Shown here: in pieces, positions 1-64,000 of the stretch
How the letters are laid out: every line of letters begins with the position of its first letter
How positions within the stretch are numbered: position 1 is the stretch's first letter
Source: Bdellovibrionales bacterium
GTDB lineage: Bacteria; Bdellovibrionota; UBA1018; JADZFF01
DNA: 64,000 nt
Assembly (NCBI GenBank): GCA_020850015.1
Contig: JADZFF010000102.1
Coordinates: forward strand, 128 to 64,127
Direction: 5' to 3'
The notes under the pieces: model-generated
The model's database searches: none
What the model saw: only the letters and a program-made list of their open reading frames with translations
What the model was told of the DNA's origin: nothing
Position numbers and translations under genes: made by a program

Positions 1-500
1 GCTGGCAGTACCCCGACTTCTGGGTCAACGGGCTGATCAAGGGCCGGCAGAAGAAGGTGAAGAAGGCGATGCCCTTCATCATCGATCTGCTCGCGCTCTC
101 CACGGAGGCGGGTCTCGATTTCGTGGGCGCCATGGCGAAGGTCGTGGAAAAGGCCGCCCCCAGCCCACTCGTGGAGGAGTTCGGGCAGGTTCTGAAGGAG
201 ATCAAGGTTGGGTCCTCGCGCCAGGCGGCCCTCAGGGAGATGGCGGCGCGCGTGGACATGCCGGAGATCGGCTCGTTCGTCGCGATCCTGATCTCAGCCG
301 AGCAGATGGGAGCCTCGATCGGAAAGATCCTGCGTCAGCAGTCAGAGATGATCCGAATCGAGCGGTTCGTCATGGCGGAGCGGGCGGGCGCCATCGCCGG
401 CCAGAAGCTGATCCTACCGATCGTTCTGATCGTTCTTCCCGCCGTGATGCTGATGATTTCCGCGCCGTTCGCCCTCCAGTTCCTGGGCGGGGGCGGGTGA
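1..500 (+). CDS. tadC: Flp pilus assembly platform protein, TadC-like (T2SS-F family), 5' end cut by window edge
   Basis: The frame is open from base 3. The last 147 aa show the GspF/TadC pattern (LALSTEAGLDF, ISAEQMGASIG, terminal TM helix LILPIVLIVLPAVMLMI). Confidence 0.75.
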   Translation, partial: WQYPDFWVNGLIKGRQKKVKKAMPFIIDLLALSTEAGLDFVGAMAKVVEKAAPSPLVEEFGQVLKEIKVGSSRQAALREMAARVDMPEIGSFVAILISAEQMGASIGKILRQQSEMIRIERFVMAERAGAIAGQKLILPIVLIVLPAVMLMISAPFALQFLGGGG

Positions 501-901
501 TAGGGGGGGCGAGAATGAGCCGTCAAAGAATCGTCGCCATCCGAATTCTCAGAACGGACCGGGTAATTGCCGACAAGTGTCAGGTAGCGGAGCGCTTTCT
601 TCCGCGCTTCCTGGGCTTGATGGGAAAAGGGGGGTTGGGACCGGGCGAGGCGATGCTTTTTCCGCGCTGCGGAAGCGTGCATATGTGGTTCATGAGGTTC
701 CCCATCGACGTGGTGTTCCTCAAGACGGAGTCCGGCGCGGACGGGGGTTCCACCCATCGCGTGGTTTCTGTCCGTGCGCACGCGCGGCCCTGGCGGCCGT
801 TGCCGCTCACCGAGCTTGGCGCGGATGACACGCTCGAGCTGCCCGCCGGTGCGGCGGACGGCGCGGGGCTCGCTCCCGGGGAGCTTCTATGTATAAAGTA
901 A
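497..901 (+). CDS. DUF192 (COG1430) family protein
   Basis: Contains FLGLMGK..L.PGEAMLFPRCGSVHMWFMRFPIDVVFL and a C-terminal LELPAG....GL.PGE, the DUF192 pattern. The GTG at 497 overlaps the tadC stop (GTGA); an alternative ATG lies at 515. Confidence 0.7.
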   Translation: MIGGARMSRQRIVAIRILRTDRVIADKCQVAERFLPRFLGLMGKGGLGPGEAMLFPRCGSVHMWFMRFPIDVVFLKTESGADGGSTHRVVSVRAHARPWRPLPLTELGADDTLELPAGAADGAGLAPGELLCIK

Positions 902-2526
902 CCGTCATCTCCGGGCCGAACCGAGGCACGAGCTACGTCTTGAACGAGGGCGAGACCACCGTGGGCCGTCAGGCCGGCAACGTGATCGTGCTGCCCTCGG
1001 GGAAAGTCTCCAAACGCCACTGCGCCTTCGTGATGACGAACGGCCAGCTCAGCGTGGCCGACAAGGGATCCTCCAACGGAACCTTCGTGAACGGCGTGCT
1101 CAGCAAGGCGCGTCCGATCCGCGAGGGCGATCGCGTGAGCGTCGGGGACATCGTATTCGAGGTTGGACGCCCGGCCGCGAAACGATCGGTGCCCGCCGCC
1201 GCGCCGGCGCTCGGTGGGTTCGGCTTTCCCCAGCAGAGGGGGGGCGCCGGGCTCACGGGCTTGGGTTCCCTGGGCGCCTCTTCGGCGCCCGTGGTGGATC
1301 AGGACGTTTCTGGAAGCAGCTCAGTAGAGGCGCCCGTTCCCACGGACCTGAAAGGTCGCCTGGTCTGGATCTTCGAGCGCTCCGTCATGCCGCTCTTTTA
1401 CGGCGCCAACCTGAAAAACGAATGGAAGACCATCATCGTAGGGATGTTCTCGGTCTTCGTCGTGCTTTCGATGGGGATCTCCATGTATCCGCTGCTGATG
1501 GCGAACCAGCAGACCGTAATCAACGAGACGGGCGGCCGGGCGCGCTTCATGGCCCGCCAGATCATCGAGAAGAACGCCGGCGCCATCGCCGCCCAGGCGG
1601 AATCCAAGGCTGAGATCGGGGGGATCGCGCGGGAGGACGGGGTGATCCTCGCGGTCCTGACGGATCTCGACAACCGGATCATCGCGCCCGCTTCGAACGC
1701 CAATAGCCATCTGAGCGCCGGAAACATCGGCCTAGTTGCGCGGAAGGCGGCCAAGAAGTTCCAGGAGGGTACCGAGACGGGGTTCATCCTCAAGGCCGAT
1801 GAGAGCACCATCGTCGCAGTCGAGCCGCTGAAGATCCTCCACCCCAGGGCGGGCAGGAACGTCACCGTGGCGATGGCGGTTGTGGCCATCGATCTCACGC
1901 TCTCGACTCCGAGCATCAGCACGATAGCGGTGACTTACTCGCACAGCTTCGTCATCACGTCCATTCTCGGGGCGCTGCTCCTGATCGTGCTCTATCGGCT
2001 CACCCTCAAGCGTTTCGAGGTGCTGAACGAGGACATCGACAAGGTGCTGAAGGGCGAGATGTCGTCCGTCACCAACGAGTTCAAGGCGGAGGAGTTCAAT
2101 CAGCTCTGGGACGTCATCAACTCGGCCATGCAGCGGCTTCCGAAGGATGGTGGCGACGGCGCCCAGAGCGGGCCTTCGTCTGACCCCACGGAGGAGTTCC
2201 TCGGTCCGGCGAAGATGATGGGGGAGGTATCGCCCTTCGGCGTCCTGGTCTGCGACGTCGACAAGAAGATCCTCTACACCAACAGGATCTTCGAGGAAGT
2301 GGCCGGGATTCGCGCTTCGGACGTGGCGGGGCAGGAGATCTCCGCGGCCGCGCGCGACCAGGCCTTCGCCATGTTGGTCACCGATCTCTTCTCGCAGGCG
2401 AAGGGAGGCGTCCTCGCCTCGGAGGATTTCGAGTTTTCTGGTGTTCCGTTCCGCGTACAGGCTTCCGCGTTTGGAGGCTCCAACGCCAAGGGCTACCTGT
2501 TGGTAGCGGTCAAGGCGGAGGGGTGA
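889..2526 (+). CDS. FHA-domain membrane sensor-like protein (FHA, TM, extracytoplasmic loop, TM, HAMP-like, PAS-like; no catalytic output)
   Basis: N-terminal FHA pattern (TTVGRQAGNVIVLPSGKVSKRHC...ADKGSSNGTFVNG). Two hydrophobic helices flank a ~130 aa loop, followed by an amphipathic linker and a C-terminal PAS-like segment. Its start overlaps the DUF192 stop. Confidence 0.8.
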   Translation: MYKVTVISGPNRGTSYVLNEGETTVGRQAGNVIVLPSGKVSKRHCAFVMTNGQLSVADKGSSNGTFVNGVLSKARPIREGDRVSVGDIVFEVGRPAAKRSVPAAAPALGGFGFPQQRGGAGLTGLGSLGASSAPVVDQDVSGSSSVEAPVPTDLKGRLVWIFERSVMPLFYGANLKNEWKTIIVGMFSVFVVLSMGISMYPLLMANQQTVINETGGRARFMARQIIEKNAGAIAAQAESKAEIGGIAREDGVILAVLTDLDNRIIAPASNANSHLSAGNIGLVARKAAKKFQEGTETGFILKADESTIVAVEPLKILHPRAGRNVTVAMAVVAIDLTLSTPSISTIAVTYSHSFVITSILGALLLIVLYRLTLKRFEVLNEDIDKVLKGEMSSVTNEFKAEEFNQLWDVINSAMQRLPKDGGDGAQSGPSSDPTEEFLGPAKMMGEVSPFGVLVCDVDKKILYTNRIFEEVAGIRASDVAGQEISAAARDQAFAMLVTDLFSQAKGGVLASEDFEFSGVPFRVQASAFGGSNAKGYLLVAVKAEG

Positions 2527-2598
2527 GCGACGGCATGAGGTGAGATGGGATCAGCGGTCCGATACAAACACACGGACGTCCCCCGCCAACCCGGGGAG

Positions 2599-3585
2599 AT
2601 GGCCAGGTTCAAGGTCGTGCAAGGGCCCGATCAGGGAGCGGTGTACGTATTGACGGGACCGAAGGCGACGGTAGGCCGGGGCGAATCGAACGATCTGGTG
2701 GTTTCGGACCTGAAGGCCTCACGGCTTCACGCCGAGATCTCCCAGGTTGGGCCGGACTGGGTGGTGAAGGACCTCGGGAGCGTCAATGGGATCCTTTACA
2801 ATGGGAAGGCCTCGAAATCCGCCACGCTTCGCATGGGCGACACGTTCACGTTGGGAGAGACCACGCTTGAGTTCATGAGCGCCGAGGCGGGCACGATGAT
2901 GCTGCGGGCGCCGGCGAAGAGCGTGGTCCAGGTGCGGGAGAATCTGCAGGCGGTGGAAGGGCAGAAGGAGCGCGTCCGCAAGATGACCACCTTCGGCGGG
3001 CTCAAGGAGTTCGCCGCAGGGCTGGGCGGCGGAGATACCGGCGCCATGGGCCAGGAGCAGAAGAAGAAGCTCATGATTCGCGTCGTCGCCGGGCTGGTCA
3101 TCGCCTGGTTCCTGATGGACGAGATGTTCCCCTCCGCCCCGCAGAAGCCGGAGGGGCGAAAACCCGCCGCCATCTCGGCGAACAAGGAAGCCGAGGACCT
3201 CGGAAAATACCTGCCGAAACCCGACAGCCCCGAAATCAACCGGGCCGCTGACATGTTCTTCAAACAGGGGTTCCGGGAGTTCCGCGAGAAGAACTACCTC
3301 CGCGCCAAAGCGAATTTCGAGAACGTGCTGCGGGTCGACCCGGGGCATCGGCTCGCGCGGCTCTACCTGCAGAACTCCACCATGGCGATTGCGGAAGACA
3401 CGAAGAGCCTTCTGGAGCAGGGAAAACGCTCGATGACCTCCGGGAAATATCGGGACGCAAAGGGGGCCTTCGAGAGCGTGCTTCGCCTCTTGTATTACGA
3501 CCAAAGCAACCCGGCCTATGAAGAGGCCAAGGAGCAGCTGCAGAAGGTGAAGGATAAGATGGCTGGCGCGGAGGCGACGAGTTGA
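2599..3585 (+). CDS. FHA-domain protein with TM helix and C-terminal TPR repeats
   Basis: FHA pattern ATVGRGESNDLVVSDLKASRLHAEI...KDLGSVNGILYNG, a TM helix (LMIRVVAGLVIAWFLM), and TPR-like YLRAKANFENVLRVDPGH. The ATG at 2599 has a GGGGAG RBS, although the ORF opens at 2545. Confidence 0.8.
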   Translation: MARFKVVQGPDQGAVYVLTGPKATVGRGESNDLVVSDLKASRLHAEISQVGPDWVVKDLGSVNGILYNGKASKSATLRMGDTFTLGETTLEFMSAEAGTMMLRAPAKSVVQVRENLQAVEGQKERVRKMTTFGGLKEFAAGLGGGDTGAMGQEQKKKLMIRVVAGLVIAWFLMDEMFPSAPQKPEGRKPAAISANKEAEDLGKYLPKPDSPEINRAADMFFKQGFREFREKNYLRAKANFENVLRVDPGHRLARLYLQNSTMAIAEDTKSLLEQGKRSMTSGKYRDAKGAFESVLRLLYYDQSNPAYEEAKEQLQKVKDKMAGAEATS

Positions 3586-3586
3586 T

Positions 3587-5959
3587 ATGTCGGCCGCGCT
3601 GAAGCTCAAGATCTTCAAGGACGGCGCTCAGGTGAGGGAGGACCTCATCTCGGACAAGCTTGACGTCGGGCGGGGCGACGACTGCGTGATCCAGCTCGAC
3701 GACCGCGCAATCTCCCGGCGCCATGTCTCGATCCGGCCCGTGGATGGTGGCCTCGAGGTGGAGAAGCGCAGCGAGTTCGCGCCTCTTTCCGTGAACGGCG
3801 CCGAGTGCACGCGGGCCCTGGTGAAGGGCGGGGACGTGATCCAGATCGGCCCCTATCTGGCCCGCGTCGAGGAGCAGGCCACACAGCCCTCGCCGGCCGC
3901 GAAGCCGGCTCAGCGCGCGGCCGCGCCCCCGGCGGCTGACCCTCCCACCGCGATTCTGCCTTTGGAGAGTCCGGAGATGGCGCCCGTCGCCGAGCTCGTC
4001 GTCGAGCCCGAGCCTCAGACGGGGCAGGAAGGTGAGCTGCCTGAGCTGGCGCCCTTGGACCTTCCGGCGGCCGAGATCGCGCAGGAACAGGCGAGCGCCC
4101 TCGAGGAGGTGCCGGCGATGGAGGGCGATGGAGCCCTTGACGGCCTCGCCGCGCCCATCGAGGCCTCCTCCGGCGATGGGGACGAGTTCGCGGCCGCGCC
4201 GGCGATGGAGGATCCCGCCGGGGTGGCGGACCCCTATCCCGACGAGGACGGGGCTACGCGGCTGACTCCGATGGGCAACGTGCGCGTGATGCTGACGCTC
4301 GATCCTGGAAAAGCCAACGTCACGGAGTTCGAGATCAAGGGCAACGAGGTGATCCTGGGCCGCAGCAAAAATTGCGAGATCGTTCTCGAGGACAAAAAGG
4401 CATCGAGGAAGCACACGCTCGTGCGCAAGGCCGGATTGAATTTCGTGGTGAAAGACCTCGATTCGGCGAATGGGACATATCTGAATGGAGTGAAGATCCA
4501 GGAGCAGGAGCTCTCCGGGGACGACGTGATCCGCATCGGGGATACCGACATCCGATTCGTGGCTCTGAGCACCGAATACGAGGCGAACCAGGCCCAGTAC
4601 GAAAGCGTGCCGGAGGAGCAGGAATCGCCAGTGGGCGATGCGATGGGCGAGCAGCCGCTGGATCCCGGCCAGGGAGCGCTGATGGAGCAGCCAGGGGGAG
4701 ACATGCAGATGCTGGCCCCTGGTGGCCTCTCCATGGATCCCGGAGCGGGGGTCATCCAGGGCGCCCCCATCCTCGGAGCGCCGGCCATCGGCGAGGAACC
4801 GAAGAGCCTCATCGCGAAATTTCGCGCCATGGATCCGAAGAAGCGCCGCAAGCTGGTGATCTACATCGCCATCGGGGTGCTTCTGATCGACGAGGTCTTC
4901 CCTGATCCGGAACCTCCGAAGCCGAAGGCGGCCGCGGTCCAGAAGAAGAAAGCGGATCCCGGAGCGAAGACGGGAAAAAGAACCTTCGACGAGCTCTCCG
5001 ACGAGCAGAAGCGCTTCGTGGAGGCTCAGCACGCGCTTTCGTTCGAGAAATACAGGGGACAGGATTTCGATCAGGCGCTCTACGAGATCCAGAAGATCTT
5101 CGATCTGGTGGATGAGTACAAAAACTCCCGGGAGATCGAACGTTACGCCAAGGAGGGGAAGCGGAAGGCGGAGGTGATGAAGGAGGAGACGCGCAAGCGC
5201 GAGGAGGAGCAGCGTCTCAAGGACAAGATCGCGGAGCTGATCGACGAGGCCGGAAAGCTCATGGCGCAGAAGGCCTTCGACCAGGCCGAGCCGGTGTTCG
5301 GCCAGGTCCTGGCGCTGGATCCAGAGAACCAGGTTGTCCTGGCGTGGCAGCGCGAGATTCAGAAACACCGCGAGGAGCTAGCGGAGAAGGAGCGCGACCT
5401 CGAGATTCAGGCCCAAATCAACCAGAACGCCAAGGATCTGCTCGCCGAGGGGATCGCGCTGAAGGAGAAGGGCAAGATCTGGGAGGCCATCGAGAAGCTC
5501 GGCAAGGTCAAGGAGATCAACGCGAGCGACAGATCGATCGCGGCCGACGCTGAGACGAAGATCGAGGAGATCCGGTCCGAGATCAAAGCCAAGCTGGATC
5601 CGCTGATCGCCCAGGCGAAGGACAAAGAGGCCGCTTCCGAGCTCGGGGAGGCTTACCGACTCTTCGATGAAGCCACCAAGATCGACCCCCGCGATAAGCA
5701 GGGATTCGAGGGGATGGATCGAATCCGGGCCGTGCTCAACGACCAAGCCAAGGCGAAGTACGTGGAGGCCGTGGTGGCGGAGAGTTACAGCGACTTCGCG
5801 GTTTCCAAGAGGATCTTCGAGGAGATCGTCAAATCGGCCCCGCCGGGAACTCTTTATCATGAGCGCGCCAAGGCGAAGCTGAGACGCTACATCGTGCTGC
5901 CTCCCGAGGAGGATGGCGGCGGTTCCGGGGGCGGACCGCCCGCGGGGGGAGGAAACTGA
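3587..5959 (+). CDS. Dual-FHA membrane protein with acidic Pro-rich linker and long TPR/coiled-coil C-terminal region
   Basis: Two FHA patterns (LDVGRGDDCVIQLDDRAISRRHV... and VILGRSKNCEIVLEDKKASRKHT...KDLDSANGTYLNG) and a TM helix (LVIYIAIGVLLI), then about 330 aa of TPR-like/coiled-coil sequence. Confidence 0.8.
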   Translation: MSAALKLKIFKDGAQVREDLISDKLDVGRGDDCVIQLDDRAISRRHVSIRPVDGGLEVEKRSEFAPLSVNGAECTRALVKGGDVIQIGPYLARVEEQATQPSPAAKPAQRAAAPPAADPPTAILPLESPEMAPVAELVVEPEPQTGQEGELPELAPLDLPAAEIAQEQASALEEVPAMEGDGALDGLAAPIEASSGDGDEFAAAPAMEDPAGVADPYPDEDGATRLTPMGNVRVMLTLDPGKANVTEFEIKGNEVILGRSKNCEIVLEDKKASRKHTLVRKAGLNFVVKDLDSANGTYLNGVKIQEQELSGDDVIRIGDTDIRFVALSTEYEANQAQYESVPEEQESPVGDAMGEQPLDPGQGALMEQPGGDMQMLAPGGLSMDPGAGVIQGAPILGAPAIGEEPKSLIAKFRAMDPKKRRKLVIYIAIGVLLIDEVFPDPEPPKPKAAAVQKKKADPGAKTGKRTFDELSDEQKRFVEAQHALSFEKYRGQDFDQALYEIQKIFDLVDEYKNSREIERYAKEGKRKAEVMKEETRKREEEQRLKDKIAELIDEAGKLMAQKAFDQAEPVFGQVLALDPENQVVLAWQREIQKHREELAEKERDLEIQAQINQNAKDLLAEGIALKEKGKIWEAIEKLGKVKEINASDRSIAADAETKIEEIRSEIKAKLDPLIAQAKDKEAASELGEAYRLFDEATKIDPRDKQGFEGMDRIRAVLNDQAKAKYVEAVVAESYSDFAVSKRIFEEIVKSAPPGTLYHERAKAKLRRYIVLPPEEDGGGSGGGPPAGGGN

Positions 5960-6714
5960 TGCGCGGAAATCCGATGAAGGCGGTGACGGTGTTCACGAGC
6001 GCGGGCCAGTGCCCGTTCATCGAGGAGCACGCCGAGGTGAACCGCGACCGCGGGATCTTGGTGTTGGCGGATGGTTTCGGCGGTCCGGTGGCGGGCGCAG
6101 ACGCCGCCCGCTCGGCCTGCACGAGCGTACGCCAGTTTCTTGAGAAGGAGGCAGGCGACGAGGAGGCGACTCTGCCCTTTGTCCTCCGCGGATACTACTC
6201 GCTTGCCGGCAACGTGCTATTCAACGCGTTAGTACATGCGAACCGATCAGTTCGAAAGCTGAACGTTTCCCGCAACGTTCATGAGAAGGGAGGCGCCTCG
6301 GTTGCAGCGGGTTACCTGGATGGGAATCTGCTGGCGCTGGCCTCGGTGGGGGCCTGCCAGGCCTGGCTGTTTCGGGGCGGTAGGTCCGGGCGCCTGCTGA
6401 CTCCCAGGGACTACTCCTGGTTGCGTGATCCCCTGACCGAAGACCCGGAGCCCCAGTATCGCGCGCCCCTGGCCGCGCTGGGCATGCATGAGGACCTCGA
6501 GCCTGAGATCGTGGAATGCCAGGTGAGGCCGGGCGACTGGCTGCTGATCCACAGCGGGGGACTGGGTGGCGCCGCCCGGGGAAAACTACTGGAGCTCCAC
6601 CAGGACGCGGCGGACGAGCCCGGAGTTGCGGAAAGGGCCAGACGTGTCTTGGAAGACACCCAAAATCGGGGCGAATTTCAGTCTAACTGTTCGGCATTGC
6701 TTGCCTTATTTTAA
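5959..6714 (+). CDS. PP2C-like Ser/Thr phosphatase fold, possibly catalytically degenerate
   Basis: ILVLADGFGGPVAGADAA matches PP2C motif ADGMGG. The expected GDSR, SDGL and DNxT positions read GACQ, SGGL and SNCS. Its ATG overlaps the previous stop by 1 nt. Confidence 0.65.
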   Translation: MRGNPMKAVTVFTSAGQCPFIEEHAEVNRDRGILVLADGFGGPVAGADAARSACTSVRQFLEKEAGDEEATLPFVLRGYYSLAGNVLFNALVHANRSVRKLNVSRNVHEKGGASVAAGYLDGNLLALASVGACQAWLFRGGRSGRLLTPRDYSWLRDPLTEDPEPQYRAPLAALGMHEDLEPEIVECQVRPGDWLLIHSGGLGGAARGKLLELHQDAADEPGVAERARRVLEDTQNRGEFQSNCSALLALF

Positions 6715-6718
6715 TCCC

Positions 6719-6745
6719 TAAAACTTGACAGCAATACTCCGATAA
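6719..6745 (+). promoter_or_regulatory. Sigma-28 (FliA)-type promoter candidate upstream of flp1
   Basis: TAAAactt-N11-TCCGATAA compared with the consensus TAAAGTTT-N11-GCCGATAA, with exact spacing. It sits in the only AT-rich stretch before the pilin gene. A TTGACA at 6725-6730 overlaps it. Confidence 0.5.
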
Positions 6746-6829
6746 ATCATCATTGTAGGTAGGGTCCGGGCCCTCTTTGAGGCCTGGTCGGGCTCCCCGT
6801 CTGGGGCGGGGGATAAGGAGTAAGGGCTT

Positions 6830-7021
6830 ATGAAGTCATTGAAGAGCAAGCTTTTGAGCTTCCTGAGGGAAGAAGAAGGCCAGTCCACGACGGAATACAT
6901 TCTCATCTTGGCCGTCGTGATGGTGATCGCCATGAAGTTCAAGAGCGGCATCTCGGACCAGCTCGGGCGAGCCACCGAGAAGATCGGCGAGAAGATCGGG
7001 AACACGGTCGACGACATCTGA
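6830..7021 (+). CDS. flp: Flp/Fap family type IVb prepilin
   Basis: 63 aa with a basic leader, then the G/QSTTEY processing motif and a hydrophobic helix ILILAVVMVIAM. A GGAG RBS lies upstream. Confidence 0.85.
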   Translation: MKSLKSKLLSFLREEEGQSTTEYILILAVVMVIAMKFKSGISDQLGRATEKIGEKIGNTVDDI

Positions 7022-7039
7022 TCGCGGCCGGCGCGGGCA

Positions 7040-7058
7040 CCGGGCAATCTTTGCCCGG
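7040..7058 (+). terminator. Stem-loop just after flp1 (attenuator/terminator-like, no U tract)
   Basis: CCGGGCAA-tct-TTGCCCGG, 19 nt after the flp1 stop codon. Confidence 0.4.
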
Positions 7059-7088
7059 TCCCCCATCGCCTGACGGAGGCGCCGCTCA

Positions 7089-7098
7089 GGGGGGGGGG
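7089..7098. repeat. G10 homopolymer tract in the flp2 promoter region
   Basis: Ten consecutive G, counted directly. It ends 13 nt upstream of a TAGAAT hexamer (7112-7117), which lies 22 nt before the flp2 ATG. Confidence 0.9.
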
Positions 7099-7138
7099 CG
7101 CGCCTACGTGTTAGAATTCCTTTGTGGGGGTATCAGAA

Positions 7139-7390
7139 ATGTTCACGCTCGCACGTGCGCCCACGGCGCCGCGGGCCCATTCCCGTCGCTCGGGACTTGT
7201 CCGTGACGAAAGCGGCCAGTCGACGGTCGAGTACATTCTTCTTCTCGCCTTCGCCATGCTCATCGCGGTTGGGATGTTTTCCGCCCTCAACGAGGGGTTG
7301 AACGAGGGGGTGCTCGCTTTCGGCGCGGCGCTCGAACGCGATCTGCAGACGGGAGGCATGCCTGCTGGCGCATGGGCCGAGGCTCTCTGA
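7139..7390 (+). CDS. Flp-type prepilin paralog with long leader
   Basis: G/QSTVEY motif followed by ILLLAFAMLIAVGMF. The ATG is at 7139, with an alternative GTG at 7124. Confidence 0.7.
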   Translation: MFTLARAPTAPRAHSRRSGLVRDESGQSTVEYILLLAFAMLIAVGMFSALNEGLNEGVLAFGAALERDLQTGGMPAGAWAEAL

Positions 7391-7403
7391 GCTCGCACTC
7401 CTG

Positions 7404-7919
7404 GTGGTGAGCGCCGCCGCCCTCTTGGCGGCCGCTACGGATCTTTTCCGGGGGAAGATCTACAACTGGCTCACCTTTCCGGTGGCCGTGGCAGGGCTTG
7501 TCCATGGCGCCTGGGGCGGAGGCCTCGCGGGGCTGGGATCCGCCGCCGCGGGCCTGGGATTGGGGCTTCTGCTGCTCGGGTGGATGTACCCCATGGGATT
7601 CATGGGGGCCGGCGACGTGAAGCTCCTGGCGGCGCTCGGCGCCTGGATGGGGCCCGCCCTCACCGTGGAAACCGCGCTGGTCTCGATCGCGCTCGGAGGG
7701 GTGTTGGCGCTCCTGCTGCTCGCGGTCAGGGGGAAGATTCGCGCGTTCCTGTCCAGGGCCTATCTCTTCCTGGCGGGAATCTTCGTCAAACAGCTCGTCG
7801 CTGCGCCGATGACGATCGACAGGTCGCAGCGAATGGCCTTCGGCCTGCCTTTGGCAGCGGCGGCGATTCTCTGCGCCTGGGACGACCCGTTCGGGAGGCT
7901 CGGATGGCGGCTCTGGTGA
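7404..7919 (+). CDS. cpaA: Prepilin peptidase CpaA/TadV (A24 aspartic peptidase)
   Basis: Polytopic membrane protein carrying both catalytic Asp contexts (AATDLFRGKIYN and GAGDVKLLAALG). Confidence 0.85.
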   Translation: MVSAAALLAAATDLFRGKIYNWLTFPVAVAGLVHGAWGGGLAGLGSAAAGLGLGLLLLGWMYPMGFMGAGDVKLLAALGAWMGPALTVETALVSIALGGVLALLLLAVRGKIRAFLSRAYLFLAGIFVKQLVAAPMTIDRSQRMAFGLPLAAAAILCAWDDPFGRLGWRLW

Positions 7920-8179
7920 AAGGGAATTCGGGGCAGACCACGGTTGAGTACATCCTCGTGCTCGCCGTGGTGGTTTCGTTCTTCGTGATCGTCCAGCGGG
8001 GCCTTCTGGATTCGGGCGCGATGGGAAAGCTCGGGAACATCACCTCGCGCGGCTTCAAGCAGGCATACGAGTTTGGACATCCGCGCGCCCTGGGCCCGGA
8101 TGAGGGCGGGCCCGAGAAGCACATCAGGATCCCCGAGGGGAACAATTTCCGGATGTTCATCAATCCCAGGGCGAATTGA
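7904..8179 (+). CDS. Flp-like prepilin/pseudopilin with C-terminal extension
   Basis: MAALVKGNSG/QTTVEYILVLAVVVSFFVI. The ATG at 7904 overlaps the cpaA 3' end by 16 nt. 91 aa. Confidence 0.7.
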   Translation: MAALVKGNSGQTTVEYILVLAVVVSFFVIVQRGLLDSGAMGKLGNITSRGFKQAYEFGHPRALGPDEGGPEKHIRIPEGNNFRMFINPRAN

Positions 8180-8190
8180 AGGAGGAGACC

Positions 8191-8718
8191 ATGAAGCTGA
8201 GGAAAAACGAGTCGGGACAGGCCACGATCGAGTTCGCGCTGACCTTGATTCTTCTCCTGGTCTTCGTCTTCTTCTACGTCCAGCTCGGCCTGGTCATGGC
8301 CTTCGCGAATTACGTTCAATACGCCACTTTCATGTCTTCCAGGGCCCTGGTGTCTTCCGCCGCCACGGATCAGGAGCAGAACGAGGCCGCGACCCGCGTC
8401 CTCGGAAGCATGGTCAAGAAAGGGGCCTTCGATACGGGCTCCGACCGCTGGCCCAGCATCGCCAAGGGCGTGGAAGGGGATGCGGTCGTAGGGGCCACCA
8501 TCGGCTCGGGCCCGCTATTCGCCCCGAAAAATAAGGATCAGTCTTGGCAGGAGGGAGTCCGATACACCTTCAGGAGCCGACTGTTCCTGCTGCCGTTCGG
8601 TGACGTGCCGGGCGCCATAAAATTGACGTCAGAAAGCTGGCTAGGGCGCGAGCCCACGAAGAGCCAGTGCGAGACGTTCATGAGTGGCGTTGGGGGGATC
8701 ATCGACAATGGCTGCTGA
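8191..8718 (+). CDS. TadE-like pseudopilin
   Basis: N-terminal ESGQATIEFALTLILLLVFVFF (TadE N-terminal motif). A GGAGGAG RBS lies at 8181-8187. Confidence 0.75.
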   Translation: MKLRKNESGQATIEFALTLILLLVFVFFYVQLGLVMAFANYVQYATFMSSRALVSSAATDQEQNEAATRVLGSMVKKGAFDTGSDRWPSIAKGVEGDAVVGATIGSGPLFAPKNKDQSWQEGVRYTFRSRLFLLPFGDVPGAIKLTSESWLGREPTKSQCETFMSGVGGIIDNGC

Positions 8719-9295
8719 GGAAAAGCCGGCCCCGGAAAGGAAACGGAGCGTCCCTGCGGGGGGCGATGCGGGGGAGTCCGGGCAAAGCATCCTGGAGTTC
8801 CTGCTCATGGTGCCTCTGATGATCGGTCTTTCGACGCTCATGGTGAGGGTGAATACGGTGATTCAGGTTTCGATAGCCAATCAGAAGTACGCGCGTGCCC
8901 AGGCGTTCTTCCTGACTTACAACAGCCCCTATTACCCGGAGCTGCGTCTTCGGCAGCGCCTGGTGAACCAGGAATCCAATGAGATGATCATCGGCGTATC
9001 CGACAAGATCGCGCCGAAGAGCGAGGATCAGGCGGAGTACGACCCGGATCCCATCATCGTTCCGATCGTCTCGGCGTCTTCGCTGGCGGGCGAAAGCCAG
9101 GAACCCGAGCTGCCCCCCGAAGGCGGGAAGCGCGGCCGCGTGCGAGTCCGCACCACCGTCACGCTTTGCACGCAAGTGAACGTCGTCGAGACGGGCGACG
9201 GTTTCGTGCCCTACGACGGGTCTTCGATGCTCACTGAGACCCCCGTCGCCGGGCAGGTCACGTTCCCGTTCTGCAGGGGGGTATTCAGTGAATAA
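8708..9295 (+). CDS. TadE/TadF-like pseudopilin
   Basis: ESGQSILEFLLMVPLMIGLSTLM motif after a charged leader. The ATG at 8708 overlaps the previous gene. Confidence 0.65.
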   Translation: MAAEEKPAPERKRSVPAGGDAGESGQSILEFLLMVPLMIGLSTLMVRVNTVIQVSIANQKYARAQAFFLTYNSPYYPELRLRQRLVNQESNEMIIGVSDKIAPKSEDQAEYDPDPIIVPIVSASSLAGESQEPELPPEGGKRGRVRVRTTVTLCTQVNVVETGDGFVPYDGSSMLTETPVAGQVTFPFCRGVFSE

Positions 9296-10166
9296 TCGCG
9301 CGCTCACGCTATCCGTGGTCATGGGCATCCTCGCGGTGTTCTTCGTGCAAAGCTATGTGACGAGCATCGAGGACGGGGCCCGCAAGAAATTCGGCACCGA
9401 GGTGCTGGTCGTCGCCGCGAAGCAGGATATCGAGGAGATGGGCACGATCGACGAGACGATGCTCGAGCTCAAACCGATTCCCAAGACCTTCCTTGAGCCG
9501 GCCGCGATGGCCTATACCAAGGGCGAGGACGAGCAGGCGATCCAGGCCAAGATCAAGGAGCTGGCCGGCTACGTGGCCAGCGTACCGATCCGCCAGGGCG
9601 AGCAGCTGACGCTGAACAAGATCGTGGAGCCGAGCATCCGGACCGGCCTGGCCCCTCAGGTCACGCCCGGGCGCCGCGCGATCGCGATCCAGGTGAATGA
9701 CATCAGCGCGGTGAGCAAGCTGCTGAAGCCGGGCGACCGCGTGGATCTGACCGCGGTGGTCGAAGTCCAGGCGAACGCCCGGGCAAACCCGCTTGCCACG
9801 AAGCTCGCGAAAACGATCCTTCAGGACATCGTGATCCTGGCCGTGGGCCAATCGGTGACGAACAACGCTCCGCGGATCTTCGAGAAGGACGGCAGCTCCA
9901 CGAAGGCGCCCCTCAAGATGCGCTCGCTGGTGACCTACAATCAGTACACTACGGTGACGATCGAGGTGGAGCCCGCCCAGGCCCAGATGCTGGCCCTCCT
10001 GAACGCCGGCGCGCTCGTGCTCACGCTCCGAAACAACGACGACTCGGAACGCGTGGGCCTCGCCGGCATGACGATGATGGACGTGCTCGGGGCCGACGCG
10101 GTGAAGATCCTGCCGCCGCCGCCCCAGGCGGCGCCGGTGGCCAGGAAACCGGCGGGAGGAAAGTAA
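9288..10166 (+). CDS. cpaB: Flp pilus assembly protein CpaB/RcpC
   Basis: N-terminal TM anchor, then a SAF-like segment (VLVVAAKQDIEEMGTI) and an RcpC-like beta-rich region. It sits between the pseudopilin genes and the secretin gene. Confidence 0.8.
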   Translation: MNNRALTLSVVMGILAVFFVQSYVTSIEDGARKKFGTEVLVVAAKQDIEEMGTIDETMLELKPIPKTFLEPAAMAYTKGEDEQAIQAKIKELAGYVASVPIRQGEQLTLNKIVEPSIRTGLAPQVTPGRRAIAIQVNDISAVSKLLKPGDRVDLTAVVEVQANARANPLATKLAKTILQDIVILAVGQSVTNNAPRIFEKDGSSTKAPLKMRSLVTYNQYTTVTIEVEPAQAQMLALLNAGALVLTLRNNDDSERVGLAGMTMMDVLGADAVKILPPPPQAAPVARKPAGGK

Positions 10167-10170
10167 CGGC

Positions 10171-11847
10171 ATGAAACGGCTCCTCCTGGCGGCGCTTCCC
10201 CTTCTCTCGGCGGCCATCCTGGCCGCTGGGGGAATCGTGCGCGCGGAGGATGAGGCACCCGCTGAGGCGCCTTCGCCCGCGGCGGTTCCGTCTGAGGAGG
10301 CTCAGGCCGCGCCAGCGGCTGGCTCGGACGAGGGCGGAGCGGAACCCGGAAAGAGCCTGATCAGCACGAAGTCGGAGAAATCGGCGGAAAGGCGCCGGGA
10401 GCTCCTCACGATCGGCGAGGACAAGCTCGTCGACCTGGAGTTCGACGCGAACGTGTCAGGCAACGGCGTGATCGAAGGCAACAAGGCCGTGGCGACGGCT
10501 CAGCTCGTGCGCGTCCTGGGCAAACCGAAACAGGTGCTCTTCAAGCCTTTGAAAGAGGGCACTACCACGGTTACCATTCGCGACTCGGAGGCGAAGGTGA
10601 GGGTGATCTTCGACATCACCGTCACCTCGACCAACCTGGCTCAGCTCCTCAGGGAGCTCCAGGACCTGCTTCGCGACATCGAGGGGATCGAGCTGCGTGT
10701 GGTGGGGAAGAACATCCTCGTGGATGGCGAGGTGCTGACGCCCAACGACTACGGACGCCTCCTGGGCGTGATCGAGGAGCCCAACTCGCCCTACAAGGAC
10801 GTGGTGATGAACCTCGTCATGTTCTCGCCTCTCGCTCTCCAGTCGCTCGCCAAGCGCATCGAGGGAGACGTAAAATCCTTCGCTCCCGAGGTGCGGGCCA
10901 GGGTGGTCAACGGCAGGATATGGCTCACCGGATCCGTTGAAAATCGCGACCAGGCTCGAAGGGCCGTGGCGGTTGCGGAGCTCTACGTTCCGGAGGTCCG
11001 GCCGCAGGAGCCCCTCGAGAAGTTCGACGAGAACGCGAAACGGCTCACGCCCAAGCCGCTCATCCAGAATTTCATCACGATCAACGCGCCTCCTCAGAAG
11101 AAGGAGGAGAAGCTCATCAGGATGACCGTTCACTTCGTGGAGCTGAACAAGGACTATGCCCGGACCTTCGGGTTCAAGTGGCAGCCGGGCTTTACCCAGG
11201 ACGAGAGCATCACGCTCGCCACGCAGGAGGACGGGGACGCCGGCGCCGGCGGCTCCGGGAGCTTCACCGCCACCATCTCCAACCTCTTTCCCCGCCTCCA
11301 GAGCGCTCAGTCCGCCGGTTTCGCCCGCGTCCTGAAAACTGGAACGATCATGGTACGGAACGGCCAGGCCGCCTCGCTTCGCGATCTCTCGGGGTTCGCG
11401 TTCTCGCTGCCCAACGCCGGCGGCCAGAGCGGCAACGAGCAGGTCACCACCGGGATCAACGTGGCGGCCACGCCGAAGATCGTGGGCAAGACCGAGGACG
11501 TGGAGCTCGATCTCGATCTGAGGCAGGTCAACATCATCGGCATCACCGTGCAGGGCGCGCCGATCACCGCTACTCACGAAGTGAAGACGAAGATCTTCGT
11601 GCGTTCCAAGGAGAGCGCCGCAGTCGCCGCGGTGAACAGCGCGGAGATCACGACGGAGTTCAACAAGACGGATCCCGCGCCGGGCAGCTTCAGCGGTCAG
11701 ACCGGGCCGCTTTTCTCGCTTCTTCGGTCGAAGGATTACCGGAAGAAGAAGAACCAGGTGGTGATCTTCGTCACGCCGCAGATTGTCGAGAACGCCTCCG
11801 ATGGAACCGCGGACCTCAAGAAGAACTTCAGGGTGAAGGCGGAGTGA
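10171..11847 (+). CDS. cpaC: Tad secretin CpaC/RcpA
   Basis: Signal peptide, BON-like N-domain and a secretin C-domain (ARVLKTGTIMVRNGQAASL...GPLFSLLRSKDYRKKKNQVVIFVTPQIV). Confidence 0.9.
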   Translation: MKRLLLAALPLLSAAILAAGGIVRAEDEAPAEAPSPAAVPSEEAQAAPAAGSDEGGAEPGKSLISTKSEKSAERRRELLTIGEDKLVDLEFDANVSGNGVIEGNKAVATAQLVRVLGKPKQVLFKPLKEGTTTVTIRDSEAKVRVIFDITVTSTNLAQLLRELQDLLRDIEGIELRVVGKNILVDGEVLTPNDYGRLLGVIEEPNSPYKDVVMNLVMFSPLALQSLAKRIEGDVKSFAPEVRARVVNGRIWLTGSVENRDQARRAVAVAELYVPEVRPQEPLEKFDENAKRLTPKPLIQNFITINAPPQKKEEKLIRMTVHFVELNKDYARTFGFKWQPGFTQDESITLATQEDGDAGAGGSGSFTATISNLFPRLQSAQSAGFARVLKTGTIMVRNGQAASLRDLSGFAFSLPNAGGQSGNEQVTTGINVAATPKIVGKTEDVELDLDLRQVNIIGITVQGAPITATHEVKTKIFVRSKESAAVAAVNSAEITTEFNKTDPAPGSFSGQTGPLFSLLRSKDYRKKKNQVVIFVTPQIVENASDGTADLKKNFRVKAE

Positions 11848-11851
11848 GGTC

Positions 11852-13993
<2,142 letters not shown>

Positions 13994-14003
13994 GGGGAAG
14001 GGG

Positions 14004-14879
14004 ATGTTTTCGAGCTGGGAGGCTTTTCTGGGGATTCTGGGCATCGGCGTGGCCGTCGGTGGGATCTCCTATCGCTACAACAAGCGGTTCCTGGAGTGGC
14101 TCCGCTTCCACTCGATCGGCACCCGCGATTACATCGCCGAGCGGCTTTCCTCCATGTTCATCGAGATCCCGCCCAATACGATCTTGATCGGGCAGTTCAC
14201 GCTGAGTTTCGGGTTGGGGTCGGTTGTCTTCCTCCTCCTGCTCCCTAAGTGGTTCCTCGGCCTGTTATTGGGAGGGATTGTGATGATCGTCGGCTGGAAG
14301 GTGCCGAAGCCGGTGGTCGACATGATGTATTCCCGACGGGTCAGCAAGCTCGTGGCCCAGATGGTGGACGGCCTGGGATTGATGTCCAACGGGATGAAAT
14401 CAGGCCTGTCCGTGGTCCAGGCGATGGGCCTCGTGACGCAAGAGATGCAGAACCCCATCCGGCAGGAGTTCGAGCTCATCCTGAACGAAAACAAGTTGGG
14501 CGTCTCGCTGGAGGAGGCGTTCACGAATTTCTCGAAAAGGGTGAAATCGGACGACGTGGAGATGTTCGTCACCTCCGTGAACATCCTGAAGGAGACCGGC
14601 GGGAATTTGGCGGAAACCTTCGATACGATCGTCTCCACGATCCGCGAGCGCGTGAAAGTGGAGAACAAGATCAAGGCTTTGACCTCGCAGGGGCTCGTGC
14701 AGGGGATCTTCGTGATGTCCGTGCCCCCGGTCCTGGGGTTTCTGCTGTATCAGAGCGATCCGGACTTCATGCGGCCCCTGTTTACGACTACCATTGGATT
14801 GATTGTCTGCATGGTGATCGTCGTTCTGGAAGTGATCGCGTTCTTCATCATCAGGAAGATCGTCACGATCGACGTATAA
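14004..14879 (+). CDS. tadB: Flp pilus assembly platform protein TadB (T2SS-F family)
   Basis: A single T2SSF-type domain (LVAQMVDGLGLMSNGMKSGLSVVQAM...NILKETGGNLAETFDTI) flanked by TM helices. Confidence 0.8.
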   Translation: MFSSWEAFLGILGIGVAVGGISYRYNKRFLEWLRFHSIGTRDYIAERLSSMFIEIPPNTILIGQFTLSFGLGSVVFLLLLPKWFLGLLLGGIVMIVGWKVPKPVVDMMYSRRVSKLVAQMVDGLGLMSNGMKSGLSVVQAMGLVTQEMQNPIRQEFELILNENKLGVSLEEAFTNFSKRVKSDDVEMFVTSVNILKETGGNLAETFDTIVSTIRERVKVENKIKALTSQGLVQGIFVMSVPPVLGFLLYQSDPDFMRPLFTTTIGLIVCMVIVVLEVIAFFIIRKIVTIDV

Positions 14880-14922
14880 TGGTTTTCTGGGATTATTCCG
14901 ATCAGACCCATTAGGGGGGTAT

Positions 14923-16614
14923 ATGCATCGTCAAAAGTCCGCCACTCGCTCGCTTGGTATCTTCGCGGCCGCGCTTCTCCTAGGCGCCGCCGCGCCCGCC
15001 CTGGCGAACGTCAGCCTCCGAAACGGGAACTTCTTCATTGGATACACGGACATCATCTATCCGGGGGGGTTCGAGCCCAAGATCGAGCGTGTCTACAACT
15101 CGAAGTCCGGGTTCAGGGGGATCTTCGGCTGGGGTTGGGGAACCGAGTACGAGGTGCATCTCAAGGTGGCCGCCGACGGCAGCGTCGTGGCTCATGAGTA
15201 CGGCGGCGGCGCGGAGAACAGGTTTTCCCCCGTGGCTTTCAACCAGGCGCAGCTTCAGGGAGCGGCCGACGAGATCGCGGCGGCCGCTCAGAAAGCCGGC
15301 GCCGTGGGCAGCGCGGGCCAGTTGGCCGATCTTAAGAAAAGGCTCCTGGGCGACGCGCGTTTCCGCAACCAGGAATGGGAGAAGTACATCCAGCGCGGGC
15401 TCCTGAAGCCCCGGCAGCTTCCGGCGGGGACCCAGCTCACCTCGAATCGCTTCAGTTATCAATACATCACCAAGGTGAAGGACGGGTATGTCCGGAGCTA
15501 CGACAACGGGCGCGTGGAGCAGTTCGCCGAGAACGGCCGCCTCCTGAAGATCTCCGACAAGAACAACAACTTCATCCAGATCTCGTATTCGAAAGACGGC
15601 AAGGCCGACAAGATCGTCGACAACTTCAACCGCAAGATGTTCCTGACCTACAACGCCCAGGGGAACCTGGTGAAGATCCAGGGTGAGAACGGGAAGGAGG
15701 CCGCCTATACCTACGGTTCGCGTGGCGAGCTCCTTACGAGCAAGGACGTGGATGGCAACACCTACGCCTACACCTACGACAAGATCTACAACCTGACCCA
15801 GGTGAAGTACAAGGACGGGACGTCGATGGATATCGCCTACCTGGGCCGGGATCAGAACGATTCCGTGAGATCCGTGAAAGACCGGGATGGAACGCGCACC
15901 GACTACACCTACGACTGGAGCAAGAAGGAAACGGGTTTCCGCTCGGTGGGCGTGAAGGTTCTCGATAAGGATGGGAAGCGGGTCATCTCGCAGAGCGGAT
16001 ACGAGTACCACCTTAAGCGTAAGGCGAGCGGCGAGGAGTGGACCTACAAGATGGTCACCACCATCGACGGCGACCGCAGCGAGACGATCTACAACGAGTG
16101 TTGCGGCCTTCCGCTGATGATCAAACGCGGCGGCGAGGAAACCACTTTCGAGTACGACACGAAGGGGCACGTGACGAAGAAGACCACCCCCACCGAGACG
16201 ACCGTGCTCGCCTACGACCCGAAGCTGGGCAAGGTGACGAAGGTGATGCGCCAGTCGAAGGTGAGCAAGGCGAGCTCGAGTTGGTCGGAGTTCCAGTACG
16301 ACGGCAAGGGGAACCTGGTGTTCGCGAAGAACTCGACGAACAAGGGGGTCCGCCTGTTCTACGACGCCAACGGACGGATCAAGAGCATGGTGGACCAGGA
16401 CCGCCGCCGCATCGACTTCAAGTACAACGAGAACTCGAAGCCGGTGGAGATCACCGACCCCCAGCTCGGCACCATCCGCGTGAGCTACTCGAACAGCGGG
16501 GAGATCAAGAAGGTGGAGAGCACCGCGGGCCGGAAGATCGCGCTGCAGGTGACTTCGGCCTTCCAGAACCTGCTCGACATCATCCGCCCGGCGGGCGTGA
16601 GCCTGAGCTTCTAG
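14923..16614 (+). CDS. Secreted RHS/YD-repeat protein without recognisable C-terminal toxin or core
   Basis: Signal peptide (AAPALA/N) and a DUF6531-like start (GNFFIGYTD...RVYNS...GIFGWGWGTEYE). Many YD repeats follow (YTYGSRGELLTSKDVDGNTYAYTYD, FEYDTKGHVTK, FYDANGRIKS). It ends ...VSLSF. Confidence 0.8.
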   Translation: MHRQKSATRSLGIFAAALLLGAAAPALANVSLRNGNFFIGYTDIIYPGGFEPKIERVYNSKSGFRGIFGWGWGTEYEVHLKVAADGSVVAHEYGGGAENRFSPVAFNQAQLQGAADEIAAAAQKAGAVGSAGQLADLKKRLLGDARFRNQEWEKYIQRGLLKPRQLPAGTQLTSNRFSYQYITKVKDGYVRSYDNGRVEQFAENGRLLKISDKNNNFIQISYSKDGKADKIVDNFNRKMFLTYNAQGNLVKIQGENGKEAAYTYGSRGELLTSKDVDGNTYAYTYDKIYNLTQVKYKDGTSMDIAYLGRDQNDSVRSVKDRDGTRTDYTYDWSKKETGFRSVGVKVLDKDGKRVISQSGYEYHLKRKASGEEWTYKMVTTIDGDRSETIYNECCGLPLMIKRGGEETTFEYDTKGHVTKKTTPTETTVLAYDPKLGKVTKVMRQSKVSKASSSWSEFQYDGKGNLVFAKNSTNKGVRLFYDANGRIKSMVDQDRRRIDFKYNENSKPVEITDPQLGTIRVSYSNSGEIKKVESTAGRKIALQVTSAFQNLLDIIRPAGVSLSF

Positions 16615-16750
16615 GGCCATGCCCCGGAGGCCGACCAAGGATTCGACAGATAACAGCGTTCAGTCGGAGGCCGGGCCCATGTGTCGGGTCGGACACGGAA
16701 CTAAGGGCCTGGAATCAAAGGGGACCGAAATTCCCGCGCGAAGCGAGGCG

Positions 16751-16766
16751 TGGCACCGGAGTTGCT
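16751..16766 (+). promoter_or_regulatory. Sigma-54 promoter (-24/-12)
   Basis: TGGCAC-cggag-TTGCT, an exact match to TGGCAC-N5-TTGCW, 56 nt upstream of the ATG at 16822. An inverted repeat GTGTC-N6-GACAC lies at 16681-16696. Confidence 0.75.
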
Positions 16767-16821
16767 CTCTAGTAGGGCGTATCCGAAGTGATAGAATGAA
16801 AACGAGCAGAGGAGTTTCGAC

Positions 16822-17001
16822 ATGAACAAGCAATTTTCCCTGAAGGCCCTTTTCGCCCTCGTGCTGATCGCCGCGTCGATCTCCAGCGGTTCGGTGCTGG
16901 CCTGCGGCGGCACGAACGACTCGAGCGACTCTAACCCGCCGCCGGATGCCACGGGCACCGGTCCCGGCACCGGTGGCGGCGCAGGCGGCGCGAACCCGTA
17001 A
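16822..17001 (+). CDS. 59-aa predicted lipoprotein with disordered Gly/Pro/Thr-rich mature part
   Basis: ATG with an AGGAG RBS. The signal peptide ends in a lipobox-like VLAC. It is not in the ORF track (<60 aa). Its sequence is MNKQFSLKALFALVLIAASISSGSVLACGGTNDSSDSNPPPDATGTGPGTGGGAGGANP. Confidence 0.5.
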   Translation: MNKQFSLKALFALVLIAASISSGSVLACGGTNDSSDSNPPPDATGTGPGTGGGAGGANP

Positions 17002-17034
17002 TCTCGCGGGACGAGCTCACAATCGATTTTCTTG

Positions 17035-17068
17035 GGAAGGGCGCGGGCCAGTCAGGCCGCGCCCTTCC
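17035..17068 (+). terminator. Strong GC stem-loop after the small lipoprotein gene
   Basis: GGAAGGGCGCGG ... CCGCGCCCTTCC (12-bp perfect stem), followed by a ~150-nt C-rich, G-poor tract. Confidence 0.5.
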
Positions 17069-17221
17069 TGCTTTCCGCCCGCCAACTGATCTCCCACCTC
17101 TGTCCAAGCACTAGCCACCCGCCAGCCTGGGTCACGGCTGACCTCCCCACCCCCCGATTCCGCTTCCCCGCGGGCACCTGAAAACCCCAATCATTTCCGA
17201 ACTTCACCGGGTGTGTCACTG

Positions 17222-17237
17222 TGGCACCACCGTTGCA
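17222..17237 (+). promoter_or_regulatory. Sigma-54 promoter (-24/-12)
   Basis: TGGCAC-caccg-TTGCA, an exact consensus match about 105 nt upstream of the ATG at 17343. Confidence 0.75.
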
Positions 17238-17282
17238 ACCCTTCCCTTCCGTGTAGTTCCGCTGGTTTTGAGAGAGCCCGCG

Positions 17283-17317
17283 GATGTTGAGTTGATGTTG
17301 AAGACACGTTGATGTTG
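17283..17317 (+). repeat. Three direct copies of GATGTTG (two as GTTGATGTTG) in the predicted 5' leader
   Basis: Copies lie at 17283-17289, 17294-17300 and 17311-17317, between the sigma-54 promoter and the RBS of the 17343 ORF. Confidence 0.8.
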
Positions 17318-17342
17318 CTCGCAGAGCGGAAGTGGAGTGCAG

Positions 17343-17618
17343 ATGAATAAGCGCCTTGTTTCGATCATGATGTTCGGTGTGTTTCTTTCCCCCAACGTCC
17401 TGGCCGTTTCCTCGGGAGCCGGTCATGTCGTGCTGTTTGAAGCCAGCGAAGAAGAACGTCCCTCGGGCCGCGCGGCGGGCCGCGACGCCGGTGAGATGAC
17501 CCTGTCCGAGCATTCGGGCAAGGACGCTCAGTGCGCGTTCGATGCGAACCCCCGCCACGCGTTGCTGGAGCGCTCTGGCGACTCCGGCGCCGCGGGACGC
17601 GGCTCGCGCGCGCTCTAA
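17343..17618 (+). CDS. Small (91 aa) secreted hypothetical protein, low complexity
   Basis: GGAG RBS, and the signal-peptide-like MNKRLVSIMMFGVFLSPNVLAVSS. The mature part is charged and Gly/Ala/Ser-rich. No recognisable family. Confidence 0.45.
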   Translation: MNKRLVSIMMFGVFLSPNVLAVSSGAGHVVLFEASEEERPSGRAAGRDAGEMTLSEHSGKDAQCAFDANPRHALLERSGDSGAAGRGSRAL

Positions 17619-17736
17619 GCGCTCGAGTCCGAGATAGGTTGAACCGGGCCCGGCCGGCGTGAACGTTACCTGAGTTAAAAGCGGTACGTAACGCCGGAAG
17701 TTGATGATTGCCGGCCGGCCCGGAAAGACCTCGCTC

Positions 17737-17997
17737 TTACTTCGACGGCTTCGAGTTGAGCTCGCGAATGAGATCGCGCAGCTTCTGGCGCTCGGTGGTG
17801 AGCAGCTCCTCGGCCGATTTCAGGCCCTTCGCCGCGGGAGTGTCCCCCGAAAGCTCCCGCTCCGCCGCCGCCATCCCGGACTTCACGTGATCGGAAACCG
17901 TGCGTCCGTCCCATCGCAGCCAATGGCCCACCGCGAGCACGATCAGGGCAAAAGCAGCCACCTTCAACAGCGTCCAAACGGCTTTAAGCATGCGCAT
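17737..17997 (-). CDS. Small single-pass membrane protein with C-terminal coiled coil
   Basis: MRMLKAVWTLLKVAAFALIVLAVGHW gives a TM helix. Its start overlaps the stop of the upstream CheX-like gene. Last gene of the operon. Confidence 0.45.
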   Translation of the reverse strand: MRMLKAVWTLLKVAAFALIVLAVGHWLRWDGRTVSDHVKSGMAAAERELSGDTPAAKGLKSAEELLTTERQKLRDLIRELNSKPSK

Positions 17998-18442
17998 CTC
18001 CAGGGAGCGAGGCATCGCGCTCCGTGACCACGATGATCTCCCGGCCTGCGGCTCCGCCGGGCAGGTGAAGGTATCGGATGATTTCGGCCTCCGGGGTGGC
18101 GGCGAGCCGCATGGCCAGGGCTACGGCGTCGGACTCGCGTTTCAAGGAGGGCGGAGAGGGAAGCCCGGCCCAGAGATCGGCCAGCCGGCTTGCCAGGAGG
18201 TTTCCGAGCTCGCACCAGGGTGAGGCATCGCCGTCGTCCTCGAAGAAGACATGAAGCAGCGCGGAGCCATCCAGGCCGTGCACGGAAAAGCTGGCGCAGG
18301 CCGGGCGCAGGAAGGCGTCCGCGGGGTTGCGCTCATCCGTTGGCGCGGGGGCGCCGTCGCCCCCCGCGCGTTCCACGCGCCCAAGCCCGTAGAAATCGAA
18401 CGCCAGAGGCAGGAGTTCAGACGCTGAGTGGGCGGAGCTCAT
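17984..18442 (-). CDS. CheX/CheC-like phosphatase candidate
   Basis: SPWCELGNLLASRLA fits the CheC/CheX active-site motif S-x3-E-x2-N (compare ELGNMTAGKLA in CheX). Size ~150 aa. An ATGA overlap joins it to the upstream CheY-like gene. Confidence 0.4.
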   Translation of the reverse strand: MSSAHSASELLPLAFDFYGLGRVERAGGDGAPAPTDERNPADAFLRPACASFSVHGLDGSALLHVFFEDDGDASPWCELGNLLASRLADLWAGLPSPPSLKRESDAVALAMRLAATPEAEIIRYLHLPGGAAGREIIVVTERDASLPGDAHA

Positions 18443-18852
18443 GTCGCGTTCTTCGGGGATGGGTGGGGCCGGGCCTCCACGCGTTCGCTGCCCGTGAGCG
18501 CGTGTTCCAACGTCTTCAGGACATCATCCTTCGTGAAAGGCTTCAGGATGTAATCTTTGGCGCCGGCGTTGATCGCTTCCATCACCAGGTTTTCCTGGCC
18601 CATGGCGGAGATGATCACCACCTTGGCCTCCTTATCGAGCTTCATGATCCGGCGGGTGGCCTCGATTCCGCTGAGCTTCGGCATCACCACGTCCATGGTC
18701 ACCAGATCGGGCTGGAGCTGGCGGTAAAGCTCCACGGCGTGCAGGCCGTCCTCCGCCTCGCCCACCACCTGATAGTGACCCTCGGAGAGGATCTGGGTGA
18801 GCGTGCGCCGCACGAAGGCCACGTCATCAACAATGAGGACAGTACGAGCCAT
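18439..18852 (-). CDS. cheY: Single-domain CheY-like response regulator
   Basis: VLIVDDVAFVR...DLVTMDVVMPKLSG...VIISAMG...DYILKPF, so all receiver signature residues are present. A GGAGGG RBS precedes the ATG at 18852. Confidence 0.85.
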   Translation of the reverse strand: MARTVLIVDDVAFVRRTLTQILSEGHYQVVGEAEDGLHAVELYRQLQPDLVTMDVVMPKLSGIEATRRIMKLDKEAKVVIISAMGQENLVMEAINAGAKDYILKPFTKDDVLKTLEHALTGSERVEARPHPSPKNAT

Positions 18853-18929
18853 CCCTAGCCCTCCAGGTGAATAGTGTACTGGGAAGACCCGGAAGGGCAA
18901 AGGGGGGACGGCGAATTGACGGCGGCCCC

Positions 18930-21413
18930 CTAGGCCGCTCTGCCCCGGCGCAGGCCCGGACTGGCCGGCGCTGCGGCGATCTCACCCGAGGCCGCCGAGG
19001 GCATGCGTTTCCCGGTCTGGCGGGTGCTTCCGCCCGAGGCCTTGCCCGTGGATCGCGGCATGGTCTTGATCTTCTTCACCAGGACGAAGTCGAGCACCTC
19101 GTCGATGGTTTTCACCGGGATGAAATTCAGCTTCTCGCGGTACTCCTCGGGAATGTCCTCGAGGTCCTTCTTGTTCTTGTCCGGGATGATGATGTTGGTC
19201 ACCCCATGGCGCATGGCCGCGAGGGCCTTGTCCTTCAGGCCGCCGATCGGAAGCACGCGCCCCGTGAGGGTGATCTCGCCCGTCATCGCCACGTCCTTGC
19301 GGACCGGGATCCCCGTGAGCCGCGAGATGATCGCGGTGGCCATGGTGATGCCGGCGGAAGGCCCGTCTTTCGGCACCGCCCCCGCGGGGAAGTGCACGTG
19401 GATGTCGGTCTTGGCGAACACGTCCTCGGAGAGCCCGAAGTCCCGGGCGCGCCACCGGATGAGCCCCAGCGCCGCCTGTCCGGATTCCTTCATCACGTCG
19501 CCGAGCTGGCCCGTGAGCATGATCCCGCCGCGGCCGCGCATCGTGGTCGCTTCCACGTAGAGGATCTCGCCGCCCACGGAGGTCCAGGCCAGGCCGGTGG
19601 CGATCCCCACCTCGTCCTTTTCCTGCTCGTCCTCGCGGGTGTAAGGCGCCGGTCCGAGGAATTTGTAGACGGCCTCCCGGTCCACGATAGTCTCGTCCTT
19701 CTTGCCCTCGGCCACCTGGCGGGCGGTCTTCCGGCAAAGGGTGGCCACGTAGCGCTCCAGGTTCCGCAGCCCGGCTTCCCGGGTGTATTGCGAGATCACG
19801 GTGCGGATGGCCTCTTCGGTCAGGTCGATCTGCTCGTCCTTCAGGCCGTTTTCCTTGATCTGCTTCGGGATCAGGTACTTGTTCGCGATGAAGAACTTCT
19901 CCTCCTCGGTGTACCCCGAGAGCTGGATGATCTCCATGCGGTCGCGAAGCGGGCCAGGAATCGTGTCGAGCGAGTTGCAGGTGGCGATGAACATCACGTT
20001 CGACAGATCGAACGGCACGTTCAGGTAGTGGTCGCGGAAGCTGTAGTTCTGCTCCGGGTCGAGCACCTCGAGGAGCGCCGCCGATGGATCGCCGCGGAAG
20101 TCACTGCCGAGCTTGTCGATCTCGTCGAGGACGAAGATCGGGTTGTTCGTCTTCGCCTGCTTCAGGCCCTGGATCACGCGGCCCGGGAGCGCGCCCACGT
20201 AGGTGCGCCGATGGCCGCGGATCTCGGCCTCGTCCTTCACGCCGCCCAGGGAAATCCGCACGAACTGGCGGCCCAGGGCGCGGGCGATTGACTTTCCGAG
20301 CGAGGTCTTGCCGACCCCGGGGGGGCCCGCGAAACACAGGATCGGGCCCTTCATCTTGTCTTTCAGCTTGCGGACCGCGAGATACTCGAGAATCCGTTCC
20401 TTGATCTTGGCCAGGTTGTAGTGATCCTCGTCGAGGATCGCCTTCGCGCGGGCCAGGTCCAGGTTGTCCTTCGTGGTCTTCGACCACGGCGTGTCCACGA
20501 GCCACTCGATGTAGGTGCGGAGCATGGAGGCCTCGGAGGCCTCAGGGTGCATGCGCTCAAGCCGGTTGAGCTGCTTGATCGCCTCCTGCTCCACCTCGGG
20601 CGGCATCTTTTGTGACGAGATCTTCTCGCGAAGCTCCTCGATCTCCTCGCCCTTGGGGTCCGAGTCGCCGAGCTCTGACTTTATTGCCCTGATCTGCTCC
20701 CGGAGGAAGTATTCCTTCTGGGACTTGCTCATCTCATCCTTGGCCTGCGAGCGGATCTTGGCCTGAATGGTCAGGACCTCGATCTCGCGGGTGAGGATGT
20801 CGTGGATTTTCTGAAGGCGCTCCGCCGGATTGTAGGTCTCGAGGAGGTTCTGCGCCTCGCTGACCTTCAGGCCGAGGTTCGAGGCCACGAGGTCGGACAT
20901 GCGGCCCGGCGAGCTGATGTCGTCGAGCACCATGAGGATATCGGGCGAAAGCACCTTGCCGAGCGAGATCACCTTTTCGAGCTTCTCGCGGATGGTGCGC
21001 ATGAGCGCTTCCGTCTCGGAGATCTGGCCGTCGCCGGGATCCTCAACCTTGTCCACGGCGACCTGGAAATAGGGATCCGTCTGAGAGAATTCCTTGATCT
21101 TGGCCTTGCAGAGGCCCTGCGTGAGGATCTTGATGCGGCCGTCGGGCAGCTTGCGCATGCGCATGATCATCGCGACGGTGCCGACCTCGTAGATTCCCTC
21201 GGAGGAGGGATGCTCGTCGGCGATGTCCTTCTGCGAAGCCAGGAAGATGAGCCGGTCGGTCTTCGCGAGAGCCTCCTCCACGCTCCGGATCGAAGCATCC
21301 CGGCCCACGAAGAGCGGGATGATCATGTACGGGAACACAACGATGTCCCGCACAGGCAATAGAGGTAGGGTTTTTGGAATCTCGATCTGCTCGCCGTCGT
21401 AGTTGGTCACCAT
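18930..21413 (-). CDS. lon: ATP-dependent Lon protease
   Basis: LON N-domain ([23 protein letters not shown]), Walker [14 protein letters not shown] and catalytic [11 protein letters not shown]. It has a basic ~45-aa C-terminal tail. The ORF stays open to 21473. Confidence 0.95.
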
Positions 21414-21582
21414 GTTTCCCCGCGCCCTCCGGTGGTCATGCACCGGTGTAGTCTCTGAGAAACGGATCGACACTTCGGGGGGGGCCCTTTAGGAGAGATC
21501 TGCCGATCTCGCGAAAGGATTGATCCTCACAAACCTCTGAAAATAGGGGAAAAACAAGGGATTGACGCAAAGACTCAGCGCA

Positions 21583-22266
21583 CTAAGCGAGGTGAGCGAC
21601 GGCCCATTGACGGCCTTCGCCCGGTTTGTAGCGGTGGCTAAAGAAGGCAGGCGGACCTTCCGAGCCCGATCCCTCGCGGGAGCAACGCGTGCAGAGCTCG
21701 ATCGTTTCCACCTGCGAGAACCCCAGCTCCCGCAGCTGAAGGGCATTCACCTGCTGGAGATCGAGGAAGCGCTCGTTCGTCAGGAAACTGGCGGCCCCCT
21801 TCCGGGTGAATCGCTCCCGAAACTGGACCGCGAGCTCGGGGCTCACCTCATAGCAGCAGCCTCGGATGCTCGGCCCGATGGCCACCTTCCAGTGGCCAGG
21901 CTCCGCGCCGTGGGGCCTGAGCGCCTTCCACATGGCGCCTACGATCCCCGCGTAGGTGCCTTTCCAGCCCGCATGCACCGCCGCGACGGCGCCGCCGTCC
22001 TCGCGCGCAAAGAGCAGAGGCACGCAGTCGGCGGTCTGCACGGCGACGGGAAGCTGTCGCGCCAGGGTGAAAATCCCGTCGCAGTCGCCCAGATCCTGGC
22101 CGGGCGCAATAGCTTCCGCAACTTCGGCGCCGTGGACTTGGCGCCACCTCGGGCGCTTCGGTTCCCAGAGCGGCGCCGAGCCGCGCGGAACAGGTTCAGC
22201 GCGCGTTCCGAAGCCGTGGATCAGGCCCGGAACCTCGGAGAGCAGCCGACTCTGGATAGCTTCCAT
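21583..22266 (-). CDS. pgeF: Peptidoglycan editing factor PgeF / YfiH (DUF152, laccase-domain) family
   Basis: GFGTR...QVHG...DG......QTADCVPLL......AAVHAGWKG, then GPSIRGCCYEV, the typical YfiH motifs. Confidence 0.85.
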   Translation of the reverse strand: MEAIQSRLLSEVPGLIHGFGTRAEPVPRGSAPLWEPKRPRWRQVHGAEVAEAIAPGQDLGDCDGIFTLARQLPVAVQTADCVPLLFAREDGGAVAAVHAGWKGTYAGIVGAMWKALRPHGAEPGHWKVAIGPSIRGCCYEVSPELAVQFRERFTRKGAASFLTNERFLDLQQVNALQLRELGFSQVETIELCTRCSREGSGSEGPPAFFSHRYKPGEGRQWAVAHLA

Positions 22267-22281
22267 CTCGTTCTCGGTCCC

Positions 22282-23334
22282 TCAGGGAAGGGCATACCGT
22301 TTCAAAGCCTCGCGGAGCAAGCGGAAGGCGTCGGGCTCAGGCGCTTCGACGCGAACCCGCGCACCGGTAACCGGGTGCAGAAAGCCGAGCACGCGCGCGT
22401 GGAGAGCCTGCCCGGGGAGCGAAAGTACCCGCTCGCGGACCTCCTCCGGGAGCGCGAGCCACTTGGCCGCGCGATCAGTCGGGTGGCCGTAGGCTGGATC
22501 CCCGAGCAGGGAGTGTCCTTCCGAAGTGAGATGCACGCGAACCTGATGGGTGCGCCCCGTCTCGAGCCGCGCTCGCACCCAGGCGGCGAACGGGGCAGCC
22601 CGGCCTCCGGGAGAGCCGTATCTCGCCTCCACAGCGGCATGGGTGATGGCCATCCTTCCGCCCGGTACCCCCGCCGCCATTCGTTTTCGGTCGGCGGGAT
22701 TCCGGCCGATCGTGCCCTCGATTCTCTTCTCGCCCTTCCAGGAAGGCGCGCCGTACACGAGCGCCCAATATTCCCGGTCGATCTCATGCCTGGCGAAAAT
22801 CCTCGAAAGCCCGTGGTGGGCGCGGTCGGTCTTGGTGATCACGAGCGCGCCGCTCGTGTCCTTGTCGATCCGGTGGACGATGCCCGGGCGCTCCACGCCG
22901 CCGATGCCGCTCAGCCCCTTCACGTGATGGAGCAGGCGGTTCACCAGAGTGTCGCCCGTCTGGTGCTCAGTGGGGTGAACGGTCAGGCCAGGCGGCTTGT
23001 TCACGATCAGCAGCTCGGCATCCTCGTAGAGCACCGCTATCGGGAGATCCTCCGGCAGGATCGTCATGGGCCGAGGCGCCGGAATCGAGGCCCGGATCTC
23101 CGCGCCGGGGCGGAGCCGGTCGCCCGCCTTGAGCGCGGCTCCGGCCATGGTGATGCGGCCTTCCTTGATCAGGGCCTGCACGCGGCTTCGCGAGAGATCC
23201 GTGCCATCCGGGAGCGAGCCGCCCTCCCAGCGCCCCTGTCCCGAACGGATCGCCTCGTGCACGGCGACGTCGGCGCGCGCGGAAGCGGCTCCGTCCTTCG
23301 GCACGGTCCAGAGCCACACGGAATCGGCGCCCAA
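22282..23334 (-). CDS. rluD: 23S rRNA pseudouridine synthase, RluD/RluA family
   Basis: S4-like N-terminus (SRSRVQALIKEGRITMAG), the catalytic HRIDKDTSGALV, and the THQVRVHL motif. Confidence 0.9.
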   Translation of the reverse strand: MGADSVWLWTVPKDGAASARADVAVHEAIRSGQGRWEGGSLPDGTDLSRSRVQALIKEGRITMAGAALKAGDRLRPGAEIRASIPAPRPMTILPEDLPIAVLYEDAELLIVNKPPGLTVHPTEHQTGDTLVNRLLHHVKGLSGIGGVERPGIVHRIDKDTSGALVITKTDRAHHGLSRIFARHEIDREYWALVYGAPSWKGEKRIEGTIGRNPADRKRMAAGVPGGRMAITHAAVEARYGSPGGRAAPFAAWVRARLETGRTHQVRVHLTSEGHSLLGDPAYGHPTDRAAKWLALPEEVRERVLSLPGQALHARVLGFLHPVTGARVRVEAPEPDAFRLLREALKRYALP

Positions 23335-23338
23335 GGCC

Positions 23339-24190
23339 TCAGTCCTTGTCCGGGAGGGACGACCGGTACCGGGCCAGATAGGCCGTCGCCGCCCGCTCGT
23401 GGGGAATCCTCAGCTTCTTCGCGATCTGCACCACGAAGCCCCTGAGGTAAACGGGCGCGGGGAGCGAGGCATAGTCCTCGTCCTCAATGGCCCGGATGTA
23501 TTTCTTGGTGATCTTCGTATACTCGGAGAGCTCCTCTAGCGACAGACCCTGAAGCTCCCTCACCTTCCGGATCACGGGTCCGTGCCACTCGCTCTCGCCG
23601 TCGAGGATACGGCTGAGCTCGTCGCGCGATGGAGCCGTGGCGCCGGCGCCGGCATGCGCCACCCGCGGTTGAACCCCCGCAGCGGACGAAGGCACGGGTG
23701 CCGCGGACTCGTGAATCGCGCGGGCGGCCGCGCCCGCGGGAAGCACCTCAGCCATGGCCGCCTGGGGCACCGGGGCCAGGGCCGGCTGCGCGATCGGCTG
23801 TCCGCTGAAGTCCGTCCGGGGGGCGACGAGCGGGTCGCCTTCGTCGCCGGTGTCTTCCATGGGCGGCACCCGGTCGATGGAGATGATCTTCTGTTGTCCC
23901 GTGCCGAATCGGAAAGCGCTCGGCGCGAACTCCTGCCCGTCTTCCATCAGACGGTGGTTGCGGTCGTACTCCTTCCGCTTCTCTGGATTGGAGAGAACGT
24001 GGTAGGCCTGCTCGATGCGGCGGAGCATTCCCTCGGTCTCTTCCTTCGAGATCAAAGTGTAGAGCGCGACGCTGTCCCGGCTGTAAGCCGACTTCAGGCG
24101 CAGGTAGGCCTCGCGGATCTCCTGAGGCGAGGAGTCCGGGCTGACCTCCAGGACGTCGTAGTACGTCGAGTCATCATCTTCCAGAATCAT
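23339..24190 (-). CDS. J-like domain protein (HPD motif replaced) with C-terminal RodZ-type HTH
   Basis: YYDVLEVSPDSSPQEIREAYLRLKSAYSRDS, with SRD where HPD is expected, plus NPEKRKEYD. The C-terminus LSLEELSEYTKITKKYIRAIEDEDYASLPAPVYLRGFV resembles the RodZ HTH. The ATG is at 24190. Confidence 0.7.
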   Translation of the reverse strand: MILEDDDSTYYDVLEVSPDSSPQEIREAYLRLKSAYSRDSVALYTLISKEETEGMLRRIEQAYHVLSNPEKRKEYDRNHRLMEDGQEFAPSAFRFGTGQQKIISIDRVPPMEDTGDEGDPLVAPRTDFSGQPIAQPALAPVPQAAMAEVLPAGAAARAIHESAAPVPSSAAGVQPRVAHAGAGATAPSRDELSRILDGESEWHGPVIRKVRELQGLSLEELSEYTKITKKYIRAIEDEDYASLPAPVYLRGFVVQIAKKLRIPHERAATAYLARYRSSLPDKD

Positions 24191-24225
24191 GTTTTTCTCG
24201 TCCAGGCTCGGCCGGAGCGGGGATC

Positions 24226-25317
24226 TCAGATGAAGTTGTTCCTGAGATGCCCGTGCCGCTTCACCAGGTAATTGGAAATCCTCTCGATGCTGGATACGAG
24301 CCGCGAGTTCGGGAACTCCAGCATCAGCGGGCGCTTTCGCCGCACCGCCTGCCATACAGCGCTGTCGTAATCCAGGTAGCCGACGTAATCCATCTCGATT
24401 CCGAAGTATTTCTTGCAGACGCTTTTCACCGAGAAGCCGATGTCGACGTCCGTGTGCGTGCGGGCCTGGTTCACCACGAGCTTGGGGCGAAGTTTCTCGA
24501 TCTCGGCCTTCAGGTGCATCCCGGCTTCCGGGTTCGCTTTGTTCACCTCGCGGAAAAGGTCGGCAGGGGTGCGGATCCCGTGCTCGCCCTTGCCTCGCAT
24601 GGCGGCGTCGATCAGGTGCTGGACTTTCCGAAGCTTGGGCGAGAGCTTGAGGCGGCGGTAGTAGATGCTCTTGATGAATCGGTAGGCGTTCTCGATCGAC
24701 GTCGGCTCAGGGAGCAGCGTGATGATGCCGATGTCGGCGTAGATGAAGAAATCGAGTGTGTTGAAGTTGGTGCCGGCACCCAGATCGAAAACGACGTAGT
24801 CCGTGTCGAGCTCGCGGAGCTGTTGGAGGAGGCGGGTTTTCTGCTCAATGGGAAGGTTCGAGACACCGACCGCGTCCTGCGCCCCGCTGATGATGTCGAG
24901 ATTGGGCACTCCCGAGGGCGAAAGGCAGTCTCCCAGGCTAGCGATCTGCCCCGTGAGAAAGTCGCTGAGGGTGCGTTTCGGCGGTTCCACTCCGAGAGCC
25001 GTGTGCAGGTTCGCGGCGCCGAGGTCGAGGTCGATCGCGGCCACCTTGTTTCCCATGCGTGCGAGCGCGATGGCGAGGCTCGAGGCCACGAGGCTCTTGC
25101 CCACGCCGCCCTTTCCGCCTCCGATGGCCCATACTTGTTTCACGCGGCTGGTGCCGGGCACGGCCACGCGCTCGAAGGGATTTTCTTCGCGTCCTGAAGG
25201 CAGCGCCTCGGAGTCGGGTTCGGCAATCGGCGGATTGGGAAGTTCGCCGGGCGGAGTCAACCCGCTCGAGGATTCGTCGTCGCCACTGGAGGCTTCAGAA
25301 GAAGAAGAGTGAACCAC
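24226..25317 (-). CDS. ParA/MinD-family P-loop ATPase with acidic Ser-rich N-terminal extension
   Basis: Deviant Walker A GGGKGGVGKS, DLDLGAANLH and VVFDLGAG. GTG start with a GGAGG RBS. Confidence 0.85.
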   Translation of the reverse strand: MVHSSSSEASSGDDESSSGLTPPGELPNPPIAEPDSEALPSGREENPFERVAVPGTSRVKQVWAIGGGKGGVGKSLVASSLAIALARMGNKVAAIDLDLGAANLHTALGVEPPKRTLSDFLTGQIASLGDCLSPSGVPNLDIISGAQDAVGVSNLPIEQKTRLLQQLRELDTDYVVFDLGAGTNFNTLDFFIYADIGIITLLPEPTSIENAYRFIKSIYYRRLKLSPKLRKVQHLIDAAMRGKGEHGIRTPADLFREVNKANPEAGMHLKAEIEKLRPKLVVNQARTHTDVDIGFSVKSVCKKYFGIEMDYVGYLDYDSAVWQAVRRKRPLMLEFPNSRLVSSIERISNYLVKRHGHLRNNFI

Positions 25318-25604
25318 GGTCCTGCGCTGCCTCCATCCCTGGAAGGGGGACTCATCCCGGACGGCGTCCCGGCCGCATCATGCGACCGTCGCCTCTCTCC
25401 AGGATCGGGGTCGGCCAGACCCGTGTCAAGGTGCGAAGACTTCTACGCAGTCGGGTTCAGGCTTGGAAGGAAACTACCCACATCCACAGACTAATAAGGT
25501 CGGATACTAGAGAGGGGGATGAAAGTGCGTCCCTGCGCTCTGCACTAAGTGGTGGAGATCCTTGGTGGCTAGAAGCACCGTGCCAATTATTGCTGAATTT
25601 TGCC

Positions 25605-25620
25605 TGGCACTTCAATTGCT
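25605..25620 (+). promoter_or_regulatory. Sigma-54 promoter (-24/-12)
   Basis: TGGCAC-ttcaa-TTGCT, an exact consensus match 38 nt upstream of the ATG at 25658. An inverted repeat AGTGC-N13-GCACT lies at 25524-25546. Confidence 0.75.
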
Positions 25621-25657
25621 TAGCCCAATCCTTTCCGCAATCGGAGAGGACCGCCTC

Positions 25658-26368
25658 ATGAAGAGTTCGAGCGAAGCTGTTCGGCCGTATGTTTCTTCAG
25701 GCGCGGCGCGCGCGATGGCAACGGACGTTGTCTCCGCGGTGCGCCTCCGGCCTCGGCATGATCTGCACCTTCTGAGGAAGGCCTGGCACCTCGGGATGGG
25801 GCTTCTCATGGTGGGCATCTATCAGCACAGCATGTCGCGCGAGATGGCGGTGACGGTGTTGGGTTCGGTGCTCGCAGGATTCCTCATGATCGAGTCGGCC
25901 CGTCTTCGGATTCCGGCCCTGAATGCGGTCAGCATGCGGGTCTGGGGCCCTCTGATGCGCAAGGGCGAGGAAACACGGATGAGCGGCCTGCCCTATTACG
26001 TGGGCGCAACTCTTCTCGCGATCGCGATTTTCCCTAAGCCGGTCGCGGTTCTCTGCGTGATGTTCCTCGCCATCGGGGATCCGCTCGCCTCCCTCGTGGG
26101 CATTCTTTATGGCGATCGCGGACCCCGGTTCGCGAGCGGCAAGTCGCTCATCGGCACGGCGGCGGGTGTTGCCGCCTGCATCACCGTGGCGCTTCTTTTC
26201 CTGAATGGCCTCTCGATGGACGTCCTCACTTGGCTTACCGTCTCCGTGATCGGCGGCTTCGTGGGCGGCACGGTGGAACTTCTCCCCTTCGAGGTGGACG
26301 ACAATTTCTCGATTCCGGTCGTTTCCGGCTTCGTGCTTTGGCTCCTCTTCCTCCTGGCAGGGGTCTGA
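25658..26368 (+). CDS. Polytopic membrane protein of the dolichol/polyprenol (phytol) kinase - CdsA superfamily
   Basis: Multiple TM helices, plus FLAIGDPLASLVGILYG....F..GKSLIGTAAG, typical of COG0170-type CTP-dependent kinases. The ATG has a GGAGAGGA RBS. Confidence 0.6.
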   Translation: MKSSSEAVRPYVSSGAARAMATDVVSAVRLRPRHDLHLLRKAWHLGMGLLMVGIYQHSMSREMAVTVLGSVLAGFLMIESARLRIPALNAVSMRVWGPLMRKGEETRMSGLPYYVGATLLAIAIFPKPVAVLCVMFLAIGDPLASLVGILYGDRGPRFASGKSLIGTAAGVAACITVALLFLNGLSMDVLTWLTVSVIGGFVGGTVELLPFEVDDNFSIPVVSGFVLWLLFLLAGV

Positions 26369-26469
26369 TTCGCCTCACCAGACGGTAAAGTCTTCCTCGC
26401 CTGTCTAGGCTCTGAACAGGGGCCTTGCTTTAACTCATTGAATTCCCATCTTATTTTGCGGCCCCTGGG

Positions 26470-26485
26470 CGGCATGTAGCTTGCT
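26470..26485 (+). promoter_or_regulatory. Sigma-54-type promoter candidate
   Basis: cGGCAT-gtagc-TTGCT, with invariant GG and GC at the correct spacing, 66 nt upstream of the ATG at 26551. A CCTGT-N11-ACAGG inverted repeat lies at 26400-26420. Confidence 0.6.
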
Positions 26486-26550
26486 CAACCGGGGGTTGGG
26501 AGGCCTCCGTCCGGGGTCGTACCCGGCTTTCAGCTGGCTTTGGTGAAATT

Positions 26551-27420
26551 ATGAATAAAACCAGACACTTGCAGTTGTCGCGCTCCTGGGGCGGCCGGTT
26601 GACGGCCGGGGCCCTGGTTTGCGCGTTGCTGCAGGGGTCGGCCCTGGGGGCTCCGATCCGGTTCAGCCCTGATTGGAGCGCCGGAGCCGAGCAGGTTGCC
26701 CCGAACCAGAGCTTCCTGGATAACCTTTCCACTGGCCCCGCAGGGGCCTGGGATCCAGAAGCCATTCTCGACGCCCAATCGACCGAGAAGATCCGCCTTC
26801 AGTACGAAACCATGACCCGGACTCAGCGCCTGCGCGAGGACTACAGCCTCACGACTCCGATGGAGGAGCGCTCGCATATGTCCCGCATGGGCGACTTCAC
26901 CAGGCACGTGCTCAGGACGATCTTCCAGTATCACGTTCAGGATCGCGTGAAGCGCGCCGAGAGGAATTCGGCCGAGGTGCGCACCTTCCGCACGGTATCG
27001 CAGTCGATGGAAAAGATGACGGTGAAGGTGGACGAGGGGATCGAGTTCGGCACCCGCACGGACATTCCCAACCAGAAGGGAACGCTCTGGGCGCGTTCGC
27101 CGTATCTCGACGCCTCGTTCGACATGAACCTGGGATCGGCCTGGGCGGATCCCCTTCAGCAGAATCCCGACAAGGTGGATCCGCGTTCGGCGAACAACGA
27201 GCGTTTTCGCATTGCCGTTTCCCGCAGGCTTCCGGTGCTGGCCCTCCGCGCCGGAGTGACCTACGGGATCGACAGTACGCTGCTCACAGCCTCGCTTTCG
27301 CGAAGGCTGACCCCGAACCTCACCGCAGAAGTCTTGAACCGCCAGGGACTGAATCAGTCGCGCTCGGGCCTGACGGGGGCTGAGCAGGCGGTGAAAATGA
27401 ACTACGGGATCGCCTTCTGA
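26551..27420 (+). CDS. Secreted / outer-membrane hypothetical protein
   Basis: Signal peptide (ALLQGSALG/AP). The C-terminal half has alternating beta-like segments and ends ...MNYGIAF, an aromatic terminal residue typical of OMPs. Confidence 0.55.
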   Translation: MNKTRHLQLSRSWGGRLTAGALVCALLQGSALGAPIRFSPDWSAGAEQVAPNQSFLDNLSTGPAGAWDPEAILDAQSTEKIRLQYETMTRTQRLREDYSLTTPMEERSHMSRMGDFTRHVLRTIFQYHVQDRVKRAERNSAEVRTFRTVSQSMEKMTVKVDEGIEFGTRTDIPNQKGTLWARSPYLDASFDMNLGSAWADPLQQNPDKVDPRSANNERFRIAVSRRLPVLALRAGVTYGIDSTLLTASLSRRLTPNLTAEVLNRQGLNQSRSGLTGAEQAVKMNYGIAF

Positions 27421-28814
27421 ATCCCGAGTTCCTTCATCTTGAGTTGAAGCCCCTTCCTTGAGAGCCCGAGCCTCTCCGCGGCACGAGTGACATTGCCCTC
27501 GGTTTCCTCGAGCGCGCGCTCGAGGAAACCGCGCTCGAGGTCCTGCATCCTCCGGCGCACGATGTCCTTGAAGTTGGAAAGGTCCTGGATCTCCTCGGGC
27601 GTGGGGTTTCCCGATGGGCCCGAGCCCGCGTCCTTCACCGGGTCCGGGAGAGCGTCGTAGGTGAGCATGTCGGCATCCGCCAAGAGCACCATGCGTTCGA
27701 TCAGGTTCTCGAGCTGCCGGATGTTTCCCGGCCAGGCGTAGGAGCGGAGGGCGGCGAAACACCGCGGCTCGATCCGAGAGACCGTTTTTCCCAGACGGGT
27801 GTTGAAGCGCTCGATGAAGTATCCGATCAAGGTCACCAGGTCGTCGCGCCGCTCCCTGAGCGGGGGCAGCCGAAGCGGAACTACGTTCAATCGGTAGAAG
27901 AGGTCCTCCCGGAAGCGGCCCTCCGCCACCTCTTTCTCCAGATCCTTGTTGGTGGCCGCGATGATCCGAACATCCACACGAACGGAGGTTACGCCCCCTA
28001 CGCGCTCGATCTCCTTTTCCTGGAGCGCGCGAAGGAGCTTCACCTGCATCTCCTGCGGCATGTCGGCCACCTCGTCGAGAAAAAGGGTGCCTTCATGCGC
28101 AAGCTCGAAGCGGCCCGGCTTGGAGCCTACCGCGCCTGTGAACGCTCCGCGCTCGTATCCGAATAGCTCGCTCTCGATCAGGGTAGAGGGGATCGCGGCG
28201 CAGTTCACTTTGATGAAGGGCTTCTTCACGCGGTCGGACCGCGTGTGCACCGCGAGCGCCACGAGCTCTTTCCCCGTGCCGCTCTCGCCGGTGATCAGCA
28301 CGGTGGTCGGCGATGGCGCGATCTTGCCGATCACCTTGTAGATCTCCTGCATCTGGGGGCTCGCGCCCACGAGGGGGTTCACGAGCGTGCCGGTTTCGTC
28401 CGATTCCAGGGATGGCGCCGGGAGCGCGATCGGCTCGTTCCGGCTGCGGCGATGGGTTTCCGTCGCCTTCCGCGCCACGCTCAGGAGCTCCTGTTGATCG
28501 AAGGGTTTAGTGATGAAGTCGAAGGCGCCGCGCTTGAGGGCGGAAACCGCGCTTTCAACGGTTCCGTGAGCCGTGATCATTACCACCGGGAGCTGGGGGA
28601 AGTGCCGCGCGCAATGATCCAGAATTTCCATGCCGTTCACCTCCGGCATCATGAGATCCGTAATCACCAGGTCCGGGGATTCGGCCTCGATCATCCCGTA
28701 GGCCGCCCTGGAATCGTTGATAGTAACGACATCGAATCCCGCTTTCTGAAGCATGGCCGTGACGACGAACGCCACGTTCTTTTCGTCGTCGATCACCAAT
28801 ACCTTCGAGCTCAT
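27402..28814 (-). CDS. NtrC-family sigma-54-dependent response regulator (REC-AAA+-Fis HTH)
   Basis: Receiver (VLVIDDE...DLVITDLMMP), Walker A GESGTGKE, an intact GAFTGA loop (ERGAFTGAVG) and a C-terminal HTH (GNVTRAAERLGLSRKGL). Confidence 0.9.
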   Translation of the reverse strand: MSSKVLVIDDEKNVAFVVTAMLQKAGFDVVTINDSRAAYGMIEAESPDLVITDLMMPEVNGMEILDHCARHFPQLPVVMITAHGTVESAVSALKRGAFDFITKPFDQQELLSVARKATETHRRSRNEPIALPAPSLESDETGTLVNPLVGASPQMQEIYKVIGKIAPSPTTVLITGESGTGKELVALAVHTRSDRVKKPFIKVNCAAIPSTLIESELFGYERGAFTGAVGSKPGRFELAHEGTLFLDEVADMPQEMQVKLLRALQEKEIERVGGVTSVRVDVRIIAATNKDLEKEVAEGRFREDLFYRLNVVPLRLPPLRERRDDLVTLIGYFIERFNTRLGKTVSRIEPRCFAALRSYAWPGNIRQLENLIERMVLLADADMLTYDALPDPVKDAGSGPSGNPTPEEIQDLSNFKDIVRRRMQDLERGFLERALEETEGNVTRAAERLGLSRKGLQLKMKELGIQKAIP

Positions 28815-30940
28815 TCGCCTTGCTCCTGTTGGGCCGCCAGAGGCAGGACCACGGTGAATCGTGTGTACCTGCCCTCCTCGCTTGCGGCTTCGATTCGTCC
28901 GCCGTGATTCTCGGCGATCTTCTGGCAGATGGAAAGGCCGAGCCCGGTCCCTCCCGTGGAGGTGGTGAAGAAAGGGATAAAGATCCTGGCCATGTGGGCG
29001 GGCGGGATTCCCCTCCCGTTGTCCTCCACCTCAATCACGGCAGAAGGGGCGGCGTCTACCGTCGCCACGCTCACCCTCACCACGACTCGCGGAGAGGGGC
29101 GCCCGCTGACCGCTCGCTCCGCGTTCTGCACGAGATTCACGAGCAACTGCTGGATCTGGACGGGCGCCCCCCGAAGTCGGACTGAACGCGCGCGAAGCTC
29201 GAGCCCGATGACGGAAGGGTCAGCGAGGCCGGGCCGGAGCGCTTCGACGGCGCGCTCCACCAGGCGGGAGAGCTCGAATTCCTCCACTTCCTGCGGGGCC
29301 GGCTTGGAGTACTCCAAGAACTGTCCCACCACGCGGTTGAGGCGGTCGACCTCTTCCACGATCACGCGGAGGAAACGGCCGTCGGGACGGTCTCCGTCGG
29401 GTTCCAGGAACTGGGCCGCGCCCTTGATCGCCCCAAGCGGGTTGCGGATCTCGTGAGCGAGGCCGGCCGCCATTTCGCCCAGGGCCGCCAGGCGTTCCTT
29501 CTCGCGCTGCCGCGCGAAGATCTCCATGTTTCGGAGCGTTTGCGCCGCCTGGTCGAAAAAGGGGTAAACCACCTGAAGCGCTCCCCAGTTGTTGCCCCAG
29601 GGGGCGGGCGGGGCGGCGGCCGCGATGGCCACGAAACCCAAGGGCCGGGAGCCGTCGAAAAGAGGGATCAAGAGATTGGCCTCAAGCGCGCGGAGCGCCT
29701 GGGCAAGCGCCGCGAGGCGTTCACGTTGGGTGCGGCTCGCCGATCGTTCGATCTCATTCTCCACGACCTGGTCGAGCAGGACGGGAAGCTCGCCCCGCCG
29801 GTGCAGCTCCACGCAGTGTTCGAGCAGCGGGTGATCGGCCAGGAGGTCCTGCAAGGGGGCGGTGGTCGGTGGGCGCTCATCCGGGGCCGGGGGATGGAAC
29901 TGGAGTGAGCGCGCGCGCTCGAACCGGGTGGCGTCCGCGGAGAGCAGGTAGAGAGAGGCGCGGTCGGGCCCGAGGAGCTGGTCCACCGTTCGCAGGAGCG
30001 TATCGGCGAAGGAGCGCAGGTCGGTGAGGCCGGCAAGCCGGATCTGCGCGTCCCGAATGAGCCCCACCAGCAGGCGTTGTCGGTGTGGGACTAGCTTTTG
30101 GGTCATGGTTCGCACCAGCGAGCGCAGAGGATCCAGGAGCACCACGAGGAGGAAGCTGATGATGAAGGAGTTGAGGAGAAAGAGGGCGGGCCGGTTCTTG
30201 ATCCAGGCGAACAGCAGGGAATAGACCCCCGTCAGGAGGAGGGAAATGGCGAGCAGGACAAGAAAACGGGAAATCAGGGCCTCGATATTCAGGAGCCGCT
30301 GCTGCGTGAGCGCCTGGCTCACGAAAAAGAGGTAGACGGTGAGGGCCAGGTTGCCGAGCGCGGGAAGGGTCCTTCCCGCCGCGGGAACGTGATCCATGAG
30401 CGAGGTGCAAAGAACGAATAGGGCGCCGAGATAGATGATCGCCCGGCGTCCCGGATCAAGTCCGACTGCCGGGCGTTTTTCTGGGCGCGGGCGGGCCGGC
30501 CTGGGGAGGCGCGCTCTGCGGTCGAGCCACATCAGCCGGAACATCTGAGCCACCAGGAAGGCTGGGGCGAGCAGGACCGCCGATCGCACCCAAGGTTCGC
30601 GGTCCAGCTGGAGCACCAGGGCAACCATCAGCGCCGTGGCCGCGCCTACGGCAAGATCCATCAGGCGCCGGCTCAGGCCGTCCCGAACACGCACGATACC
30701 TCGAACGAGCGCGATGCCTGCAGGAGCAAGCCACACGTGGGCCACCAGGTGCAGGCGGTAGAACATCTCCCGGTCCGTGAGCTCATGAAGAAAAAAGGAG
30801 AGCGCCCACGTGAAGATCAGCGCACAAAGCACCCCAAAGGCCAGATAGACCTTATTCCTAAGGTTTCTCGCTGCCACCGAGGCTCCGAGCGCAAGGCTGG
30901 TCACGGCTACCAGGAACGCACTTTGTCCAAGAGTATCCAT
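28811..30940 (-). CDS. Multi-TM sensor histidine kinase
   Basis: An N-terminal block of ~7-9 hydrophobic helices, a GAF-like middle, the HisKA H-box EMAAGLAHEIRNPL and an HATPase (EVEDNGRGIP...GGTGLGLS). It overlaps the regulator gene by 4 nt. The ATG is at 30940. Confidence 0.85.
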   Translation of the reverse strand: MDTLGQSAFLVAVTSLALGASVAARNLRNKVYLAFGVLCALIFTWALSFFLHELTDREMFYRLHLVAHVWLAPAGIALVRGIVRVRDGLSRRLMDLAVGAATALMVALVLQLDREPWVRSAVLLAPAFLVAQMFRLMWLDRRARLPRPARPRPEKRPAVGLDPGRRAIIYLGALFVLCTSLMDHVPAAGRTLPALGNLALTVYLFFVSQALTQQRLLNIEALISRFLVLLAISLLLTGVYSLLFAWIKNRPALFLLNSFIISFLLVVLLDPLRSLVRTMTQKLVPHRQRLLVGLIRDAQIRLAGLTDLRSFADTLLRTVDQLLGPDRASLYLLSADATRFERARSLQFHPPAPDERPPTTAPLQDLLADHPLLEHCVELHRRGELPVLLDQVVENEIERSASRTQRERLAALAQALRALEANLLIPLFDGSRPLGFVAIAAAAPPAPWGNNWGALQVVYPFFDQAAQTLRNMEIFARQREKERLAALGEMAAGLAHEIRNPLGAIKGAAQFLEPDGDRPDGRFLRVIVEEVDRLNRVVGQFLEYSKPAPQEVEEFELSRLVERAVEALRPGLADPSVIGLELRARSVRLRGAPVQIQQLLVNLVQNAERAVSGRPSPRVVVRVSVATVDAAPSAVIEVEDNGRGIPPAHMARIFIPFFTTSTGGTGLGLSICQKIAENHGGRIEAASEEGRYTRFTVVLPLAAQQEQGE

Positions 30941-30971
30941 AGTTAGGGGCTCGCCTTTCCATAGCACATGG

Positions 30972-31049
30972 AAGGGGTCGGTGCCTTTTCTGCGTAACGG
31001 CGCGTCATCGCAATGACGCGCCGTTACGCAGAAAAGGCTCCGACCCCTT
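30972..31049. repeat. 78-bp near-perfect palindrome (37-bp arms, 1 mismatch, 4-nt centre)
   Basis: AAGGGGTCGGTGCCTTTTCTGCGTAACGGCGCGTCAT-cgca-ATGACGCGCCGTTACGCAGAAAAGGCTCCGACCCCTT, in the divergent intergenic region between the kinase gene and the 31093 gene. Confidence 0.9.
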
Positions 31050-31092
31050 AAAGCCTGACAGGGGGTCAAGAATCCGACCGATAGGCAACCGT

Positions 31093-31608
31093 ATGAGTCC
31101 CTCTTCTGAGAAGACGCGTTTTCGTCTGAACCCTGTGGAATTGATGATCTTTGGAGCGATGGCGGTTGTCTTGGCGAACTCCGTCTACCATCTCTTTTAC
31201 GACTGGGGTGGCGTGCGGCCCGTAGCCGTGGGGCAGCTTCCGGAGAGGGACCCCAACGATCCGGCCGGCGACCGCCGGGTAGCCTCGCTTCCCTCCGCGC
31301 CTTCGGTGGTCAGCTTGAACGTGAGCTGCGGCTCGCAGGCACAAATCCCCACTTCGGCCGAAAGGGTTCGGTTGAGCGGAGGTCTTTGCGGTCTTCCCAC
31401 GGGATCGGGTTCGGAAGGGCTGATCAAGACGGAGATCGTGAATCAGACCAACCGCACGGCGGCGACGGTTTTCACCGACGTGACGGCTGGAAAATTCTCC
31501 ACTGACTTCATCCCGCTCAACCCCGGCCTGAACCGGCTCGAACTGAAGTTCGTGCATCAGGGCGGGAAGACCGTCGTGGAGCGCGTTCAAATCATGCGTA
31601 CAGAATGA
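31093..31608 (+). CDS. Membrane-anchored hypothetical protein with C-terminal beta-sandwich-like domain
   Basis: N-terminal TM helix (LMIFGAMAVVLANSVYHLF), a Pro-rich linker, and a beta-rich C-terminus (VRLSGGLCG...TEIVNQTN...LNRLELKFVHQGG). No family recognised. Confidence 0.55.
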   Translation: MSPSSEKTRFRLNPVELMIFGAMAVVLANSVYHLFYDWGGVRPVAVGQLPERDPNDPAGDRRVASLPSAPSVVSLNVSCGSQAQIPTSAERVRLSGGLCGLPTGSGSEGLIKTEIVNQTNRTAATVFTDVTAGKFSTDFIPLNPGLNRLELKFVHQGGKTVVERVQIMRTE

Positions 31609-31638
31609 GGCGTCAGCCCCCCAAGAGGCGATTGACCT

Positions 31639-32961
31639 TTAGGGGTACAGCCCGCGCAAGAGCATCGCCTTGGACAGGTTCTCGATGGCCGAGATCAGCG
31701 CCGCGGACTTCATCCCGCAGTTGTAGCGCTCCTTCACTCCGATCACCTTTTTGAAGGCGCGAGCCATCACGTGCGCAAGCCGGGCGTTCACCTCGGCCTC
31801 GGTCCAGAAGAAGCTCTGAATGCCCTGCACCCACTCGAAGTAGGACACGATCACGCCGCCGGCGTTGCAGAGGATGTCGGGGATGATGAACACGCCGCGC
31901 GCCTCGAGCTTCTGCTGGGCGACCGAGCTCGTGGGGCCGTTGGCGCCCTCGGCGATCATGCGGGCCTTCACGCGGTCGACGTTTTTTTCGGTGATCACGT
32001 CGTCCACTGCGGCGGGGATGAGGATGTCGACGTCGAGCTCCAGGAGCTGCTCGTTCGAGATCCACTCAGCGCCGGGGAAACCCTTCACCACGCGGTTGTT
32101 GTAGATCCAGTCTTTGATCTTCGGGATATCGAGGCCCTTGGGGTTGTAGATGCCGCCCGAAACATCGGACACGGCCACAACTTTCACCCCGCGCATGTGG
32201 AGCTCCTCGGCGGCCACGGCGCCGACCTTACCGAAGCCGTGAATGGCGACGGTGGTGCTGCCATCCATCTTCGGATGCGGTTTGCCCTTGGACTCCAAGT
32301 ACTTTACCGAGTGTTCGATCGTGTACACCACGCCACGGCCCGTGCTCTCCGCGCGGCCCAAGCTCCCGCCGATCTCCACGGGTTTGCCGGTCACCACGCC
32401 GTGAACGGCGTGGCCCTTGCCCTGGGAGTAGGTGTCCATGATCCAGGCCATGGTCTGGCCGTCGGTGCCGATGTCCGGAGCCGGCACGTCGGACTCGGGG
32501 CCGAACACCGTCATGAGTTCCATGGTGTAGCGGCGGGTGAGCGCCTGCGTCTCGGCGCGCGAAAGCTGCGTGTGGTCCACTCGGATGCCGCCCTTCGCTC
32601 CGCCCAGCGGGAGCTCCATGAGCGAGCACTTGAAGGTCATGAGCATCGCAAGGCCCGCGGTCTCGGACAGGTTCACGTGGTGGTGATAGCGGATGCCGCC
32701 CTTGCCCGGCCCGAGCGTGATGTTGTGGAGCACGCGGTAGCCTTCGAACACACGCACGCTGCCGTCGTCCATGCGCACGGGCACGCTCACGATCACCGCG
32801 CGGCGCGGAACCTTGAGCCTCGTCATCACGTTGCGATCGAGATCCATGACGGTCGCCGCGTTCTCGAGGTCCATCACCGCGTTGCGGTAGAGCTCGCTGC
32901 CCTCCCAGAGGTGCGAGCTGAGGCTGGACGTGGAGCTTTGCTGAATGGATGGCGTCGACAT
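31639..32961 (-). CDS. gdhA: Glutamate dehydrogenase (Glu/Leu/Phe/Val dehydrogenase family)
   Basis: Catalytic region LGPGKGGIRYH...KCSLMELPLGGAKGGI and a Rossmann GFGKVG motif. The ATG at 32961 gives 440 aa. Confidence 0.9.
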   Translation of the reverse strand: MSTPSIQQSSTSSLSSHLWEGSELYRNAVMDLENAATVMDLDRNVMTRLKVPRRAVIVSVPVRMDDGSVRVFEGYRVLHNITLGPGKGGIRYHHHVNLSETAGLAMLMTFKCSLMELPLGGAKGGIRVDHTQLSRAETQALTRRYTMELMTVFGPESDVPAPDIGTDGQTMAWIMDTYSQGKGHAVHGVVTGKPVEIGGSLGRAESTGRGVVYTIEHSVKYLESKGKPHPKMDGSTTVAIHGFGKVGAVAAEELHMRGVKVVAVSDVSGGIYNPKGLDIPKIKDWIYNNRVVKGFPGAEWISNEQLLELDVDILIPAAVDDVITEKNVDRVKARMIAEGANGPTSSVAQQKLEARGVFIIPDILCNAGGVIVSYFEWVQGIQSFFWTEAEVNARLAHVMARAFKKVIGVKERYNCGMKSAALISAIENLSKAMLLRGLYP

Positions 32962-33075
32962 GGCGGAATTCCCCTGAAAGCGCAGTGATCGCGCGGTGTT
33001 TGGGCCGAAACTACTGGGGATGAGGTGGTGAATCAAGGAGGTTTTGGCTACACTGTGGCCTTACCTGGGGGGACG

Positions 33076-34221
33076 ATGACGAAGCCTACGAAGCGGTTGC
33101 GGGTGGCGGTGCTCTACGGGGGGCGTTCCGGTGAGCACGAGATCTCCCTGATCTCGGCGGCCTCGGTAATTCGGAACCTGGATCCGACCCGCTACGAAGT
33201 CATTCCGGTGGGAATCGACAAGGAGGGGGTCTGGCACCTGAACGACTTGAAGCTGATCGAGTCGCACCTGCAGAAGGCCCTACCCGTCTTTATGGATACC
33301 CCCCGCGTGATGCTGCCCCCAACGACGGATTCCGGGGGAGCTGGTGCGCTGGTCGCCTTGGGGGGGGTGGGGAGTGCCACGCCGCAGCGGCCCATCGACG
33401 TGGTCTTTCCCGTGATGCACGGGCCCCTGTGCGAGGACGGCACGATCCAAGGATTACTGGAGCTTGCCGGTGTGCCATTCGTGGGCGCAGGCGTCCTGGG
33501 ATCCGCCGTGGGGATGGACAAAGGGGTGTCCAAGCGCCTGGTATCGGCTGCCGGGATCGACACGGCTGAATTCCGCACCTTCCGCTGGGACGACTGGAAG
33601 CACGGCCGCGCCCGGGTGCTCGACGAGATCAAGCGCAGCTTACCCTATCCGATGTTCGTGAAGCCCGTGAACCTGGGTTCCAGCGTGGGCATCCACAAGG
33701 TGAAGTCGGCCGGGGAGCTCGAGCCCGCGCTCGAGGATGCGTTCCGGTACGACTCGAAGGTTCTGGTGGAGCGTGGCATCGCCGCGCGCGAGATCGAGCT
33801 CTCGGCGCTCGAGAACGTGGACGGCGGCGAGCCGCTCATCAGCGTCGCGGGCGAGATCATTCCCACGCACGAGTTCTACTCCTACGAGGCAAAATACCTG
33901 GATGAGGGGGGCGCGGCTCTGGAGATCCCCGCCAAGATCTCGGAGGCCCAGCAGAAGGAGGCGAGGGCGATCGCGGCCAAGGTGTTCCGGGCACTCGAGC
34001 TCGAGGGCATGGCCCGCGTGGATCTCTTCCTGGACAAGAACACCGGAAAATTCCTTTTCAACGAGGTGAACACCATTCCGGGTTTCACCTCCATCAGCAT
34101 GTACCCGAAGCTTTGGGAGGCGTCTGGAATCGGCTCTTCGGACCTCCTGAACCGGCTCATCGAGCTCGCGATCGCCCGCCACGGCCGGAGCAACGCCCTC
34201 AAGCGCGACTGGAAGTCCTAG
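33076..34221 (+). CDS. ddl: D-alanine--D-alanine ligase
   Basis: VAVLYGGRSGEHEISLISA, HGPLCEDGTIQGLLE, an ATP-grasp region and EVNTIPGFTSISMYPKLW. Confidence 0.95.
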   Translation: MTKPTKRLRVAVLYGGRSGEHEISLISAASVIRNLDPTRYEVIPVGIDKEGVWHLNDLKLIESHLQKALPVFMDTPRVMLPPTTDSGGAGALVALGGVGSATPQRPIDVVFPVMHGPLCEDGTIQGLLELAGVPFVGAGVLGSAVGMDKGVSKRLVSAAGIDTAEFRTFRWDDWKHGRARVLDEIKRSLPYPMFVKPVNLGSSVGIHKVKSAGELEPALEDAFRYDSKVLVERGIAAREIELSALENVDGGEPLISVAGEIIPTHEFYSYEAKYLDEGGAALEIPAKISEAQQKEARAIAAKVFRALELEGMARVDLFLDKNTGKFLFNEVNTIPGFTSISMYPKLWEASGIGSSDLLNRLIELAIARHGRSNALKRDWKS

Positions 34222-35123
34222 GCGCGGCGGGCGCTGAGAAGGGCGCCCGACCGAAGCAGGAGCCCGTCGTCGAGGCGTGCTTCCACCCACTCGAACAGCG
34301 GTCCGGGCTGCCAGCCCGCGGCCAGTGCTCGGTCCACGAGTTCCGCGAGAGCAAATCCTCCTCGCTCCTGCGTGAGCGCCGCCGCCTGCGCGAGCAGGCG
34401 AGCTTCCGGCGTATCGGCCGCGGCCCCGTAGACCAGTTCGCTGCCTCTTTTGAATTCGAACCAGGCAAAATCCAGGTTGTGCGGGCCCCAGAAGGGCTGG
34501 GCGCAGCGCTCATCGAGGAGCTTCTGGTTTCCGGCAAGACGGGGATCGCCCGGCACGCAGGGGGAGGCGAAGACTGGAACATGATGGTCGAAGGCCCATC
34601 GCGCGGTATTGAGCGTGCCCGAGGACTCCGCCGCCTCGACCACGAGGACGGCGCGGACGCATGCGCCGAGAAATCGGTTTCGCTGGCGGAAATGCCAGGC
34701 CTGAGTGCGTTCGCCATCCTTCCTTTCACTGATCACCAACCCTCCCGCCGCGAGGATGCGCGCGCGCAGCGCCTCCCGTTGAGCTCCCAGGGAGTCGTTC
34801 AGAGGCGTGCCGAGGATCGCGATCGTCGGGAGGCCGCTGGCGATCGCCGCCTCATGGGCGGCGGAGTCCGCTCCGCGCGCCAGCCCTGATACGATGATGA
34901 GGTTCTTTCGGCGCGAGATCTCGGTGATCCAGGATCGAACGAGCTGGATCGTGCGGGGGAGCGGATCACGGGAGCCCACGACGGAAAGTCCCCGTTCGGG
35001 GAGCCGGCCCAGGAGCGCGAGCGCCGAAGCCGATCCTTCCACGTAGAGGGCTCGCGGCGGCATGTCGACCGACCAGAAAGGAAGTTCAGGATGGGACTCC
35101 GGACTGAGCTCGTAGCGAAGCAC
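34218..35123 (-). CDS. dprA: DNA processing protein DprA (Smf)
   Basis: VVGSRDP...IVSGLARGADSAAHEAA......TIAILGTPL, the DprA Rossmann-like signature. Confidence 0.85.
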   Translation of the reverse strand: MLRYELSPESHPELPFWSVDMPPRALYVEGSASALALLGRLPERGLSVVGSRDPLPRTIQLVRSWITEISRRKNLIIVSGLARGADSAAHEAAIASGLPTIAILGTPLNDSLGAQREALRARILAAGGLVISERKDGERTQAWHFRQRNRFLGACVRAVLVVEAAESSGTLNTARWAFDHHVPVFASPCVPGDPRLAGNQKLLDERCAQPFWGPHNLDFAWFEFKRGSELVYGAAADTPEARLLAQAAALTQERGGFALAELVDRALAAGWQPGPLFEWVEARLDDGLLLRSGALLSARRA

Positions 35124-35160
35124 GGCAGGGCACGAAGCACGGCCCGTGCCGAGGGATCGT

Positions 35161-36903
35161 TCAGTTCCCGAAGGGATCGTTGACCGACTCGCCCTCTTCG
35201 ATGGGCTCCACCCCCGGCTCGCCCGCTTCGGGAGAGGGGGGCGGCGGAGGGAGCTCCTCGGTCGGCGTTTCGCCGGACGGAACCTGGTCAGTCACCTGGG
35301 GGGTTTCGCCCTCGGAGGGGGTGATCTCGCCTTCGGAGGGAAGCTCCGACTCTGGGACCGCCGGCGCCGCCTCTCCGCCCTCGGGCGGGGGCGCTCCGAA
35401 GAGCTCTTCGTCCGAACCGCCACCCGTGGGCGGAGGCGGAACCTCGCCCTCGGGCGCTCCACCGTCGAGCTCATCGTCGGTGGGGGCGGCCCCGCCCTCG
35501 GGGGGGTTGGACTGCCACTGTTCCAGCTGTTTCAGCTCGCGTTCCTCGTCGGGCCCCAGCCCGGAGGCGGGATCGAGGCGGTCGAGGTTGTCGAGCTCGT
35601 CGTCCAGCGCCCTCTGCTCGGGATCGCGCTCCTGGATGCCGCCGCTTCGGAGGAGGTCCGTGACGTCGGTGAGCAGGACCACCGTGTCATTCTCGTAGAC
35701 CTGCACGAGCGAGCGGATCGAGAGCGCGATCGAGATCGATTCGGTGGTCTGCAAGACCATGAAATCCGCGTTGATGATGAAGTCTGCGTTCGTGATCGTG
35801 GAGTCGTTCGTCGGATCGCGGTGCTGGTAGGCCCGGAACACCATGCCGGGCTGCACGCCGTCGGCCGACCCGCGGTCGATGTATACCAGCTTGTGCTGGG
35901 CAGTCGTGTAGGTGGAGATGTTGCGGTCGAGGATCAGAACTCCTTCGAGCGCGCGCGGCCCGGGGATGGGCGTGACGTTTACCACCCGGGGAACAAGCGG
36001 GATCACATAGGCGCCACGCTCGATGAAGGCTTTGCCGCTCACGATCTCGGCGACGAAGAGGCCGTCGCGGACCGCGATCACCTTGATCGTGCCCAGGTTG
36101 AGGTAGGAGTAACCCGCGCGGTCTGATTTGCGGGACTTCAGGAAGTAGGGGTCCTTGGTGATGGTGTAGCGTTCACCCACCTGCATGCCATCGCGGGGTT
36201 CGACGAACACCGTGTCGCCCATCGAGAGGTATCGCCCGTCCGAGCGGGAGCCGCGGATCTCGCCCAGCGCGGAGAGCTTCTGCGAGGAGGGAAAGGCCTC
36301 GGTTTCGAACCCCGTGGAGGTGTGTCGCACCACCTTGCTCCGGCGGTCGAAACCCAACGGATCGACCTCTGAGGGCAGCGCCAGGTGGACCGTTTCCCAG
36401 TCCTGGACCGGGAGGTCCTTCCACTCCTTGGAGCGCCCCTGAGGGACGGCGGGCGTGGCGGAGTTGTCGGCGACCTGCACGGCCTCGCCGGAGGAAAGTG
36501 CGTCCGATACCGTGCCGCCCAGACCGAAGGCGGGCAGGGAGCTGCCCGTGCCGGGCATGAAGGCGACGGCTTGCCCCGGCAGGATCACGTGCGGGTTCGC
36601 GATCTTCCCGTTATTCAGCGCCCAGACCTTTGGCCAGTACTTCGCGTCGCCGAAGAGGCGGGCTGAGATGTCGTAGAGGGTATCGCCCTTCACGACCTGG
36701 TACTCCTCGCTGACCTTTCCGCCCGCGATGAGCTTCCAGTCGTCGTCGGAGATGGGCTTGAGGAGCTTGGACACCTGAAATGTCTGCTCCTCGGGGCTGG
36801 GCGCGGCGAGCGTGGAGGGGCCGGACGCGGCCGCGAGCGCGGCGAGCGCGGCGGCCAGGCGCCTGCGCGCCCGTTCAGGTTTCTGGGTGGGCTGGCGGGG
36901 CAT
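35161..36903 (-). CDS. LysM-domain periplasmic protein with very acidic Pro/Glu-rich C-terminal tail
   Basis: Signal peptide and a LysM domain (YQVVKGDTLYDISARLFGDAKYWPKVWALN...ILPGQAV). The C-terminal ~150 aa are E/D/P/G-rich. Confidence 0.8.
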   Translation of the reverse strand: MPRQPTQKPERARRRLAAALAALAAASGPSTLAAPSPEEQTFQVSKLLKPISDDDWKLIAGGKVSEEYQVVKGDTLYDISARLFGDAKYWPKVWALNNGKIANPHVILPGQAVAFMPGTGSSLPAFGLGGTVSDALSSGEAVQVADNSATPAVPQGRSKEWKDLPVQDWETVHLALPSEVDPLGFDRRSKVVRHTSTGFETEAFPSSQKLSALGEIRGSRSDGRYLSMGDTVFVEPRDGMQVGERYTITKDPYFLKSRKSDRAGYSYLNLGTIKVIAVRDGLFVAEIVSGKAFIERGAYVIPLVPRVVNVTPIPGPRALEGVLILDRNISTYTTAQHKLVYIDRGSADGVQPGMVFRAYQHRDPTNDSTITNADFIINADFMVLQTTESISIALSIRSLVQVYENDTVVLLTDVTDLLRSGGIQERDPEQRALDDELDNLDRLDPASGLGPDEERELKQLEQWQSNPPEGGAAPTDDELDGGAPEGEVPPPPTGGGSDEELFGAPPPEGGEAAPAVPESELPSEGEITPSEGETPQVTDQVPSGETPTEELPPPPPSPEAGEPGVEPIEEGESVNDPFGN

Positions 36904-37798
36904 CTTCAGTCGATTCCTCGGGGAGCGTGTTCAGGGGCGCCGTGATCGGCGGGGCGTCGATTCCAGATCCCAGCGGTTCCGGAGCGAAATTTTCCGCGGG
37001 CGCGGCCTTGGCCTCCGTCAGAGCGGGTTTCTCTTTCCGGCCCACGGGGCTCGTGACCACCGAACGGGCGGCTGGCGACTGCGGGAAGAGCGACAGAAGG
37101 GACTGCCGCGAACGCTCAGCACCGTCGCGGTCCTGCAGGTGCTCATCCGCCTCGGACAGGAGAGCCAGGGAGTCCGCTACGTGGCGGCCACGGGGGTACG
37201 CGGAGAGGGAGCGGCTCAGTTCCTCCCGTGCGAGCTTGTATTCACGATTCTTCAGGTAGGCGGCGCCGATGAAGTGCTGGGCGGAGCCGGCCAGCGCATG
37301 GTCCGGGAATCGTTTCAGGAAGCCGGAAAACGCAAGGATCGAGTCGGAGAATTGCCCGGCCTCGAATCCGATCAAAGCATCGCGGTAAGCCTGCACCGCC
37401 GGGTCGCGCGAGAAGCTCATGATCGGCCCGCCGCGGTGATCGGGAGTGTCTGGAGAGGCGCCGCGCGCCGAGCTGGGGTGCACTGAAACGGGTGTCGCGC
37501 GATCGCCCTTGCGCAAGAGCTGGTCCATTCCCTCGCGGGCGAAGTTGGCTTTTTCGCCCACCGAAGCGAGCTTGTCTTCGAGGTCCTGCACCTTCGCGGT
37601 CATCGCGGTCAGGGATTCGCGGAGGCGCTCCACCTGCGCGGGAAGCTCGTCCGAGCCGGCCGCTGACGCATCCTTCGAGGCCGTGGTTTCCTTGGGCGCG
37701 CTCGAATCCGTGGTGGCGCATCCCGACGCGGCGAAAATCAGGAAGGCGAGCGCCGTCGTCACGCGGGAGGGGCTGAATAATATTGGAAAAAGTCCCAT
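36875..37798 (-). CDS. cpoB: Tol-Pal associated TPR lipoprotein CpoB/YbgF-like
   Basis: Lipobox IFAASGC, an N-terminal coiled coil and C-terminal TPRs (YRDALIGFEAGQFSDSILAFSGFLKRFPDHALAGSAQHFIGAAY). Confidence 0.7.
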   Translation of the reverse strand: MGLFPILFSPSRVTTALAFLIFAASGCATTDSSAPKETTASKDASAAGSDELPAQVERLRESLTAMTAKVQDLEDKLASVGEKANFAREGMDQLLRKGDRATPVSVHPSSARGASPDTPDHRGGPIMSFSRDPAVQAYRDALIGFEAGQFSDSILAFSGFLKRFPDHALAGSAQHFIGAAYLKNREYKLAREELSRSLSAYPRGRHVADSLALLSEADEHLQDRDGAERSRQSLLSLFPQSPAARSVVTSPVGRKEKPALTEAKAAPAENFAPEPLGSGIDAPPITAPLNTLPEESTEDAPPAHPET

Positions 37799-37875
37799 GA
37801 TTTTAGGATAAGGGCCCGGCGCGCTTGCCGCAAGCAACCGCGTGGTTCAGAGTGCATCTCCGAGACGACGGAAAC

Positions 37876-38130
37876 ATGACGCAGACTCCGCAGAATGACC
37901 CCTCGGGCGTGGCCACCTGGACCTTGCGCACCCGCAAGGAGGACTCGGCCTTCCTTTACACCGTGCTCGAAGCCACGGAGGGGATCGCCAGTTTCACGAC
38001 GCTGCCTCACGCGCCTGGCGAGGCGGACCGCACGGTGGAGCTCCTGATCCCCGTGAGCCGGCTTCCGGAGGCGGAGCAGCTGGTGTGCAGCCTGGGTGCG
38101 GTCATCGTCGAGGCGAGAAAGGATCTCTGA
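37876..38130 (+). CDS. DUF4911-like small protein
   Basis: 84 aa. RTRKEDSAFLYTVLEATEGIASFTTL....RTVELLIPVS resembles the DUF4911 pattern. This is a memory-based assignment. Confidence 0.45.
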   Translation: MTQTPQNDPSGVATWTLRTRKEDSAFLYTVLEATEGIASFTTLPHAPGEADRTVELLIPVSRLPEAEQLVCSLGAVIVEARKDL

Positions 38131-38171
38131 GCTTTCGCACCTGGCATGGCCGTTGCTCTCCGTTCCCGCGC

Positions 38172-39206
38172 GTGAACTCCTCCTCACTTTGGTTTCTCTC
38201 CTCCCTCGCGTTGTTGCTTTCGCTGCGGTCGGCGGCGCCGCGAGTCCTCCGCGCGGCGGGAGGGGGCGAGGGGGCGCGGTTGCTCAGGGAAAGCCGAAAC
38301 GCGGCCGCGGAGTTTCAGCGCCTGGCTGACTGCGTGCGGGGGGGGCTTCTGCCCTCGCCATCGGATTGGGAGGCACTGGAGGGGTTGCCCGGGAATTGGG
38401 GCGCCTTCCTCGGGCGGGCGGTGAGGGAGCTCAGAGCGTCGGGAGGGGAGGTTCTTCCCACCTTGAACCGCGCGAGCGCGTTGGCCGTGGAGGAGGAGCG
38501 CTCTCTTTGGAGCGCGCGTGAGAAGGCTGGGCAGGCGACGGCTCAGGCGGGGGCCCTCGTGGTGCTGACTCCCCTCACGGGGATGGCGCTCTACTGGCTG
38601 GTTCCCGAGCTCGACCGCGCGCTCTTCGCCTGGACGACGGCCTGCGCGCTCGCGACCGCCCTTTCCGTGGGCGGCGCGGCTTGGCTGCTGGCCACCGCGG
38701 ATCGCGCGCGATGGGGCGGAGCGAAGGGGCTGGAGCGCCAGTGGCGCGCGCTGCTTGCCTGCGCGGGGGAGAGATTGGCCGCGAGAGTGCGGGGAGGGAC
38801 CCCTCCTGATCTGGCCTGGGAGGACGTTCACGCCGCCCTTTCCGCGAGGGACCTGGACCTCGGTGCGATCTGGGGCGCTTCCATCTGGGGCGAGACGGGG
38901 CCCTCGATCCGAATGAAGGCGCCGATGGTACAGGCCTGTGTCTCGCTTCCCGGGCGCCTTCGGGCGGCGGCACGGGTCTCCGTCATGGAGGGCACGCCTT
39001 GCCTGGAAAGGCTGGAGTCCGGGCTGGAGGCCTTTAGGCGGGAGACCGAAGGGGCCGTGGCCCGCGAGCTCGCGCGGCTTCCGGTGCGCGCGCTCCAGCC
39101 TCTTTTCCTCTGCCAGGCTCCGGCGTTGGTGGCGCTGCTGGCGGGCGCCATGCTCGCGGCCTTCCTGGGCCCGGGTGTGTTGCCGGATTCCTCGGGGGGC
39201 CTCTGA
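38172..39206 (+). CDS. Polytopic membrane protein with two GspF/T2SS-F-like repeats (divergent platform protein candidate)
   Basis: Two repeats of the pattern ...G(G/T)..L..L......(E)ER......(A/E)..A...A.....L.PL + TM (SGGEVLPTLNRASALAVEEERSLWSAREKAGQATAQAGALVVLTPL and EGTPCLERLESGLEAFRRETEGAVARELARLPVRALQPLFL). The ORF is open from 38085; a GTG lies at 38172. Confidence 0.4.
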   Translation: MNSSSLWFLSSLALLLSLRSAAPRVLRAAGGGEGARLLRESRNAAAEFQRLADCVRGGLLPSPSDWEALEGLPGNWGAFLGRAVRELRASGGEVLPTLNRASALAVEEERSLWSAREKAGQATAQAGALVVLTPLTGMALYWLVPELDRALFAWTTACALATALSVGGAAWLLATADRARWGGAKGLERQWRALLACAGERLAARVRGGTPPDLAWEDVHAALSARDLDLGAIWGASIWGETGPSIRMKAPMVQACVSLPGRLRAAARVSVMEGTPCLERLESGLEAFRRETEGAVARELARLPVRALQPLFLCQAPALVALLAGAMLAAFLGPGVLPDSSGGL

Positions 39207-39353
39207 CCGCGGTAAGGGCTTTTTTCGAGTTCTGCGCGTGGATGCTCGCCTTCGCGATCGCGATGTCCGGCCGCCCCTGGGCCTTTCCCCAAAGGGGAAA
39301 AAGCCTTGTTGAGGCCATCGAGGCCTCTGGGTCCGTCGCGGGAGCCGCGGGTC

Positions 39354-40343
39354 TCAGCCCAGCGAGCTTACGTAGGGATTCTTCTCGCGGTTCACGATCT
39401 CGAGGGCAGCGCAGTCGCGCCCAACGTGCGCGCTCTCGAGTTTTCCGCCCCGGTAAATCGCCACGTGCAGATCAACAAGCGCGGCCACGGAGCAGGAAAG
39501 CAGCGAGCCGTCCGTATCCTCGATCGAGAGGCCGGCGAAGTCCTTGAGGCTGGCGCGGAAGTGCCCACGGAAACTGAGATCTCCTCGGTCCGCCTGGAAT
39601 CGCCACTCGGTCAGGCTCTGCGATGAGCGGATGCGAATCGAGTCCAGGAGTCCGTTGAACTCATGGGGCTGGCCCCGGTAGTGGAAGTACATCGCGGATA
39701 GGCGGGGAGAGCGGAGCCCGCCGGGGAGCCGAGCCCTGGCGGTAAGGCCGTCGAAGATGAGGTCCGAGGGAGCCCCTTCGGCGTCGCGGAAATGGTTGCA
39801 GTGCCCCCAGATCCAGGAATGAGCGTGAGTGGGGCCGGAGATGGCTCCCCACATTCCCGGCACCGCTTCCACCTGAAAAGACCTGCCGTCCACGGAATAA
39901 GATCCCGTGAACAGGAGCAGTTCCTCGCAGGTCACCGCGCGATTCCTCACCAGGCCGGACCTCGCGAGGTTCTCGGATACGAAATCAAAGGACTGGCCAC
40001 CGGCCGTCTTCAGGGCGAAGTCCCAAGAGATCGCCGAGCCCTTGGACTGGGCGGCGCCCCGCAGGCGGGAGCCGGAGAATTCGCAGTCGCCGAGGCGGGC
40101 CTGGTCCGGCGAGGCGATCAGCTCCTCCAGGTCAGATCCGCGTTTCACAGCGGACTTTTCCACCTCGCCGCTCTCGAGCTTTCTCCAAAACACGGCGGAA
40201 ACCTCGGCCGACCGGCGGAAGCCGTTGCGGCTCGCGAGCACGGTGAATCGGATGAGCAGGGCCTGCCGCCTCGAAGGATCGTTCAGTTTGAAGTACCACT
40301 CGTGGTGATAACCCGTGCGGGCCGCTGCGTCTGGAATGGTCAC
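39354..40343 (-). CDS. Hypothetical beta-rich protein, weakly AttH/CrtC/tocopherol-cyclase-like at the N-terminus
   Basis: The GTG at 40343 overlaps the ATPase stop (GTGA); an alternative ATG is at 40397. GYHHEWYFKLND resembles the (E/G)WWYF start of the AttH/tocopherol-cyclase fold. No signal peptide was seen. Confidence 0.6.
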   Translation of the reverse strand: MTIPDAAARTGYHHEWYFKLNDPSRRQALLIRFTVLASRNGFRRSAEVSAVFWRKLESGEVEKSAVKRGSDLEELIASPDQARLGDCEFSGSRLRGAAQSKGSAISWDFALKTAGGQSFDFVSENLARSGLVRNRAVTCEELLLFTGSYSVDGRSFQVEAVPGMWGAISGPTHAHSWIWGHCNHFRDAEGAPSDLIFDGLTARARLPGGLRSPRLSAMYFHYRGQPHEFNGLLDSIRIRSSQSLTEWRFQADRGDLSFRGHFRASLKDFAGLSIEDTDGSLLSCSVAALVDLHVAIYRGGKLESAHVGRDCAALEIVNREKNPYVSSLG

Positions 40344-41338
40344 CGGAATCGGGAGGGCGCCGCGGGTCGGGCGGGGGTCTCTGTGGGCTGCGGCCATGCT
40401 CTTCTTAGTAACACCGGTCTCAACATGACGGTATCCCCCTCCCGGCCCTCGATTCGGCAGAGCTCCGAGATGAACCGAGCGGAACCCGCGCGCTCCACAT
40501 GTGCCACCCAGCGCAGCCCGGAGGCGATGAGCTCCCGGATGAGCGAGGTTCCGATCGCCCCGCCGCTCGCCAGGAGACAGAGGAGCTCGATGCGTCTGAG
40601 AGCATCGCGGGCGGAATCGGCGTGTAGGGTGGCGAAGGCTCCGCCGTGGCCAGTGTTCAGGGCCTGAAGCAGCTCGAGCACCTCGGTTCCCCTGCACTCA
40701 CCGAGCACGATCCGATCCGGTCTCATTCTTAGGCTCTGGCGGAGCAGGTCGCGGACCGTGATCTCGCCGAAGCCGTCGGCGTTCGCGGGCCGCGAGACGA
40801 GGCTGAGAAAATGGGGATGGCGGGGAGCGAGCTCGGGCACGTCCTCCAGGGCGACGATGCGTTCTCCCGCGCCGAGGCTGCCCAGGAGCTCCGAAACCAA
40901 AGTCGTCTTTCCGCTTCCGGTGGCTCCCGAGACGACGATCGACTCCCTGGAGCGCGCCGCCTCAAGCACGCGGGCATAGGCCGGATCGGCGGACCAGCGC
41001 GGGGGGGCGGCCTCGTCGGATCTGGCAAGCCGCCTGAGAGAAACCAGTACTCCTCGGGGCGAGGCCGGCGGAAAGACGGCGTGAAGCCGGATCCCACCCG
41101 GGAGGAGGGCGTCGGCATAAGGCGAGCGCGCGTCCCAGCTTCTGCCCGCGGCGGCGAGCTGGTGCACGGCCCAGTCCCGGACCCAGTCTTTGCCTGGACC
41201 ACGGGCATCGGCCGAGGGGATGCTCACCGGACTCCACTCTCCCCGGCGGTCGGCCCAGGCTTCGGTCGAGCCGTTGATGCAGACATCGGTGACGTCGGGA
41301 TCCCTCAGGAGGGCCTGAAGCCAGTCAGGCGTGGTCAC
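40340..41338 (-). CDS. Compact CpaF/VirB11-class secretion ATPase (T2SS-E family)
   Basis: Walker A VSGATGSGKTTLVS, IVALEDVPEL, RMRPDRIVLGECRGTEV and NTGHGGAFATLHADS. An ATGA overlap joins it to the upstream secretin gene. Confidence 0.85.
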   Translation of the reverse strand: MTTPDWLQALLRDPDVTDVCINGSTEAWADRRGEWSPVSIPSADARGPGKDWVRDWAVHQLAAAGRSWDARSPYADALLPGGIRLHAVFPPASPRGVLVSLRRLARSDEAAPPRWSADPAYARVLEAARSRESIVVSGATGSGKTTLVSELLGSLGAGERIVALEDVPELAPRHPHFLSLVSRPANADGFGEITVRDLLRQSLRMRPDRIVLGECRGTEVLELLQALNTGHGGAFATLHADSARDALRRIELLCLLASGGAIGTSLIRELIASGLRWVAHVERAGSARFISELCRIEGREGDTVMLRPVLLRRAWPQPTETPARPAAPSRFR

Positions 41339-42822
41339 TGGAACGCGCTCCAGGGATAGGTCGGGTCGGAGTGGATCGCCTGGAATTCCTGGGGCGAAAG
41401 CCAGTTTCGGGGCGCGGGAACGGGCCCGGAGGGAAATTCGGCTTCTGAAACCTTCGCGAGTGGCGCGGAGGGAGCGGAGCGGTGGGGAATCAGTATGGCC
41501 AGGAGTTCGGAGCGCTCCTCGCCCCGCGCATGGACCCCGAACAGAGGGCCGAGCAGGGGCAAGTCGGACAGGAAGGGGATTCCGCTGGAGCCGGAGCGAC
41601 GGACTTCGCGGCTGAGGCCGGAGAGGAGCAATGGCCGTCCGTAGCGCGCGTCGACCTCTGTCTGGATTCGGTTCGCGCGCAGGCGTGGTAGCTCGGAGCC
41701 TCCCGAGGCGCCCGGATCAAGCTCGCTGACCTCCGTGGCGACGTTGAGGCGCAAACCGCGTGAGCCGCCTCTGGAGGTGACGATCTTGAGCGATACCCCG
41801 TGTGGGCGCCAGCTGACCTCGGAGCTGTGGCGGGAACGCACGCGGTAGGCGACTTCACCGCCCGAGAACAGGAGCGCCTCGCCGGGCACGCGCACCGAGA
41901 TTGAAGGGCGGGCGAGCACTTTCAGCTTCCCGCGTTTGGAGAGCGCGCGAAGCGAGGCCTCCACGTCGAAGCCCGCGCTCGCCGGCCAGCGAGTGATCTT
42001 CAGGGCGCCGGGCGCTTCGGAGGGCCAGTCCACGCCGAGTTCCAGGGCCTCGGTGTCGGAGGATTCCAGGAGGAAGGCTCGGAGAAAGACCGCGGGCGCC
42101 TGGCCGTCGCTCTGGTCCCATTCGATCGTCAGGGGGGGCCAGATCGCGCGCGCGGCCTTCTCCCAGGCGGAGGCCTGGGAGGGCGAGCTGGGTTGGCCGT
42201 AGATCCTGAGCTGAGAACCCTCGCGGTCCACCTGGGGTAGGGCGCCGCGGTCGCCCGTGAGCCTTTGGCTCCAGCCCCGAAGGGCGTGTTCGGCGGTTTG
42301 GAGGAGCTCGGGCGCGGGCTGGGTCAGATCGCGGACCGACCCATCGAAGCGGGAAACGAGCTCTTGGACCGCGGCGGCCTCGGAAAGGGTTCGGAACTGC
42401 CCTCTCAGGATCAGGATCTCGCCCATCGCGATCACCTCTACCTCCCGCAGGCTCCCGGCCGCGCGCATCAGCGGCGACGGCGAGCTACGGGCGCTCCAGG
42501 CCATGATTCGCACGGGGCGTCGTTCAGGTGCCGCATGGCGTCGCCAGATCCAAAGGTCGCATACTCCCGCGCGAATGGCCCGGACCAGAAGGGAATCCGG
42601 GGAGTCCGGCGGGACGGTGGCCTTGAGCGCATCGCAGCCGGGGGAGTAGCGGATCAGTTCGGGCGTGGAAAGAAGCCGCTGTTCCCCCACCGAGAGGTAA
42701 ACCGGGGCCAGCTCCAGGGGGAGTTTTCCCTCGGCGAAGCAGGGGCCGGCGAAGGCGAGTGCGAGAAGGGCAAAGGCAGGATGTGTGCGCATGGAGAGAC
42801 CGCAAAGCAATCGTCGAGCCAC
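41335..42822 (-). CDS. Secretin-family outer-membrane protein (CpaC-like)
   Basis: Signal peptide (ALAFAGPCFA/EG) and a C-terminal secretin pattern (GRPLLLSGLSREVRRSGSSGIPFLSDLPLLGPLFG....SELLAILIPH). The start is either GTG at 42822 or ATG at 42792. Confidence 0.75.
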   Translation of the reverse strand: MARRLLCGLSMRTHPAFALLALAFAGPCFAEGKLPLELAPVYLSVGEQRLLSTPELIRYSPGCDALKATVPPDSPDSLLVRAIRAGVCDLWIWRRHAAPERRPVRIMAWSARSSPSPLMRAAGSLREVEVIAMGEILILRGQFRTLSEAAAVQELVSRFDGSVRDLTQPAPELLQTAEHALRGWSQRLTGDRGALPQVDREGSQLRIYGQPSSPSQASAWEKAARAIWPPLTIEWDQSDGQAPAVFLRAFLLESSDTEALELGVDWPSEAPGALKITRWPASAGFDVEASLRALSKRGKLKVLARPSISVRVPGEALLFSGGEVAYRVRSRHSSEVSWRPHGVSLKIVTSRGGSRGLRLNVATEVSELDPGASGGSELPRLRANRIQTEVDARYGRPLLLSGLSREVRRSGSSGIPFLSDLPLLGPLFGVHARGEERSELLAILIPHRSAPSAPLAKVSEAEFPSGPVPAPRNWLSPQEFQAIHSDPTYPWSAFQ

Positions 42823-42901
42823 GGGCTCGGGAGGAGTCCGGTTGACTCAGGCGGAGGGGGGGGCTAGGAAGAGGTTTCCTGAATCAGAACGGAGAACTAC
42901 C

Positions 42902-43024
42902 ATGGCTTCAAAGACCACAGTGACCCGCACCGTGCGCGCCCGCAAGAAATCCCAGCGGGGAAAAGTCCGTAAGAAGAAGAACCGGGCCAAAGGCACCACG
43001 CCGAAGTTTCCCATCCACGGGTAG
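42902..43024 (+). CDS. 40-aa highly basic small ORF upstream of metK
   Basis: GGAGAA RBS 6 nt before the [43 protein letters not shown]. It stops 4 nt before the metK ATG. Confidence 0.3.
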
Positions 43025-43028
43025 AACG

Positions 43029-44186
43029 ATGTCGAGCCCACAGCTGTTCACGTCGGAATCGGTCTCCGAGGGCCACCCGGACAAGATGGCGGACCAGGTC
43101 TCGGACGCCGTCCTGGATGCCATCCTGGCTCAAGACCCCAAGGCCCGCGTGGCCTGCGAAACCTTGCTGACCACCCAGCTCGTAGTGCTGGCCGGCGAGA
43201 TCACCACGACCGCGAAAAACGTGGATTACGTGGCGATCGCCCGGAACAAGATCCGCGAGATCGGCTACGACTCCCTCGACAAGGGCTTCGATTACCGCAC
43301 CTGCCATGTGATGACCGCTCTGGGCACCCAGAGCCCGGATATCTCCATGGGCGTGACGGCCGACGCGAACAGGGAGCAGGGCGCCGGTGACCAAGGCCTG
43401 ATGTTCGGATACGCGGTCAACGAGTCTGAGTCGTTGATGCCGCTCTCCATCGACCTTTCGCACAAGTTGGTGAAGAATCTCGCTGAGGCCCGCCACTCCG
43501 GAAAGCTTTCCTGGGCGCGTCCCGACGCGAAGTCGCAGGTGACGATCGAGTACGAGAACGGCAAGCCCAAGCGCGCGCATACTGTGGTGATCAGCACGCA
43601 GCATGATCCCTCGGTTTCGCAGGCGCAGATCAAGGAAGCCGTGATCGAGGAGATCGTGAAGAAGACGATTCCGTCCAGCCTTCTCGATTCCAAGACCGTT
43701 TACTACGTGAACCCCACCGGCCGTTTCGTCGTCGGCGGGCCCATGGGCGACTGCGGCCTCACCGGTCGCAAGATCATCGTGGACACCTACGGGGGTCACG
43801 GCGGGCACGGCGGCGGCGCGTTTTCGGGCAAAGACCCGTCGAAAGTGGACCGTTCGGCCTGTTACATGGCCCGTTACGTGGCGAAGAACATCGTGGCGGC
43901 CGGGCTCGCGGACCGTTGCCTCGTGCAGCTCGCTTACGCCATCGGAGTGGCGGAGCCCGTGAGCGTGATGGTGAATGCCTTCGGCACCGAGAAGATGTCG
44001 ATCGATCGCCTGGAAAAGGGCGTACGCTCGATCTTCAAATTGAGGCCGGCAGGAATTATCGAATCGTTGAATCTGTTGCGCCCGATCTACGCGAAAACCG
44101 CGGCCTACGGGCACTTCGGACGCAACGAGCCTGAGTTCACCTGGGAGCGCACCGACAAGATCGAGGCGCTTCGGGCGTTGAAATAG
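43029..44186 (+). CDS. metK: S-adenosylmethionine synthetase
   Basis: [37 protein letters not shown] and [16 protein letters not shown], the canonical MetK motifs. Confidence 0.97.
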
Positions 44187-44190
44187 GTAC

Positions 44191-44412
44191 ATGCCGTTTC
44201 TGCATACGCTGCTTCGTCTTTATCCGTTCTGGGCCGTTCCGCTCGGTCTGCTGCTCATCGAGATCGGCGTGTTTCTCAAGCGGCGGCGCACGAGCGGGCA
44301 TATCCAGAGCTGGGTTGGGGCTGGATTTCTGCTCGCCACTTCCATCGCATGGATGGTGATGCGGGGGGATCGGTACTCCGATGACTGGCTCCGCCGGATG
44401 TTCATGTCCTGA
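44191..44412 (+). CDS. Small two-TM membrane protein
   Basis: 73 aa with two hydrophobic helices. It starts 4 nt after the metK stop. Confidence 0.45.
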   Translation: MPFLHTLLRLYPFWAVPLGLLLIEIGVFLKRRRTSGHIQSWVGAGFLLATSIAWMVMRGDRYSDDWLRRMFMS

Positions 44413-44707
44413 AAAATCGTGTCGAATTTCTTCTCTTGAAGTGCTGCGTTGAAGTGGAGCGCTTCGCCCGACCATTTTTAGCGTCAGTAATTTCACTGTG
44501 ACTTCAGAGGGTTATTGACGTTCTTAGAAAAGATTTTGACAGGGGTGCAGAAGACCCTTAGCCTCTTTTTAGGCACCGCGTTCCCCGGCGGAGGATCCTC
44601 CGGGGAAGACGGTACCTGCCACGGAAGTGGCGATCCGGTGGGCAGCAGGGAGCGCTGCGCTAATGGGAGTGGAACTCCCCTCGCCCGCAACAACTCATGG
44701 AAGGGTA

Positions 44708-45724
44708 ATGGCGATGGAACCGATGAAATCCTCGTTCGTGGGCGAGAGCCCCGCGATTCAAGACATCCTCAATCAAATCGATCAATACAGCCTAACGGAC
44801 CAGCACCTGCTGATCAGGGGTGAGAGCGGCACGGGCAAGGAGCTCGTGGCGCAGGCGATCCACGCGGGGTCGAGCCGCCGCAACGGCGCGATGATCTCCG
44901 TGAGCTGCGGAGCGATCCCGGGCGACCTGCTGGAGGCCGAGCTGTTCGGGCTCTACAAGGGCGGTCAGGGGCGTTTCGAGATCGCTCAGGGCGGAACTCT
45001 CTATCTCGACGAGATCAATGAGATGCCCCTCCACGTGCAGGCCAAGCTGCTGCGCGCGCTCCAGACCCGCCAGGCGGAAGTGGCGGGTGGCGGACGGAGC
45101 TACGAGTTCAATGTTCGGGTGATCGCGGCGACGTCGGCGGACCTCGAAGGCGCCGTGAGCCGCAGGGAGTTCCGCGAGGATCTCTATCACCGGTTCAGCG
45201 GGGCCGTGATGCGGATCCCGGCGCTGCGCGCCCGCAAGAGCGATATTCCGGTGCTCACCAAGGCGTTCGTTCAACGCTTCAATGCGCTGACGGGACACTC
45301 GGTAAGCACCCCTGACGGTAAAGTGATGGATGCCCTGATGGCCTACGACTGGCCGGGTAACGTGCGTGAACTGGAGAATCTGATGGAACGACTGGTGATC
45401 ATGAAGAACAACGGCGGCATCGAGCTCGAGGATCTTCCCACGAAGGTCTTCCGCAAGTACGCCGAGGATCAATCCCCGGGTGCCGGCGCGGTATCGGAAT
45501 GGGATTTCCCCCGCATGATGCTGCCCCAGAACGGGCTCGACCTGAAGGTGATCGTCTCGGCCTTCGAGAACCACCTGATCGACCAGGCTCTGACCCGCAC
45601 GCACGGGAACAAGAACAAGGCGAGCGAGCTGCTGCAGATGAACCGCACCACGCTGGTGGAGAAGCTGCGCCGCCGGGGCATGATCACGCCCCTCAAGAAG
45701 AAAGAGATCGAAGGGACGTCCTGA
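44708..45724 (+). CDS. Receiver-less bEBP-like AAA+ transcription regulator lacking the GAFTGA loop
   Basis: Walker A GESGTGKE, RVIAAT, an R-finger region and WPGNVRELEN, plus a C-terminal HTH (GNKNKASELLQMNRTTL). Where ELFGxxxGAFTGA....G.FE is expected, the sequence reads ELFGLYKGGQGRFE. Confidence 0.8.
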   Translation: MAMEPMKSSFVGESPAIQDILNQIDQYSLTDQHLLIRGESGTGKELVAQAIHAGSSRRNGAMISVSCGAIPGDLLEAELFGLYKGGQGRFEIAQGGTLYLDEINEMPLHVQAKLLRALQTRQAEVAGGGRSYEFNVRVIAATSADLEGAVSRREFREDLYHRFSGAVMRIPALRARKSDIPVLTKAFVQRFNALTGHSVSTPDGKVMDALMAYDWPGNVRELENLMERLVIMKNNGGIELEDLPTKVFRKYAEDQSPGAGAVSEWDFPRMMLPQNGLDLKVIVSAFENHLIDQALTRTHGNKNKASELLQMNRTTLVEKLRRRGMITPLKKKEIEGTS

Positions 45725-45757
45725 GCTTCTCGCTCGCGGACGAACCGTGTTGTTGAG

Positions 45758-45800
45758 CAGGGGCGCGCCTCGGGAGACCGGGGCGCGCCCCTGGTCTTTT
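45758..45800 (+). terminator. Rho-independent terminator
   Basis: CAGGGGCGCGCC ... GGCGCGCCCCTG (12-bp stem) followed by GTCTTTT. It lies between convergent genes. Confidence 0.75.
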
Positions 45801-45809
45801 CGGCGCGCG

Positions 45810-46631
45810 CTACTTCTTCTTTTTCGGGGGAGGCGCGTCGGCGGCCTCGTTGTCCTCGAGGGTCTTGCGGACCAGGTTGCGCATGATGCGGTTCCGGTTG
45901 GCGCCGCCGACGAGGCTCTTGGCGTCGTAGTACAGGCCTGGATCGTTGATGAGGGCGCCCAGCGAGCCCGTCCCGTTGTTCACCTTCTCGAGAATGCCGT
46001 TGAGATTGTCGATGGCGGCCTTGAGCTTGCCTCCGTCTAGGGCTTCATCGAGCTTTTGGGTGGCCTGGGCCATGTTCTTTGCCGTCTTGGCCATGCCATC
46101 GAAGAAGATCTCGCTCCGCTGCTCGTTTTCGAAGGTCTTGAGCAGGCGCTCAAGCGAGGAGGCGATGGAGTTCAGCGAGGTCATGAGGGTTTTCCCGCTG
46201 GTGAAGAGCTGGTCGATGCCCTCGGCGCCGCCCCGGGCGATCATGCTGCCGGCGGCGAGCGCCGGCTTGGCCTGGGTTCCGCCGCGGATGGAGACGTACT
46301 TGTCGCCCAGCACCCCCTGGGTGGCCATCTCGGCCACGGAGTCCTCGCGGATCCAGTCGGCGTAGGCGGTGTCCACGCTCATGTCCACCCGGATCTCGCG
46401 GGTCTCCTCGTCGAACTCGATCTCGTCCACCGTGCCGACGCGGATGCCGTTGAGCATCACCTTCGCCCCCTGGATCAGGCCGTCCACGCTGCCGAACCGC
46501 GTGTAATAGGTGTTCTTGCGGACGAGCAGGGTGTCGGCCCCGCCCAGGGTGAAAACGGCGAGCATCACCAGGAGCGCACCCACGGTGACGAAGAGCCCGA
46601 CCTTGATTTCCGTTTCCAGACCTTTCCTCAT
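45810..46631 (-). CDS. mlaD: MCE-domain lipid transport protein MlaD
   Basis: N-terminal TM (IKVGLFVTVGALLVMLAVF) and an MCE fold pattern (YYTRFGSVDGLIQGAKVMLNGIRVGTV). Confidence 0.85.
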   Translation of the reverse strand: MRKGLETEIKVGLFVTVGALLVMLAVFTLGGADTLLVRKNTYYTRFGSVDGLIQGAKVMLNGIRVGTVDEIEFDEETREIRVDMSVDTAYADWIREDSVAEMATQGVLGDKYVSIRGGTQAKPALAAGSMIARGGAEGIDQLFTSGKTLMTSLNSIASSLERLLKTFENEQRSEIFFDGMAKTAKNMAQATQKLDEALDGGKLKAAIDNLNGILEKVNNGTGSLGALINDPGLYYDAKSLVGGANRNRIMRNLVRKTLEDNEAADAPPPKKKK

Positions 46632-46651
46632 GCTTGCTCCCGCTTCCTCGG

Positions 46652-47461
46652 TCAGTGGTGGTGAATGATGGCTTCGCTGATGAACGACCGCACCAGGGGG
46701 TCCTTGGATTCCTTGATGTTATCCACTGTGTCGCAGACTTTGATCCTGCCCTCGTGGAGGATCGCGATCCGGTCCGCGATCTCGAAGGCGCTCGGGATGT
46801 CGTGCGTGACGAACACGCCCGTGATCCCCGTTTTCTTGAGCTTCTTGATGTTCTCGAGCAGGCGCTTGGTGTTGATCGGGTCGAGGCCCGCGGTGGGCTC
46901 GTCGAAAAGGATCACCTTGGGTTCGAGGATGATCGCGCGGGCGAGCCCGGCCCTTTTCTGCATGCCCCCGGACAGCTCGGCCGGGAGCAGGTCGTTGCTT
47001 CCCGGCATGTCGATCGTGACGAGCATCTCCTGGACCTTCTTGTGGATCTGGCCCGGGCTGAGCGCGGTGTGCTCTTCCAGGGGATACGAGAGGTTCTCCT
47101 CCACGGTAAGCGAGTCGAAGAGCGCGCCGTTCTGGAACACATAGCTGATCCGGGTGCGGTAGGGCATGAGCTCGCGCTCGGTGAGCTGGGTGAGGTCCTT
47201 GCCCTCGAACAGGATCTGCCCCTCGTCCGGCCGCTCCAGCCCGATCAGAGAGCGCAGCACCACGCTCTTTCCGCTGCCCGAGCCTCCGAACAGGCCAAGG
47301 ATCTCGCCCTCGTAGACGCGGAAGCTCACTCCTCGGTGAACGCGCTTCTCGCCATAGGCTTTGTGGAGCTCCACCACGTCCAGGGCGAGCTTCCTTTTCC
47401 CGCCGTAGGGGTCCACCCTGCCTGCGTCCTCCGCGCTTTCTGTGGAGTTCCTGCCGCCCAT
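46652..47461 (-). CDS. mlaF: ABC transporter ATP-binding protein MlaF
   Basis: Walker A GGSGSGKS, the signature LSGGMQKRAGLARA and Walker B ILFDEP. Confidence 0.9.
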   Translation of the reverse strand: MGGRNSTESAEDAGRVDPYGGKRKLALDVVELHKAYGEKRVHRGVSFRVYEGEILGLFGGSGSGKSVVLRSLIGLERPDEGQILFEGKDLTQLTERELMPYRTRISYVFQNGALFDSLTVEENLSYPLEEHTALSPGQIHKKVQEMLVTIDMPGSNDLLPAELSGGMQKRAGLARAIILEPKVILFDEPTAGLDPINTKRLLENIKKLKKTGITGVFVTHDIPSAFEIADRIAILHEGRIKVCDTVDNIKESKDPLVRSFISEAIIHHH

Positions 47462-47468
47462 CCGCTCC

Positions 47469-48305
47469 TCAGCCCTCGTTGTAGACCGTGATGATGAAAA
47501 GCTTCGTGAGAAACACGTCGGCCACCATGATGAAGATGCTCGAGGCCACCACGACCCAGGTCGTGGAGTTGCCCACGCCCTGGGTGCCGCCCTCGGTGTT
47601 GAGCCCCTTCCAGCAGGCGCAAAGCGAGATGAAGAACGCGAACACGACGGTCTTGGCCATGCCGGTGAGGAGATCGGCCATCTGGAGCGTCTCGATGACC
47701 TTGGCGAAGAAGAACTCGCTCTTGATGTTGAGCTCGTGGCTGGCCACCACCATCGCTCCGTAGAGGGCGATGTAGTCGGCGAATAGGGTGAGCACCGGGA
47801 GGGCGATCAGGCAGGCCAGAACCCGGGGAATCACGATTCGCTTGATGGGGCTCGTGCCGAGGGCGCGGATCGCGTCGATCTGCTGGGTAACCTTCATGGA
47901 CGCGATCTCGGAGGCCATTCCCGAGCCGATCCGCCCGGCCACGAGCAGGCTCGTGAACACGGGGCCCATCTCGCGCGACACGGTGAGCGCGACTACTTTC
48001 GGCACGTACAGAGTGCCGCCGAACTTCGCGAGGCCGTATCCGAACTGGAGCGACATGACGGTTCCAACCGCGAGGCCCGTGACCGCGACCAGGAGAAAGC
48101 TCTGGATGCCGATGTAATAGATCTGCTGGATCGTGAGCCTGAAATAGAACGGGGGATAGAGGAGCTCGCGGAACATCTGGGCCGTGAGCAGCGCGATTCC
48201 ACCGCAAAATTGCACCAACGAGATCAGTTTAGCGCCCATTCGCGAGAACGCCGTCGTCAGTAGGTTCAGTTGCCGGGAGCTGCTCCCGGTCGCGGATCCG
48301 GCCAT
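47469..48305 (-). CDS. mlaE: ABC transporter permease MlaE
   Basis: Polytopic membrane protein with the MlaE pattern (REMGPVFTSLLVAGRIGSGMASEIASMKVTQQIDA). Confidence 0.85.
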   Translation of the reverse strand: MAGSATGSSSRQLNLLTTAFSRMGAKLISLVQFCGGIALLTAQMFRELLYPPFYFRLTIQQIYYIGIQSFLLVAVTGLAVGTVMSLQFGYGLAKFGGTLYVPKVVALTVSREMGPVFTSLLVAGRIGSGMASEIASMKVTQQIDAIRALGTSPIKRIVIPRVLACLIALPVLTLFADYIALYGAMVVASHELNIKSEFFFAKVIETLQMADLLTGMAKTVVFAFFISLCACWKGLNTEGGTQGVGNSTTWVVVASSIFIMVADVFLTKLFIITVYNEG

Positions 48306-48359
48306 GGATTCAGATTACCGTGGGGCAGGCGGTGGGCACATGGGCACCTTTTTCCGGGA

Positions 48360-48932
48360 TCAGTCGTCGCCGTCGAAGCGGAGGGAGCCCACCAGGGAGC
48401 TGAAGGCGGAGGCGTTGCTTTCGAACTTGGCCGGCTTCGCGACGTACATCAGGTCGTAGAGGCACTGCCCCCTTCGCGTGACGACCGCGCGGAACTTGAC
48501 GGGGACGCCGTCCATCCGCGCCTCGGCGGTCGTCTCGAGCGCGTCCTCCCTCTGAAGGGGGAACCGGCGCTCCTGGCGGGACTTCAGGTCGCTGAACCCC
48601 AGGAACAGGAGGTCGGTGTATTGCCGCAGATCCTCGGCCGAATAGGCGTGGCGCGGCCGACAGGCGCTGTTGATGGAGAGGATGGCACCCGTCTTCTGGT
48701 GCTGCCAGCTGCGGTCCGAGACGTCCACCTCAGGCGCCAGAGGCTCGGCGCCCCCTTCGAACTCCCCTTGCTCGACCGCCTTCCATTCGGCGTCGGCCTT
48801 GCTGGGAGCCGTGAATCGGTAGCCCTCGGACTTGCCCTCGATGGGCTTCACGGATCCGAAAAGGATCCCGCAGCCGGAAAGGGCTCCGGCAAGCGCGGGC
48901 ATCAGGAGGACTGAAACGAGGTTTCTCTTCAT
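48360..48932 (-). CDS. Hypothetical lipoprotein, first gene of the mla operon
   Basis: Lipobox LSGC after the signal peptide MKRNLVSVLLMPALAGA. No family recognised. Confidence 0.6.
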   Translation of the reverse strand: MKRNLVSVLLMPALAGALSGCGILFGSVKPIEGKSEGYRFTAPSKADAEWKAVEQGEFEGGAEPLAPEVDVSDRSWQHQKTGAILSINSACRPRHAYSAEDLRQYTDLLFLGFSDLKSRQERRFPLQREDALETTAEARMDGVPVKFRAVVTRRGQCLYDLMYVAKPAKFESNASAFSSLVGSLRFDGDD

Positions 48933-49040
48933 GGCGGAGCCAGCCCCAGTTTAGCAGCGAGTCCCGTCAATGCATTATCGAAAAGCGCCGCTCGGCGAGG
49001 AAACGCCCCGGGATGGGGCAAAATTTCCGCCGGGCTACCC

Positions 49041-49067
49041 TTGCATCCGGAAACTTTCTGCTACAAT
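49041..49067 (+). promoter_or_regulatory. Sigma-70-type promoter candidate
   Basis: TTGCAT-N15-TACAAT about 100 nt upstream of the TPR gene. The spacer is short, so this is tentative. Confidence 0.35.
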
Positions 49068-49169
49068 CAGCAAAGGTGAGCGCTTTGCCGCCCGGCAAGA
49101 CGCGAACCGCCGGCCCCCGTCAGGACGACGCGGGCGAGAGGAGAGAGGCCGAATCCATCCCCATCGCGG

Positions 49170-51977
49170 GTGGTGAGGACTCTGAGCAGGGAGGCTCGTA
49201 TTCGTTCTCTCAGGGCTTGTACCTTCATTGTGGCGTTCTTCGCGGCGGCCGGAGCGGCGGCCGCGGCGATATCCGCCCGTGCCGAGACGCCGTCCTCAGT
49301 GGACGCCTCGCTCCTCCCCAAACTCGAGCTGAAGTCCTTCGAGTCGCACAGCCGGATGAGCATTCCCGTGGATCGCGGCGTGGCCGCCGAGCTCAAGGTC
49401 GGGCCGAAGGGGTTCGACCTCCTCCTGAAGGACATCACCTTCCTCGACCTGGGCGTGCCATTCGGAGGCGAGCGCGCTTTCCTGGATGCGGTGGGGCAGG
49501 TGGGCGACGCGCGGACCGGTGGGATCACGGCCTCGGAGGAGCGTGGGGGCGTGAGGATCAGCGGCTCCTGGAAATACGCCACGGGCGAGCAGGCGCCGGC
49601 CGACCCGGGCATGATGACCTTCGACTTCCGGACGGAAACGCCGCCGGCCTACGTTCTGGATTTCTGGCCGAAGAAGGGCCCCACGGTGGCCGAGGCGCGG
49701 AAGGAGCAGGCCAGGCTCAGGCAGCTCGAGGCTTTGCAGAAGGCCCAGGCCACGGCCGAGCGCCGGAGCAAGCGGCGGATCGCGAGCCTGAAGCGCCAGA
49801 GCGACGTCGCCGACGCCGGCAAGTACTGCAAGGAGCCGCTGACCGACTCGCGGGACGTGTTCGTGGAGTTCCGGCCGGCCCGTGAGGAGATCGACTTCAC
49901 GCGATGGTTCCAGGTCACGACGGCGGACACGGAATATCCCTATTTCGAGCCGAAGGGCGAGGGGGAGGACGGCCAGTTCCTCCGCCTGGCGTTGGACCTT
50001 TACCGTTCGGGCAAGCTGGCGCTCGCCGTGCGCACGGCGGAGTTTTTCGAAAAGGAGCACGTCTCCTCGCCCCTCAAAGATGAGATGAAGTTCCTGCGGG
50101 CGAACGCGCTCCTGAAGCTGGGCTACGGCCCGGAGGCGGAGCGCCTGCTGCGGGAGCTAGTGGTGGACTCGGCAGGTTCTCCGGCCGCGCTGCACGCGGG
50201 AATCTACCTCGCCATCCAGGCCTTCAGGAACAAGGACGCCCTTCGCGCGCTCGAGAGCTTCCTCTGGCTGGATCAACGCTATCCGAACCACCGGCTGCAC
50301 TGGGTGTTCCGCCTGGGCGCGGCCGAGGCGATGTACTGGCTCCGCGAGACGGACAAGGCCTCGAAGGCCTATCAGTGGGTCGTGGAAAACGCGCCCGATC
50401 GCGCCTCGCAGGCCGAGGCTGGGCTCCGGATCGGCGACCTGTTCATGGAGCGCCGCCAGTACGCCCAGGCCCTCGCCGCCTACTACAAGGCGCTGAAATA
50501 CTACGGAGACCTCGCTACGAAGGTGCCGACCTCGCTCGTGAACCGCGCCGAGGCGCTCTACTGGCTGGGCCAGTACGACCGCGCCGAGAAGTCCTTCCAG
50601 GAATTCCGCGACGCCCATGCCGGGCATCCGGCCGCCTGGAGGGCCGTGTTCCGCTTGGCCGAGATCCAGGCGCGCAAATCGGGCGAGTCCTTCAGCGGAG
50701 AGGCCCGGAAGCTCTTCTACGAGACCGTGAACCGCTATCCCTTCAGCCCCGGCGCCACGCTCGCCCGCCTGCGTCTCCTGCCCTGCGGAGACCACGGAGG
50801 CTTCGGCCTCGCGAAGGCCGCGAGCTTCCTCGAGGGCGAGGCTTCCGCTTTCGACGGCGGCGAGGAAGTGTTCATGGATCGTTATCCCGATCTCCTGAGC
50901 CTCGCGCACGTTCGGACCCTGGTTTCCCTGGATCAGGAGGAGCGGGCGATCGAGGCAGTCACGACGCGGATGTCATCCGCCTCGGACGAACGAACGCGCG
51001 AGGTCCTCGTTGCCACCGCCAGGATCGCGCTCCGGGCGCTCGTGAACCGGCTCATGGACGCCGGGAAGTCGTACGAGGCCGTGGTGTTCTTCCGGAAGTA
51101 CGACTGGGTGGTGCCTGAGCAGGGCGACCCGAGCCTCTTCGATTTCATGCTCCGCCTCTCGCGCGACGCGGCCGACCTCGGCCTGGGCGCTTTCGCCGAG
51201 TCGGTCGCGGCACGGTACGCCCGTCTCTCTCCGGTGTCGCAACCCATGGGAGGGCGCCTTCCGGCCGCCGAGGAGCCGGAAGACATCGAAGACCGGATGA
51301 AGCGCGCCGAGGAAAGCTACAGCCGCGCGAAAGCCCTTTGGGTGGAGAAGGGCGTTGGGGCGGCCGCGGATGTCCGCCAGCTTCTCGATCGGGTGACGGA
51401 TGAGAGCCCTTTCTCAGCGGAGAAGCAGGTGCTTCTGGGGTTGCTCGACGAGCGCGCGAAGGAGCCGGGAGGCGCGCTGGGCCGCGCCTCAAAGGCCGAG
51501 CTCCTGCTTCCGCCGGCCGAGCAGACCGCGCACCTGCGGCTCCGCTACTGGATGGCGCGCTTGAACGTCGCTCAAGGAGAGACGGAGGCGGCGGCGCGGC
51601 TGTACTCCGAGCTCCAGAAGTCAATGCTTGCTGGGGCGCCTCAGGCAGGCCCCGCCGACCGGCGATGGGATTCCCTGGGGCTGCCGCCGCTGCCGTCCGC
51701 CGAGGCGCTGGTGGTGGAGCATGCGCTATTTCATGAGGCGGCCGGGCGATGGGCCGAGGCCGCCGCCGCCTACGGCTCAGGCGCGGACGCGGACGTGGGC
51801 GGAAACCGAGTTTTGTTCGGGTACGCGCGGGCGCTGCTCAAGGCAGGCGCTCCTGAGGGCCGCAAAACGGCCCAAGGTGTTTTGAAGAAGATCGCGGGAA
51901 GCAAGGAGGACGACTTCTGGAAGAAGATGGCCTCGCAAAGCGACCCGGGTAGCGAAGAGTCAGTGGATTTCCAATAA
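49170..51977 (+). CDS. Large exported TPR-repeat protein
   Basis: Signal-like N-terminus (FIVAFFAAAGAAAAAISARA), then >800 aa of TPR-like helical repeats (LALDLYRSGKLALAV, YAQALAAYYKALKYY, AEALYWLGQYDRAEKSF). Confidence 0.75.
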   Translation: MVRTLSREARIRSLRACTFIVAFFAAAGAAAAAISARAETPSSVDASLLPKLELKSFESHSRMSIPVDRGVAAELKVGPKGFDLLLKDITFLDLGVPFGGERAFLDAVGQVGDARTGGITASEERGGVRISGSWKYATGEQAPADPGMMTFDFRTETPPAYVLDFWPKKGPTVAEARKEQARLRQLEALQKAQATAERRSKRRIASLKRQSDVADAGKYCKEPLTDSRDVFVEFRPAREEIDFTRWFQVTTADTEYPYFEPKGEGEDGQFLRLALDLYRSGKLALAVRTAEFFEKEHVSSPLKDEMKFLRANALLKLGYGPEAERLLRELVVDSAGSPAALHAGIYLAIQAFRNKDALRALESFLWLDQRYPNHRLHWVFRLGAAEAMYWLRETDKASKAYQWVVENAPDRASQAEAGLRIGDLFMERRQYAQALAAYYKALKYYGDLATKVPTSLVNRAEALYWLGQYDRAEKSFQEFRDAHAGHPAAWRAVFRLAEIQARKSGESFSGEARKLFYETVNRYPFSPGATLARLRLLPCGDHGGFGLAKAASFLEGEASAFDGGEEVFMDRYPDLLSLAHVRTLVSLDQEERAIEAVTTRMSSASDERTREVLVATARIALRALVNRLMDAGKSYEAVVFFRKYDWVVPEQGDPSLFDFMLRLSRDAADLGLGAFAESVAARYARLSPVSQPMGGRLPAAEEPEDIEDRMKRAEESYSRAKALWVEKGVGAAADVRQLLDRVTDESPFSAEKQVLLGLLDERAKEPGGALGRASKAELLLPPAEQTAHLRLRYWMARLNVAQGETEAAARLYSELQKSMLAGAPQAGPADRRWDSLGLPPLPSAEALVVEHALFHEAAGRWAEAAAAYGSGADADVGGNRVLFGYARALLKAGAPEGRKTAQGVLKKIAGSKEDDFWKKMASQSDPGSEESVDFQ

Positions 51978-51993
51978 GCCAAGGAGGGCAGAC

Positions 51994-52962
51994 GTGACGG
52001 AGATCATTACAGCGGACCGTAGGATGCGGGAGCTGATTCAGTTGGCGACGACGGTGGCACAAAGCAAGGCCACGGTGCTGATTCAGGGCGAGAGCGGCAC
52101 GGGCAAGGAGCTCGTGGCGGCCCTGATCCACGAGAAAAGCAACCGGGCGGGTCGACCCTTCGTGGCGATCAACTGCGCGGCGATCCCGGACAACCTCCTC
52201 GAGTCGGAGCTCTTTGGGTACGAGAGAGGTGCCTTCACCGGAGCGGTGAACAGCCACGCCGGCAAGTTCGAGCTCGCCAACGGCGGCACGATCCTGCTGG
52301 ATGAGGTGTCTGAGATGGACGTCCGACTCCAGGCCAAGCTCCTGCGCGTGATCCAGGAGGGCCAAGTGGACCGCATCGGCGGCAAGAAGCCGATTCACGT
52401 GGATGTGCGAATCGTGGCGACCACGAATCGGAATCTCACGGACGCGGTGCGGGACGGCACCTTCCGCGAGGATCTCTACTACCGCCTCAACGTGGTGAAC
52501 TTCAGTCTTCCGTCGCTTCGGGAGCGCACGGGCGACGTGCGCCTCCTGGCCTCGTACTTCCTCCAGATCTACGCCCGGCGGAATGACCGCTTCCTGGCGG
52601 GTTTCACCGACGAGGCGCTGCAGATCATGGACTCGCACTCCTGGCCCGGAAACATCCGCGAGCTCGAGAACGTCGTGGAGCGTTCCGTGATCACGGCCAC
52701 GGGCGAGCGGGTGTCGGCTCGGGATCTCCAGATCCTGACCCGGGCGGGTACGCCCTCCTCGACGATCGACCTGGCCGAGGCCCCGTCGAACACGTCCTGG
52801 AGCCCAGGCCAGACCTTGGACGAGATCGAGCGCCGCGTGATCATGGATGCGTTGAGCTACCACAAGGGCAACCGCACCCATACGGCGCGCGCTCTCGGGA
52901 TCTCGATCCGGACGCTGCGGAACAAGCTGGCCGACTTCCGGAAAATGGGAATCTACCTCTGA
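51994..52962 (+). CDS. Receiver-less sigma-54-dependent activator (AAA+ and Fis-type HTH only)
   Basis: GESGTGKE, an intact GAFTGA (ERGAFTGAVN), WPGNIRELEN and an HTH (GNRTHTARALGISIRTL). GTG start. It begins directly at the AAA+ domain. Confidence 0.85.
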   Translation: MTEIITADRRMRELIQLATTVAQSKATVLIQGESGTGKELVAALIHEKSNRAGRPFVAINCAAIPDNLLESELFGYERGAFTGAVNSHAGKFELANGGTILLDEVSEMDVRLQAKLLRVIQEGQVDRIGGKKPIHVDVRIVATTNRNLTDAVRDGTFREDLYYRLNVVNFSLPSLRERTGDVRLLASYFLQIYARRNDRFLAGFTDEALQIMDSHSWPGNIRELENVVERSVITATGERVSARDLQILTRAGTPSSTIDLAEAPSNTSWSPGQTLDEIERRVIMDALSYHKGNRTHTARALGISIRTLRNKLADFRKMGIYL

Positions 52963-52978
52963 TTGCGTACTCGGCAAT

Positions 52979-53005
52979 CCCTGCCCACGTCCATCGTGGG
53001 CAGGG
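52979..53005 (+). terminator. Stem-loop between the activator gene and flgB (no U tract)
   Basis: CCCTGCCCACG-tccat-CGTGGGCAGGG (11-bp stem), 17 nt after the stop codon. Confidence 0.4.
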
Positions 53006-53059
53006 GCTGCCGGGCCGCGGACGCTGCGCATTGCGCTAGAATGGGAGCGAGGAGCCAGG

Positions 53060-53476
53060 ATGGCCGACTCGATCTTTGACCCCACGATGGGATCCCTGAA
53101 CACGTCCATGAACCTGCGCCTCGCGCAGCAGAACGTGATCAGCTCCAACATCGCGAACGCCGACACGCCGGGCTTCAAGGCCAAGGCGATGGAGTTCGAG
53201 AGCGCCTTCCGCGAGGCGCTGGGCGCGGGCGATCTTCTGCCCATGAGCGCAACCGAGGACGGCCATGTCGTTCCCCGTGAGACCGATCCGATTTATCCCG
53301 AGATCTACGACGATCCAAACGGGGTGGAATCGCTCGACGGCAACACCGTGAACCGGTCGGCCGAGATGACCAAGCTGGCAGAGAACCAGCTGATGTACGA
53401 CGCCTCGGCGGAGCTCGTGCGCAGGAAGCTCGGACTTCTCAAGTACTCGATCACGGAAGGCGGGGGTAACAGGTAA
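53060..53476 (+). CDS. flgB: Flagellar basal-body rod protein FlgB
   Basis: N-terminal rod motif (RLAQQNVISSNIANADTPGFK) and a C-terminal LAENQLMYDA. Confidence 0.9.
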   Translation: MADSIFDPTMGSLNTSMNLRLAQQNVISSNIANADTPGFKAKAMEFESAFREALGAGDLLPMSATEDGHVVPRETDPIYPEIYDDPNGVESLDGNTVNRSAEMTKLAENQLMYDASAELVRRKLGLLKYSITEGGGNR

Positions 53477-53913
53477 TGGATTTCTTCTCCTCGATGCGGG
53501 TGAGCGCTTCGGGCCTCGAGGCCCAGATGAAGCGCATGAACACGATCTCATCGAACATCGCCAACGCGGAGACCACCCGCACGGCCGAGGGCGGGCCGTA
53601 CCAGCGCCAGGACCCGGTATTCGCCGCGGTCACCGATCGGGAGAGTTTCGGGGAAATCCTCTCCAACGAGCTCGATGAGAACGTGCAGGGCGTTCAGGTG
53701 CAGCAGATCCAGAAGGACGAGCGGCCGCCCAGGATGGTTTACAACCCGTCGCACCCGGACGCGAACGCGGACGGGTACGTGGCGATGCCGAACGTGAACA
53801 CGGTGGAGGAGATGGCGAACATGATCAGCGCCCAACGCTCCTACGAGGCGAACGTGACGGCGATGGGGGCCGCGAAGTCCATGGCCCAGAAGGCCCTGGA
53901 GATCGGGCGTTAA
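53476..53913 (+). CDS. flgC: Flagellar basal-body rod protein FlgC
   Basis: SASGLEAQMKRMNTISSNIANAETT and the C-terminal VNTVEEMANMISAQRSYEANV. Confidence 0.95.
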   Translation: MDFFSSMRVSASGLEAQMKRMNTISSNIANAETTRTAEGGPYQRQDPVFAAVTDRESFGEILSNELDENVQGVQVQQIQKDERPPRMVYNPSHPDANADGYVAMPNVNTVEEMANMISAQRSYEANVTAMGAAKSMAQKALEIGR

Positions 53914-53926
53914 GGGGGAATGAACG

Positions 53927-54310
53927 GTGGCCGGACTCAACTCCATTGAAGGCTTGAACCAGCTGATCCCGGTGGATCCTTCGCCGATGGGCGGGGGTCT
54001 GGGGCCGGCCGGCGGAGTGGCCTCCGATGCGCTCGCGCGCCGAGAGATGGATCTGAACGGGCTCGAGGCCCCCGACGCGGGCGTCTCGGGCAAAGGCTTC
54101 CTCAAGATGCTCAGCGAGTCCGTGATGGACGTGAACCAGGATCAGGCGAGCGCGGACTACGCCATCCAGGAGCTGCTCGCGGGCCGGACGAAGAACATCC
54201 ACGAAACGATGCTCGCGGTGGAGCGCGCGGACGCCTCCTTGAAGATGATGATGCAGGTGCGGAACAAGCTGCTCGAGGCGTACCGGGAAGTCATGAGAAT
54301 GCAAGTTTAG
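53927..54310 (+). CDS. fliE: Flagellar hook-basal body complex protein FliE
   Basis: C-terminal IHETMLAVERADASLKMMMQVRNKLLEAYREVMRMQV. It sits after flgC. Confidence 0.85.
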   Translation: MAGLNSIEGLNQLIPVDPSPMGGGLGPAGGVASDALARREMDLNGLEAPDAGVSGKGFLKMLSESVMDVNQDQASADYAIQELLAGRTKNIHETMLAVERADASLKMMMQVRNKLLEAYREVMRMQV

Positions 54311-54369
54311 GTGAGGCTTTGAGCTGAGCAGGATGCGAGGCGGGGTTTCATCTTCGGGGGTATGAGAGC

Positions 54370-56049
54370 GTGAACGAGTACTTTAAAAAAGTTGGGCGCC
54401 AGATCTACGACTTCATGACCGGTCTCTCGCCGATGAAGAAGCTCGCCATGGTCACCACGGGGATTGCCATAGGCGGGATCCTTTTCGCGCTTTTCCGCTG
54501 GGCGGGTGAGACGGCTTACCGGCCCCTGATGACGAACCTGGCGCCGGAAGACGCCACGAACATCATCCGGATCCTCCGGGAAAGGAAAATCCCCTTCAAC
54601 GTGGATCCCACCGGCAGGAACATCGAGGTGCCGCCGGAGCGGATCTACGATCTGCGGCTGGAGCTGGCCACCCAGGGGCTACCGGAGTCCGGGAACGTGG
54701 GTTACGAGGTTTTCGACAAGCAGGCGCTCGGCACCACGAGTTTCGTCCAGAACGTGAACCTGAAGCGGGCGCTCGAAGGCGAGCTCACGCGCACCATCCA
54801 GACCATCAAGGGCGTGAAGCGGGCCCGGGTTCACCTGGCCATGCCGAAGAAAAGCACCTTCGTGGAGGACCAGAAGGAGCCCACGGCATCGGTGGTGCTT
54901 GATCTCGAGCCCGGGACGCAGCTGGGCGAAAAGCAGGTGTACGGCATCGGAGTCATGGTTTCGAGCGCCGTGGAGGGCTTGGATCACTCAGCCGTAAGGA
55001 TCGTGGATTCCAACGGAAAGATGCTCTCCAAGGGCTCGCGCGACTCCATGGTTTCCATGAGCGCCGACCAGCAGGAGTACAAGGCCAAGCTGGAGGAGGA
55101 CCTTCAGCGGCGCGTGGAAGAAATGCTGGGCCGGGTCGTGGGCGACGGGCGCGTCGTGGCCCGCGTCACCGCCGAGATGGACTTCTCGCAGGTTACGGAG
55201 ACGCAGACTCTGTACGACGCGGACGGCGCCGCGGTTCGCTCCGTGCAGAAGAACCAGGAGGAAATGCAGGGTCGCAGACCCGGGGCCATGGGCTCCGCGG
55301 GCGCGGCGTCCAACCTCCCCGGTCAAAACCCGGCGACCGCGACCGAGATCCGCAGCGACACCAACAAGGTCCGCGAGATCACCAACTACGAGGTGCCGCA
55401 GACCGTCCGGAAGGTGGTGAAGCCCTTCGGGAGCGTGAGCAAGCTCAGCGTGGCGGTGATCGTCGACGGAAAGCACACGAAGGAGCAGAAGGACGGCGAG
55501 GTGCTCTCGAAGGTCGAGCCCTGGTCGCCAGAGAAGCTCAAGGAGTTCGAGACCATGATCGCGGGCGCCCTGGGAGTCGATCCCAAGCGCGGCGACAAGG
55601 TGGAGATCCGCCACATGGAGTTCGCCAGCGAGGACTTCGATGAGGCGGCCCGCCTGCTCGAGCAGACCGAGCGCCGGGCCTACATGCAGAATCTCCTGCT
55701 CTACTCGGTAATCGGCGTGATCATCGTGCTGTTCTTCTTCTTCGTGGTGCGCCCCTACATCAAGTGGGTCACGGAGAATACCATCGACAGCGTGGACTCC
55801 TTCCTGCCTCAGACGATCGAGGAGCTCGAGAGGATGCAGAAGGACTCCCCCCTCGTGGGCCTGGAGGACTCGATGCCCAGCATCCCGGAGAAGATAGATC
55901 CGGAGAAGGTGGAGGGCGAGATGATCAAGGAGAAGGTCATCACGCTCGTGGACTCGAATCCGCACAAGGCGGCACTGATCCTGAGGGACTGGGTGAAGGG
56001 CGAGAAACCAGCGGCCGCTCCCGCGGCTGATAAGCAGGGGACGGCCTGA
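54370..56049 (+). CDS. fliF: Flagellar MS-ring protein FliF
   Basis: N-terminal TM, YscJ/FliF ring motifs (LELATQGLPESG..GYEVFD, RARVHLAMPKKSTFV) and a second TM near the C-terminus. Confidence 0.95.
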   Translation: MNEYFKKVGRQIYDFMTGLSPMKKLAMVTTGIAIGGILFALFRWAGETAYRPLMTNLAPEDATNIIRILRERKIPFNVDPTGRNIEVPPERIYDLRLELATQGLPESGNVGYEVFDKQALGTTSFVQNVNLKRALEGELTRTIQTIKGVKRARVHLAMPKKSTFVEDQKEPTASVVLDLEPGTQLGEKQVYGIGVMVSSAVEGLDHSAVRIVDSNGKMLSKGSRDSMVSMSADQQEYKAKLEEDLQRRVEEMLGRVVGDGRVVARVTAEMDFSQVTETQTLYDADGAAVRSVQKNQEEMQGRRPGAMGSAGAASNLPGQNPATATEIRSDTNKVREITNYEVPQTVRKVVKPFGSVSKLSVAVIVDGKHTKEQKDGEVLSKVEPWSPEKLKEFETMIAGALGVDPKRGDKVEIRHMEFASEDFDEAARLLEQTERRAYMQNLLLYSVIGVIIVLFFFFVVRPYIKWVTENTIDSVDSFLPQTIEELERMQKDSPLVGLEDSMPSIPEKIDPEKVEGEMIKEKVITLVDSNPHKAALILRDWVKGEKPAAAPAADKQGTA

Positions 56050-56050
56050 T

Positions 56051-57073
56051 ATGGCAGCGGTGACACCATTGGCATTCGAAGAGCTGACCGGCGTGGACCG
56101 CGCGGCCATCCTCCTGAACGCGCTGGGAAACCAGGTCACGGCGCAGATCTTTCAGAAGATGAAAGACAACGACGTGAAGCGCCTCGTGAACGCCATGGGG
56201 CAGGTGACGAAGGTGCAGATCTCGCTCGTGAAGCGGGTGCTGGAGGAGTTTTACTCCGAGATCTCGGAAGAGGAGGTGCTGATCTTCGGCCATGCGCAGG
56301 GCCGCCAGTTCATCCTGGAGACCTTGGGCGAGGACCGGGCCAAGACGGTCCTGGGGCAGCTCTCGGTCATCGAAGGCAGCCGCACCCTGGAGGCCCTGGA
56401 GCTCGTAGACCCGCGTACCCTGGCCAACTTCCTGGTCAACGAGCATCCGCAGACGATCGCCTTCGTGCTCGCGCACCTCGACGCCGGCAAGAAATGCGAC
56501 GTCCTGAAGCGCCTGCCAGAGGCTCTGCAGACCGAGGTCGTGCTCCGGATCGCGAACCTGGATTACATCTCTCCGAACCTCATCGCGCAGGTGGACGAGG
56601 TGCTCAAGCAGGAGCTCGCCACACTGGGTTCCATCGACACCCAGCAGCTGGGCGGCGTGCAGCCGATCGCAGAGATGCTCAACGTCATGGACAAGAACAG
56701 CGAGCAGAACATCATGGCCCGCGTGGAGGAGAAGGATCCACAGCTCGCCGAGGAGATCCGCAAGCTCATGTTCGTGTTCGAGGACATCATCTACATCGAC
56801 GACCGAGGGATGCAGCTTCTGCTCAAGGAGGTGGCGAACGACAAGCTGGTGCTCGCCCTCAAGACGGCCCCGGACGAGATCAAGGACAAGATCTTCCGGA
56901 ACATCTCCAAACGCGCGGCAGACCTGCTTCGCGAGGACCTCGAGGCCATGGGGCCGGTGCGCCTCTCGGACGTGGAAGGGGCGCAGCAGGAGATCGTCAA
57001 CGTGGCGAAGCGCCTCGAGGCGGAAGGCAAGATCATCATCAGCCGTGGAGGCGAGGCCGACGCCCTCGTGTAA
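56051..57073 (+). CDS. fliG: Flagellar motor switch protein FliG
   Basis: LTGVDRAAILLNALG, EHPQTIAFVLAHL, MFVFEDI and the C-terminal torque-helix region. Confidence 0.95.
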   Translation: MAAVTPLAFEELTGVDRAAILLNALGNQVTAQIFQKMKDNDVKRLVNAMGQVTKVQISLVKRVLEEFYSEISEEEVLIFGHAQGRQFILETLGEDRAKTVLGQLSVIEGSRTLEALELVDPRTLANFLVNEHPQTIAFVLAHLDAGKKCDVLKRLPEALQTEVVLRIANLDYISPNLIAQVDEVLKQELATLGSIDTQQLGGVQPIAEMLNVMDKNSEQNIMARVEEKDPQLAEEIRKLMFVFEDIIYIDDRGMQLLLKEVANDKLVLALKTAPDEIKDKIFRNISKRAADLLREDLEAMGPVRLSDVEGAQQEIVNVAKRLEAEGKIIISRGGEADALV

Positions 57074-57079
57074 TCGCCA

Positions 57080-57928
57080 ATGCCCATCAAGGACCGCATC
57101 AAAAAATTCGACATCCGCGAGGAACCCGCGCCCCAAAGCGACTTCCGTGTGGCCTCGATCGACGGGCCGAAGAAGATGGAGTGGCGCGAGTTCGAGATGC
57201 CCAAGATCCAGAGAGCGGGAGAAGGGGACTACTCGAGCGTGCGGCGGAGGTTCGGCTCACTTGCGGCCACCGACTCCGAGCGGCGGGAGCGCGAACGGAA
57301 GGACAGCCGCTTTTCCGTGAACCCGCTTCTGAAGGAGCCCCTCTCGATCGAGGAGGAGGAACGCCGCGCCGTGGAGGAGCGGGTGAAGGCCCGGGTGAGC
57401 GAGGTGTCTGCAAAGGTGCGGGAGGCCTCTCATGCCGAGGGCTATCAGGCGGGACTGAAGCAGGGCCATGACGAGGCCTATGCGCGCGCCGCCACCGAAG
57501 CGAAGCAGCGAATCGAGCGATTCGACGCCTTCCTTGTCGCCTGCGAGCAGGCGAAGGACGAGATTTTCCGCGCGAACGAACGTTTCGTGGTGGAGACGGT
57601 ATTCAGGGTGGCCCGGATGGTGCTCCTGCGGGAGGCAGCCTTGGACAAGGACCTGGTGCTGAGAATGGCCAAGGGCATCCTCGAGCGCGTGGGGGTGAGG
57701 GAGAACATCAAGATCGCGATCCATCCGAAGGACCGCGAGATGATCGATCTTCTCCGCTCGGGCCTCGAGGACGCAATCGGCAAGCTTCAGAACCTCTCGA
57801 TCGAGGTTTCTGAGGAGGTAGGCGAGGGCGGCTGCACGGTGGAAACCCAGTGGAACGCCATCGACGCGTCGATCGACACGCAGCTCGGCAATCTCCACAA
57901 GGCCCTGCTCGGGGAGGGCGGGTCTTGA
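57080..57928 (+). CDS. fliH: Flagellar assembly protein FliH
   Basis: Charged coiled-coil N-terminal half and a FliH/YscL-type C-terminus. It sits between fliG and fliI. Confidence 0.8.
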   Translation: MPIKDRIKKFDIREEPAPQSDFRVASIDGPKKMEWREFEMPKIQRAGEGDYSSVRRRFGSLAATDSERRERERKDSRFSVNPLLKEPLSIEEEERRAVEERVKARVSEVSAKVREASHAEGYQAGLKQGHDEAYARAATEAKQRIERFDAFLVACEQAKDEIFRANERFVVETVFRVARMVLLREAALDKDLVLRMAKGILERVGVRENIKIAIHPKDREMIDLLRSGLEDAIGKLQNLSIEVSEEVGEGGCTVETQWNAIDASIDTQLGNLHKALLGEGGS

Positions 57929-59313
57929 GCTGGACGCTCGACGAGGCCAAGTACGCGGAGCGGCTCAACTCCGCTCTCCTCTACAAGGAGGCCGGCAAGA
58001 TCACGAAGTCCATGGGCCTGCTCTACGAGGCTCATCTGCCCGGCGCATCGGTGGGCAGCCTCTGCCAGATCTCCTCGGGCGCGGAGGCCGAGGTCATCGG
58101 ATTCCGCGACAAGCGCGTTCTTCTCATGCCCTTCGACCAGGCCCAGGGCGTGAACAACGACAGCCAGGTGCTGCTGGTGCAGCGGTCCTCCGCCGTGCGG
58201 GTGGGCCATCCGCTTTTGGGGCGCGTGATCGACGCCCGCGGGCGTCCGATCGACGATCTCGGACCGGTAGACTGGACCTCGGGCCACTCCCAGGAGATGA
58301 GCCTCTACCGCGCGCCGTCGCACGTGCTCCGCCGGCAGACCGTCAGGGAACCCCTGGACCTCGGGATCCGCTCGCTGAAGGGGCTCCTGACCTGCGGAAA
58401 GGGCCAGCGCCTGGGGATCATGGCCGGCTCGGGCGTGGGCAAATCGGTGCTGCTGGGGATGATGGCCCGCTACACCTCCGCTGACATCAACGTGATCGCC
58501 CTGATCGGGGAACGGGGCCGCGAGGTGAAGGAATTCATCGAGCGGGATCTCGGGCCCGAGGGGCTTCGGCGCTCGGTGGTGGTGGTGGCGACCTCCGACG
58601 CCTCGCCTCTGCTGCGCATGCGTGGGGCATTTCTTGCCGCGTCGATCGCGGAATACTTCAGAGACCAGCGGAAAAGCGTTCTCCTGCTCATGGACTCCGT
58701 GACCCGCTTCGCGATGGCCCAGAGGGAGATCGGCCTATCGCTCGGCGAGCCGCCCGCCTCCAAGGGGTATACGCCCAGCGTGTTCGCCACGCTGCCTAAG
58801 CTGCTGGAGCGCGCGGGAACGGGCGAGCGGGAAGGGAGCATCACCGGCCTTTACACCGTGCTCGTCGAGGGCGACGACATGGACGAGCCGATCGCCGACG
58901 CGGCCCGATCGATTCTCGACGGCCACGTGGTGCTTTCGCGCCGATTGGCTCAGAGAAACCAGTATCCGGCCGTGGACGTGCTCCAGAGCGCGAGCCGGGT
59001 GATGAGCTCGGTGACGACAGTCGAGCACCGGGAGTGGGCGGCCCGGATCCGGGAGTGGATGGCCGTGTACGCCCAGGCCGAAGACCTCATCAACATCGGG
59101 GCCTACGTGCGCGGCACGAGCCCCAAGATCGACCAGTCCATCGCGGTTCACGACCGGATCGAGTCCTTCCTGCGCCAGGGCGTGCAGGAACGGGCCACCC
59201 TCGCCGAGACTCTGGCCCAGATGCACGCGATCTGCCGGGCGGCGGAAGGCCAGGCACAGGCCGCGCAGGCCACCCGCGCGCCCGCCGCGCCCGCGCGGCC
59301 CGGCAACCGGTAG
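57925..59313 (+). CDS. fliI: Flagellum-specific ATPase FliI
   Basis: Walker A GSGVGKSVLLGM, Walker B LLLMDSVTRFA, and the F1/FliI-type motifs. The TTG start overlaps the fliH stop (TTGA), and the ORF is open from 57850. Confidence 0.95.
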   Translation: MSWTLDEAKYAERLNSALLYKEAGKITKSMGLLYEAHLPGASVGSLCQISSGAEAEVIGFRDKRVLLMPFDQAQGVNNDSQVLLVQRSSAVRVGHPLLGRVIDARGRPIDDLGPVDWTSGHSQEMSLYRAPSHVLRRQTVREPLDLGIRSLKGLLTCGKGQRLGIMAGSGVGKSVLLGMMARYTSADINVIALIGERGREVKEFIERDLGPEGLRRSVVVVATSDASPLLRMRGAFLAASIAEYFRDQRKSVLLLMDSVTRFAMAQREIGLSLGEPPASKGYTPSVFATLPKLLERAGTGEREGSITGLYTVLVEGDDMDEPIADAARSILDGHVVLSRRLAQRNQYPAVDVLQSASRVMSSVTTVEHREWAARIREWMAVYAQAEDLINIGAYVRGTSPKIDQSIAVHDRIESFLRQGVQERATLAETLAQMHAICRAAEGQAQAAQATRAPAAPARPGNR

Positions 59314-59402
59314 CCCGGGGCAATCCCTGCCCGGTCCCTTTCTACCCGGGAAATTCGTTCAGTCTGGCGGTGCCGTAGCGACACCGTGAGAATGAAAGGG
59401 AG

Positions 59403-59867
59403 ATGGCAAGGTTCCGATTCAAATTCGAAGCCGTAGGGAAGCTGAAAAAGCAGAAGGAGCAGGACGCTCTTCGGCTCTTCGGCGAGGCGCAGGGCCTTCT
59501 TAAGGCTGAAATCGAGCGGCGCGAGCAGCTCGAGTTCGATCTCGCCTCCGCGCTTTCCCGCCGCGAAGCGCTCGGGGAAACCGCCGTGTCACCGATCCTG
59601 TTCCGCACCGAAGAGGATTTCATCACCGGCACGAAGGCGCGGATCATCCAAGCCCAGCACGCGATCGAACGCGCGCGCCGCCGCGTGGAGCGCGCGATGA
59701 TGGGTTACCTCGTGGCCCGCCGCGAGCTCCTGAAGGTGGAGCGCCTCCGCGAGAAGGCCACGGCCGATTTCAAGCGCGAGCAGTCGAAGCTCGAGCAGAA
59801 GCGCCTCGACGACCTCTACGTCATGCGCGCCCGGCTCAACGGAAACGAAGAGGAGGGCGCCGCTTGA
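59403..59867 (+). CDS. fliJ: Flagellar export chaperone-escort FliJ
   Basis: 154-aa all-coiled-coil protein directly after fliI. AGGGAG RBS. Confidence 0.75.
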   Translation: MARFRFKFEAVGKLKKQKEQDALRLFGEAQGLLKAEIERREQLEFDLASALSRREALGETAVSPILFRTEEDFITGTKARIIQAQHAIERARRRVERAMMGYLVARRELLKVERLREKATADFKREQSKLEQKRLDDLYVMRARLNGNEEEGAA

Positions 59868-60436
59868 CGACGGCCCTGCCCGTTTCCGCGCTTTTGCTGG
59901 CTGGTGGGCTCTGGCTCTCGGCCCCCTCCGTCTCGGGCGAGGAGCCGGCCGCAGCGGCGCCCGCCCAGGAGACCCAGGTTTTCTCCAAGATGGATTCCGT
60001 CTGCGTCTCCGACCAGCACCTCATCGAAGACCTGCGCGCCCGCGAGAAGAAGCTCGAGGAGGAGCGCCTGGGCCTGGCATCCAAGGAAGCCGAGCTCCTG
60101 GCCCGCGAGGCGGCCGTGAACGAGCAGATCCAGAAGCTCGAGGAGATCCGGAAACAGATCTCGGGGATGGAGTCCATCCGCGAGGCCAAGCAGGAGGAGC
60201 AGGTCGGGAAGCTCGTGCAGACCATGGAGCGCATGAGCCCCAAGGCGGCGGCGGGCCTGATCGACCAGCTGGACGAGAAGCTCGCGGTCTCCGCGATGGT
60301 TCGCATCGAGACCTCTCGGCTCGCGAAGATCATGAACGTGCTTAGTCCCGAGAAGTCCTCGCGCCTTTCGGAGATCATGACCACGGGCAGGGCCTCCAAG
60401 CGTGATCCAGCCGCGGCGAAAGGAGGCAACGGGTGA
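59864..60436 (+). CDS. Flagellar-operon protein with MgtE_N-like domain (MotE/FlbB-like)
   Basis: N-terminal signal/anchor, a coiled coil, then MERMSPKAAAGLIDQLDEKLAVSAMVRIETSRLAKIMNVLSPEKSSRL (MgtE N-domain-like). Confidence 0.5.
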   Translation: MTTALPVSALLLAGGLWLSAPSVSGEEPAAAAPAQETQVFSKMDSVCVSDQHLIEDLRAREKKLEEERLGLASKEAELLAREAAVNEQIQKLEEIRKQISGMESIREAKQEEQVGKLVQTMERMSPKAAAGLIDQLDEKLAVSAMVRIETSRLAKIMNVLSPEKSSRLSEIMTTGRASKRDPAAAKGGNG

Positions 60437-62115
60437 TCGAAGGCGTGAACTTCCAGGTTCCCGTTTCCGGAGCGCCGGCCCAGGGCCGGGGTGCGCCCGC
60501 TCGGAAGGACGGAGAGGAGTCCTCCGCGGCCTCCGAAGGAAATGCGTTCGCCGAGATGCTCGCGGGAGGAGCGGCGGCGCAGGCGCCCGTGGCACCGGTT
60601 ACCCCTCAGTCAGGGCAGGTGCCGGTGCCGGTTGAGACGTCGCCGGGCGGGCAGCCGCAGACAGCTGCTTTGCCAGAGGCGCCGGCCGCGACAAAGGCCA
60701 AAACTCTACAGAATTCGAATCCGGTAACGGCGGAGGCTCTGAGCCTGGGCGGAGCCGGCGCCGGTGCTTCCGCCATTCAGAGTCGCTTGGGTGGCGTGAA
60801 TCCCTGGGATTCCGCCTGGATCCGGGGCGGCGGCGTTCCGGAGCAGATTCAGGTGGGGCGCCAGCCGGCCCTGGAGGCCGCTCCGAATCCGACCACGCCT
60901 TCGACCACGCCTCCGGGCGCCCTTCCGGGCGCCGCGCCCCAGGCGGCCGTCCCGGCCCCGGCGGCGGCTTTACCGCTTCTGGCGGGAATGCGGAATCTCG
61001 GCGCGCCTCCCGCGGCGCAAACCTTGAAACCGCAAGCGGCCGGCGGAGCCCAGGGCAAGGCCGTGGGCACGCCCGCGGCTTCACTGGCGGGTACCCCGGC
61101 GCAAGGTCAGGCCGAGCTCGCCTCGCTCATGCAGAGCGCGGGACTCGCCGCTTCGAGCGGCGCTCAGTGGGCGGAAATGGGCTCCGACGAGGAGTCCGCC
61201 GAGCTTCCGCCCGCCGCGCAGGCGCCCGTGAGGCTGGCCCCCGGGCTTTCCGGGGAGGAATTCCTGAATACGCGCCGCGCTCTCGAATCGCCCGTCTCGG
61301 GCGCGGGAGCCCTGGCCGCCATGCAAGGCGCGTCGCCGAGCGCGGCCGCGGCTCGCGTTCAGCCAGGCCAGGCCGCGCCGACGCCCATGCCCGCGCATCT
61401 GGTCACGAAGCCACAGATTCCTACGGGCTCTCAGGTTCTTGAGCGGAGGGCGCGGAACGCCGTCGGGTCGGAGGGCGAGCTCGCCGCGTCCGCGGGCGCC
61501 GCAGCCGGTACTCACGCGGCCGCGCGGCCCTTGGAATCCCCCCCCCAGCAGATCACGGCTCAGGTCGTCCCGGGGGCCATGGCCCGAGAACGCCTGGCCA
61601 CGGCGAGCGTGGGAACGATTTCCAGCGGGATCGGCAGCCTGAAGGAGCGCGGCGGCGGAGAGATCCGCTTGCGCTTGAACCCGGAACACCTCGGTGAGAT
61701 CCACCTCCGCGTGGCCACGCACGGGAACGAAGTAGCGATCCAGGTGCGGGCCTCGAACGACAAGGCCAAGGGTGTCCTGGAGGAAAGCCTGAGCGCGCTC
61801 AAGGAGAGCCTCGCGGGGCACCGCCTGGTGCTCGGGAAGGTGGAGATCCTGGGCGGAGTGAGCGCGGACGCCACGCTGGGAACCGGCGGTACGCAGCAGA
61901 ACACGCTCGACGCCTCGACTGATCAGCGCGGGAACCTCGCGCAGAACATGGCGCGCGAGTGGGGCGGCGGAGGCGATCGCCGCGGCTCGGGCCGCGAGGC
62001 GCCGGCGGATCGAGCCGAGCCGTCGGGCCTGGCCCGCGCGGCGATCCCTGGCGCGATTTCCACGCGCGGCAGCGCCGCGGTGGGAGCGACCGGGCGGCTG
62101 AACGTCCTGGCCTGA
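60433..62115 (+). CDS. fliK: Flagellar hook-length control protein FliK
   Basis: Long Ala/Pro/Gln-rich N-terminal ruler and a C-terminal Flg_hook domain (GEIRLRLNPEHLGEIHLRVATHGNEVAIQVRASN). Confidence 0.85.
   Translation: MIEGVNFQVPVSGAPAQGRGAPARKDGEESSAASEGNAFAEMLAGGAAAQAPVAPVTPQSGQVPVPVETSPGGQPQTAALPEAPAATKAKTLQNSNPVTAEALSLGGAGAGASAIQSRLGGVNPWDSAWIRGGGVPEQIQVGRQPALEAAPNPTTPSTTPPGALPGAAPQAAVPAPAAALPLLAGMRNLGAPPAAQTLKPQAAGGAQGKAVGTPAASLAGTPAQGQAELASLMQSAGLAASSGAQWAEMGSDEESAELPPAAQAPVRLAPGLSGEEFLNTRRALESPVSGAGALAAMQGASPSAAAARVQPGQAAPTPMPAHLVTKPQIPTGSQVLERRARNAVGSEGELAASAGAAAGTHAAARPLESPPQQITAQVVPGAMARERLATASVGTISSGIGSLKERGGGEIRLRLNPEHLGEIHLRVATHGNEVAIQVRASNDKAKGVLEESLSALKESLAGHRLVLGKVEILGGVSADATLGTGGTQQNTLDASTDQRGNLAQNMAREWGGGGDRRGSGREAPADRAEPSGLARAAIPGAISTRGSAAVGATGRLNVLA
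61538..61546. repeat. C9 homopolymer tract inside fliK
   Basis: Nine consecutive C (tcc ccc ccc cag, encoding SPPQ), counted directly. Confidence 0.9.
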
Positions 62116-62135
62116 CGGAAATGGGAGAGAAATAG

Positions 62136-63269
62136 GTGTTCATCGGAGGAAACGTAGCCCCGCCCCAGCAACCCCAGCAGACGCCGCAGGCGCCTGCCGG
62201 CGGGGCCGCGCGCGGAGCCGAGCCTACCGAGAGGCGCAGCTTCCAGGAGACCTGGGACCGCATCCAGGCCCAGTACGGTAAGCAACCCGAGAAGCAGAGG
62301 GAAGTGAAGAAGACCCTCGATAAAGACGACTTCATGCGCATCATGATCACGCAGATGCAGCATCAGGATCCGACGAAGCCCTTCGACGCCGACAAGATGG
62401 CCTCAGAGATCGCTCAGATCACCTCTTTCGAGGCGCTCTCGAATGTCGGCCGAGCGCTCGACAAGCTCTCCACCCAGAGCCGCCCGCTGGAGCGCCTGGC
62501 GATGACGAGCCTCATCGGGAAAGAGATCACGGTAGACCGCAGCCGCTTCACGCACGAGGGCGGAAAGAACTCCACGCTCTCTTTCCAGCTCCCTCAGGAC
62601 GCGGCGAGCGTGAAGGTGGCGCTCATCTCGGACAAGGGTGAGGTCGTCCTCGAGAAGGATCTCGGTCCGAGGGATCAGGGCGAGGCCTCCTTCACCTGGG
62701 ACGGCAAGCAGGCGAACACGGTGGCCGCGCCTACCGGCATCTACCTCATGAAGATCGCGGCCCTCGATTCGAAAGGCAACGCCATGCAGGTCGGCGGTGA
62801 GGCCAAGTCGCGCGTGATCGGCGTGAGCTTCCAGGGGCAGGATCCCGTGTTCATCGTGGGCGACGCCACCAAGCAGACGCGCGTGCCGCTCGACTCCGTG
62901 GTTCAGATCGACGACCTGGTGGCAGGGGGCCAGGGTGCCGGCGGTCTTCCACCGGGCTTTATCCCGCCTCCGCCCGGGCTGGTGCCGCAGGCGCAGGTCG
63001 AGCAACCTGCCCAGGCCGCTCAAGCCGCTCCGGCTCCCCCGACGGCGCCGGCGGCTCCCGTTGCTCCAGCCTCGAGCGGGATGTTCACCTTTCAGAGGGG
63101 AGTGGGCTCCATGCCCATGAATGGCGGAATGACCCCCGAGCAGCGGGCAGCCGCGATCAACGGTTACCAGGCTCAGATGCAGTCCGAAGGCAAGGGTTTC
63201 CCGAACGGGATGGCCGCTTACGGGCAGCAGGAACCACAGCAGACGGCGGAAGGAGGTGAAGGCAAATGA
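62136..63269 (+). CDS. flgD: Flagellar hook assembly/capping protein FlgD
   Basis: KDDFMRIMITQMQHQDPTKPFD (FlgD N-motif) and an Ig-like FlgD domain (ASVKVALISDKGEVV...FTWDGK). GTG start with a GGGAGAG RBS. Confidence 0.9.
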   Translation: MFIGGNVAPPQQPQQTPQAPAGGAARGAEPTERRSFQETWDRIQAQYGKQPEKQREVKKTLDKDDFMRIMITQMQHQDPTKPFDADKMASEIAQITSFEALSNVGRALDKLSTQSRPLERLAMTSLIGKEITVDRSRFTHEGGKNSTLSFQLPQDAASVKVALISDKGEVVLEKDLGPRDQGEASFTWDGKQANTVAAPTGIYLMKIAALDSKGNAMQVGGEAKSRVIGVSFQGQDPVFIVGDATKQTRVPLDSVVQIDDLVAGGQGAGGLPPGFIPPPPGLVPQAQVEQPAQAAQAAPAPPTAPAAPVAPASSGMFTFQRGVGSMPMNGGMTPEQRAAAINGYQAQMQSEGKGFPNGMAAYGQQEPQQTAEGGEGK

Positions 63270-63697
63270 GCGGAGGAGCGATTCTCTATCCCCAGGTCAC
63301 GTCGGTAGGACCGGCGTCCGGCCGGGCGGCACCGGATAGAACACGCCAGGAGACGATCGTCCCGGGCGAGTTCGACCAGATGCTCGACCGGCAGATCACG
63401 GGCACCGCGGAAGCGGGCGCGCGCGATCTGGGAAGCCTGAAGGCTCCGTTGAGATTCTCGGCCCACGCCGCGCAGAGACTTCAGTCCAGAAGCATCGATC
63501 TGCCACCCGAGCTGATGGCGAGGGTGACGGAGGCAGTGGACAAGTGCGACGCAAAGGGGGTCTACGACACCCTGGTGCTGGCCGGAAACACCGCTCTGAT
63601 CGTGAACGTGAAGAACCGGACCGTGGTTACCGCCATGGACCGGGAGCAGCTGAAAGGAAACGTGTTCACGAACATCGACGGCGCAGTGATCGTTTGA
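63266..63697 (+). CDS. Flagellar operon protein (TIGR02530-like) between flgD and flgE
   Basis: FSAHAAQRLQSRSIDLPPELMARVTEAVDK....G..DTLVL.....LIVNVKNRTVVTAMD, the pattern of the small conserved flagellar operon protein. Confidence 0.65.
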   Translation: MSGGAILYPQVTSVGPASGRAAPDRTRQETIVPGEFDQMLDRQITGTAEAGARDLGSLKAPLRFSAHAAQRLQSRSIDLPPELMARVTEAVDKCDAKGVYDTLVLAGNTALIVNVKNRTVVTAMDREQLKGNVFTNIDGAVIV

Positions 63698-63848
63698 TTG
63701 AGTCAGTAGGCAGTGAGTAGTGAGGTTCGAGGCTGGACCCCAAAAGGGAAGCCTCTCCCGGATCTGATTGATTGAGGATCCGGGGATCGTGATGAAGCTA
63801 GGGGACGGGCGGAGTTCCGTCCTTTAACCGACGCAAGGAGGCGTCTCT

Positions 63849-64000
63849 ATGGGTATTCTTTCATCTCTTTACACCGGTATCACCGGTCTTCAGGCCAACG
63901 GCGAGGCGTTGTCGATCTACGGCGACAACCTGGCCAACGCGAACACCACCGGCTTTAAAACCTCGCGACCTGAGTTTCAGGACGTCGTGGCGAAGTCGCT
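63849..64000 (+). CDS. flgE: Flagellar hook protein FlgE, 3' end cut by window edge
   Basis: MGILSSLYTGITGLQANGEALSIYGDNLANANTTGFK. AAGGAGG RBS. Confidence 0.9.
   Translation, partial: MGILSSLYTGITGLQANGEALSIYGDNLANANTTGFKTSRPEFQDVVAKS

Follow-up and report, generated by a model that had tools for sequence, protein, structure and literature searches.

A pilin-less secretin–ATPase–platform cluster with Tad-type affinities in Bdellovibrionota

The gene cluster at positions 37876–42822 of the window, a 64,000-nucleotide stretch of a Bdellovibrionales metagenome-assembled genome (MAG), is best explained as a reduced second Tad-type (type IVc filament) envelope machine comprising a secretin pore, a motor ATPase and one fused platform, with pilins acting in trans, an AttH-like accessory protein and orthology to a module of Bdellovibrio bacteriovorus HD100. 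We put the probability of this explanation as a whole at roughly 0.55. All five ORFs that an earlier note had listed were recovered, and its picture of a conserved, pilin-less secretin–ATPase–platform set is borne out: the three genes stand together next to metK in ~30 relatives, including the MAG that bears the label Bdellovibrio sp. ZAP7 (L028), and the platform gene is always accompanied by the other two. The secretin, ATPase, AttH-like and platform genes are all under purifying selection, with dN/dS of 0.05–0.10 at a dS of ~0.2 (0.05 for the AttH-like gene). Conservation in ~30 loci together with purifying selection rules out chance as the origin of the gene set.

Results

Tad-type affinity of the ATPase and secretin

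The ATPase (332 aa, 40340–41338, minus strand) is a core-only protein of the TadA/CpaF type that matches Pfam T2SSE (E = 6e-35) and, across residues 7–309, CpaF (E = 2.5e-50). It scores 271 bits against the TadA family model TIGR03819, below the 373-bit cutoff of that model, and 172 bits against VirB11, the lower-scoring match. The Walker A (GATGSGKTT), Walker B-like (IVLGECR) and His box (GHGGAFATLHA) motifs are intact, and the protein is 33% identical to the ATPase part of a TadZ-TadA fusion encoded elsewhere in the window.

The secretin is of the RcpA/CpaC type, its best match in the PDB being the Tad secretin RcpA (8odn, E = 1.1e-15). Its ORF extends to a GTG at 42822 (41335–42822, minus strand; Pfam Secretin E = 7.6e-24), but the true start is likely ATG 42792, which yields a 485-aa protein (41335–42792; Pfam Secretin E = 7e-24) with the signal peptide MRTHPAFALLALAFAGPCFA. 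A weak Pfam match to T2SS-T3SS_pil_N is present at the N-terminus. No BLAST similarity was found between this secretin and that of the other Tad locus in the window (Tad locus 1); together with the 33% identity of the two ATPases, this indicates that the cluster is not a recent duplicate.

Two other identities were rejected. GspE models of type II secretion reach only 31–35 bits on the ATPase, and neither GspC/L/M nor the pseudopilins GspG-K are encoded nearby. The type IVa pilus models PilB and PilT score 27 and 53 bits, respectively, and no PilMNOP genes are present.

A fused platform protein

The platform gene (38172–39206, plus strand) encodes a 344-aa protein whose GTG start at 38172 agrees with 24 homologues. 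Its predicted layout is an N-terminal transmembrane (TM) helix, a helical cytoplasmic domain, a TM hairpin, a second helical domain and a second TM hairpin, and the AlphaFold2 (AF2) model is all-helical (pLDDT 94). Neither Pfam nor NCBIfam detects T2SSF repeats in the window protein above threshold, and Foldseek returned no match for the model in the PDB. The two GspF/T2SSF-like repeats that the earlier note proposed nevertheless emerge from remote homology. In hhalign, the whole protein aligns with the TadB family at a probability of 82% (E = 1.1e-5) and the N-terminal half at 88% (E = 2.8e-6); the C-terminal half aligns in register with E = 0.043, the second repeat being weakly detectable. 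With the TadB of the window as the tblastn query, the platform genes are the best non-self matches in 630 kb. The family was closed at 175 representatives, and one member (P0207) exceeds the Pfam T2SSF threshold in two stretches (38.9 bits versus 25.2). The protein is thus predicted to be a divergent, TadB/TadC-like two-repeat inner-membrane platform that Pfam misses. Profile searches, as had been proposed, therefore give a Tad-type ATPase and secretin by best matches and a T2SSF platform by remote homology.

Separate tadB and tadC genes are described as a systematic trait of Tad systems (PMC6668835). Here, one 344-aa gene with two repeats, found in all 25 aligned homologues (25/25), takes the place of the usual pair.

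Gene junctions and neighbourhood

The earlier note described the minus-strand genes as chained by ATGA and GTGA overlaps. The GTG start of the ATPase does overlap the secretin stop (GTGA), whereas the junction between the ATPase stop and a start at 40343 is likewise GTGA, not ATGA; it becomes a 58-nt overlap if ATG 40397 is the start of the AttH-like gene. The platform gene, which lies on the opposite strand in the window, is co-directional with the secretin and ATPase genes in three relatives (L031, L052 and L054). A DUF4911-like gene had been placed in the cluster and said to overlap the platform gene. It ends at 38130, however, so that there is no overlap with a start at 38172; it is coupled to PmbA/TldD in relatives, and a separate promoter precedes the platform gene. 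The DUF4911-like gene goes with PmbA/TldD and not with the secretin–ATPase–platform unit. Its Pfam match is below threshold in the window protein (17.7 bits versus 29.3), and its orthologues carry PF16256.

Sigma-54-type promoters and a candidate regulator

Putative −24/−12 elements of the sigma-54 type precede both transcription units. The element of the secretin–ATPase–AttH-like operon, TGGCTCGACGATTGC (42807–42821, minus strand), lies 14 nt upstream of ATG 42792, and that of the platform gene, TGGCATGGCCGTTGC (38142–38156, plus strand), lies 15 nt upstream of the GTG start. Elements were scored as GG-N10-GC, a score of at least 8/10 being counted as equivalent in relatives. An equivalent element stands 12–16 nt before the secretin ATG in ~20 of 27 relatives, and at the same distance before the platform start in ~10 of 29, with a score of 7 in 4 more. 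At a background of 0.18 sites per kb per strand, ~1.5% of 80-nt regions would be expected to hold one. The secretin and platform genes are thus each predicted to have a conserved promoter of this type. Because the elements are so close to the start codons, the mRNAs would be nearly leaderless.

A sigma-54 enhancer-binding protein encoded at 44627–45724 (plus strand; Sigma54_activat E = 3e-51 from residue 38, plus HTH_8) has no sensory domain, and most syntenic loci keep its gene at a distance of two genes from that of the secretin. It is a candidate regulator of the cluster. A search for an upstream activator site to which it might bind found none.

Pilins in the window and in relatives

The cluster holds no gene for a pilin or pseudopilin, prepilin peptidase, RcpC/CpaB or TadZ/CpaE, as had been noted, and none is found inside it in ~30 relatives; a scan of the window from 34 to 47 kb, and of 632 kb of loci from relatives, detected no ORF with a class-III signal. 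A pilus for this cluster is for this reason inferred rather than seen. The separate Tad locus to which the earlier note pointed is present at 7124–14879 (Tad locus 1) and encodes Flp, an A24 (TadV/CpaA) peptidase, TadE/F, CpaB, a secretin, a TadZ-TadA fusion and one T2SSF protein, its pilin genes lying at 7124–9295.

Pilin candidates in cis occur at a single locus, that of the distant relative L052, whose secretin, ATPase and platform are each nearest to those of this cluster and not to Tad locus 1. Directly after its platform gene come a 64-aa ORF containing GQAVAEYLIIG, which is Flp-like, and two TadE/F-like ORFs with class-III-like signals; none of the candidates has a Pfam Flp or TadE match. 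The earlier note held that pilin and peptidase genes in the cluster of relatives would speak against its reading; that situation arises, with candidate pilin genes, in this one relative. Its view that the cluster fits no known layout is not supported, since the Tad-type best matches and the L052 candidates indicate a reduced Tad variant rather than an unplaceable system. The L052 candidates also favour pilins supplied in trans elsewhere, so that use of the Tad locus as the source of pilins and peptidase, one of the two options originally raised, is live and preferred within the explanation given above.

The AttH-like protein

The third gene of the minus-strand operon was first given as 39354–40343. 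It encodes 329 aa from GTG 40343 or 347 aa from ATG 40397; the latter, which is the NCBI start and is preceded by aagaag, is more likely (39354–40397, minus strand). The AF2 model (pLDDT 95.5) is a compact double β-barrel, and Foldseek relates it to AttH (2ich, E = 3e-11) and 7a0t (E = 2e-8) with a probability of 1.0 and a TM-score of ~0.5, with further matches to kievitone hydratase, Fsa2/Phm7 and 25-phosphosteroid lyase. The model therefore places the 347-aa protein in the predicted fold superfamily of AttH, CrtC, tocopherol cyclase, Fsa2/Phm7 and 25-phosphosteroid lyase. Identity to the solved structures of this fold is only 9–13%, and the cluster protein differs from the superfamily in having its own conserved polar motifs (GHSWxWGHCN and EDTDGS) and in its genetic setting, either as the partner of a 4-TM protein or within a Tad-like operon. 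There are 91 homologues; weak matches to Pfam Tocopherol_cycl (PF14249) are found in 37 of 59 (best E = 1.3e-8), and the score of the window protein on this model is 11 bits (cutoff 26.6). Neither this protein nor the 59-sequence consensus has a Sec or Tat signal peptide, which is consistent with a cytoplasmic location.

In most loci the AttH-like gene is flanked by those for the ATPase and the platform. The trio of secretin, ATPase and platform persists in L052, from which the AttH-like gene is absent, and in L051, where a secreted 167-aa protein replaces it. Conversely, the AttH-like gene occurs without a secretin or ATPase in 9 loci, each time with the 4-TM partner.

Discussion

Comparison with known systems

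In terms of components, the cluster shares with the Tad/Flp machines (Caulobacter Cpa, Aggregatibacter Tad and Pseudomonas Rcp/Tad) the CpaF/TadA-type ATPase, the RcpA/CpaC-type secretin and a platform that, like TadB and TadC, begins with an N-terminal TM helix. It differs from them in that a single platform gene encoding two short repeats replaces tadB plus tadC, the ATPase lacks an N-terminal extension, genes for Flp, TadE/F, TadV, RcpC/CpaB, TadZ and TadD are missing, and an AttH-fold gene and sigma-54-type promoters are present. Two T2SSF repeats in one polypeptide are also a feature of PilC/GspF and archaeal two-domain platforms, whereas the cluster platform is shorter (344 aa versus ~400–550), starts with a TM helix and belongs to a family most members of which fall below the Pfam threshold; its partner ATPase and secretin, moreover, are Tad-type and not GspE/PilB-type. 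The Tad-like predation apparatus Kil of Myxococcus xanthus (PMC8460266) is likewise Tad-derived, from a predatory lineage and non-canonical in layout, but it comes with pilins of its own, with platform genes that are separate and with FHA/regulatory partners. Judged by gene layout, Tad locus 1 is more likely than the cluster to be a Kil-type system.

A further parallel comes from a July 2026 preprint (bioRxiv 10.64898/2026.07.08.737194), which describes in B. bacteriovorus HD100 a "duplicated rcpA2-tadA2 module" (tad locus 2) whose expression profile is distinct and shared with flp3. As here, a Bdellovibrionota genome carries a second secretin–TadA pair, and in its main Tad locus, too, a TadZ-TadA fusion precedes a lone tadB. 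The preprint text gives tad locus 2 as two genes and mentions no platform, AttH-like gene or sigma-54 control. The window organism differs from HD100 in having a TadV-type peptidase at Tad locus 1, such a peptidase being absent from Bdellovibrio genomes (PMC5430801). By comparison with the published description of the HD100 module, the cluster is probably its orthologue.

Proposed mechanism and alternatives

In the reduced Tad machine that we favour, the core-only TadA/CpaF-like ATPase would dock as a hexamer on the fused platform in the inner membrane and power the assembly, through the secretin, of a short Flp-type filament or pseudopilus. For its pilins and A24 peptidase the machine would rely on another locus, such as the Tad locus at 7–15 kb. 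The AttH-like protein, to judge from its modelled fold, may be a cytoplasmic accessory, probably lipid- or isoprenoid-binding and not cargo, whose gene would derive from a separate module of 4-TM and AttH-like proteins inserted into the operon.

Alternatively, the trio may have been repurposed as a pilin-independent machine that moves a non-pilus item, such as a lipid-like or otherwise hydrophobic molecule that the AttH-like protein handles, joined in many relatives by the 4-TM partner, or that remodels the outer membrane. We regard this as unlikely. It would account for the consistent absence of cis pilins from ~30 loci and for the position, translational coupling and purifying selection of the AttH-like gene, and it suits a fold family whose substrates are hydrophobic compounds, isoprenoids and steroids among them, as well as the "accessory or Tad-unrelated functions" that the HD100 authors propose for rcpA2-tadA2 (bioRxiv 10.64898/2026.07.08.737194). 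However, no T2SSE/T2SSF machine is known to work without pilins (Denise et al. 2019, PMC6668835), the trio outlasts loss or replacement of the AttH-like gene in L052 and L051, and the AttH-like and 4-TM pair is independent in 9 loci.

A minimal Tad-like competence or DNA-uptake device working with the nearby DprA is decidedly improbable: dprA lies 3–9 kb away in most syntenic loci, and a report on other bacteria (PMC8513845) links Tad pili to DNA uptake, but dprA belongs, with many other housekeeping genes nearby (ddl, topA, metK and mlaDEF), to a conserved core synteny block, was not seen in the L052 and L054 stretches, which reach 3–8 kb beyond the trio, and is joined by no ComEA or ComEC gene in the cluster. 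The second option of the earlier note, a minimal outer-membrane export device with the co-translated 329/347-aa protein as substrate, has in its favour the tight ATPase/AttH-like coupling (GTGA or 58 nt). We consider it very improbable given a signal-less protein of compact, enzyme-like fold that occurs machine-free in 9 loci and is dispensed with in L052 and L051; as part of a separable module with the 4-TM protein, it is unlikely to be exported cargo. A reading of the cluster as a functionless, decaying copy of Tad locus 1, which would fit the missing accessory genes and the lack of a predation defect upon deletion of rcpA2 or tadA2 in HD100 (bioRxiv 10.64898/2026.07.08.737194), is hardly credible in view of the dN/dS values, the conserved promoters, and ORFs and catalytic motifs that are intact across relatives with orthologues only ~30–55% identical.

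The secretin–ATPase pair is probably already listed as HD100 "tad locus 2", where the platform and AttH-like gene were not noted. That the AttH-like gene is so deeply conserved within the operon speaks for its importance to the machine, in a way that the favoured explanation does not account for. The reduced Tad-type machine itself is ancient and widely kept in Bdellovibrionota.

The ATPase and Secretin of the Cluster Are Tad-Type

All of the ORFs named in the earlier note are present in the window. The secretin gene (41335–42822, minus strand; Pfam Secretin, E = 7.6e-24) is followed by that of a 332-residue ATPase (40340–41338, minus strand; T2SSE, E = 6e-35) whose Walker A, Walker B, and His-box motifs are intact; the stop codon of the former and the start codon of the latter overlap in a GTGA, as had been described. 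The ATPase stop also overlaps a GTG start at 40343 for the third gene, but the sequence there is GTGA, not the ATGA that had been claimed. This gene (39354–40397, minus strand) more likely begins at ATG 40397, which follows an aagaag; that start gives a 58-nt overlap with the ATPase gene and a 347-residue product that is a 100% match to IT285_08520, a hypothetical protein [Bdellovibrionales bacterium] (MAG). Look-ups of window proteins by exact sequence had no recorded match.

Among solved structures, the ATPase matches the Tad motor CpaF best (E = 2.5e-50, residues 7–309), with VirB11 (1e-31) and PilT far behind; its top NCBIfam model is the TadA-family TIGR03819, at 271 bits, which is under the model cutoff. 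The best solved relative of the secretin is the Tad secretin RcpA (E = 1.1e-15).

The window also carries a full Tad locus (Tad locus 1, 7124–14879), which encodes a Flp-like pilin, an A24 prepilin peptidase (7404–7919), TadE/F-like proteins, CpaB, a secretin, a TadZ–TadA fusion whose TadZ part is ParA-like, and a single T2SSF protein. An RHS-repeat/DUF6531 protein (14923–16614, plus strand) follows directly, and the stretch from the fusion through the RHS protein spans 11852–16614 (plus strand). A TadZ–TadA fusion and one T2SSF gene are also reported for B. bacteriovorus, whereas the A24 peptidase is lacking from the locus of Bdellovibrio proper. The cluster ATPase is 33% identical to that of Tad locus 1, and BLAST found no match between the two secretins; the cluster genes are not recent copies of those in Tad locus 1.

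The Convergent Membrane Protein Is a Fused, Two-Repeat Platform

Convergent to these genes lies that of a membrane protein (38172–39206, plus strand), described in the earlier note as GspF/T2SSF-like with two repeats. Pfam and NCBIfam scans of this protein gave no match, and a word-based homology search with the Ala/Leu-rich query alone and with a 25-sequence profile had itself and one relative among the matches listed. Twenty-four homologues were extracted from related loci, with which the start at GTG 38172 is consistent, and an exhaustive profile search returned a closed family of 175 representatives of ~335 residues.

Five lines of evidence argue for homology to T2SSF. T2SSF was the only recurrent Pfam match among 25 family members (7 of 25, best E = 0.0026), and when the window's TadB was searched by tblastn against 630 kb of loci, the best non-self matches were the platform genes. 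In hhalign comparisons, a 99-sequence platform family matched a single TadB sequence (E = 6e-5) and a 10-sequence TadB family (probability 82%, E = 1.1e-5); against the latter, the N-terminal half alone scored better (88%, E = 2.8e-6), and the C-terminal half aligned at E = 0.043, in register with the T2SSF domain. One family member, P0207, exceeds the Pfam T2SSF threshold (38.9 versus 25.2 bits), with two stretches matched. The AF2 model (pLDDT 94) is all-helical and reads as a TM segment, a helical domain, a TM hairpin, a second helical domain, and a second TM hairpin.

We conclude that the membrane protein is a compact, fused, two-repeat TadB/TadC-like platform, so the original assignment is upheld by remote homology, though without a Pfam match in the window protein itself. 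A comparison of the two halves for an internal repeat was not significant (E = 0.1–0.15), and a PDB sequence search with the platform protein found nothing. Foldseek with the confident model against the PDB likewise found nothing at E < 0.05; this carries little weight, as the window's bona fide TadB has no match in a PDB sequence search either.

The Cluster Is Conserved beside metK

Related loci were found with a 13-sequence subset of the 59-sequence family alignment of the protein embedded in the cluster, a relative of which is encoded at 35 genome loci. The secretin, ATPase, embedded-protein, and convergent platform genes adjoin metK in ~26 of the 35, within a wider order of mlaEFD, a sigma-54 activator gene, metK, the cluster, (PmbA/TldD), DUF4911, a TPR gene, a LysM gene, and dprA. 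Look-ups starting from the platform family recovered the same arrangement (loci L051 and L053). The four genes are all co-directional in loci L031 and L054, and no dprA, DUF4911, TPR, or LysM gene turned up next to the cluster in L054. The platform is present at every secretin–ATPase locus, except at contig ends, and in the closest pair of loci (L021/L022, dS ~0.2) dN/dS is 0.05–0.10 for all four genes.

Among the flanking genes, a PmbA/TldD-family gene (~490 aa) lies in many relatives between DUF4911, which overlaps it, and the platform gene (13918–15393 in L001, 12204–13667 in L003, 6203–7687 in L051, and 7504–8970 in L053); it is absent from the window, where the corresponding gap is 38131–38171, and from ~10 other loci. 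The window's DUF4911-like ORF, thought earlier to overlap the membrane-protein gene, stops at 38130 and does not overlap it, given the GTG 38172 start. The TPR protein (36875–37837, minus strand) is a lipoprotein with the lipobox FAASGC and sub-threshold matches to YbgF/CpoB and BamD, for which a possible TadD-like pilotin role was considered. Its gene overlaps that of the 580-residue LysM protein (35161–36903, minus strand), which ends in a long tail rich in Pro and Glu. Both genes are kept beside the cluster in most loci and were not found in the L052 or L054 stretches examined.

Sigma-54-Type Elements Precede Both Transcription Units

Sigma-54-type elements (TGGC..-N5-.TTGC) lie 14 nt before the secretin ATG at 42792 (42807–42821, minus strand) and 15 nt before the platform GTG (38142–38156, plus strand). 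Elements scoring at least 8/10 stand 12–16 nt before the secretin ATG in ~20 of 27 relatives; before the platform start they are found in ~10 of 29, with four more at score 7. Such sites have a background frequency of 0.18 per kb per strand, a chance of ~1.5% per 80 nt. At both cluster promoters, and in about 20 relatives, the -12 GC keeps a fixed spacing of 12–16 nt to the start codon, which implies that the cluster mRNAs would be near-leaderless. By its promoter design the convergent platform gene goes with the secretin operon, which shares it, and stands apart from DUF4911, which had been counted as part of the cluster; DUF4911 is not part of the unit, as it is paired with PmbA/TldD in relatives and the platform gene has a predicted promoter of its own.

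A sigma-54 enhancer-binding protein (44627–45724, plus strand) is a conserved neighbor of the cluster. Its AAA+ domain begins at residue 38 with no N-terminal sensory or receiver domain, a design like that of PspF. No binding site for an enhancer-binding protein was found upstream of the secretin promoter; a conserved TAGCC-N17-TTGTCAA was rejected as such a site, being the sigma-70-type promoter (TTGACA-N17-CTAAAT) of the divergent 40-aa ORF/metK unit. This extremely basic ORF (42902–43024, plus strand) lies directly upstream of metK, has no Pfam match, and is conserved in L001, L003, L040, and L051; in relatives its sigma-70-like promoter stands back-to-back with the sigma-54 promoter of the secretin. 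The window holds three perfect TGGCAC-N5-TTGC matches (16751–16765, 17222–17236, and 25605–25619, plus strand). Downstream of the first two are small ORFs for secreted or lipoprotein-like products (16822–17001, with a lipobox-like LACGG, and 17337–17618), with ~50–100 nt to the next ORF starts, whereas the cluster promoters lie 12–16 nt from theirs.

Pilins Are Lacking from the Cluster and Are Candidates in One Relative

The absence of a pilin from the cluster was borne out by scans for class-III signal motifs, which picked out three genes in the window, all of them in Tad locus 1, and no gene in the 632 kb of relatives' DNA that surrounds the cluster. A different arrangement is seen in L052, a distant, low-GC relative, where the secretin, a 209-aa protein, the ATPase, and the platform form one operon. 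The platform gene is followed by a 64-aa ORF (…EEGQAVAEYLIIGTIVVLG…) and then by two ORFs with TadE/F-like N termini; these candidate pilins had no match in a Pfam scan. Each of the three L052 core proteins is nearest to the present cluster, not to Tad locus 1. The L052 stretch (280–16078) also encodes several large coiled-coil or unknown proteins (among them of 708 and 1106 aa), which, like the product of the 209-aa gene between those of the secretin and the ATPase, have no Pfam match.

The presence of candidate pilins in cis in L052 suggests that the metK-linked form is a reduced derivative with pilins supplied in trans. The earlier claim that the cluster fits none of the known layouts does not hold, since its ATPase and secretin are Tad-type and, in this one relative, candidates were found for the cluster-encoded pilins that the earlier note had named as evidence against it. 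The cluster is a conserved pilin-less secretin/ATPase/platform unit, a reduced Tad-family variant. Its most likely mechanism, to which we assign a probability of about 0.55, is that the Tad-type motor, platform, and pore would use pilins and a peptidase encoded elsewhere.

The Embedded AttH-Like Protein Belongs to a Separable Module

The AF2 model of the embedded protein is confident and all-beta (pLDDT 95.5), and Foldseek relates it to AttH (2ich, E = 3e-11), kievitone hydratase, the Diels-Alderases Fsa2 and Phm7, and 25-phosphosteroid lyase. Pfam Tocopherol_cycl matches 37 of 59 homologues (best E = 1.3e-8); a PDB sequence search found nothing.

In 18 loci, a gene for a 4-TM protein (~150 aa) lies directly upstream of the AttH-like gene. 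Nine loci encode the AttH-like protein without secretin, ATPase, or platform; eight of these have the 4-TM gene upstream, and the pair is their sole recurring neighborhood. Examples of the 4-TM gene are at 9492–9980 in L008, 3271–3732 in L010, 9546–9974 in L026, and 4574–5101 in L037, as well as at ~9450–9970 in L024, L029, L030, L032–L035, and L039; the window has none, and its closest relative, L005, has only a degraded remnant (950–1255). The 4-TM protein was rejected as a TadV-like prepilin peptidase, as it has no Pfam match and no GxGD motif and accompanies the AttH-like gene even without Tad genes.

The AttH-like protein is separable with its 4-TM partner, absent from L052, and replaced in L051 by a secreted 167-aa protein. 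It therefore counts as an accessory that was inserted from a separate module of two genes. A pilin-independent role of the machine, tied to this protein, is a less likely alternative to the use of pilins encoded elsewhere. Less likely still is that the trio is a Tad lineage of its own that diverged long ago, with a platform that never split or that fused again, and that in Bdellovibrionota would have turned into a pilin-independent, sigma-54-controlled envelope device. Such a device might, for example, export or insert a hydrophobic molecule instead of building a pilus, and its partner would be a lipid-handling protein of the AttH/tocopherol-cyclase fold. The proposal that the machine exports its co-translated partner fails, and a cargo role is very unlikely, as the protein has no signal peptide and is found with or without the machine as described.

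Discussion

Tad machines play a central part in how Bdellovibrio and Myxococcus prey on other cells. A July 2026 preprint inventories the tad genes of B. bacteriovorus HD100 and reports that deletion of its rcpA2-tadA2 module does not impair predation; its text does not mention a platform or AttH-like gene in that module (10.64898/2026.07.08.737194). Tad locus 1 shares the TadZ–TadA plus tadB design of HD100, which makes the present cluster probably the orthologue of rcpA2-tadA2. According to Denise et al. 2019 (PMC6668835), Tad systems systematically have two platform genes, which arose by fission; a Tad-type system whose platform is a single gene with two repeats is therefore an exception.

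The cluster represents a second Tad-type motor and pore kept under strong selection across a whole phylum. New features are its single fused platform gene, missed by standard domain models, its lack of pilin genes of its own, and the enzyme-like protein embedded in it. For the rcpA2-tadA2 module, these results supply the platform gene that was missing and a candidate for control by sigma-54. The cluster also offers a case on which the fission model of Tad platform evolution can be tested, and a natural setting in which to ask if a Tad motor can share the pilins of another locus or run without pilins.
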